A DNA stretch of 64,000 nucleotides from positions 1,573,421 to 1,637,420 of the forward strand of contig NW_004797275.1 of NCBI RefSeq assembly GCF_000002075.1. Direction: 5' to 3'. Numbering within the stretch: the first letter of the stretch is position 1; each line of letters begins with the position of its first letter. The position numbers and the translations under genes are program-made. The notes under the pieces are model-generated. The model did not search any database and was not told the origin of the DNA. It was given only the letters and a program-made list of their open reading frames with translations. The DNA comes from Aplysia californica. Taxonomy: Eukaryota. Below, piece after piece: positions 1 through 64,000 of this stretch.

Positions 1-494
1 GAGAGAGAGAGGGGGGGGAGAATGGGGGGAGAATAGAGATAGCTATCTTGTCTTCACATCAGTTTACGGTAACACCCAACAAGAGCCTCTTTTAAGAAAT
101 CTAGGCTAGAAATTATGTACAGTTGGTCTCAAGCAGACCCCGATACGTGATATTATGACACGAAGAAATATGTGATAATATCCTGTAGGCCTACGTAAAA
201 AATGCCTTAAGTTGGCACTCGACTCCACGTTTTCGGAGTTGCACTGCTAGGCCTATAGATCAAGGACCTTTTTTATTGTACTATAATAACCTCCTTGATC
301 TTGAGCTAAATCTCTAGATCTCGCTGATTTTATAAAAAATTATATTTTGCTTATCAGCATATTTACAATATGTATAATATAGATTATATTGTTGTTTAAA
401 CGTGGAAATTTAATATACAATAGCTCAGGTCGAATGTAATTCCATTGTTGTCGTTAACCAATCTTAATTTTTTAAATACTTTTCTCGGTATACT

Positions 495-772
495 CGAATT
501 GGCTGCGTTCTTTTAGTTGGAAAATCGTGAAATACCTGGTAGCGTAGTAATTCCACTTCCTGATATTATGGGAAATAAATTTCCCTGACAGAGATCCATA
601 ATTCCGCAGCCCAGCTCAGTGTTTACATTGCCTCGAGCTGTTGTTACGCCCGTGACATGCCTTTTGAGACTTGTGTAGAGATGTGATCTTTTCGTCGTTT
701 GGATATACTTTCAATAAAAAGAAACCAGTGTCTATGGTAAAAGTTAACTTTGTATCTGGGTGAAGTGACAAC
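495..772 (+). promoter_or_regulatory. Probable MEK promoter and 5' leader
   Basis: CpG-containing region upstream of ATG 773; reverse CCAAT (ATTGG ~498), ETS-like CACTTCCTG 554-562, Inr-like TCAGT 616-620. TSS not determinable. Confidence 0.45.
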
Positions 773-23221
<22,449 letters not shown>

Positions 23222-26200
23222 GTGGCCAGAGGTTGTAGTGATCATGGGCTCCAGACTGTGGAGCGACCATTTTCTGCGTACAGTTGTGCATGTTTGGATG
23301 AGTAGGAACACAGGTGTGTCCTGTGTGTCTGCTCTAGTATCGAATTTTTCTGTGAATGCACCTTAATGCATTGTGCCAGACTATTTTGATTTTTTTTTTT
23401 TCCCCATAAATATTTTTAGGGTTATTACGCTGTTTTCAGGTCATGTTGAAAATTTGGTGGTTGGAGGGGGCATTGTATTTTATTATTGTTGTTTTGCTAA
23501 ACGTTTTAGTAGGACCATTCAGAAGTTACGAATTGAAAATAAAATTTGCTTTTTTTTAAAACTGGAAAGGTTTGCGATGTTTTTTATACTAATTTCTCTT
23601 CGAGTGGACTGATTTTTGAAAGGTTCAATTTTTGTATTTAACATGTGGTATCTTAGATGAGTGTGTGAATGAATGCTTGTAAATCATTTAATAATTTTTG
23701 CTTGAAATGGTTTCCACTTTGCAAGATCTTTCACAAGTGTAGCATTAATACATGCTTGCACATTCAGCTTAAATGGTGATAGAAAAACCCAGAAGTGCTT
23801 CAGTCTTACAATGTGATAACTACACTGAGACCTGAAGTGCTGTCGAGGGATTTAAAAATAATCTAGAAAATGAGAGGTGTTTAAATGAACATTTTGAATA
23901 CAGGCGAAATATTTTTACCGCATGCAGAACTGATTCGCTTTTCTATCATTCTCTTGATTGTGGGAGATGTTTCCGAGTTTGGCAAATTTGAATGAGTGAA
24001 TGACTTGGGAGAGCTGTCTTCTTGGCAGAAGGAAACTCAGCATCAACCTCCCCATCATATCCAGGGGTAAACAGTAGGGCATATTGTGTGATTTACGTTT
24101 CATTGCTCATCTGTATCTTCAATGATGAAATGATTATTTGTTTTCCCTTTTTGTTTTTTTGTTTATTCGATTGTTTTGAAGAAGAATGTGATGGAATCTG
24201 AATGTTTTGTGTATGTAGGGCGGGGGATGATAATGATAAGTCGTGGTGTAATGTTCTCAATGTTTCACATTCCTCTTTGATGTATCATGTCACTGTCAGT
24301 GTCAGTCTTTCTGTACTGAGTTGTGCTTGCTTTGTTGTGTGCTGTCAGTGGGCATTGAGGAGGATTCTTTTCACATTTAGGTTTGCTCTTATTTGTTTTG
24401 AGCTATGGATGCTTTCTCCATCATAAGATTTATATATATGACAAATTTTTCACGATTTGTATCCTCGCAAGAACACTATTTTGCCCACGTGAACATAGAC
24501 ACTTGCTGGCTGATAATTTATGTGATGAGAAATTGCGGGGCATGGCAGAAGGATCAGTTACCTCTATAAATAAGCGTTGTATTCATGCATGTGTCTGTAA
24601 TAAAAGCTCATTTTTAGGGATTAATGTGACATTTTTGTCCGATAAAGTCTGCACTCATTGATTGAATCGTGTGTTTGTGTGAGCTGTGAAGGGTAGCATC
24701 AATATTAAAGAGAAAAAAAGCACTATGCTTGTGTTAGCAGTCCTGACGTGCGTTAATAGTTTGTAGAAAACTGCCAACTTCTGATGTAAGATGAACAAAA
24801 GTTACCTCATTTGTCACAAAGTTGTTCTTTTCTGTTGTGATTATGCTTCTCTCTTTTTCCTATTAAAAGGTAGAAACTAATTTGTCGCATTGTGCTTTCA
24901 GACTGTTGACTTTCATATGATTTGGTTGATAAGTCTAAAAAGTTACTTTGTGATAGTACTTTTTTTTTACATTGAGTTACAGCGAGAGAAAAAATGGGTG
25001 TAAAAATTGGAAGGTGACAAATTCATTTTTAAATAACTCAAGTTTGTATTGTTTGATATTGTCTTTATTTGTTTGATGTAAGTATGTACTTATGGTTGTT
25101 GTGAAGTGGCTTGATTAAGGTCTCCTTGTTAGTGGCTTTGGGCGTGTCAAGACAAGCTCGATCGAGTTTCTTCAGAAATTGTCTTTGTAGCTGTGAATAG
25201 ACAAAGCTTTCCATTTGTGCATTATTTCCTCTTGAAAACAAGTTCACAATAAAATTCAGAGATTCCAGACAATGATTTTTTTTTGTAGCTGCTGAAGTTT
25301 GAGCACTCTATTTTTTTGGCCTCATTTTTATGCAGATATGAATGATTTTGCAAAGCTGATTGGCATCCTTCAGTGGTTCTTCTTGTTTTCCCAAGTCTGT
25401 GATAGATCTGGCAATGTTTGGCATTGTCCAATTTGTATTGGTATTGGTACAAAACATTTGCAGGGATAGTAATATCTGTTCATAAATGTTTGGACACCTC
25501 AAAAAGTATACGTAGGCATTTTTTGGTTCTTTTTGGTTTACTAAATGTTACATTTACTACGCCCTGTCCTATAGCTCTTCTATAGTTCTCCTGTTCAATC
25601 AAATGGGGGGGGGAGAATAGAAGAGTTGGCTGTTCTTGGGTTTGGAGTGAAAGTGTTTGGGGTTTTGTTTGGCAGGGCCTGGTTTGAGATTAGGTCTAGG
25701 GGAGTCAAAAGACTTGATGTTGTAGGGGGCGTTGCTGTGTTTTGGCCTATGATGAGGTTTAGATAGTTTGTCGACAGATTCCATCTGCTCTGTTTGTTTT
25801 CTGGTCAGCTCCATTGTCCTAGCTTATTGCAGTAGGTCATTTAAAGTCATATTTGGGTTTGTTAGTAATGTTAGACCCTTTTCCTTGACCTTGATGGATG
25901 AGCAGCCAAATATCAGTTGCGACTTGATTTCCTCTTCTGGGTTTACAAACTGACATGTTCCGGCAAACTTGATGTACCGGAACGACACTTGTTGATTCAA
26001 CAAATTCACTCTCTTATCATGATTTTGTCACACTCTAGTAACACCCTAGTATCCAATTATAAATAATAATGATCATACGTTTTGTGCCCAACACAATGTT
26101 TTGAATCAAAGCAGCATTTGTGTATGCCGGGCTTGTGAAAGACTCTCTGAACACTAGACACATCAAAGAACCGGTTAGATTTACACTGTACACACCACGC

Positions 26201-29200
26201 ACGCACACACTACACAGACCGGCGGGAGGCTGGGATCGACTGCGGTGTAGGACTCCACCTCGCCGTGTGGAGTCCGGATTAAGTTGCCTGATAGTTTAGC
26301 GCCTTTGTGATACCCCTCAGGGCTGCACAGCTCACGAGCATGAGATAAAATCCCCAGTTGAACACAGCTACTAATGGCGCTTAATGTTTCCTCAACAACA
26401 TTAGCACAAGTGCAGCAGTAACAAGGCTTTTTTCCTGTTTGGGATGTAGGTACTGTAAACACTAGATACACTGTGTTTGAGAGATTACTAAGTAGTAAAA
26501 TCGACTCCTTAGAGATTAAGAGAATATTCAGTTGGGGGGAAGGTTTTTGTTATCGGTGCTCTGGTTTTTGCTTTTTTTGTTATTTATTTTGTACATACAT
26601 ATCATAGATCCTATTGTGTTCATGATCATTGTAGATTAAACGAGTTACAAATGTGTTATGGCTACTTTTGGTCAAGATTGTCTAGCTTTCAGACTTTATT
26701 GTTAAATATTAAGAAGAGCAAAAGAGTTGAAGTCACAACTGAAGTAAGATTACAAACTCAGACCCTTCTTGTGAAAGTTATTACACTAAACAGCCCTTTG
26801 AAAGCTGTCACTATTTCACGTTTTGCTCCTATGAGGTTGTTGGAGAGAGGAAATGTAACCTTTTCTCCAAAAATAGACATCAGTGATCACAATAAATAAT
26901 GCTTTCAACTTGAACTTTTTCGGCTGAGCACATAAACAACAGTGTCGATTTTTTAAGGCTGTGGCACCAGTAAATGTTGTTCAAAGTTCAGTTGAATCTC
27001 CCGACTATAAATATAAAGTGAAAATATAAAAAAAACTTAAAATGAGTCCGCTTTGAAAAATCTACACGTCTTGGTAATTTGTCAGTGAGAAAGTATGGAG
27101 GTTTTTCAAGGTCTTTGGCTACATAAAAACGTAGTAATTGTAGTAGTAGGTAGTGCTGCTTACGGTTTTTGAGAAAATGTCTTGAGACTGGGGGCATGAG
27201 TGTATGTAGAGAACTGAAGGAAGTCTGCTCTGTGAGAGATATAATTGACCTGACTATGCATCATGGTGAAGGGCATGTTGTGCCAATGTGTTTTCCGTTT
27301 CTGTTGTATTCCCCCATCTGTCTGTAAGATAAGCACCATTTTGGTTTGGATTTTGTTTTGATGTGTGTGCCCTTCAACAGTTGAGAACCTGCGTCAGTTG
27401 TGCAAATGACGAGAGTTCAGTTTCTGCTTTTGGAAGTCTAGTTACATTGAGTGTCTCTGTTTTTCTGCTGGGATGCTTTACCCCTCTCAGCATGATAAGT
27501 AAGGGCTAAGCAGCCGGTCCCTTAGTTGATCTAAATTTTGTTTATAGGAGGTCTGCCCCAAATCAATCCAGCTTGTTTTTGTTGTTATCGATCCAGGTCC
27601 GCCCCTCCCCCCCCCCCCCCCCAAAAAAAAGAAAGAAATGTGTTTGTGCTTGTGAAATTTTAAGAAACAGCTTCCTATCTTTAGATCAACTTCTTTATCA
27701 GTAAATTTGAAGATTTTTGCTCTTTCACAAGTGAAATGTGTCAATTTTTTACTGTTTGTATTGTGCAGTTAGTAATCCAGAGTACTTTGTATTGCCTTTT
27801 GTACCATACAATTTTAGTTTAGTGCACATGTTGTGAACAAATGACGTAATGTTTCGCGGAACTTGTTCGGAGTGTGGCTGTTATTGATAGCCTTTCTTGT
27901 TTTGTAATGACTTTTCAGGACTGAAAGAAAGCTTTCATCTACATCTAATTTATTGAACTTTCTGCAAAAGAAGTATTTTAAAAATAGCACTGGATTTCAA
28001 GAAAATACATTTTTGTTTGTGACAGAACAATGGACTATTTGCCATGTAAAGGAAAACAATATGAGACACTAAGCAGTTTTTTCAGAAGAGATGGTATTTA
28101 ATAAGGGATGTATTGTTCTAAGGGAGAGTGCTTTATCAGATGTTAACTCACTGAAGACTGAAGGATTTTACTATGTACAGGCACCGAAAACTGGAGGTTT
28201 TTGGGTTTTTAAAAATTAAGTTACATAAAATCTGAACCATTTAAAAAAATACAATGCCCTTTTGACACAATCAAGGACAATACAGTAAACATACCAAAGT
28301 ACAAGTGTAAATCTCTGCTGGATTATTTGTCATGATTTTTTAGTGAAAAAGTTAAATTCGATGTAAAAAAATCACGAATAAGAAAATTAGAGACGTCATA
28401 TAGACAATCACCGCAATTTACTACACAGTCTTAAGCAGTCACCTAACTAAAAATGCTCTGGATAAAAAATTATCGATCGACCGATATTCAGGAAATTTTT
28501 TGTGGAACGAAACAAATGGCTACGCATACGTCTAAGTCTAAGCCAGATCCCGTGCTTTTAGCGGCATTTATAAAGACGCTATCGGCAATAATGACAATAC
28601 TACGTTTTCCACCGGAACCCGTGTTTTTAGCGAGAAACATCTTCAGTGAATTAAAACAAAGTCATCTTCAGAAATGAAAATGTAGTTCAGTACCCTGCTT
28701 CCCTCACTGCTTTTACAATCAGAGTATTCAGAGATAAAGCCTTTATCTTTTCAGTACCGTACATCTTTTTTTTCATCGGTCTTATGGATGGCATGAACTC
28801 GGCTCCTCTCTATCTCAAACGAAGTTAAGCGTGTTGTCTTCAATTATGGTAATTATTATATTCGTTATAATCATTGTTTTGTGCTAAAGCAAGTAATGAC
28901 ATTCTTTTGTATGTTAATTCTAAATAATAAGTATCATATGCTGTATGACAAGCTTTGGATGTCCCTCCCTCTCACTTTGCCAATTGCACAAGGTGTATGT
29001 CTGTATGATTATTCTTTCAATGAATTTTGACATGGATCGAAATTTATCCGAATATTGTGTTGAATTAAAGTTTATATATTATATTTATAAAATGAATAAG
29101 ATCTTTAGACTTTTCATTGAAGGTCCTCGGCCAATATCGCATTGTATGTTTACTAAAAAGTGTACAAGTTATTTTCTCATCCTGCGTGACATCCCTTGAA

Positions 29201-32200
29201 GTTTTTCAGTGCTGAAAAAGTTTCCACCAAATTTTTATTTGTTAATGTTTCAACCTTTTGAGAATAGCTTATAAATTCGAATGAAGTTGAAAAAAGCTGA
29301 CAGGGTGGGATTCCACGATGTGAACGGTGTGCTAATCCATGTCAGTGTCTGTGTGGTTAGGTTTAATCTTTTGGGGTTCATTTTTTGTTTTGTTTTGTAT
29401 TCTGCTTATTTAAGTCTTTTTACTTTAAATTTAAAGTCAACCATTGAAAATGATGTTAACTGATAATAATAATCTAGTTTTAGCTGCTCTAACAAAGACC
29501 ATAGTGCAAACAACTGAAAGTGAAATGATTGCTGTACATTGTTCATGCATTTTTTTTACAGTGAAGAAAAATTCCTTGACTGTAGCAGTTACATCTTCTA
29601 CTGACCCACAACTAACACTGGAATGAGTAATAATGTGTTCATGTCTTGTAAATGGAGTTTGAAGCAAAAAAATAATAAAAACTAAGTAAATAAAATAATT
29701 CACAATAAATGAGAAAAGGAGAAAAAAAGGTACTTGTACTTGTCTGTAGTATTTGTTGCAAATACGTGTGTTTGAATACTATGTTGTGTGTCTGTGTTTT
29801 GAAGTAAGAAGGAAAAGCAGAGAAACCATTGAGCAGGAGAAAGTGTATTTTGGGTGCTTTTTTTTTTCATAGTGTAAGGGAGACTAGATCATACTAGATG
29901 TAAAAGTACTATGAAATATGATGATACTATAGTAAGAACAGGTCAACTCTTTGGTAGTTTTCCACTTGTGAATAGTGAGATGTGTGGACAGTAACAGGTC
30001 ATTGTAATTGTGTAGCTCCAATAATTTAGGTGAAATGTTGGGCAACCAATCAAAATCGGACTCAAGTGGCTGAGAATGGAAATGTGAACCTTTTAATAAT
30101 GAAAGTTGAAAGGCTAGCACCATACAATCGAATTAAAACACATCAAAATCTATACTGAAACCTGTTTGAGTGTATAGTTTCTTTGACTTGAATGGAAGAA
30201 TGACATGCTGATGTCAGGGTGAAACAAGTTCTTCCCTGTTTTGTCAAAACAAAGGGATTGATCGTGGCATTATACACCTGTTGTAGGCAACTTGTAGGTG
30301 AGGAAAAAGGAAAGAAGATTTTGTTCCGATTTTTGCGTTTATTGTAGCTGGTAACTTGCCTAAACTGCAAGCAATTATATGGCCTTATTGTGTTGCAAAT
30401 GCCGTAAAACTCTTATTAAAATTAGGGGGGAAAACCCTTAAACTTCGAGTAAACGAGGTTATAACAGAGCTCCGGCAAATATACCGGGTATATATATATA
30501 TATCATTGGCAAGCTGTTCAACTGTTGTAAGTCCTGAAAGCAAATTATTTTTAGAAGAGATAAAAACTTGATAGAAAGTTGTCTGTACAGTTACTGTTAC
30601 TGTTATTCCCTATGCGGATCAATTTCTTCCCTTTGTTCTGTCTGCCCCTCTTTGGACAAACAGTGTTATAATAACAAAGTTACAGCCCTTAAGACACACT
30701 GTACTACCCCACTTATCAGGGAAGAGAACTTGCTATGTAGAGTTCACCACTCCTCTAGAGTAGAAGCAAGTCTTTCACTCTGGACCATTCATGCTCAAAC
30801 CTGCCTATTCTGTGATGATCAACAATAAAACTACAAACGGTCATTTTAAAAAAAGCAAACATTTGGAGAAAAAAAGAATGGTGTCACCCAGACTCCCACC
30901 CCTGTAGATTAAGAACGTCATATTACACGTACAGATGTTGGAAACTTGCACAAACACCAAAATGTCAGTGTTGAGTCGGACCAGACTGGAACACGCCCCC
31001 CAGCATTGCAGGACACACAGAGCCCTGAGACATAAAATGTGGCCAACCCCATTATCATTAACACTACAAGAAAAACCATATATGGGTCAACAGAGGATTT
31101 AGCAGGAAGGCCTGTATATAACTGTACAACAGACACCAGTGTTCAAGTGTGATGCGAGAGAAGAAGAAAATGATGTCATGAAGCTATTGTTGCATAAAAA
31201 TATTTTTTTAAATGAAAAAACATGTCGTATCCTAGAAACTATTTTGTCCCAAGTGTACTTAAGTAAAATAATTCTGAGGCGACGATGTGGTGAAACTATC
31301 AGTACTCGCATTGCCTGTTGAACAAGTGTATAGATCCACTTTCTTTACAATAAATCTTATAGTTATAGGCTGCTGGGAACAAAATTTACATAAAAACAAA
31401 CCAGTCTCACAAGGCTTAAAAAAATCAGACAAACCAAGTTTTCTCAAGGCATTTGGTTAAGTCGGCATAGTGCGTACAGCAGTGTGATATGGCAGCCAGC
31501 GAAACATTTTTTGAAGTTGGATTGAAAGAATGTTGCTGTTCTCCACTCGCTTCAACTTTAATTAAGAGACTGACGTTAAATAAAGGAGGGCTCACTTCAA
31601 TACAGTCCAGTCCATTTATAACAGCCTCTGTTATTGTTATTACTGGAACTTGGAATAACAGTGATAAATCAAATCCCCGTTTTTTTAAATCTATAAGTAT
31701 AAGTAATCTGAACCTGCCTATAACAGGGTCCAATTTGCACAGATTCTGATACATATATATATAACAGTGATTGTGGAGTGCATGAACTTGCTTTCGATCC
31801 GTCAAATTATTAAAATTTGTCTCAACCAAGACATTTCGCCTGTTTGTATGATTGTTTGCCAAAACACAAATTTTCAAACACATACCCCTCTATCTATTGT
31901 GTTGGGGTCACTGATTGATTCCGTCTCAGTGTCAGCAAAACAGCCTACTGGAAAAGGATCTGCGGTAATTGAATATGTAAGTAGGCTGAAGGTGTAATGG
32001 TACTGCGGTAGTTCCCCTTGGTAACCGTAATAACAAGGAAATACTGAAGGTCCAGTCTGTCCTGTTCTATCTTGAGTTTTACTGTATTACTATTACCTTA
32101 TTGTGTTGTAAGGGGCATTCACATGACATTGTCATTAAGTCGTCTAAATCTACAGGGGCCAGATTGTGGGTGATGCTAATTTTTCCTCCCCAACGTTCTC

Positions 32201-32920
32201 TTGTTTTATTTTGAGAATCACACAACATTCCACAATCAGAATTTAATTTGCACACAAGTCTGTCTCTCTAAATATCCTGTCACAGTTTAGACAAGCCCAT
32301 GTGGTATTAGCATTATACAAGAACACTGAACCTGATGAGATTTACTCTTTCTCCAGCCTAAGCTGTCAGCAGGTTGTGTAAAAATGTAGCAATGAATTGT
32401 AAGTGAGAATGCCTGAAGCATTCCTTTTGCCATAGCCATGCTTGTGAGTGGGAATGATGAAGAAGACAAGAAAATATACAGTAATAAATCGTATATATTA
32501 TATATGACAAAATGTACCTTTAAGCAGAGCTGGCATTTTCACAACCTGCATTTAGATTTTAGACAAGCTACTGAAATTTTGAAGTTAATCTGGCCATGTC
32601 AGGCCCACATATCTTTTAAGTAAACCACCCTTCCCCAAATAAAATACACAAAGACTTTATTGTGAGTGTGAAGTGTGGAATATATTCTTCCGCTCATCAA
32701 ATTATTCAAAGAGGATATTGCACATGATTATCTTCTCTTAGTCTTGAGTATTAAAAAAGGCACATTTCCTGCAGAATGAAATCACAATGCATTAAGAAGG
32801 GTCAAAGAAACTCTCTGTCCCTTGTCTATGCAAGAATCATTGACACTTTTATAGACATAGATTATAGAGATATACAAAAAAATTGATTGTATTGCTTTAC
32901 ATATAATATGTCTATTTCAG

Positions 32921-33834
32921 TCATGAACCATCATGTTTTGAATTGCCATTAGAAGATGATGAAAAACTGCTCTGTTTCTTCAACTTCAAAGAAGATTGGG
33001 CAACCCCAAGGTTCTGTTCATATGACTTTGGCTTGTTTTTTGACACTGTGAAAATTCTCGAAGATGTTTTTCTACCAGAGCTCAGTGGTTGTGAACGGGC
33101 ACTTTTTCCTTCTGTAGGAGCTAGTACCTGAGTCAAGTCATCTTCATTACTGTTCAGTCGTTTTGACCCAGAATCAGGGCTAGCCGACTTCAACTGGGAA
33201 GTAAAATCGTTGATCCATTCTTTATCTGGTACCCACTTCGAAGACGGTTTTTGAGCCCCTGATTTCCTGCTGCTTCTGAGTTCAGGATGTTCATTGCGCT
33301 CCAATGCCTGACCTGCCTCATTGGAGGAGATAAAACCTCCACTATTAAGTGCCTCTCTTTTAGTTGACTTTTCTTCTTTTGTCCCTTTTTGATGATCTTT
33401 TGGGGCACTTTCATCAAAAGCACTGACCCAATCAGAGTCCTCGTCCAAATAGCTGCGGAGAATAGTAGGGTCCTCAACAACAATTCTGTCTGGTTTCGAT
33501 GTGTGCCCACGACAAGCAGCAGACATTTGGGACAGGTCCTCGTTAGAATCACGAGATGGGTTCTCTACAATAGTCTCTTCTGTCACTTCCACCAAGCTTT
33601 CTTTTGAACCAGCTCTTGACGAGCTCATTCCATTGGAATATGGCAACCATTGTTTCTCATATTTGGCTTCTAAATCCTCAATAAGGTTCTGAAGTTCCCG
33701 ATCCCTTCGCTTTTGCTCTTCTCGTACAGACTTCTTTTCCCTGATAGCTTTGTCCCGACGTTGTTGACACTGGAACTCTACCGCTGCCAGTTTAGACATC
33801 AAGTCCGCACCATAGGCTCCAAATGCATCTGCTC
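32921..33834 (-). CDS. Terminal exon of the uncharacterised coiled-coil gene
   Basis: ttgcag acceptor; GADAFGAYGADLMSKLAAVEFQCQQRRDK...KHDGS then TGA; matches the 293-aa ORF. Confidence 0.9.
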
Positions 33835-36800
33835 CTGCAAGACAGAAAAAAAAATCAAGGAGTTAGATGAAAAGTATCATTAGGAAGAACAATTTAAGAT
33901 GAAGTCAAAATCATCTGCTTTTATTTTTACTCCAGTACAATCCTCAAATAAATTGACTTATCAATGGGTCCAGACATGCCATATTTATCCCATCTTGAGT
34001 CCAAGACACAGAAAAAGTTTGTCTTTCTCAGAAAAACAGGACTTAAGGCAAATCAGAACGAAAGAAAGCCTCAGACCATCACAACATAAGAGGGAAATAC
34101 AGAGAGCATAGAACACACCGAGTACATATTGGGCCTTCAAAAGGTGAAAGATATTTTTTTAAAGTAAAATAAAATTAAGTTAATAAGGCACATCACCCCA
34201 GCGCAAGAAAGTTCACTGGGCTGACACAAACAGCTAAAATGAGGAATTACAGGTCACTTTAATTATACTGAAACATTCAGGATCAGCCCATTGGCTCTAC
34301 TCCTTTTGTTAAGAAAAATAGCTTAACAAAAACTTGTTCTTCTTAATTTTCCTATAATATACAAAAATCTCTAACACCCTGCCGAGTAAAGTAGAGCAAT
34401 TTTGATAAATACACAGAATTTTTTTACTGAATCTTCAACATGAGATATGAAATATGAAAACACTGTATACACTAAAACAGAAAAAAATGAAAGTCTCATT
34501 ACCATTGCTATCACTGGTAGTCTTGTCAAACATGTCAATGACAGATGAAAGCTGAAAGGAAGTTGAAAATGTTATGAAATTTAATCCTTTTCTTAACTTC
34601 ATCTCAATTAACTATACAATGTACCATCACATCAATTTTCTACTGGTATAACACCCCCCACACACACACACAAGCACCTGTACACCATGCCTTCTTTTCT
34701 GCCTTCTGTATCAATATCATGGCAATAAGAAAGCATTCTCAAAAGCTAAGCATTTATTAAACTATAGGAGCAATACCACCAATCAATGATACAAACACAC
34801 CTAGTTCAAACATATGTGAGGCATCGTGGTGAAATCAGGCGCTCGTCAAAATAATGAAATCAAAGAAAATGGCATTTTTCCGCCAGTTTGAAAATTGTTG
34901 TCAAAATTTTGGTTTTCGGCTCAACACCTTTTATGTCCATATAAAAACACATTTCCATGTGAATTTTAAAGAAAAAGGTTGGTTAAAGGCATAAAATATG
35001 TAATTTTTCAGTTTTCAAAGACTATCAAGCTGTTGAAGTTACCAAACTTTGGCAGCCATTTTCTCGCTAATTTTACCACTGAATCCAGATGACCCCATCT
35101 TCTTCAATAATAAATATCTAGACTTCATATATTGGTATTTTTTTCATTGAAAGCAAGGCAACTGAATGAGCTATCAGACGATACCAATAACTCCACATGC
35201 CCAAAAATTGACGAGCGCCTGATTCCATCCCATTGTGACACATACTTTAATGTTAAACACTTGATAAATTTTGAAAGTTGTAATTTCCACACATTTTTTA
35301 AAGAGAGAATACAATGACAGTTAAAAGAAAAATTTAAGCCAGCCACCAAATCATAGCCAATTTAACACATGGCCAATATGTTCAGGTCAAGGGTTCTAAT
35401 TCAAGTTTTTTTAAAAATCAAATGTCATCTCTCCGAAAATTAGTTTACCCATAACCTAGTTCTGACAAGTGACCAAGATACAAAATGACCAACTGGGAAA
35501 TTACCTAAATATAATTTATTTGTCAAGAGGGATGAACAACTTCAGTATCAATGAAAGGGGATGGATTTGATAAACAAAAATACAGAAAATTTGTTCTTTT
35601 GGTACATCAAACTTAAGATCTATAACTTATATTACCTGTAGTTCATTTTCTTTAATAATGAGAAGAAAATCTCTCAGAGCAGCCTCTGATGTGGACTTTT
35701 TGAGTTTCTTGTAAGCACCAAGCATATCTGAAATTTTGAAATTCATTTCTTAGTTAAGTAATGACAATAAACGACGAATGAAATAATTGCATATGGTATC
35801 CCAAATTTAATCATCATTTCATTTTCTGCCTCAAAATAAAAATAAATAACATCCCTGATGTGTTTGACTATAAAGTAAGTAATAAATGGAGAACACTTTT
35901 CTTTATTACCTGAATATTACCTACATAAATCTATAGTGCATGAACATGCCCTGAACTGTTTAGCTGTGTTCATGTGTACTACATGTATTTGGCATACCAA
36001 AAATTAGAAGGAACTTCTAAACTTTTTGTTTGTTTTTGTAAAGTGTTTTACAGCGCTCGCAACTGCATAAGGTCATATGAGCGCGTGGGACACACCTAAT
36101 ATTTTCAGTTGGTAGGAAATTTTGAATTTTGCCCGGGTGGCGGCCGAAGCCTACTCTTATCGATTTTAGACCACCAAGGGATCTTTAACGTGCGCAACTT
36201 GCACACGGGCCCTATGAGATTTTTCGCCCTTGTCCAAGAAGGCTAGGTGTAGATCTTTCCTACCAAAAGATCAGGGGTGTGGCAGAAAGACAGCAGTAAG
36301 GAGGAGTCAAGGAGTAGCAGTGGAAAGGCTGCAGAAAGAGTCAGGAGCCCAGAGGAGGGGGGCAAAGGAGGTGAGGGGGTGGGGACAGAAAGTGGAAATG
36401 AAAGCAGACAACAGAACATTGCTAGAGAGCAGGAAAGGAGGTGAAAGGAGACAATTTTAGAGAAGAAAATTTTTTGGTCGCTACCCGGATTCGAACCCGG
36501 GACCTTTGAATGAGAGGCCAACACCTTAACCTCTAGGCCACGAGAGCCCCCTCCTTCTAAACTTTACAATACAATGGTAGCATACAGCCATTCTACAGTT
36601 GAAGTAGTTGAACCAGTCCAGGACGACCATCGAGGAGAAAAGCAGTCACCTTAAACAGGTGGTTGTCTTCAACAGTGTCAGTACAATGTAATAAAAAACA
36701 AAAACAAAACAGGAGTGAAGCGGGAAATGGTCATTTGTACAGGTGGTTTTGGACAAAATATTGGTACAATGGTTGAAGAATGAAACAGTTTTTTTCTCTC

Positions 36801-39800
36801 TCCTGCAAAGTTTTACTTTCTAGACTAAGAACAATTGGACAGCTTGCCAAAGATAAGCGAAATTTAAACTTAGTCAGAGTCTGCTTTGATTTTCTCCAGC
36901 TTGTTGTAATCTAACTATTATAAGGAAAGGGAGGTTACACTGTAACCCTTGTCATCAATGCAATGAAATATTATAAAAGCTGCAGTGTCAGCATTGTTAA
37001 ATAATAATGCAAGAGGTTCAGCCAATGAGGGTTTCATTTGCTGTTCAAGTTACTAACAACAGCTCTTTTTGTTGTTATAACCATTCTGGTGGTCATAAAA
37101 CAAAAATAAGATGAGGGAATAAAAAAAAGACTTACTTTCCAAAGGGGCACAAATTACACTCTTTGCAGATTCCTCAAATTCAGAGTATCCTTTCCTGAGA
37201 AGACAGAAAAGTAAGACAGCACTATAAAAACTTGCTTAAAAAACATAATGCGTAAGTCACAGAATTATTAACTACACCAGGTCAATGTCAGATTTAAACG
37301 TGTCTAATTCATATTAATGTTGCATTAAATTCTTTTGATGCATAAACTGACTATCTAAATTAGTAGGATATGACAGATGATTATTCATTAACTACCTGTA
37401 CCTCAACAACTGAGTAAGGCATAATTTCCATCTCAATATAAACCAGAGGAAAACAATGGGTTCCTCACAGAGGGTAGAAATAAGGGAAAAACAGGCATTA
37501 AATAGAAAGTCTCTCGAAGTCCAACCCCTCGTCCACGCCGTGGGAGATGGAAACAAGACAAAGTAGGGGATAGCTGGGTCTGGGTGAAGTACGGTGTGAC
37601 TTTATGTCACTGAGGCGTTACGCTAGCCGTGAAGGCCGACCCGGGTCACCCCGAAACGTTGCTGGCCAACGGGGCTCTGGTGAAACTGCGACTGGCTTAG
37701 CAGGCCGGCAGTGGATATAAACATTGCTCAAGAAAACATAAGGAGACACAAACGGACTGATCAAAACGGACTAATGGAGAAGCTCTGCACGAAGAGAAAG
37801 AAATAATAAAAAGATGGGAAGAATATTTTCGTCAAGAACTACTAAACCCATCAGGAGTACAGGCACAAACCACACAGTGCCCCTTCACCGCCAACTACCC
37901 ACAGCACTCTGAACCTACCATCCTGGAGAGTGAAGTGAGAGAAGCACTGAAAACTAGTCCAAAGAACAAGGCAGCTGGAGACGATGGCATCACAACCAAA
38001 GCCATCCTTGCATGCGGCGAAACCGGAATACATTGGCTTACAATCATCTTCCAAAAAGCATGGAAAGAAAGAAAAGTGCCAGCAGACTGGCAAAATGCGA
38101 TAGTGGTGCCAATATGGAAGAAAAAGGGCAGCAAGAAAGACTGCAACACCTATAGAGGCATATCTCTTCTCAGCCATGTTGGGAAAATGTATGCAAAAAT
38201 CCTAGAGCGACGTACTCGCGCAAAAACCGAACATCTTCTCAGTGACGCCCAATTTGGCTTTAGAAAAGGAAGAGGGTGCACTGATGCAATCTTCGCACTC
38301 CGACAACTGTGTGAGAGGGCTTTGGAATACGACAAAGATCTCCACCTCGTATTTGTGGATCAACAAAAAGCCTTTGATCGAGTAAATTGAAGCAAGCTAT
38401 GGAAGATCTTAGAGCAGTACGACATCAAGGGACAACTGCTAGACAACATCAGGGCTATCTATGCCAACAGCAGAAGCGCTGTCCGAACTACCAGTGGAAC
38501 ATCGGACTGGTTTCCAGTAACATCCGGAGTGAGACAGGGCTGCAATCTCTCCCCTCTGCTCTTCGTGATCTACATGGACCAGATAACAAAAGAGGCCAAT
38601 CCAGACCCAGAGGCACTCAATGAACTCATGTTTGCAGATGACCTGGCAATGATTAACAACAAGACTCAGCTACAGGAGCATATAAACCAACTAAATGCGA
38701 GCTGCGAAAAATATGGCATGAAGATCAGTATAAGCAAGACCGAAGTCATGACAATTAGCAGGAGACCAGGTAAAGTGGATATCAACATCAATGGATCCCA
38801 ACTAAAACAAAGCAGAGAATTCAAATACCTGGGCAGCATTTTCACAGAAAATGGAAAATTAGATAGAGAGATAGAGACTAGATGCCAGAGAGCCAACGCA
38901 GTCAGCTACCAACTGGGCCCTCTCCTGAAACATCCCAATATCCCCATGAGCACCAAGGCGAAGCTCATCAACGCCATTTTCCTTCCAACGCTCACATATC
39001 AGTGCCAGACATGGACTCTAACAAAAGCCCTAGAGAGGAAACTGGTCACATGCGAGATGAAATGCTTAAGAAGAGCGGTCAACAAAACAAAAAGAGACAG
39101 AATTAAAAATGAAGTCATAAGGGATACCGTGGGAGCAACACCAGTCCTACCACACATTGAAAAACAAAAGGTTAAGTGGTTCGGACACCTCACGCGGATG
39201 CCCTCAAACCATCCAGCTCTGAGAGCATACAACATTAAATATTCTGGATGGAGAGCCAGAGGAAGACCAAGGCGACGATGGAGTGAATCTGTGGCAGACA
39301 CCCTAAAAGATCATGGGATGTCCCTCCTACAGGCCACACGACTTGCTGCAGACAGACACCTGTGTCTCCCCGTGACACCCCAGGGTACAAGCGGAAGACA
39401 AAAAGTAAAGTAAAGTAAATAGAAAGAGAAAGTTGTATATATATATATATATATCTTCGGGTTGTTTTTTTCCAGCATAAACATTACAGCACATGTAATA
39501 AACAATGAAAAAGTTACATGCAAACACAAAAATGGAAAAAAAATATTCTTAACTGCACTAATAAATGTAAACAAATAGTTCTAAATGTTTTACAAAACTG
39601 TTCATATATTACAAGTGAAAAATAACATTCACTCACTGACCATTTATTATGCCACAGGGACAACAGTCAAATTGAGGCTTGAATTGAATGCCCAAACTAA
39701 TGAGAAAGAAGGAGTTTGTTCAGTGATTTTAGGACACAGCCACAATAGAGAGAGTTAGGAAGCTGTTGCATCTGACTTCATTTATTAAGCCTATCTCTCA

Positions 39801-40148
39801 AGTCAGAGTCACACACAGTCATACTATAACCAGAGAGGCTTCTTTTCTGGATAAATCCACAAATGAAGATTTCTGACATGTCTGGATTTTGCCTGGTTTA
39901 AGGCACTTTCTATAAAAGATAATAGTCTCAATACTAGGTGCATTAGACAATGTGATCCGTACAGTTTGAGTAACGGCGCACACATTTCCAAGGGATCAAA
40001 AAAGTTCAGGGTTTTTATTTTTTCGTTGCCAGTCGGCACTTCTATAAAACAAAGCATGTTAAGATAAGATAAGATAAGATACATCTTTATTGTCTGGCAG
40101 ATCCTGGCACATTGGTTTGGTGTTTCACCATGTACACACACACACACA

Positions 40149-40181
<33 letters not shown>

Positions 40182-43100
40182 TCAAACATGAACGCACACA
40201 AACAGGCCTACAGTCACATGCATAATATTGATGAACAGTAATATAAACAATAATAATTTAAAGCCAGATACATACTCAGTATTCTGATTGTAATTCAATG
40301 TTATTCTGATGCGTGTTCTCTAAAGTCATATGAATGTCACAAAGCAACACTTTGATAGGTTACCTGAGAGCATCAAACAAATCTGTGGTGTATTTGACCT
40401 GCTGTTCATATACAGATCTGTGAAATGCAAGTTCTTCTTTCAGTGCAGCCTTTTCTTTCTCAAGGAGGTGATATCTGTGGTTGCAAGTCCCAATACCAGA
40501 TTGCAGTATATGCACAACTTCATCCTTCTTGCTTCGTGGTAATTGAGGCAAAGCTGCTATAACTCTCTCCACTGGTACTTCTTTGGTTAAGGGCCTCGAC
40601 AAGACAGGCTGCAAAAATACATTATAATGTATGATGATATATAGATTGTAAAGCACACAGAGCTCTCTGTTGAACAGGGATAGGCGATATTCAAATACTT
40701 TTTTCTATCATCATTATTATAATTATGTACGACAGCACAGAGCAAAGCAAGGTATGGGTTAATGACCCTCTTATGCTGAAATGTTATTTAAGGCCCACTA
40801 AGAAACATACTATGTGTCACCATTTGCATTTTATAGAAATATGGAAAGTTAAATTATTAACAACCTGTAATAACCTTTTTTTTTTTAAAACTTCCTAGGT
40901 GGGTGGTTGACAGGTGCTCGCCTGGTGTGGTTTGCTCCTTTTTTCCTATCAAACATCTATCGTCCTTATCACTCCTTCTTTTTTGTATTTGTTACTCTCC
41001 TGTAACATCTGTAATCTTCGGCACCTATACGACCTAATAGAGTTGTAAGTACCGTAAAATACTTACTAAAACAAAAACTTCCAAGCAATGTACATAAACA
41101 GGAAAGCATCTGCCTTTGCACTATAACACTGTACTAACGTATTATTATAGCCATAATCCTGTCCCCGTGGTTTTATGCACCCCGCATAATTTAGGAAAAA
41201 TTGATCATTTTTTGCATAATGTCTGATTATTTTCCTTTAATATTCTTTGTTAAAATTAACAGAATCGCATAATTTTACATTTTTGGGCTCAGTTTGCATA
41301 ATTTCAAAATTTTTCTTGCATAAAATGACGGGGACAGGTAATCATAGTAAAAGAATTTGGTACCTACCCAGGGTGAGCTGGGACATAGTAAGGACAAAGC
41401 CAGAAGGTCATCAGTGGCATCCTTGACCACTAACAAGGATTTCAGAAGCTTTTCCATCAGTCTCTCCTGTTCTGCACAATTCATGCTCCCTCCATGGACA
41501 TGCCCTATATGGAGACTTTGCATCTGCTCATGAACTCCAATGAGCTCCTTGTACACGGTGCATAGCTTAGACTCCAGCTGGGCCTGAGAAAACAGACATT
41601 CAAAAATAAAGTTGTGTAAAAGACCATTTCAACTTTATAAGTTAATATATTTTGAAAGCAAATAAACCAATACTGAAATATAAATGACAGGGGGAAAAGA
41701 CAGACTGAGGTCCATAAGGTGGTAAATGAAAGACTGAGAAAGGGAATGACTTGAAATTACAGTCAAAGATTATGTTGAGAGACATTTTTGGATTTGAAAA
41801 CATGCTGGGGATCTTCAGATATCCGTACGAGACTGATCTGAAATAGGTACAGAAAAATGGGGACTTGTCCAGTTTACCCAGGCAGCACATCCTCAAATCA
41901 TGAAGCTTTTCACTTTTTCAAAGAAAGTGGTTACACAAGTCAAAATAATGTTCTGAAACTTATTTTTGGTCCTGTCGTAGAATTGTTTGGTCTGATCAAT
42001 GTAACATTTTCTGATTTGTCAATAACAGCCCTACAAAACCCCCCAAAAACAGGGACAGCGTGTGAAAAATTAAATCCATGGTATATAAAAAGGGAAAATA
42101 AAGGGGGCTTTCGTCCACGTACGCCCGACATATAAAACTGTAAAAAAAAAGGATATAGATATATATGTGAGGCATCATGGTGAAATCAGGCGCTCATCAA
42201 AACAATGAAATCAAAGAAAACAGCATTTTCCCGCAGGTTTGGATATGCTTCTTATGATCCGGAGAAGGCTGCTTATGATATGGAGAGCAAAAACATAGTA
42301 GTCTAGAACTTCAACTCACTGAAGTTCGACCAAATTTGACAAGGCCTGTACATGTATGCTGGGACTTGCCTGGATGACCTTTGAATAACATTAAGCTGTG
42401 CTATCCCATTGCCTGACACCAAACACTATATACCAAAGGATAGGACATTACCTTCATAAAGCTAGAAGCTCAGTAACAGAGAAGTACATAAATATGATAG
42501 TGCTCATTTCATACAGAGAAAAAAGACAAACAATAGAAGGATAGCAAAGAAGTAAGGCTTCCCCATGACACCCCCAGCCGCCCACACTGTCATCTGTTCA
42601 GAAAACCTGTATCAACAAAGTACATACCACATGCTGCAGATTGAGATAATCCATTCGTCCAAGAGAAATATCCAGTACAGACAACGTCTCCTTTTGTTTT
42701 GCCTTTCCATTAAGAAATGGGTTCAGAAGCAAAAGACTCTTTCCCACTTCTTCTCTGTCACATTTCTGTGAAGCAAAAAGCTTATATTAATATTTGTATT
42801 CAAAATTTCCATGAGCAACTTTAGGGCGAAGTTGGCATTTGGGATACCTTTATCCGTAACAAATCCAAATTCTGTTTCAGTAATTTCAGGATATATTTCA
42901 GTTCTCATTCTTTTCATTAGTACCCCCAGGAGGAATTTAGTAAGATGATTCATGAGACGGATTGTCCTGTGCTGTTCACATTCTGATATTCCAGCTTTTT
43001 GCAGCAATGCTATAAAGATAGATTTTTTCAGATCTTCTGGTACCTGACCTCTACAGTATTGTATATATATGGTGTAAAGTAATGTTGTCACTTCTTTGAA

Positions 43101-46100
43101 TCCACCCCTTCTAGTGCTGTGATCATTTTAATGAGTATGTTGTCTGAGCCTGGAACTTTGCCATATTTCATTTAATCCATGGTGTCTTGAACTTCTTCTG
43201 TCAATATTAATGTTCCCTCAATGTCTTTCAGAAATGCTGGTGCAGAACCGTTATCATAATAGTACATAGTACAGTTCTTCAATATATTCTGACTATCTGT
43301 TCAAAATATATCTAGTATTCATCAAAATTTCTCCTCTTTAGGATTATAAACATCCTATTTTGGGTGAACATAATATTGTATTAGTATGCGAGAAAAAATT
43401 TGTTGAATTATCAATAGGTAGGCCTTTTGGAATATGATTTCATCTTCTCTTTAATGGCTCTATTCCAGCTGGTTCTAGATGTTTAAAAATAAAGATATAG
43501 CAGTATTTGATATAACATTTACTGAGCCAAATTTTTCCCAAACATGACAGCTGATCTTGAAACTATGAGTGGCAATAATATTGTGTTTTATAAGAATATA
43601 TATATATACACAGCATTTCCCTGCCCACTTCCGTACTTAACTCTAACTTACTTCCAACACACACCACCGTTCAGTGAAACCTACCTCAACAGATTTAAAA
43701 AGTTTTATCCTTGATGATTCTAAAGCCTCAATCATGGAAGTCAGATCACTGCGGGAAATTGACACCATGGGCCCTTTGATTTCAGATGCCACATACGACC
43801 TGTTCATTGAAGTATGTGTAGTTATTCAAATCTGTTGGTATAACAATGAGGCAAAAAACAATAAACATAAAACTAAAATTTGTCAAACAAATACTGAAAT
43901 ATTAATTATTCAAAGCCATACCAACCATTCATAATCAATTTATCGATACAAGAATCCAGTAATGCAAATAAACCAACGGCATCTGTGGCGTAGGGGTAAG
44001 GCACTACACCATCTCACAAAGGAGACTTGAGTTCGATTCCTGTGTTGGGAGAATTTTTATCGAGTAAACTCCGCCTTTCTGATGAGATCTGTATCCCTCT
44101 CAGTCCAAGCTGGCCCTCATAGGCAGGGTCAATACCCACCTCCAGACTAATCTAGATTGTGTTGATGGGGGTGAAAGCATAAACATTTAAGGAAAAAAAG
44201 CCCTTACCTCAATCTGTCTGCAAGCCAAGCCATCGTATTTTCAGTTTCCATAATGGCCTCTGATCGAGACCCCAGTGCTTCATTTAAAATGGCAATCTGA
44301 AACAGATCGGTATATTAAGTAAGCTGGTGAAAGTAGGAGGATCAAAACTTGCCATACATAATCCAATAACTTTGGGCTTTACCTGCAATTCTAATCAACC
44401 ATTCACTTCATTTCAAATTAATTAGGCTTATCTGGAAAAATTTTTTTTTTTTTTTTAAAGCATACCCACAAAAGTCTTTCACTCAAAACATCAAATTAAA
44501 AAGAAGACTAGATAAAGTGTAGATAACATTTGACTATAAGTCGACCATAAGTAACACCACAGTCAAAGAAAGATAACTTGTAGAAAAATTTAATTTCTAC
44601 TACATTACCAAAAGCTTACAACAGTATTGTGTTGAAGATGTGAAAATTAGCTTCTGACATTATGCTTTTAAAGAGGTAAATTTCGTCTCGAGATAAAATA
44701 AAAAATATATACCTGCAGCATAGATATCAACAAGACTTGGCACATTTTCAGAGTCACACCAACATGAATACATAAAGGCTACAACAAGAAAGACGCTGGT
44801 GGGGGGGGAGGGTTCTAGAGGTGCAGTGATTGCCTCTTCTTCCAAAGTAGGATACCAGATACAATTTTCCCACCTCATGCAAGCATGGTCGGGAATTCAT
44901 TTTGAGTGTCGAAATTTACTCACAGTCATGACCCTAGTCTAACATTTTAAAGACACTCCGAGAGCTGAAAAATTGCCGAATAAAGTCAGTCGCCTAAGCC
45001 AAATGCCACAATAATACGAGCAAAAAATGAATTCACTCCAAGTCTGGTGAGTGTAAATAAATATATGCCTCTACCTATGTAAATGGTCCCAGTTGCTTTG
45101 GACTTAAAGGCGCAAGACACTATATCTAAGAAAGAAAATAAGCCATGAATGATAAAGCCAGTAACACTGTGCACTGAAGAAGCTACAGTTGACTGGAAAT
45201 TACCTGTCTTTCTAGCTGAATGACTTGAAACTTTATCAGATTAATACGTCTTTCATCAATATTCTCATGAGAGCTTTCACTTGTGACTTGCTTCAAAGAT
45301 GATCTGGAAGGATATAAAAAAGCCTACAAAGTAATATTTGTTTTCATTTTATGTGTTCATTCTATGATGAAACAATGACCCATAGATTATAATGATTCCT
45401 GAGGGAAGATAGAGAGAAATATTTTTATAAAAGAAAAATCAAATTCAGTATGTGTGCATGCATGTCTGAGTGGTGTGCATTATTTCCGGTGCAAGTAGGA
45501 GCCATGGACTTTAGAATGAATTTTTTTTATCACACGACATTGTCATTACAATTTCAAAGCATATTGAAACTATGAAAAACTGCCAGTTGCAATGTCATAC
45601 ATGTATATGTCAAGGAAAAGAGTAACCATGAGGGGGCCAGCATTTCAAAGACAATCTGACATTTTGACCAATGGAGAAGAGCAAGTGATTGTACCAATCG
45701 AAAACAATCTAGCAATTGACATTTAGAAGATGCTCAGTGTAAATGGGCATGTAGTGAGTAAATTTCATTGTCTGCTTGTTCACACCAATTCTTCTCCCTT
45801 CATTCCAACCCAAAGTATAGTAAACCAACTCATGAAAGTTTCATGCTCTGAGTTCGAACTGTGTTCTTAGGAAGATTTCGATTTTTAGACAGGTTATTAG
45901 TATGCAAATTATATTTTTAAAATTCTGTTACACTGTAAAAACCGTTTCTTAGGCTGACCAGGTTCTTACACGAGTGTAAAGTCACCACTGCTTTTATTGT
46001 GATCTACATTTTCTAGCAGTTTCTCATTTGCCTAGACTTTCTAAAAAGTCTTTTCCCTATAGATTTGTCATTCACATCATTCAGGTACGAGATCTATTTC

Positions 46101-47148
46101 ATTGGTCTTAAAAGCACCTGGTTCTTTCCATTAATTTAAAAATGATTAAACAAATGGAAAATACAATTTACCTTAAATCTTGAAGATCTTCTTTCAATTT
46201 CACATTTTTTTCCTTCAGCACCTGTGAAAGGAAAATCAGTTCAAGATGCAAGATACACTGTACAGTACAACATTTTATGCTAGAGCACATGCAGCAATAC
46301 TGGAGTATTTCGTGGCACGTAAACAAGGTGAATGTTAGTTGTAAAACATTCCGAATTTGTATTTAGTTGACGCCAACCTAAGAATAATTTCAAAATATAA
46401 TCTCACCTCCAGGTAGGGAAATCTAAAGTAACAAAATAGTATTGAAATAAAGATGAAATCTATGAAAACTTTGTTTTTAGTATTGTTTTTGTTAACCTTA
46501 TCCGTACACCCTGGGGTCATTTTGTACCCCCGGGTTGTATTCTTCACATTTTAGAATACTTCTAGTACAAAGATCTCTTTGAAACTTTCAATATTTCTCC
46601 AAAAATAATTTTGACAGACCCCTAGGCAAAGCCTACGGATCGGATTAACGAGTAAATTTTCTCTTTGGAAGTGGAGGTACAGAGTTGCCCATGTCGTATG
46701 GATATGACAGTAAAACACGACGTACGGATAGGATTAAATGCACATATAAACCTTGTAAGTGTATGGTCATTTAAGAGACGAAACCTTCAGATTGAACATG
46801 AATTTCTGACATGGCTAAGCCAAGTGGGTCTTGAAAACTCCCCAACCAACCCAAGTTCAAAAACGCTCCTTTGGGTATTTGAACCCGGGTCTTCCACACC
46901 ATTGTCCAATATGGCACTAACTGAGCTATCAGTCAATGTGCTCAAAGTTGAGCTTCCCTACACTGATTCCCCAAAAAAGTTTTTCAACAGTTAAGTCGTA
47001 ATGTTACAATTTTTTCTCTTACCTTGTTTTCATTCAGAACTCTAGAGTAACTTTCTTTTTGATTCTCTTGACTTGGTGAAGAGTTCTGAAGAGGACTGAG
47101 GGTTCTCTTTCTGTTGTAGGCCCCAGAGAGTCCAAGTTTCCCGTTCAT
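32921..47148 (-). CDS. Uncharacterised ~730-aa coiled-coil/helical protein with low-complexity S/K/E-rich C-terminus, spliced gene
   Basis: 12 phase-compatible GT-AG coding exons: 47148-47023, 46221-46172, 45303-45204, 44296-44208, 43799-43685, 42765-42628, 41583-41368, 40608-40364, 37194-37136, 35727-35636, 34551-34503, 33834-32921 (2193 nt, no internal stop). Probable 5' exon ends at 49035. Confidence 0.88.
34815..35242. mobile_element. ~430-bp MITE family A, full copy (TA|TGTG...CACA|TA)
   Basis: Subterminal inverted AATCAGGCGCTCGTCAA. Other copies at ~42166-42245 (partial), 54069-54483, 58439-59843 (interrupted) and ~63660-64000 (inverted). Confidence 0.85.
36026..36553 (-). mobile_element. 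Full-length tRNA-derived SINE with Deu/Nin-like central domain and 12-bp TSD
   Basis: A box TGGCCTAGAGGTT, B box GGTTCGAATCC, core GCACGTTAAAGATCCCTTGG...TAAGAGTAGG...GGGCAAAATTC, A-rich tail; TSD CTTCTAAACTTT at 36014-36025 and 36554-36565. Confidence 0.88.
37509..37569 (+). ncRNA. Predicted HDV-like self-cleaving ribozyme at the RTE 5' end, possibly slightly degenerate
   Basis: P1 GTCTCTC/GGGAGAT with G+1.U wobble, L3 TCCACGC, P3 CG/CG, P1.1 CC/GG, J4/2 CAAA, P2 CCCCT/AGGGG; G+1 sits at the TSD boundary. Confidence 0.7.
37761..39413 (+). pseudogene. RTE reverse-transcriptase reading frame with one nonsense codon
   Basis: ORFs 37935-38390 and 38529-39413 share a frame, split by TGA at 38388-38390 (DRVN*SKLW, likely CGA>TGA); no in-frame ATG at the 5' end. 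Confidence 0.9.
40132..40200. repeat. (CA)n microsatellite
   Basis: Direct reading. Confidence 0.95.
40364..40608 (-). CDS. Internal exon of the coiled-coil gene (PVLSRPL...LFDAL)
   Basis: Splice sites and phase fit neighbouring exons. Confidence 0.88.
41150..41348. mobile_element. ~200-bp MITE
   Basis: Inverted CCTGTCCCCGT..TTTTATGCA (41158) / TGCATAAAA..ACGGGGACAGG (ends 41338). Confidence 0.7.
41368..41583 (-). CDS. Internal exon of the coiled-coil gene (AQLESKL...LSLLCPSSPW)
   Basis: 216 nt, phase 0/0. Confidence 0.88.
42790..43330 (-). mobile_element. Old degenerate RTE (BovB-like) RT fragment
   Basis: GQVPEDLKKSIFIAL..KAG..ECEQHRTIRLMNH.TK...FGFVTDKG, with stops and frameshifts upstream. 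Confidence 0.85.
43975..44190 (+). mobile_element. tRNA-derived SINE
   Basis: A-box-like TGGCGTAGGGGTAAGG, B-box-like GAGTTCGATTCC, A-rich end. Confidence 0.6.
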
Positions 47149-47344
47149 ATTGTATCCAGCCTGATTTGACACGTAATTTCTTCGTACAAACTTGGACAAT
47201 TACTCTTGATGATCGCACTCAACCACACTGATCTGCACTGTGGACAAAATCATGGATTCAAACTTAAATTATTATTAAAATTCTTATTCAAGTTATAAGT
47301 AATTTAATTTTAAAAACTCCCATACCACCTAAAGTTCAAAAACA

Positions 47345-47482
47345 AAAATTGTCCAAGAGAAAAAGTGGTTGTTTTAGACAGGTGGATGTCTTGGACAGTG
47401 TCATAATAATAAAGAAAAACCACAAGGAGGAAGAGGAAAGTGGTAGTTTGTACACGTGGTCATTAGAACAGGTTCAACTGTA
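47345..47482. mobile_element. Old Tc1/pogo-type MITE remnant (family also at ~10660, ~36595, ~56620)
   Basis: Terminal GGTTCAACTG|TA and repeated ACAGGTGG motifs; TA|CAGTTGAA starts at ~36594 and ~56622. Confidence 0.55.
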
Positions 47483-47517
47483 CTTGCCCTAGCCAAAAAC
47501 TATTTAAAGAATTATAA

Positions 47518-47759
47518 TGTCAAGTGCCATTTGCCGATCATCGTGATCTTAAGATAGCGCAGAACCATATGACAATCCACAGAAAGCGCGGCCATCTCGA
47601 GATGGGCGTGCCATCTACGGATTATGTCCAAAAATGAATAGAGCTGCGCGATCTTAAGATTGTGCAAAGCAAGCAAGAATTGCGCCATCTGCCGATCGCT
47701 TGGAAACACACAAACACATATAACATATTATTACACACATAGAGGCGAGAGTGGCAAAG

Positions 47760-47834
<75 letters not shown>

Positions 47835-48089
47835 GAGGGGGGGGGAGAGAGAGAGGGAGAGGTTTTTGTATATACCCAAGATAGATAAAAGTCACTTCAC
47901 ACCACACATGCACACGCTAAAACAACATACACACACTTTTTTGAAAATTTTTTTAAATAAATGATAATAAATTTTGCGGAGTTTTGTTTGTGAACTTTGC
48001 AAAATCTCGAGATGGCCACGCTTTCTGCGGATCGTCATATGGTTCTGCGCCATCTTAAGAGAGCGCTGATCGGCAAATGGCGCTTGACA
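47518..48089. mobile_element. Non-autonomous DNA transposon with ~85-bp TIRs and internal (GA)n
   Basis: TGTCAAG.GCCATTTGCCGATCA...GGCCATCTCGAGAT matched in inverse at ~48004-48089; (GA)n at ~47764-47860. Confidence 0.88.
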
Positions 48090-48254
48090 AAAATATATCT
48101 TCTCTACTAAATGGGCCATGTAGTGTATACCTCTGGCAGCAATTCTAGTGTAGGCCTGATATAGCTCGATTAAAGAAAATTCAAATATTTCGAAAACTAT
48201 TAATTTGCAAAAGAAATTAAGTTAATATAAATATTTGTGTTCAGCGCATCAATA

Positions 48255-48945
48255 ATTAGATCTAGCTAAATCTAGATTTAGAATTCTAGATAGATCTAGA
48301 TCTAGAATCTAGATCTAGATCTAGATCTAGTAGAAAATGAACAACTGGTAGATCTAGTGGTGATTGTTAAGATTCCCGCGTTTAATTCCGATGTGCGTTT
48401 TTCATAACCTCATTTCGCTTTGGTCCTAACCTTAACCCTAGTCTAACCCTAACCCTAACCCTAGGCCCTAGGGTTAGGGACCAAAGCGAAATATGCCTGC
48501 CTGAGGGTATGAAAAACGCACATCGGAATTAAACACGGGAATCTTAACAATCGCCATAGTGTGAGACAGGAGGGAAAGTAAAAGAATACCCAGAACCTAA
48601 ATACGTACTTTGAAAAAAATCCTAGATTAGATCTAGATCTAGATCTAGATCTAGATTCTAGATTAGATCTTGTAGATAATTCAGGCCTCTTGATCTACTC
48701 GCAGTTAAGACATTAAGAGAGACAGTGCCTGAACTGATGAATCTAAACTCTCTAGATTCTATTTCAAATCAATTTCTAGATTCTAGAGTCTAGAACTAGA
48801 GTCTTAGATCTATATCTATATTCTAGATCTAGATTTCTAGATCTAGATCTAGATCTAGATTATATATATCTAGATGGCTGCCTATCTAGAATCTAGATAT
48901 ATAGATCTAGATCTAGAAATAGATCTCTAGATCTAGATCTAATTC
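48255..48945. repeat. Degenerate palindromic (CTAGAT)n arrays
   Basis: Runs of TCTAGATCTAGA at ~48260-48355, 48620-48670 and 48750-48945. Confidence 0.9.
48358..48556. mobile_element. Palindromic MITE with telomere-like (CCCTAA)n centre and 3-bp TAG TSD
   Basis: Arms TGGTGATTGTTAAGATTCCCG...TTTCGCTTTGGTCC and GGACCAAAGCGAAA...CGGGAATCTTAACAATCGCCA; TAG on both flanks. Confidence 0.85.
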
Positions 48946-49034
48946 TTTTAAGACAAAGACAAAGTTTTCTCGGCCGTTTTCTCAAAAGAAAAAGGAACAA
49001 AAACAAGGCCTAATCAAGCAGAAAGAATGTTTAC

Positions 49035-49440
49035 CCGTGTATTTGAATTCGAACAAGTGTAGATCAAGGAATTCGTTCATTGACACATCCTCGTTTCGAT
49101 TTACCGCGTACCCGTTGCTTGGGGGTGCCGTAAACTTGAGTTTCTTACCGAATATCGCCGAAAAGATTAGGTTTGTTGACATCATACCTCAGCTTTGTAT
49201 GATAATGTACGTAGGTTCAGGTGTTTTTTTATGATTGTTGTTATGTTTCAACTTTAATTATTATTTAAAGCCTCTGTAACACTTATTATGAATTATCACA
49301 CACGCACAGACCAACATAGTCGTAAAATTCTGTACGGAGGTCGGGTTCGCAACTGTCGCAACCATAGCTCGAAAGGTTGTGGTGGGGTCATGTTGTTATT
49401 TATCTTGGGATTGGGGCTGGAGAAAAGTTGAAGGATCTGG
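49035..49440. promoter_or_regulatory. Probable bidirectional promoter with first exons of the coiled-coil gene (-) and the CCPG1-like gene (+)
   Basis: CpG-rich segment; - strand donor CGG|gtaaac at 49034 and + strand donor TGG|gtcagt at 49441 point away from each other. Confidence 0.6.
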
Positions 49441-52034
49441 GTCAGTATTCGTTGCGTGAGACTTTATTTTTACCTGTTTTGTCATTGATACGTGTTCTTA
49501 TTCCCTTGGATATCTCCCTAGTTATACGTTATAGCTTTAAAACCCATGGTACTGGCATCTCTCAGACAGGTAACTGCTAGATTTCTCTTTCATCCTATGA
49601 ACCGCCTGCAGCAGTTGGACGTTGCATCTCGGACTCGGACCTTTCTTCTGGAATACACTCTCAGTTACTCTGTCCCTTGCCATTCTTCTGCATACCTGAG
49701 TTGTTTTGACTCCAAGCCAGGTTTGTAGGCCTAGGTCCTGTTCCTCTTTTCTTTTAGGCCTCTCCCCTTCCTCTGTTGCCCTCTACTTTTGCTTCTAGTG
49801 AATCGAATCATGACGTTTGATGCCCATCAAAGTCAAAGAAAAGACTTGGCCCCACACAAAGGCCAAAAAAGAGTATTTCAGTTTCATGTCTCTCCGACTC
49901 TGGAAAATGATAGTGTTGGTGTTTCAATCATAGCCTTTAAAAAAAATCAAACTTTCTAGATCTAGATCTAGTCCTTTAGGTGCTTTGGCAGGAGTGCAGT
50001 TTCATCTGAAAGTCTCTAATTTCATTATGTATTCTATGAAATCTTTGTGTTTCTGGATCATCATCATCCTTCTTTGTTGAGACGTTCTATTCTACTTCCT
50101 GACCTGCATTTTTCCTTGGGCCCTAGGCTAGGTATGCAGAGATGTGGTAATAGGCTAGGGCTAGGCCTATTCAAATGCATCCTTATCTCATGCCTTTTGG
50201 ACCAGTGAACCAATGTAGATAAATAAATTATTGTTACATTGTTCATTGTGTTGTATAATGCATGTCTGAAAGTGGTGTTATTCGAGAGTCCATGGAACAG
50301 GCCTTTGCCTGACTTGCTACTTAAAGCTTTGGGAAGAAACATTTCAGATCACAATGCCAATGGGCCATAGAATAGATAGGATGGCAATCTTCAGTTTCAA
50401 CCTCAAGGGTGCAAGAATATGGAAAGTAACTTTTTGGGTATGAGCAATAAGAATTAGAGTAAGGTAGGCTGGTAGGGCTAGAGGTGCAGTACAGGGGTGG
50501 GGATGTATGATTAGGGTTAAGGCAAGGTCAGGATTGTAATTGCAGGTGGAACCAATTCCCAGATTTCCCCAATGGAAAATAATTACAAGTATGGTGAGAC
50601 GGCTGCCAATTCACTCTCTTTTCAGGTCTGTTTTGTTTATTTTTTTATTGTTTTGGATACTTGGAGACAAGGCATCAGTAGTCATAAATATTTATCTAAC
50701 CTCAGACCACAGCCAGACTTTTTAAGCACTACACTTCAAAGTTCAAAGACCAGAGCTAGAGCCTAATCTTTCTGCAGCCTCACAATTATTTGGCAACAGG
50801 TGGGAGAAGATTGTGGATCAGGAAGCAGCTTCGCATTCAACTTTTTTGTTTCCACTCATAGCTTTTAGGCCTATTATGCACAAATCAAAATGACTCGCTC
50901 TCAAGATGAAATTACTCTTGCTTGCTTAGCATAGTGTTGTTTGGTAAAGGTCTATAGGGAAATTTTAAAGGTGGGACAAACAAGGACTTCTTCAACGAAT
51001 AGGTACACCCATATTATGTGTACACTTATATCAAGGAACTGACCCTTTGATTTGACTAGAGAAACATCCGACAAAATGATCTCCTTTTATGTCTAACCTG
51101 ATCTCACTGTACTTTGAATAGGTATTTGATTCTGATAAAGTTTCAAAAGTCAGATTTATGTAATTCGTACTTTGGCATCCATAGATTTTGAGTCAAAGAT
51201 TAATTTGGCGTTGAAGGTGAACAGTAGTTTTCTAGCGCACCCTGAGTAGGCTACAGGGGATTATTGAGAAGAGGACTTTTTTGTTTTGTAATTTAACTGA
51301 ATGCCACATTATACACTTGCAAGGTTGTGTCAAGGTGACAATGTAAGTGAATGTCTTTCTTACTGGCACTCACATCCTGGCCTTTTGCATTATTATGATT
51401 ATTATTGTATCAGTGTGTGGCCCATTTAGATCTCTTTCTTATCTAGTGAACAGCAATATATTTTGGGTAAGAACTAGTTTTTCTATCTATCAGCTGAAAT
51501 TTTAAAGGGCCTGCTAACCTACTAAAACATAATTTCCTGATAAACCTTTTAGGGCTAGGAGTTGATATGTTAATGTGGGAGCAATGTCAGATGGTAAAAG
51601 GATCATGGGGGGGGGGGGGGGGCGTGGAAGTGAAATAGAAAAGACATAGTAAACAGCTTCAGTAGTCTCAGTGGATCTTCCCTCCAGTCTCCGCACAAAG
51701 AAAATCGTAGGTGGGTAGATAAGTGTTTTATTCACTGTCTAGTCTAAGGCATTTGGGTCCATATCACACAAAATATACACATTTTACAAAAGAGACTTCC
51801 CTGAAAACAGCATAGATTAGAAATGACATACATTTTAAAAACAGGAAGAAAATTAAAGAAGCTCTTTGTGACTTTATTTCAGTAAGAAAGAAGAAAGGCG
51901 GTTCCTAGCAGTTAACGTGACAAGATTTGTTTTCATTGACTTGGATCAAACAAAAATAGAATGCTGTTTTAGGCAATATTTCAAAGTCACTGTTTCTTTT
52001 GCTACCATTTTCAGTACTGAATTGAAGATCGAGG

Positions 52035-55000
52035 ATGTCAGACTCTCCAGAAGAGAGTGATTCCCAGGTCTTGTCTGGCTGGACTCTCATCAGCAGTCAA
52101 GGAGAGATTGTTGTGAGTGTTGTTATTGTTAAATTGATTTTATAATTTTTTGTAAGAAATACTTTCGTGGTATTTTCCTTGCAAAGGTCTTGTAAGTTTT
52201 GCTGCCATGTTTGTAAGAAAAGGGACAGAGGAAGCTGTTGCATATATTCAGCCGTTTAACCTTTTATTTCAGTAGTTGGCATAACCACATAGGCAAAGAT
52301 ACAATGCTAATTTTAATGGAGATTCACTATGTTGTGGCGATGTAAAGGATGTGATTTTGTCAGTCCTCTATCTTTTATGGAATTACTGAGCGTTGTGCTT
52401 TATTCTTTTGTGTTGTGCTGGTCACTTTAGCATCATCTGTTAAAAGCTCTACTGATGATGTCTATGATAAGAGATTCTAGTTTTGTTTTGTTTTGTTTTA
52501 TTGTTTCTTTTTTTCTTGATGATAAAATTTTAAAATCACACCAGCCATTAAATATATTTTATGCTATAGAGCTTTCACATTTTCTCAGCCAGGTGATGGG
52601 GAGTCTGAAAGCAGCGAAAGTTCTATTGAGGTGGTGTCATTGGATGACAGTGATAATGTAGATTCCCACTCATCTCGGAGGGGATGGAATATTCAGCAAG
52701 AATCAGGTTTGAAAAATTAGATCACTCGTTGTAAACCTTTTTAAAGCCAGTGCCTACTTTTATCACTTGTAAAAGGCTAAAATTTTTGTACCTCCCACCT
52801 TCTTGTGTTTCCTATCAGGGCATTAAATAATATGTGTTACTACTAGTGGGATCCTCAACACTCACCAAAATGACCCAGTCACCCACAAGAAGTGGGCAGT
52901 GTCACCCTAGTTGACAAGCATGGATTAGGTTCACAAATCTTTCCATGACATTACTTTTTTTTATATGTGTATTTACACAATGGTGCTGGGGAGGGGGCTG
53001 AATTTATTGAGTTTGTGTCAATTATCTTTGTCAAAGAGTTCTTCTTTCTTTGACTAAATCTTTATATTGAAAGTTGTTTGAATTCATTGCTCTTTCAAAT
53101 TGTGCAGAAATGATGTAAGTTTAAGACAAAGGTTGATGGCTTGACTAGCGGAGCCTAATAAGTTGCAAACTGCTTTTGAATCCCTCTCATGAAACTATTT
53201 TCAGTTGCGACAAGGGTCTACTCTGTTTGTAATTAATTTTCTTTACATTGCTGTTCACAGATGGAGCAGTGGTTTTTGAGGATTCACCAAGTGCTCCAGC
53301 TGACTCAGAACAGCCAGGCCAGAATGATGGAGTTGTTGATGACGATGTTGTCAATGATGTCTGCGGCTCATCCCACCCTTCTCACCTTTCACACCCCCCA
53401 GTGGAGGAATTAGACCCCACACAGCACAATTTTGATTCTTCCAGCTCTGTTGAAGCAAGGGTCGCCGACCTTCAGCAAGCAGCTATTGAAGATGAAGAGC
53501 AAGTTAGTTCTGTCATGAATTTGGAAGGACCAGTGTTGTCAGAGCAAGATGCTATAACCTGTGAGAAGGGAGAAGTACCTGTCGAAATGCCAGTGCTGGA
53601 ACAAGCTTCTCTTGAGGAGACTCATCAACTTGAGTCAGAAGGAACTGATGAGCAAACACCTGTGCGCCCTCTCAGCTGCTCCCTTGGAAGTGAGAATCCT
53701 CCAAAGCAACAAGAAGAGAGAGACAGTGATGGACTGGAAAATCTTCTTGGTGCATGCTGTGCTGAAATGTTGGAACAGTAAGTTTTCAAGTGTCACAATA
53801 TTTTCCCCAAAAGTCTTTTCATGACATGAAAATTTAGTCCTTTTGTAGGTTCTGTTTCTTCTTAGTTATGAGTACAGACTTACTAAAATAACAATGTAAC
53901 AATTCTTTGATGTGTTTATGTAATCTGTGGTTGAGGACAGTATGGCTTTTTAAGTGCAAAGATAGTGAAAAAAATTGTGAAAGAGATGGTTTCAATTACT
54001 GGGATTTCTAGCCATTGTAATGTTTACCTACTCCGTGCTGAGAATCAAGATTCATGAGAAAGTTAATATGCGAGGCGTCATGGTGAAATGAGGCGTTGTC
54101 AAAATACTGAAATCAAAGAAATCGGTATTTTTCTGCCAGTTCGAAAATTTTTCTAGAATTTTTACTTTTTGGCTCCATGCCTTCTATGCCCATTTAAACA
54201 GACATTTATGTGTGGAATTAACTGAAAAACGCTGATTAAAGGGACAAAAATTGCTGATTTTCAGTTTCCAAAGACTCTCAAGCTGTGGAAGTCACTAAAC
54301 TTTGGCGGCCATTTTCTCACTAATTTTATCTCTGAAACTAGGTGAACCCTACCTCTGTCGATCACAAGTATCTCTACTTCTATTTTTTCTAATCGAAGGC
54401 AAGACGAATGAACAAGCTGATGTTGCCAATAACTCCACATGCCCAAAAATGACAAGCACCTAATTCCACCACGTCATGACACATATGTTTATGTTTGTTG
54501 AATTTCAAAGGCTTTACACAGAATTGCTTTGTGCATGGGTTTTTTCTTCTAAGGTTTTTTTCTTCTTAGGTTTTTTCTCGAACCTGAAAATGTTCAAGAA
54601 ACATATCTTGTTCTGTTTCAGGAATGTCAGTGGCAGAACAGATGTGCCTCAGATGAACCAAGCAGACGCTGAATTTGAAGATGAAAATCTGAGTCCTGTG
54701 AGTGTACAGGACACTGACTTTGCCCAGGCCACTGGCACACCTAGAGCTGATGCCAGTGCCGGAACCAGAAATGATAGTGATGCAGGTGTGTTCTGATATT
54801 CTGCCCTGTGTTTGTCCTACTTTCAATTTCATTTCCCTAAGATTGTATGTAAAGTAAATTTGGACTTTTTTTTTAAAGAAAAAAAATGTAGGATTGTCTA
54901 CTTGAACTAAAATATGTGAGGTTTCTTTGAATTAATTTCTTCCTTCAACTTAAAATGTGCATCATTTTGTTTTTGCTGAATGTTGCATTTTAGTTGGTAA

Positions 55001-58000
55001 GATCAAGATCCGAAGAATGCCGAAATGGAGAATATCTATGAAATTATCCAAATTTAATAACTGAATTATGAAATCATTTGGTCACAGCTTGTTGAAGTAT
55101 TTTACAAATGTTTTTAAAATATATGTATTTTTTTTGTTAATAATAATATTTATTGCGTGTCAAAGATTTCTGATGTTAATGTGTGTTTTTGTTTTTTTTT
55201 AAAGATCTTGTCTTATGATGTGGCATGCACTTAAGACATTACTGATGTTACTAGACTTTTCACTGCCTTTTCAGATTCTGACTTTGTCTGTTTGGACCCA
55301 GGAAGTCCTGAAGAGGTAGAGAATGTGCTTTACGCAGGCCAGGCTGCGGAGAGAGTTGAAAGGGTCATGGTTCCTCTGAGGATATCAAGGACAGATTCCT
55401 CCATTGGTCCCAACTTCAACTTCATGAGAAATGAAGGTAAATTAATCATGCATCTACTATGTTTTTGCCAGTGATCTCTAGACTAAGATGAATTCCTAAA
55501 CCATTTGGTTTTAGGATTTGTTTAAGTTGACTTGGGGATTTGTTTTAAATGTATGCGTTTTAAGTGTATGCTGTCAGGTATGTTTGGTGTGTGTGTGCAT
55601 GTGTGTACTTTTCAAATTGTGCCAAGAGCCTAGAACTGGCATGTTGATTTAGTCATCAGATCAGTGCAACATTTAAAATAACTGACTAAATTTTTATCCT
55701 TTTTACATCTAATGATGGATAATAGATGTATTGTACAGCATAGGTCTCAGTGATAATAACATTGGGGCACTGTGTTCTTTCTTTCAAAAGATTGATGTCT
55801 TGGCAAGCTGGAGGCACCATGCTTTGAAAAACACAAGATTTCTGGAAAGAAAAATAGGGAATTCAATGGAGTCTGCTCAAAACTGAACATGGTTAATTTA
55901 AAAAATCTGTGGTAAACCAAATAAAATAGAATCTTGATTTTTTCTTCACTATTTGAGCAATCATTCTAAATGAAAAACAGGGCTAAACACAAAAATATCT
56001 GGTGGTCCTTCAGTTTCGGTTTTAAGCAGACACCATTGGAACAGGAAATTAAAAATAAGAAGAGAAAGCATATCAATGAAGCTCTGGCCACCTAAAACTT
56101 GCTGAAAATGAAAGACGAAAGACTTACTAGTAATCTTTTTTTTTTCATCTTTGAGTCTGATTTATTAAGATCTGTGTGGGGGGCTTAAGTGTGTGTATTC
56201 AGTACTGATGCGTCGACTTTCATTGTGGTGTATTTGGTGGGTTCAAATTCAGTCTGTATATGTGAGTGATGTAAATAGGACTCCAACTTTAGTGTCTCAG
56301 GTGCTGTTGATTGTTTAACATTTATTTTGTCTGTTCACTGGGTGGTTGATTTGAACCCTTAAGGGGCCTGCTTCTTCAATTATTTTTTGTATGTGTTTCT
56401 GTTGCCCCTATCTAGTTCGCTGATGTCTGTGATGTAATGGTTGGTCTCTTCAATGTTGAACATAGAAGAAGTAGATGTCAGTTCAATTCAGAAGTGGATA
56501 AATTGTTTTATAGAGTACTTTCATCTGTCTGTTGAGATGCTGTATCCCTGTGAGGCTGGGTTGTTCATAAGTGCCAGTCTCTTAAATGTTCAGAATTATG
56601 TCTATTGTGTGATAAAACATTTACAGTTGAACCTGCTTTAGTGTGGGCCTGACCAAGACTATCACCTGTAGAAAAATACCACTTCCCATTTCACCCCTTC
56701 CAAGGCTCCCCTTATCTGATTCAACTACTTTTATCAAAATTAGATGGCTGTTTTGGACAATTTCAACTGTGCATTTACAATCATCTGGTCATAGTGGAAT
56801 GTGGGCATAATAGTATCAACTAGTTGTAAACGACAGACTCATCTCTCTTATGTAGGTGCCTTGGGGAGGGATCGCTCTGATGGTGAGGAAGAAGATGGGG
56901 ATGAAGAAACTGAGTCGTCAACCGAAGACAGTATTGATGATCGCATTGAGAGTGAGCAGAGTGAGGCTGGCTCTCTTCCTCACTACAATGACATTGGTGA
57001 TTTGTCGTCTGTTTCCGACATTGGCGACCTCCCTTTAGTGGCTGGAAATGTTGCCCGTAACTACAGACACATGCCCAACAACCATCTGACCAATGTGCTG
57101 AACGTCATTGTGTTGCTGACTGCCATTCTCACCATGGGAATTAGTCTTGGCATCATAATGGGTATGTGATTAGCATCTTGCTTTATGTTTTGCGCTTTTT
57201 ATCTGCTGTAGATGACAATTTCAATGACGTACATGGAGAGGTGTCAGCTAACCATTCGAAATTGTTCTTTGTGGGTACTCCGAAAAATTTAAACCAGTGC
57301 TCAGTGTTTGCACAAGATTTTTTTTTCCTGCTGTGTTTGTTTCTGCCCAGCTTAAGAAAATGCATTTTATGATTTTAAGTGTTGTAGTCCTGTTTTTGCA
57401 ATTTTCTCTTATCAAAAAAGATGAAGTGGGATATTTGCTCTACCTTATCCACAGTTTTTATCTACAACAATGAAGTGTTGCCAGTGAAACAATCTGCCCC
57501 TGTACTAGAAACTTGCATTGTAGATTAAGAATTGATAAGGCTTTAAATTAATTAGACAGTTGAGATGATGAAACTGAAAAATAGTTGGAACATTGTGAAA
57601 AAATGAATGACAGAAGTATGGTCAAAATTAGTTTGTTTTTATTGGTCTTTTTTTTACACAGGCCCGACCATACTGATTCTTTGAATATTGAAATCTTTAC
57701 ACAGCAGGGCCCTGCAGTTTTTTACCCTTCCAAGTGTCACGGATCAATTTAAATGGCTGTCACTCCAGCTATTTTTGATCCCTTCCTCTATTTTTTCAAT
57801 CACTAAATCAGTCCTTTCAACACAGGAGAGTTCCTATTTTACTGAGGCTGGAGAAAGGAGTGCAAAAGAATGATAAATTTTGTTGTTTTCTTTTTTCTCA
57901 ACTTTGGTCAGTCCTTATGATTGCCGGTTCTGGCACTTTTGATTAGGAATAAATATAAGTTCCTTTTTATATGAACTTGGTCTAGACTCAAGAGGCAAAT

Positions 58001-61000
58001 TGGTTATTGGTATTGAGACTAAAATGAAGGTGTTTAACATAATATTATTTCTTATGGTCCCATTTCTTATTATTTAAAATTTCTTTTCTTTGTTTAATTT
58101 CACAGTATTTCTTTAGGGTCATTGTCTTAGCTTCTGTAAGTTGTATCTTGTCTCAGTGATTTCAGGATGATTAAATTTCCTTCTTCAATTACAGCTACTG
58201 ATCTGGAAATTGAGGAGTGGCAAAAGGCTTATGAAAAGGAGGCTGAGAAAGTGAGGGACTTGAAGCACACGGCTGAAACTTTTGAAAGGTTATACACCAA
58301 TGTGAGTGACATATTTGTCAGTGCTTAATTTCTATACAGTACTTGTTTCAGAGAAATTGCTATTGGAATATTTTAGCCTTCGCAATACTCTGCTTGTTGT
58401 TTTTTAGGGTCTTGCAGATGTGAAAAAAACCCATTAAATGTGAGACATCGTGGTGATATCAGGCACCTGTCAAAATAATGAAATCAAAGAAATTGACATT
58501 TTTCTTAGGCCTACCGTTGGGTAATTTTAAAATAATTTTCTTATTTTGGCTCAACACCTTTTATATCCAATTAAAAACATACTTCTGTGTGGATTTTACT
58601 GAAAAGCATTGATTAAAGGGTTCCCTACACTGACAACACAGAATCAGACTTCCTTCAACAAATATCCCATTACATTAGTTTCTTTGGCCCAAACGTGATG
58701 AGTAGTGATGGTTTAAGCCTAAAAAATATTGCAAGTACACATTTTGGGGGTGGGGCGCGGCATTTTATGCCGCTCCATACCAACATATTTAAACATTTCA
58801 GAAGACAAGTTTGCAAAATTCATTCAAGATATCTTCTTGCAATTTTGCACAGATGGTCTTATAGGCATTTCTAACAATCATTCAGGAGGATTTTTGGTTA
58901 AGTTAAAAACTCTAATTCTTTAAAAAAAAAAAAAAATGTTCATTATCATAGAATCTCGGAAAAGCCAGAAATTAGGGGGGTGGGCTATCAATTCTCTTGA
59001 AACAGAATTATGAGTAAATATATTTAAAAATCCTTCAGAGTGATTCTTTAAAAATGGATACAGAATAAGTGTGCAAAGTTTAATGTAATTCTGCTGGATA
59101 GTTTTTGAGTTTTGGCGTCTGAAAGGTGATCAGAAGGTCAATTTCAGAAAACGGCAAAAAACTAGAAAAAAGACAGATTTTTTTGTTTACTTCGGTCTAT
59201 GTAAACCTTCACCTCTTCAGACCCTTACAAAATCAGTGGCTCCATAGAAAGGAATTAGTTACGATGAAATGAAGTATAGTTTAAGTTGAAATAATATTTT
59301 TTCAGCCTTCCAATATTTTAAGGAAATATATGAAAATTGATGAGAGACTTGATTCATGCCACAGGCGTTCAAAGTCGGGTGAATTCACGACGACCAAACC
59401 AAAACTAAGCGATGGTGACCCTTTTAAAATGTAATTTTTGCCACTTTATAACAAAATTTATGTCATTTTACATGTTTCTACCGGTCTTAGACATATCAAA
59501 GAATCCAAAAATGGCCTTAACCCAGTTACGTTGTCTGGGCCCCTTTGACCCGTTTTTCCCCTCCTGACTCCGCCGCGGAATTCCTTAGAGGCTCAAAAAT
59601 TTTAATTTCCAGTTTTCAAGGACTCTCTAGCTATGGAAATTACCAGACTTTGACAGACATTTTCTCTCTAATTTCCCCTCTGAATCCAGACAACCCTGAC
59701 TTCCTTCAATCACAAATATTTCGATTTCTGTTCTATACAGGTGGAAATTTTTTATCGCCTAAAGCAAGGCAAATGAACAGGCTTTAAGATTATACCAATA
59801 ACCCCATATGCCCAAAAATTGACGAACGCCATGTCGTGACACAAATGTGTAGCTCTTGCAAATCTACATTAGAATTGGGTGTCATTGATTTTATTTGTTT
59901 TCTAAGTAGGAGATACTTCAGACTTAATATTAATGTGTACTGTCTTAGTTTCATTACTTCTGTTGAGAACAGATAAGAACTTTTTGTGTTTTCATCATCT
60001 TTCATTTTTGTGGAAGATTTTACTCTGATGACTTGTCAGTTTATTTTGCCTTAATTTTTCAATCAGATTGCCTTAAGTTAAAATGTGGTGGTCTGTAGTT
60101 AACACTTTAATCTCTTCCTGGTTGTGGGCTGCATGCTTGTCCTTGGTTGTCAAGTGAAAGTATGTCTAACTGGGTATTACAACCAACATTTTGGTTTTTG
60201 GTAGGCCCAGGAATGGTGGTGGTCTAGACTTCCAAGGTGCATTTGACACCATTGAAAAGAGAAAATTTTAACTGATTTAAGAAAATTCAACTTTGGTGAT
60301 CAATTTGATTAATATAGTAGGTCTACCCAAAGGGGGGGGAGGAACGATCACCAATGCCAATATGCCCATTAGTCAGTCAAGTCGAGAGGTATCAGCAAGG
60401 TATTGAAAATACTAACCCAAAGAAGTGTCCCAAAACAGGATTTGGCCACTTGGCAAGCAATTTGTGTCCTTGGAAAATTGTCAGAATATTTTTGATCTTC
60501 GTTCACAGTAATGCACCTTCTTTAAAATGCCAGATCTTTCTTATTAACTCTTATCCTGCGTCTGTGCCCAGATGCGTATCTGCAACCGATTACGTCGGAC
60601 GTGCCAGGCAGGCCGCCGGGGTCACTCAGTGTGTACTGCTGGTGTACAGCGCGTGCGCCGGGAACATTGTGTTTTCGCCATGAATACCGCGGGAGTGTGT
60701 CCACCGATGATGAAAATAGCGCGTGCTCTATCTTTCATAGCTTTCTATTTATAAAGTGTTACAAACACATGAATAACCCCCTCTCACAAGCTGATAAGAC
60801 ATTACGAGTAGTTACACCCATTCGAATAACCTTTCTCTTGTTGTTATGAATGACCTGAGGTTCGAAAGGGGATAATTTAGGTCAATTTCCGAATGTTTTA
60901 CACTCAAATTGTTCTTTGTTCCTGCACAATGGTATTCAAAACTATCAAACAAGCTTATTTCTTATCAGGTAGTATCATTTCATACAAAATGAAGCTCATT

Positions 61001-63362
61001 TGAAATGTTTTGTATAGAGAAATGGAAGTCTTGTTTCCTGACTATCCTTTCGAGCTCCTCATGTCTAAGTGGGTCAATTTCTTCTATAATTTCATTGGAC
61101 GAACATCTAGGGCTACCAACTTGGCATGTTTTGAATGAGACGTATGCCTCGATTACGAACCAACGCAGGCGGTTCTAGAAGAAGGCCACAAACGCACACA
61201 AACTCAAGCAGACTGACGCACATACACTTTACCTGCGTGAATGGGGATCCGACTCTGGACCCGAATGACATGTAAGAGGATGCGCGCTGCGCTGAGCCAG
61301 GGGCTACACTGATTCAGGACCAGAACGTAGGCGAGGTGCCGAAATTGGCTTATCGAGTGACATAAACCCAACTCCCGCAGGATGAGGGTTAATATATGCT
61401 TTTGCAATGTGTTTCATATATGTAAAATTTCATACTACTGAATGTTTTCCTGACATTATATTTCATAGTTGTAAATTTCATTAAACTGACTGCATTCTGT
61501 AGTCCTTTTGTATATATGAGATGTGTGTTAAAGTGTTCTTGGTGACATTGCCTTGAAGAAATATATGAATTTTTAAATGTTATATTACATTTGTGCGCTT
61601 GGGTGTTTCGATTATGAGATTTTAAGGTACTGTTTATTAATAATAATGATAATAATATAATAATGTTCATTTATTTGGAGTCCATATCCAATGTGTTGTA
61701 ATGGGGGGGGGGGGTGTGTTTGTAATTTATTTGTGCCCCAGATGGAGGATAAGACTTAAGTCATTCGCTACGTATTATTTTTGGCTTGTGGACGAATATT
61801 TTTCGGGAGGGCGAAATGAGATGATGACTAGTGGGCAGTTCAAAGGTCTTTGGGGCCACAAATTAAAATAAAAATATCAACATATTATACACCAAAATTT
61901 TCAGTATGATTTGTAGAATACATCTGTAATGTTTATTTGTGTATTTTTCAACTTTCAATCCTGTGCCGTTGGGGGCAGCTTGGCGTACGGAAGTCACTTG
62001 CACCACGCCGCTGCCCACGGCTCGGCGTAGCAAATTAGTTAATTTCGAGGTTTTACAGAATACTGTTTGGAAATTAATTACAAGTGTCTTCACAACTTTG
62101 TTGTTCAGTCCTCATCTCATAACGATGTGCACAAGTCCCCATTTACACACAACCCTTCTGGCTGGTCCTTAATCAATTTCTCATGGAGTCTCCAGGTCCA
62201 TTCTTGTTTCTTCATCCTGGTCTTGATAGATGATGGTAGCATATTATTATTGTTTTAGTAATTTATAATCTCTTTTGCTTTCAGATGAAACATGATGTTG
62301 AAGAAAAAGACGCTTTCAACATTCTGAAGCTTCATGTAAGTCTGGCTCGTGCTTTATTTTTTAAATGCAATATTTCTCTTGCTCTCAAAATCGTATTTTT
62401 AAAAATATATACCCAGACTCTTTCTGTTGGATTGCCAGTAGATGAGATTTCAAAAAGTAAGAGATGTTTCATGCTTCATGAAGATGGAACTATTACAGGT
62501 AAAAGAAATTCAAAGTGATTTTATTTGTCTTTGAACCGGGCAGTGTATAAAAGGACAAAAGTAGAAATGTTGCAATTGATGCCCTTGTGTTTCGTATTAG
62601 AAAGTGAAAAGTATGAGGACTTGGTAAATGCAAAAATATTGCTTGTATGCAGAAACTGTGAAGTGGGCCTGGGGCTTGCAGTGTCTTTATTTCCAGGTGG
62701 TATACACTTTGACGGTTCCAGAGATGACAGTAACACTTGCAAATTGTATAGCAAACTTTGCTGTGCTTTAACCGCTTTGTCCTAACATCTCGCTATTCTG
62801 TAGTGTGCAAAGATTGAAATGGAAACTGTAACATTTCTTTCTGGCCTTGTGATTCAATTTATTCAAAGTTTGACCCTTAAGAGGGATTTTTTTTTCTTGT
62901 TTCCTCAGGCTTTCGAAGAGGACAAGAATTTTCATGATATTCTTGAAAAACTCCAAGAAGCCACCGCTGCTTATGCAGCTTGTTCAAGGGCAAAACATCT
63001 TAGGCCATGTTATTACACTGTTTCACCACGTTTGAACACACTGAAGTTGGCTCTCATAAATTACCCAGACAAAAATCAGAAGCAGGAGGAGAGAGTTGAA
63101 TACATCAAGCCTACTGCACACATGAATGAAGATGATCACCAGGAACAAGTAGATGATGAAAACGCTGATGAAGACTTTGAGAGTGATAGTTCCACCCTAG
63201 ACGGTGAAAGCGACTCTGTCCCTCCGAGTGAGGAGATTGACGTTTCAGCTTTACTTCAAGAGGAGGAGGATGGGGTCGTGGCAAGTGAAGATGATACCAT
63301 TGGTGGTATAAACTCAGATGCTGTTGAGAGATATGGTCTTGAAGCACATACCAGAAAAGGAG
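52035..63362 (+). CDS. CCPG1: CCPG1/PBXIP1-like type II transmembrane protein (putative ER-phagy receptor), 3' incomplete
   Basis: Phase-compatible exons 52035-52112, 52589-52706, 53261-53777, 54622-54785, 55275-55436, 56856-57161, 58195-58301, 62285-62335, 62909-63362. N-terminus MSDSPEESDSQVLSGWTLISSQG (human CCPG1 has SCGWTVISHEG); SDADSDFVCLDP (human SDDSDIVTLEP); TM LNVIVLLTAILTMGISLGIIM followed by coiled coil. Confidence 0.75.
53261..53777 (+). CDS. Large acidic, disordered exon of the CCPG1-like gene
   Basis: Matches ORF 53248-53781; cacag acceptor, CA|gtaagt donor. Confidence 0.85.
54069..54483. mobile_element. MITE family A, full copy
   Basis: TA|TGCG...CACA|TA, colinear with 34815-35242. 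Confidence 0.85.
56856..57161 (+). CDS. Transmembrane-encoding exon of the CCPG1-like gene
   Basis: Acidic stretch then a 21-residue hydrophobic helix; G|gtatgt donor. Confidence 0.88.
58617..59585. mobile_element. ~1-kb insertion nested in a family-A MITE at a TTAA (Kolobok-like termini)
   Basis: Family-A sequence stops at GATTAA|AGGG (58617) and resumes near 59585; right boundary uncertain (59544 or ~59584). Confidence 0.6.
60548..61388. mobile_element. Non-autonomous piggyBac-like element
   Basis: TTAA|CTCTTATCCTGCG...CGCAGGATGAGGG|TTAA: 13-bp imperfect TIR, TTAA TSD. Confidence 0.85.
62909..63362 (+). CDS. Luminal acidic exon of the CCPG1-like gene
   Basis: ctcag acceptor, AFEEDKNF...HTRKG, G|gtgagc donor. 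Confidence 0.85.
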
Positions 63363-64000
63363 GTGAGCACTGTATGAGTATGTGTCGCACAGGGTATAAC
63401 AAAAAAATTCCTTTAAGGAATTCACCTTTTTCTTTGAAAGTGCCTCATAATGATCTTTGGCTGCCTGCGATGTTCAGTGTTCCCTGTCCACTCTCATTGT
63501 CTGAAGATTTTACCTTCTTTAGTATTTTGCTGGGTTTTTTCTTTCCTTTTGACATCAAGCCAAAGTTTTGAGAACGGTTTGTCTTAACTCAAAGTGTATG
63601 GTCCACTTGCTGCCTCTTCACCCAGTGGTCATTGCACTGACTGTGAATTGTAATGCATGTATTCCACAAAACAATGGAATCAGGCGCAGGTCAATTTTGG
63701 TCGCTTTAAGTTATTGGTGTAATCTTAAAGCCTGTAAAAGAGACTATCTATCTTGAATAAAAATAGAGATATTTGCAACTGAAGGACGTGGGGGTCACCT
63801 GGTGTCAGAGGTAAAATTAGCGTGAAAATAGCCACCAAAGTCGGCTGACTTCCAAATCTGGAGTGTCCTTGAGAAACTGTAAATTTACTTTTTACGGGAT
63901 AAACATTTTTTGGTAAAATTCAAGGAGGAATGTGTTGTTAAATGGATATAAGGTATTGAGCCCAAAACAAACAAAAAAATTGAAAAAAATTTCCCAGTGG

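Follow-up and report, generated by a model that had tools for sequence, protein, structure and literature searches.

The 5' end of an RTE-like element in the Aplysia californica genome (positions 37509-37674, plus strand) probably adopts a predicted HDV-like ribozyme fold of ~166 nt with a long branched P4, in which C37666 would be likely to cut before G37509. The window, the whole stretch of DNA that was analyzed, comprises 64,000 nt, and the searches covered the 927-Mb A. californica assembly. Window positions are used unless element numbering is given (n equals the window position minus 37508). The predicted fold is almost three times longer than the one first drawn for this site in an earlier note (~166 versus ~61 nt). 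Since RTE-like elements carrying HDV-like ribozymes are already known, the main value of this analysis is the corrected structure. It comprises the following parts:

37509-37674 (to 37678 if P2 extends), plus strand: predicted HDV-like ribozyme, ~166 nt, with the predicted cut 5' of G37509
37509-37515, plus: P1 5' strand, pairing with 37542-37548; the first pair is G.U, the second U-A or C-G depending on the family
37516-37529, plus: J1/2 and P2 5' strand; the P2 strand is 37525-37528, and 37516-37522 pairs in a slipped register
37530-37541, plus: P3 of 2 bp (37530-31/37539-40; C-G or G-C by family) and L3 (37532-38) with U...G; 37529 and 37541 are unpaired or mismatched
37549-37553, plus: GG of P1.1 (partner 37533-34) and AAA linker
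37554-37664, plus: long branched P4, ~110 nt, with base helix 37554-59/37658-64
37566-73/37647-52 and 37576-80/37638-42, plus: inner P4 helices, with a three-way junction at 37590-37631
37665-37670, plus: J4/2, G-C-Y-A-A-N, with predicted catalytic C37666, assigned by comparison with C76 U77 A A G80 of the antigenomic ribozyme
37671-37674, plus: P2 3' strand GGGG, which can pair with C17-Y20

Genomic 5' ends and the copy in the window

Genomic copies of family A, to which the window copy belongs, start at or just after G37509 and have unrelated DNA upstream. The first 232 nt used as query gave 609 candidates in the genome, and the 40 that were scored had 95-100% identity. Among 30 family A loci, 21 had G at position 1 and the remainder were truncated by a few bases; the eight columns before G37509 were mixed, with no common upstream base. 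These flank columns are the real test of the 5' end, since the BLAST query itself began at G37509 (of 40 matches, 21 started at query base 1 and the others no further in than 13 bases). In family B, 5' ends lay at the G in 20 of 30 loci, again after mixed upstream bases, and the sister families all begin at the equivalent G wherever the 5' end is present. The piling of 5' ends at this G, proposed as a check in the earlier note, was thus found. Together with the covariation of P1 and P3 between families, it supports the note's main claim that the fold is HDV-like and that its predicted cut coincides with the first base of the element.

A TSD abutted or overlapped G1 in 9 of the 14 copies with a 3' end (16 were examined, 2 of them without a 3' end in range). 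Two of the other five carried 2 or 10 extra bases, one lay in a TA repeat, and two had no credible TSD. Copies that start at G1 with unrelated upstream DNA are expected if the cut RNA is the template of reverse transcription. The window copy has these features:

37499-37508, plus: left TSD, 10 bp, or 11 counting G37509
37509-39415, plus: family A copy, internally deleted, of an RTE-like non-LTR retrotransposon of ~3.2 kb
37556, plus: private A, against G in 29/30 loci; the predicted effect is a shifted register at the P4 base
37770/37771, plus: junction of a ~1.31-kb internal deletion, found in this copy only, with loss of the endonuclease domain
37771-39413, plus: reverse-transcriptase remnant, interrupted by a stop at 38388-38390
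39400-39415, plus: A-rich (GTAAA)n tail
39416-39425, plus: right TSD

As first described, the left TSD (TAAATAGAAA) ends at 37508, directly before the fold. Its second copy occupies 39416-39425, and because the following G is common to both, the TSD measures 10 or 11 bp. The window copy is ~1.9 kb long, compared with 3203-3231 nt for full family A copies (15 longer stretches compared); the ~1.31 kb missing after element base 262 corresponds to the whole endonuclease region. A replicating subfamily sharing this deletion was rejected, the junction being present once in the genome. Within the ribozyme region, the G>A change at 37556 is the sole difference from family A. With its endonuclease deleted, a stop in the reverse transcriptase and a private P4 change, the window copy is dead and probably without a current role.

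On the minus strand nearby are two stretches that resemble exons (40364-40608 and 41368-41583), both with AG/GT ends and open frames; neither had a Pfam match. The window copy thus probably lies in antisense orientation to a host gene, in which case its ribozyme would be absent from the pre-mRNA of that gene. Independent bipartite deletion derivatives, in which a 5' part of ~240-260 nt is joined to a 3' piece that varies in length, are common in family A (L006, L008, L010, L025 and L026).

Structure of the predicted ribozyme and competing readings

The core of the first drawing was retained: P1 (37509-15/37542-48, G.U first), L3 UCCACGC (37532-38), P1.1 CC/GG and a 2-bp P3. Beyond the core, the earlier note had reduced P4 to an 8-nt linker, giving ~61 nt in total, and had proposed C37559 as the catalytic base and CCCCU/AGGGG (37525-29/37565-69) as P2. 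In the corrected model, 37554-37664 forms a covarying branched P4; thus, C37559, whose partner in the P4 base helix is G37658, and G37566-69 are predicted to be paired and to be neither catalytic nor part of P2. The CAAA at 37559 is present as described, but C37666 is a better candidate for the catalytic base than its C, and the suggested C37559U mutant would probe the wrong base. The AGUA/GAA internal loop of P4 is one that we take to be loop-E-like.

To assess the long model, we used 24 of 152 copies (including, or in addition to, the window copy) picked near each family majority, a choice that inflates pair counts. Across 23 distinct natural copies from six families, 96.0% of 1140 cells were paired and 11 of 50 pairs had two-sided changes; given family kinship and the choice of rows, the two-sided changes correspond to about ten events, not 57. 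None of 500 shuffles reached the score of the model, and slid models were 35-49% paired. Between family majorities, ten pairs changed on both sides: 2-39 in P1, 22-32 in P3, and 47-155, 59-143, 65-139, 72-130, 84-121, 91-99, 92-98 and 107-115 in P4. The change at 59-143 (G-C to A-U) was contributed by family D, itself not a normal retrotransposing family. Furthermore, family E has a P4 base helix shortened on both strands. Paired cells amounted to 93.2% in P1, with the G.U first pair in 20 of 23 copies and a two-sided change at pair 2, and to 97.8% in P3, with a C-G/G-C swap. For P1.1 and P2, pairing is possible and covariation was absent.

The bases expected of an active site are conserved as well. 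Each of the six families has G157, C158, A160, A161 and G163-166 as majority bases, with Y at position 159 and N at 162, and the core positions G1.U40, U24, G29, P1.1, C158, A160 and A161 are retained in the family majorities. At C158, families B-E read CUAA and family A reads CCAA. The antigenomic HDV ribozyme has C76 U77, two adenosines and G80 in the part of PMC3386971 consulted. The order of J4/2 and G163-166 matches this arrangement, which makes C37666 the predicted catalytic base and ~166 nt the predicted length.

We regard the compact form of ~61 nt, with no P4, C37559 as the catalytic base and CCCCU/AGGGG as P2, as very improbable; it might act for no more than a short time during transcription, before the downstream helix forms. 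It is drawable in families A, B and E. Its invariant C51-AAA fits the CRRA descriptor as given in the excerpt of PMC6326823, while family A has CCAA at C158, and silkmoth R2 and abalone have ribozymes without a P4 (PMC3774820, in part). However, the compact P2 was 84.1% paired with no two-sided change and is disrupted in the majority sequences of families C, D and F. Its G run (37566-69) covaries instead with 37649-52 (element bases 141-144; G-C to A-U in family D). The covariation looked for in P1 and P2 was present in P1 and lacking, as two-sided change, in P2. The compact form also needs a 6-nt J4/2. In the folding ensemble, pair 60-142 of the long form had a probability of 0.97-0.99, compared with at most 0.10 for 18-60 of the compact form, and this value was not exceeded even within the first 70 nt. 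Moreover, the compact form needed a repair: the window copy was thought to have lost 3 nt (ACA). CCCCT is present in 30/30 loci and is followed directly by C (29/30) and G (29/30), all 30 loci keep the window spacing from CCCCT to P3/L3, and the repaired consensus motif had no genome match at up to one mismatch. The loss of 3 nt thus did not occur.

The short helices of the long model bear on a second alternative. In a canonical HDV-type ribozyme, P3 consists of three Watson-Crick pairs. The canonical P2 is ~7 bp and unbroken, according to the part of PMC4908430 available. The six families differ from this geometry: P3 has only 2 bp in all of them, with a standard pair at the third position in one of six, and P2, which adjoins P3, has 4 bp plus a bulged extension, with invariant pairs or one-sided changes. 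Neither P2 (17-20/163-166) nor the slipped register (8-14/164-170) showed a two-sided change, and the two were paired in 95.6% or 96.4% of cells. Nested folding favored the slipped helix, with probabilities of 0.92, 0.61 and 0.20 in three copies, and RNAalifold extended it into the P1 strand. Because constructs lacking the P1-P2 spacer (zero-length J1/2) had no activity in the experiments excerpted from PMC4908430, a fully slipped helix may represent an off state.

These properties, the short P3 and P2 and a competing helix that ties up the P1 strand, would also suit a conserved 5' RNA domain that derives from an HDV-like ribozyme, is weak or inactive, and serves as a protein-binding, protective or translation signal, with an internal promoter starting at G1 setting the 5' end. 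Such a promoter has a parallel in L1Tc, where the same 77 nt act as promoter and ribozyme in the portion of PMC3383444 at hand, and the common bipartite derivatives imply cis roles of the 5' part. Against this, the family majorities retain every catalytic-core position, and a DNA promoter would have no need of the covariation seen in P1 and P3. We therefore consider the inactive domain unlikely and retain the ribozyme as the preferred reading.

A resemblance arising from chance pairing in a GC-rich UTR has a negligible probability in our judgment, even though several general measures were unremarkable. Folding energy was unexceptional (z from 0.19 to 1.04 for three 5' pieces, -0.38 for 37560-37700 and -1.67 for P4). 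Rfam gave no relevant match in the window or in six family loci; across the genome, the best RF01788 score was 17.9 bits, against a cut-off of 38, and lay at another site. A degenerate core pattern barring A at P1 position 37 had no match. A descriptor of the long form, written post hoc after the sequence had been seen, matched once in the window (37509, C37666) and not at all on either strand of 30 dinucleotide-matched random 64-kb sequences. In addition, chance would not account for covariation in P1, P3 and at least seven P4 positions, or for the coincidence of the fold with the first base of the element. Two further structures were discarded: a GUCC(11-14)/GGAC(48-51) pairing, one side of which is broken in family C, and a hammerhead reading of the three-way junction, dropped by eye for want of a hammerhead core and an Rfam match.

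HDV-like ribozymes are known at the 5' ends of RTE, R2, R4, baggins and L1Tc/Ingi retrotransposons (excerpts of PMC6765202 and PMC5786205). As far as these accounts go, the predicted ribozyme shares with them the exact 5' end, the nested double-pseudoknot core, the G.U first pair, the proposed release from a host cotranscript and the lack of an upstream AUG. It differs in the ~110-nt P4 of family A with its loop-E-like loop and three-way junction, in the 2-bp P3 and in a P2 that is 4 bp or bulged. Family A had no Rfam match over cut-off, drz-agam-2-2 included. With the antigenomic HDV ribozyme, in so far as PMC3386971 describes it, the fold shares a 7-nt L3 with a U...G reverse pair, a C-U-A-A-N J4/2 (families B-E) and a 4-bp run closing P2; in contrast, the first P3 pair is not Watson-Crick here, P4 is far longer and branched, and family A has CCAA. 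Large L4 loops occur in R2 ribozymes (PMC3774820, in part), and HDV variants with an E-loop in P4 (PMC13635239, in part) resemble the AGUA/GAA-type loop, a comparison made by description only. The silkmoth R2 and abalone P4-less, minimal and theta ribozymes, as portrayed in excerpts of PMC3774820 and PMC10879173, match the form first drawn, whereas family A differs by its long covarying P4. In the literature consulted, we found no description of family A or of a branched P4 with a 2-bp P3, although published lists of RTE ribozymes may already include the family.

The element, its sister families and a proposed mechanism

Full copies contain one frame with endonuclease-like and reverse-transcriptase domains (RVT_1, E 2.5e-31) and are without ORF1; Exo_endo_phos was detected at E 4.4e-4, below the Pfam cut-off. 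The endonuclease begins near nt 314, and open frames measuring 1010 and 1022 aa were found. TSDs are mostly 7-14 bp and the tail is (GTAAA)n; a microsatellite-like 3' tail and TSDs of 7-15 bp are described for the RTE clade in the excerpt of PMC6007223. The nearest named proteins were unclassified (Branchiostoma, Elysia and Amphiura, 51-62%), with no labelled RTE reference among the matches. By size, single frame, tail and TSD length, family A fits the RTE clade and is here called RTE-like.

Family B, found by a protein search with a distant homolog, has ~69% DNA identity to family A in the ORF. Families C to F came from searches with loose ends, patterns and DNA, giving six families in all, five of them sisters to A; the six are related, with a mean column identity of 87%. 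The family majorities rest on 152 copies (A 42, B 30, C 16, D 23, E 26 and F 15), after exclusion of copies that fell short of query base 165 or contained N. Metagenome scans by protein and DNA pattern gave no match, and no ribozyme from other species was recovered. Between ribozyme and ORF, a stretch that can form a hairpin (37685-37710) is conserved in families A-C, E and F. The N-terminus of homolog P0013 resembles this part of the UTR in translation, a hint of the same ribozyme 3' end in another organism.

We propose that the element would be transcribed by read-through from host promoters, as the biology of RTE, R2 and L1Tc suggests. In the transcript, P1, P3 and P4, whose pairing has the support of covariation, would form, and P1.1 and P2 can pair. 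C37666 would act as general acid together with Mg2+, leaving a 5'-OH at G1, and the cut RNA starting at G1 would serve as the template for reverse transcription, a route described for RTE, R2 and L1Tc in the excerpts of PMC6765202 and PMC5786205. The folded 5' end may then protect the uncapped RNA and aid the start of translation. Consistent with the translation role proposed for such ribozymes, an in-frame AUG upstream of the endonuclease was absent from 13 of the 14 copies in which its start could be placed (1 of 15 copies had no anchor).

Predicted family D ribozymes in repeated cassettes

Family D consists of 5' fragments (about nt 1-210, no ORF) that follow a T-run in a multi-kb unit repeated in clusters. 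The cassettes contain the following features:

L134, L135, L187-L211 and L219-L244 (e.g., L196:1501-1710), plus: family D loci
L196:919-1166, plus: conserved ~250-nt noncoding block with several hairpins, 95 candidates in the genome
L213:2132-2737, also L217 and L218, plus: acidic, Val/Glu-rich repetitive open frame with repeated V-I-V-V-S-D-D motifs and a basic cluster
L253:2752-3216 and L254:1739-2152, plus: related short open frames beginning M-G-N-F-S-S, without a Pfam match, which precede the conserved block in other cassettes
L247:2218-2437 and L249:3534-3753 (both plus), and L250-L252: second, unrelated HDV-like fold in other cassette arrays, read by eye

Among the 23 family D copies, mean pairwise identity was 0.93-0.98 in the ribozyme, compared with 0.80-0.85 in the aligned 200 nt upstream. 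When cassettes were picked by the ~250-nt upstream block, the ribozyme was present in each of the 26 closest, and four further loci were without it; median BLAST identities, gaps included and the query copy excluded, were 96% for the ribozyme, 76% for the spacer and 95% for the block. These figures come from nonindependent copies in which AT-rich spacers and an inserted repeat inflate flank divergence and gene conversion is possible; indeed, part of the spacer is a separate high-copy repeat. Still, the pattern suggests that the family D ribozyme is reused by the host.

The ~250-nt block is common to family D and more distant cassettes, carries frame-breaking indels and is followed 280-540 nt downstream by a short conserved motif. 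Rfam gave no relevant match in the cassette loci or the block. At three loci, 2.3 kb separate the family D ribozyme from the acidic open frame, which lies upstream on the same strand; the repeated motifs of this frame are presumably SUMO-interaction-like, and Pfam and Atlas returned no usable match for it. The M-G-N-F-S-S start of the short frames is what we assume to be myristoylation-like. In the more distant cassettes, the second HDV-like fold lies 0.65-1.5 kb downstream of the same block. It has a 3-bp P3, a 7-bp P2 with a compensatory C-G/U-A swap, a C/A-U/G P1.1 and a C-G first pair.

One tentative interpretation of this arrangement is that the family D ribozyme was domesticated: it would be under selection behind a multicopy host gene and would cut after the U-run to end the transcript, related cassettes would use the unrelated HDV-like ribozyme at that place, and ribozymes would thus be interchangeable 3'-end modules. 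A model is the exapted CPEB3 ribozyme, which is HDV-like and kept inside host transcription units in the account excerpted from PMC6765202. Unlike CPEB3 as described there, the candidate family D ribozyme sits in a multicopy cassette and is visibly derived from an RTE-like 5' end.

The branched P4, the 2-bp P3 and the six natural families provide a testable structure with ready-made compensatory variants. Since Rfam missed the long-P4 forms here, retroelement ribozymes are likely undercounted. If the domestication of family D is true, host genes would have taken over a ribozyme that processes transposon 5' ends and put it to use at their 3' ends, and different ribozymes would occupy the same slot. 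In the part of PMC13635239 consulted, no biological role is ascribed to cellular HDV-like ribozymes in the cases studied; family D would give them one, and it would then matter more than the corrected structure.

Follow-up and report, generated by a model that had tools for sequence, protein, structure and literature searches.

An Aplysia californica gene likely encodes a distant relative of the ER-phagy receptor CCPG1

The window, the whole 64,000-nucleotide stretch of Aplysia californica DNA that we analysed, contains at positions 52035-63362 nine GT-AG coding exons that form one open frame of 652 codons when spliced. The gene, LOC101851543, has ten coding exons in all. Its terminal exon 10 lies just outside the window (2159 bases, G000:C5:1637880-1640038, equivalent to L001:1880-4038) and contributes 718 amino acids and the stop codon. 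The ten-exon product has 1371 amino acids and is letter-for-letter the NCBI Aplysia protein of LOC101851543 (uncharacterized; protein P0005). The features of the gene are as follows.

52035..52112, + strand: coding exon 1, residues 1-26, with the start codon
52077..52103, + strand: LIR region GWTLISSQG; GWTLI is residues 15-19, with the core W16-T-L-I19
52589..52706, + strand: coding exon 2, residues 27-66
52619..52642, + strand: FIR1-like motif SSIEVVSL, residues 37-44
53261..53777, + strand: coding exon 3, an acidic low-complexity linker whose end lies near a GACC motif common to gastropod members
54622..54785, + strand: coding exon 4, whose final 10 bases begin the FIR2-like motif
Residues 290-301, + strand: FIR2-like motif SDADSDFVCLDP, interrupted by the exon 4/5 intron in phase 1
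55275..55436, + strand: coding exon 5, of which 55275-55300 finishes the FIR2/LIR-like motif DADSDFVCLDP
56856..57161, + strand: coding exon 6, a conserved juxtamembrane block and the single transmembrane (TM) helix
57098-57161, + strand: TM helix, L428-A449, in exon 6
58195..58301, + strand: coding exon 7, the first section of the predicted luminal part, helical
62285..62335, + strand: coding exon 8, 17 codons
62909..63362, + strand: coding exon 9, an acidic luminal linker
63363..64000, + strand: first stretch of intron 9; exon 10 lies past the window end
Exon 10: CIR1-like block (residues 669-687), predicted Cys-rich helical domain (residues 943-1088) and W-x-F-E-R-A repeats

A splice acceptor 5' of exon 1 makes an upstream non-coding exon likely. 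We rejected a pseudogene or chance ORF because the frame is open, an identical protein is in the database and the family is conserved. The earlier note had listed GWTLI, SSIEVVSL, an acidic region, the FIR2-like motif and one TM helix in that order, and all are present in the spliced frame. One copy of LOC101851543 was found in the Aplysia genome; the search for paralogues (query P0041) gave one real match, and another at E 0.139 with two stops. Four RNA runs over exons 1-5, in the form of filtered reads, were uninformative, with almost no exon depth and zero splice joints, and a repeat pile-up in intron 3 was the sole RNA signal.

The protein has one hydrophobic segment, with a top 19-residue hydropathy of 2.56 at 430-448 and no other value above 1.6. 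The region ahead of it is 23% D+E and 5% K+R, and C-terminal to it lie helical heptad-like stretches, detected by a weak test with no null. Net charge is more positive ahead of the TM helix in 24/29 family members, which favours an N-in orientation; sequon densities (0.70 vs 0.43 per 100 aa) do not favour the C-terminal side and lend the topology no support.

The putative cytosolic part resembles that of human CCPG1 in several short motifs. The nonamer GWTLISSQG shares 6/9 identities with human residues 13-21 (sequence taken from PMC6971691), and DADSDFVCLDP shares 6/11 with human FIR2, 101-111. SSIEVVSL has Ser instead of Asp preceding Ile, so phosphorylation would be needed at this site. A motif match alone is weak, because 3.4% of shuffles yield W-x-x-[LIV] within the first 45 residues and the cytosolic part contains 6 matches to the published FIR consensus where 2.4 are expected. 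It is conservation, not mere occurrence, that singles out the LIR-, FIR1- and FIR2-like sequences as candidate motifs. Across 16 mollusc-type proteins, W16, G23, S38 and E40 are invariant and S290, D291, D295 and L299 nearly so. SSIEVV and SDFVCL both satisfy the FIR consensus, both are conserved in gastropods, and the FIR1- and FIR2-like motifs form islands amid otherwise unalignable sequence. The earlier note is correct that FVCL also matches a LIR, but this does not set the protein apart: the published FIR consensus allows F/W/Y, optineurin has a dual LIR/FIR motif, and human CCPG1 FIR2 binds ATG8s. We rejected the dual motif as a novelty in itself.

Relatives were retrieved with a profile, A3, built without the motifs. 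It returned 79 proteins spanning gastropods, bivalves, an annelid, a horseshoe crab, a millipede and a mayfly; named members include Haliotis, Lottia, Babylonia, Pinctada, Saccostrea, Owenia, Tachypleus, Chamberlinius and Cloeon. An N-terminal LIR (first 45 aa) is present in 18/22 full non-seed N-termini, against 1.03 expected. When cluster mates are included, 31/36 members carry the LIR, 20/36 a FIR1-type and 20/36 a FIR2-type motif (0.11, 0.30 and 0.15 expected, for patterns tuned on these data). Motif conservation in invertebrate relatives is thus supported, although the FIR motifs are found less widely than the LIR and 8/36 members have neither FIR form. Arthropod-type members show neither an aromatic FIR2 nor the CIR1 pattern in any case; some retain SDIE motifs near human FIR1, and one relative (P0110) has GSDIETL, with 6/7 identities to it. 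A tree of the invertebrate proteins follows taxonomy and places the LOC101851543 clade on a long branch (1.43). Scanning metagenomes with the family alignment gave 29 pattern matches, 0 of them confirmed.

The uneven spread of FIR forms raises the possibility that the protein is truly related to CCPG1 but works as a receptor through ATG8 alone, bound by the LIR and by FVCL as a second LIR, with FIP200 recruitment fixed in some lineages only. The members that have no FIR form fit this explanation, as does the Ser at position -1 of FIR1, where papers require an acid or phospho-residue, and acidic sequence often yields generic FIR matches. However, both FIR-like motifs are conserved where their surroundings are not, DSDFVCL is fully consistent with the FIR consensus, and the SDIE motifs persist in arthropod-type members. 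We regard an ATG8-only receptor as unlikely.

LOC101851543 very likely belongs to the CCPG1/PBXIP1 family as a diverged member, as judged from collinear, gap-free sequence matches (TM signature, Cys, CIR1 and CIR2 cores) together with the ESM Atlas. The vertebrate comparison was made by eye against a published alignment (PMC10092646 Fig. S7A), in which the spacing L1...G18-H19-x-x-G22 occurs in 5/5 vertebrates. The signature LN...G-x-G-H-x-x-G is complete in 23/37 invertebrate relatives. Among non-heterobranch members, H19 is present in 23/24 and a Cys at position 51, 29 residues behind the TM signature, in 14/24; human and frog have this Cys and mouse does not. LOC101851543 keeps L1, N2 and G18 in register and has a phase-1 intron at position 22 of the block, but only 8/51 positions match human. 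Its lineage has lost H19, C51 and the CIR2 pattern, whereas other members retain the CIR2 core and Cys51.

The resemblance extends into the predicted luminal part. Human CCPG1 has the luminal regions B, C and D, which correspond to CIR1 (411-457), CIR2 (482-550) and CIR3 (621-734); CIR1 and CIR2 are cargo-binding. Residues 669-687 of LOC101851543 share 9/19 identities with human 434-452, inside CIR1, and Haliotis 1046-1086 shares 14/41 with human 489-529, inside CIR2, both by eye and gap-free. The CIR1 pattern E-x-x-R-x-x-x-W-x-x-L-Y occurs in 18/37 relatives against 0.01 expected and the CIR2 pattern in 11/37; a KFS pattern occurs little more often than chance predicts (9 vs 5.0). Conservation is therefore wider than the short motifs in which the earlier note had mainly placed it, since the TM block and the CIR1/CIR2 cores match as well. 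All matched blocks occur in the same order as in vertebrates. The outcome that the earlier note named as refuting its reading, a C-terminus from another family together with unconserved motifs, did not come about.

The ESM Atlas returned CCPG1/PBXIP1 first for each of two non-overlapping parts among 7.7 million clusters, with scores (0.76, 0.85) that lie below 0.9 and are leads only. For exon 10 the CCPG1 cluster ranked first and the best family matches were alike (10/10); for residues 1-420 of P0002, CCPG1_N/PBXIP1 clusters took ranks 1, 3 and 5. The PBXIP1-named clusters carry CCPG1_N/CCPG1_C, which places PBXIP1/HPIP in the same family, and the likeness to vertebrate PBXIP1/HPIP is known from these Atlas clusters alone, for the N-terminal part of P0002.

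Word-based searches gave no vertebrate or deuterostome protein, and sequence searches, including the motif-free profile A3, retrieved no vertebrate protein. The CCPG1 link therefore stands without an E-value, and the expectation that ordinary searches would easily miss it proved correct. A single luminal block compared with the whole protein pair gives E about 2, which is not significant, and about 0.001 only if the comparison is restricted to conserved blocks. PSI-BLAST with the CCPG1 CIRs reportedly retrieved nothing. In a local 2025 copy of Pfam, 5 exons matched no family above cut-off and no family was common to 25 invertebrate members; PF27636 (CCPG1_N) and PF27631 (CCPG1_C), named in Pfam 38.1, are absent from that copy, and newer Pfam, InterPro or PANTHER releases may already include some invertebrate members. 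For synteny we compared PIGB, PMVK and PIERCE, which we take to be neighbour genes, and none is on scaffold C5. Matches to the PIGB family, PMVK and PIERCE were found on other Aplysia scaffolds; the scaffolds are too short for chromosome-level linkage.

Could a type II membrane protein of protostomes, unrelated to CCPG1, have come to resemble it in short motifs and helices by convergence? Such a protein would account for the empty vertebrate searches, for single blocks that are not significant alone and for the lack of shared neighbours on this scaffold, and the by-eye comparison was made with CCPG1 already in mind. Convergence would nonetheless have to reproduce the order of seven features and, for two of them (G18-H19-G22 and C51), exact gap-free spacing. 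The CIR1 match sits in exon 10, outside the stretch first inspected, and each of the two parts had the predicted family at the top of its Atlas ranking. We consider convergence very improbable, and the homology to CCPG1/PBXIP1 that had been proposed for this gene is supported.

Beyond the shared blocks, the luminal part contains a predicted folded helical domain (residues 943-1088, pLDDT 87.9) at a position similar to CIR3, although by eye neither it nor CIR3 could be aligned to the vertebrate alignment, and W-x-F-E-R-A repeats, which are not in that alignment. Fold searches found nothing at E <= 0.001. The best fold match (VIA Z 7.3, whole exon 10) is not above background, nor is that of the Cys-rich domain alone (VIA Z 6.5, rmsd 3.5, 91 aligned), and the family profile, searched against PDB sequences, gave coiled-coil and designed helical noise only. 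The fold searches do not demonstrate a new fold, nor do they point to a function.

These features suggest a mechanism, proposed from sequence as regards location in the ER, binding and a role in ER-phagy. As a type II protein, LOC101851543 would expose an acidic, probably disordered 427-aa N-terminus to the cytosol. Phosphorylation of Ser beside SSIEVV and DSDFVCL could allow docking in the FIP200 Claw and, in turn, recruitment of the ULK initiation complex. WTLI, with FVCL as a second site, may bind lipidated GABARAP/LC3 on the phagophore, while the long linker would bridge ER and phagophore. With its CIR1-like helix and adjacent modules, the luminal part might capture secretory protein that is misfolded or aggregated, and the cargo-loaded ER would then be engulfed and degraded. 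The Aplysia genome contains four ATG8 loci. A GABARAP stand-in is 100% identical to the Aplysia exon over 66 matched residues. A search of the genome for FIP200 was uninformative (PF10377, no match; PF04108, noise only).

Alternatively, a true relative could have another main job, for example as a luminal or membrane scaffold, in line with the roles reported for CCPG1 before 2018 or with PBXIP1-like roles, and its LIR would be used chiefly in turnover of the protein itself or for another organelle. N-terminal Atlas matches are named PBXIP1 oftener than CCPG1, large luminal parts are specific to invertebrates, and a scaffold role for CCPG1 is in the literature. Family C-termini have no KDEL-like or other ER retention signal in common. 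A motif scan upstream of LOC101851543 found no canonical UPR element and no ERSE; a single TGACGTGG lies in intron 3, against 1.62 expected. Yet the best-conserved cytosolic features are autophagy motifs, which a long acidic linker carries at its end as in known ER-phagy receptors, and the retained luminal blocks are those mapped as cargo-binding. Another main job seems improbable to us. Our preferred reading, in which a very likely CCPG1/PBXIP1-family member is likely an ER-phagy receptor, we hold with reasonable but not high confidence.

Like vertebrate CCPG1, LOC101851543 has the order LIR, FIR1, FIR2, single TM helix and long C-terminal part. It differs in length (1371 vs 757 aa, with 427 vs about 215 residues ahead of the TM helix), in the 18 residues that separate FIR1 from the LIR core, in its aromatic FIR2 and in the added Cys-rich helical domain and W-x-F-E-R-A repeats. 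Yeast Atg39, described as a structural analogue, is a type II protein of the ER and nuclear envelope that has motifs for Atg8 and Atg11 binding on its cytosolic side and a tail in the lumen. It is not reported to carry CCPG1-type blocks, and the likeness is one of description. The closest precedent for DSDFVCL is the optineurin motif (Acid/Ser-F-V-x-hydrophobic), which binds ATG8s and the FIP200 Claw, although optineurin is a soluble ubiquitin-binding receptor of unrelated architecture.

CCPG1 has been called vertebrate-specific, or without non-vertebrate orthologues, in the discovery paper, the luminal-cargo paper, and three further reviews or commentaries. Among the literature matches listed, many of them unrelated, none described an invertebrate CCPG1. 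Kin in molluscs, an annelid and arthropods indicate that this way of disposing of damaged ER, which has been described as confined to vertebrates, is likely older than they are; a protostome-wide family would date its origin to the bilaterian ancestor at least. Evenly balanced, in our judgement, is a bolder proposal: that the complete mechanism, dual ATG8/FIP200 docking with CIR1/CIR2 cargo capture, was present in the protostome-vertebrate ancestor or perhaps earlier, and survives unannotated in molluscs, annelids and arthropods. There it would include extra cargo modules since lost or replaced in vertebrates: the Cys-rich helical domain, which has no clear solved relative, and the W-x-F-E-R-A repeats. 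The residues shared by molluscs and vertebrates make it possible to test how CCPG1 recognises its cargo in the lumen. They provide a short mutagenesis list for human CCPG1: G-H-x-x-G and the Cys that follows the TM helix, the W-x-x-L-Y helix in CIR1, and K-E-T-x-x-x-x-K-N, with which CIR2 starts.

LOC101851543 is a real gene. Nine of its coding exons lie in the window (G000:C5:1573421-1637420; G000 is the Aplysia assembly and C5 this scaffold), and exon 10, of 2159 bases, lies 460 bases downstream of the window end.

Coding exons of LOC101851543 in the window (each with GT-AG splice ends and an open frame)
52035-52112, + strand, coding exon 1
52589-52706, + strand, coding exon 2
53261-53777, + strand, coding exon 3
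54622-54785, + strand, coding exon 4
55275-55436, + strand, coding exon 5
56856-57161, + strand, coding exon 6
58195-58301, + strand, coding exon 7
62285-62335, + strand, coding exon 8
62909-63362, + strand, coding exon 9

The spliced ten-exon product has 1371 residues and is identical to the database record P0005 (NCBI: uncharacterized protein LOC101851543, Aplysia californica). It carries WTLI at aa 16-19, SSIEVV at aa 37-42, SDADSDFVCLDP at aa 290-301 and a single transmembrane (TM) segment at aa ~428-449. The gene that the earlier note described, with an ATG8-binding motif (LIR), motifs resembling the FIP200-binding FIRs and one TM helix, is confirmed; what the note covered is under half of the protein. 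Residues 1-427 are acidic, of low complexity and devoid of a hydrophobic signal segment. Net charge drops from +2 before the TM to -4 after it, and 24 of 29 relatives are also more positive before the TM (3 ties, 2 opposite). Because there is no signal segment and charge is more positive N-terminal of the TM, we infer a type II topology. The TM exon ends at window 57161. Short genomic ORFs of relatives run on past G-H-x-x-G with K, E or Q in 23 of 42 cases, which is what reading through a GT donor would produce and hints at a family-wide phase-1 intron at this point.

Several other features of the gene deserve mention. In the cytosolic linker, G-A-C-C followed by L-L (window 53750-53761, aa 229-232) is kept in 11/11 gastropod-type proteins and is a possible palmitoylation site. 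C-terminal of FIR2 lies an F-x-F motif (window ~55416-55430, aa 340-344; F342 invariant, F340 nearly so) that is also present in annelid and arthropod-type members and has no counterpart in the CCPG1 literature examined. Reads and contigs pile up very deeply on a short repeat in intron 3 (window ~54290-54340), and intron 7 holds elements that resemble this repeat by eye.

The FIR consensus and dual motifs are described in the accessible parts of PMC7946963 and PMC7615515. Six matches to the consensus (PMC7615515) precede the TM, versus 2.4 expected. Single motif matches in acidic sequence are weak evidence, and conservation was therefore examined with a motif-free profile. It was seeded only with the segment of seven gastropod-type proteins that starts at the juxtamembrane block and ends at the first luminal block, LIR and FIRs being left out to avoid circularity. 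Against 1.84 billion representatives it gave 79 matches at E <= 0.001, of which 7 were ids already known, 24 were new proteins of at least 500 aa and 48 were short single-exon pieces; a further search added two long relatives, making 26 long non-seed proteins. After four with < 100 residues before the hydrophobic peak were dropped, W-x-x-[LIV] was found within the first 45 residues of 18 of the remaining 22, versus 1.03 expected, in rows that are related by descent and are not independent trials. Of the four misses, two share a cluster with a longer protein that does carry the LIR (P0115 and P0116), and one has the motif at residue 48. Of the three motifs, the LIR is kept most often (31/36 members), with FIR1- and FIR2-type motifs in 20/36 each; conservation among invertebrate relatives is supported.

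The names of 24 relatives, examined for origin, bring the family to 17 species, Aplysia included: ten other gastropods (Candidula, Plakobranchus, Elysia, Lymnaea, Bulinus, Biomphalaria, Bradybaena, Babylonia, Haliotis, Lottia) together with Pinctada, Saccostrea, Owenia, Tachypleus, Chamberlinius and Cloeon. As far as labels were shown, these proteins are called uncharacterized, hypothetical or unnamed. In a tree built on the TM region (34 rows, 148 columns), the heterobranchs (100/99, stem 1.43), the bivalves and the mollusc-type rows as a whole (96/91) each form a group, a pattern that fits vertical inheritance of a single gene; the search of the Aplysia assembly yielded one copy.

Sequence searches, including the profile over the same representatives, retrieved no vertebrate protein. 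In the ESM Atlas, exon 10, which the note's author had not seen, placed a chordate CCPG1 cluster first (score 0.76), and 10/10 best family matches were alike. A query with residues 1-420 of the invertebrate relative P0002 placed PBXIP1/CCPG1-family clusters first, third and fifth (0.85, 177 shared features); both scores are below 0.9 and serve as leads only. Second place went to an unnamed arthropod cluster of 73 proteins (601 aa, no Pfam match, automatic name trichohyalin-like), which may represent the invertebrate family in insects and crustaceans.

We compared the family by eye with the five CCPG1 sequences printed in Supplementary Fig. S7A of PMC10092646, numbering the TM block from its opening Leu (human L215 in the peptide numbering of the PMC5791736 supplement). 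G18-H19-F-Y-G22 is present in 5/5 printed vertebrate sequences, and H19 in 23/24 non-heterobranch relatives. Cys51 is ungapped in human and frog, follows gaps in chicken and zebrafish, and is Arg in mouse (the same figure); 14/24 non-heterobranch relatives have Cys at exactly this position. The Aplysia protein keeps L1, N2, L7, G18, T23, Q31, D43 and K45 of the human block (8/51), and H19 and C51 are missing from it and from all 10 heterobranch-type rows. In the predicted luminal part, Aplysia aa 669-687 match human 434-452 at 9/19 positions without gaps, the core of the cargo-binding region CIR1 (411-457, as printed in PMC10092646). Haliotis 1046-1086 match human 489-529 at 14/41, inside CIR2 (482-550, same source); the CIR2 pattern occurs in 11/37 relatives and is absent from the Aplysia protein. 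Identity to the human residues is 6/9 around the LIR (as printed in PMC6971691), 6/11 in FIR2 (PMC5791736 supplement) and, in FIR1, 3/7 in the Aplysia protein and 6/7 in the relative P0110.

Seven features (LIR, FIR1, FIR2, TM signature, Cys51, CIR1, CIR2) thus share one order in the invertebrate family and vertebrate CCPG1. Each luminal block alone has E ~2 over the whole protein pair, reaching ~0.001 only if placements are restricted to conserved blocks (a rough binomial with assumed background identity), and both groups were already in sight when the patterns were drawn up. A KFS pattern occurs little more often than chance predicts (9 vs 5.0), and CIR3 is not alignable between the groups. 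Convergence on this likeness is very improbable in our judgment; homology to vertebrate CCPG1 is highly probable. By the by-eye collinearity and the two Atlas leads, the product is very likely a diverged CCPG1/PBXIP1-family member, as the note had suggested.

AlphaFold2 models the exon 10 product (mean pLDDT 63.2) as a long confident helix across the CIR1-like block plus a compact domain. Modelled alone, this domain (aa 943-1088) reaches pLDDT 87.9 and pTM 0.82, and four of its Cys are invariant among 15 close relatives. The luminal tail carries W-x-F-[ED]-R-A repeats, a pattern found in 25/37 relatives; five W-x-F-x-R-A-like copies lie at L001:3560-3900 (local downstream numbering) in exon 10, and such repeats occur from molluscs to arthropods. 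Unlike the Aplysia tail, the vertebrate CCPG1 alignment lacks them, and they are a candidate cargo or oligomer module.

According to the accessible parts of PMC5791736, PMC10092646 and PMC7946963, the human FIRs engage the FIP200 Claw, an interaction that Ser phosphorylation promotes, and the LIR engages ATG8s; IAPP aggregates are ligands of CIR1 and CIR3, and P3H4 is a ligand of CIR2. By analogy, the Aplysia FIRs would dock the FIP200 Claw with help from Ser phosphorylation, the LIR would bind ATG8s and the luminal part would capture cargo as the human CIRs do. The Aplysia assembly holds four ATG8 loci; FIP200 was not located there by the searches made. Neither FIR form is present in 8/36 members, versus a LIR in 31/36, which leaves a small probability that the receptor engages ATG8 alone. 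A family member with another main role is likewise an unlikely reading. We consider that it probably functions as an ER-phagy receptor.

The genomic neighbourhood offers a weak hint of linkage. Exons of a protein kinase gene (kinase match; presumably MAP2K1/MEK1-like) lie at window 3060-15584, + strand, and human MAP2K1 and CCPG1 are both on 15q. The kinase gene has two similar short exons, near 13155-13436 and 15300-15584, which may be alternative or duplicated. A multi-exon minus-strand gene with coiled-coil-like exons (window ~32900-44900), oriented divergently to LOC101851543, gave no Pfam match in four exons examined; one of its introns holds a plus-strand LINE-type reverse transcriptase in two frames (37761-39413; RVT_1, E 3e-20). 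Downstream lie what we take to be a CaM-kinase-like gene (G000:C5:1646987-1647214, -), LETM1 (G000:C5:1666336-1675388, +) and P5CS/ALDH18A1 (G000:C5:1685680-1695759, -). None of 11 PIGB-family matches is on this scaffold.

Our literature search found no publication on an invertebrate CCPG1, with most subscription papers, picture-only figures and bioRxiv supplements outside its reach; the accessible parts of PMC12992112, PMC8004021 and the supplements of PMC7535936 hold nothing on the subject. Invertebrate members may already be recognized in Pfam 38.1, InterPro or PANTHER. CCPG1 is called vertebrate-specific in the accessible text of five papers (PMC5791736, PMC10092646, PMC9126229, PMC6971691, PMC6154861), and an invertebrate member of the CCPG1 family, as LOC101851543 very likely is, contradicts this repeated statement.
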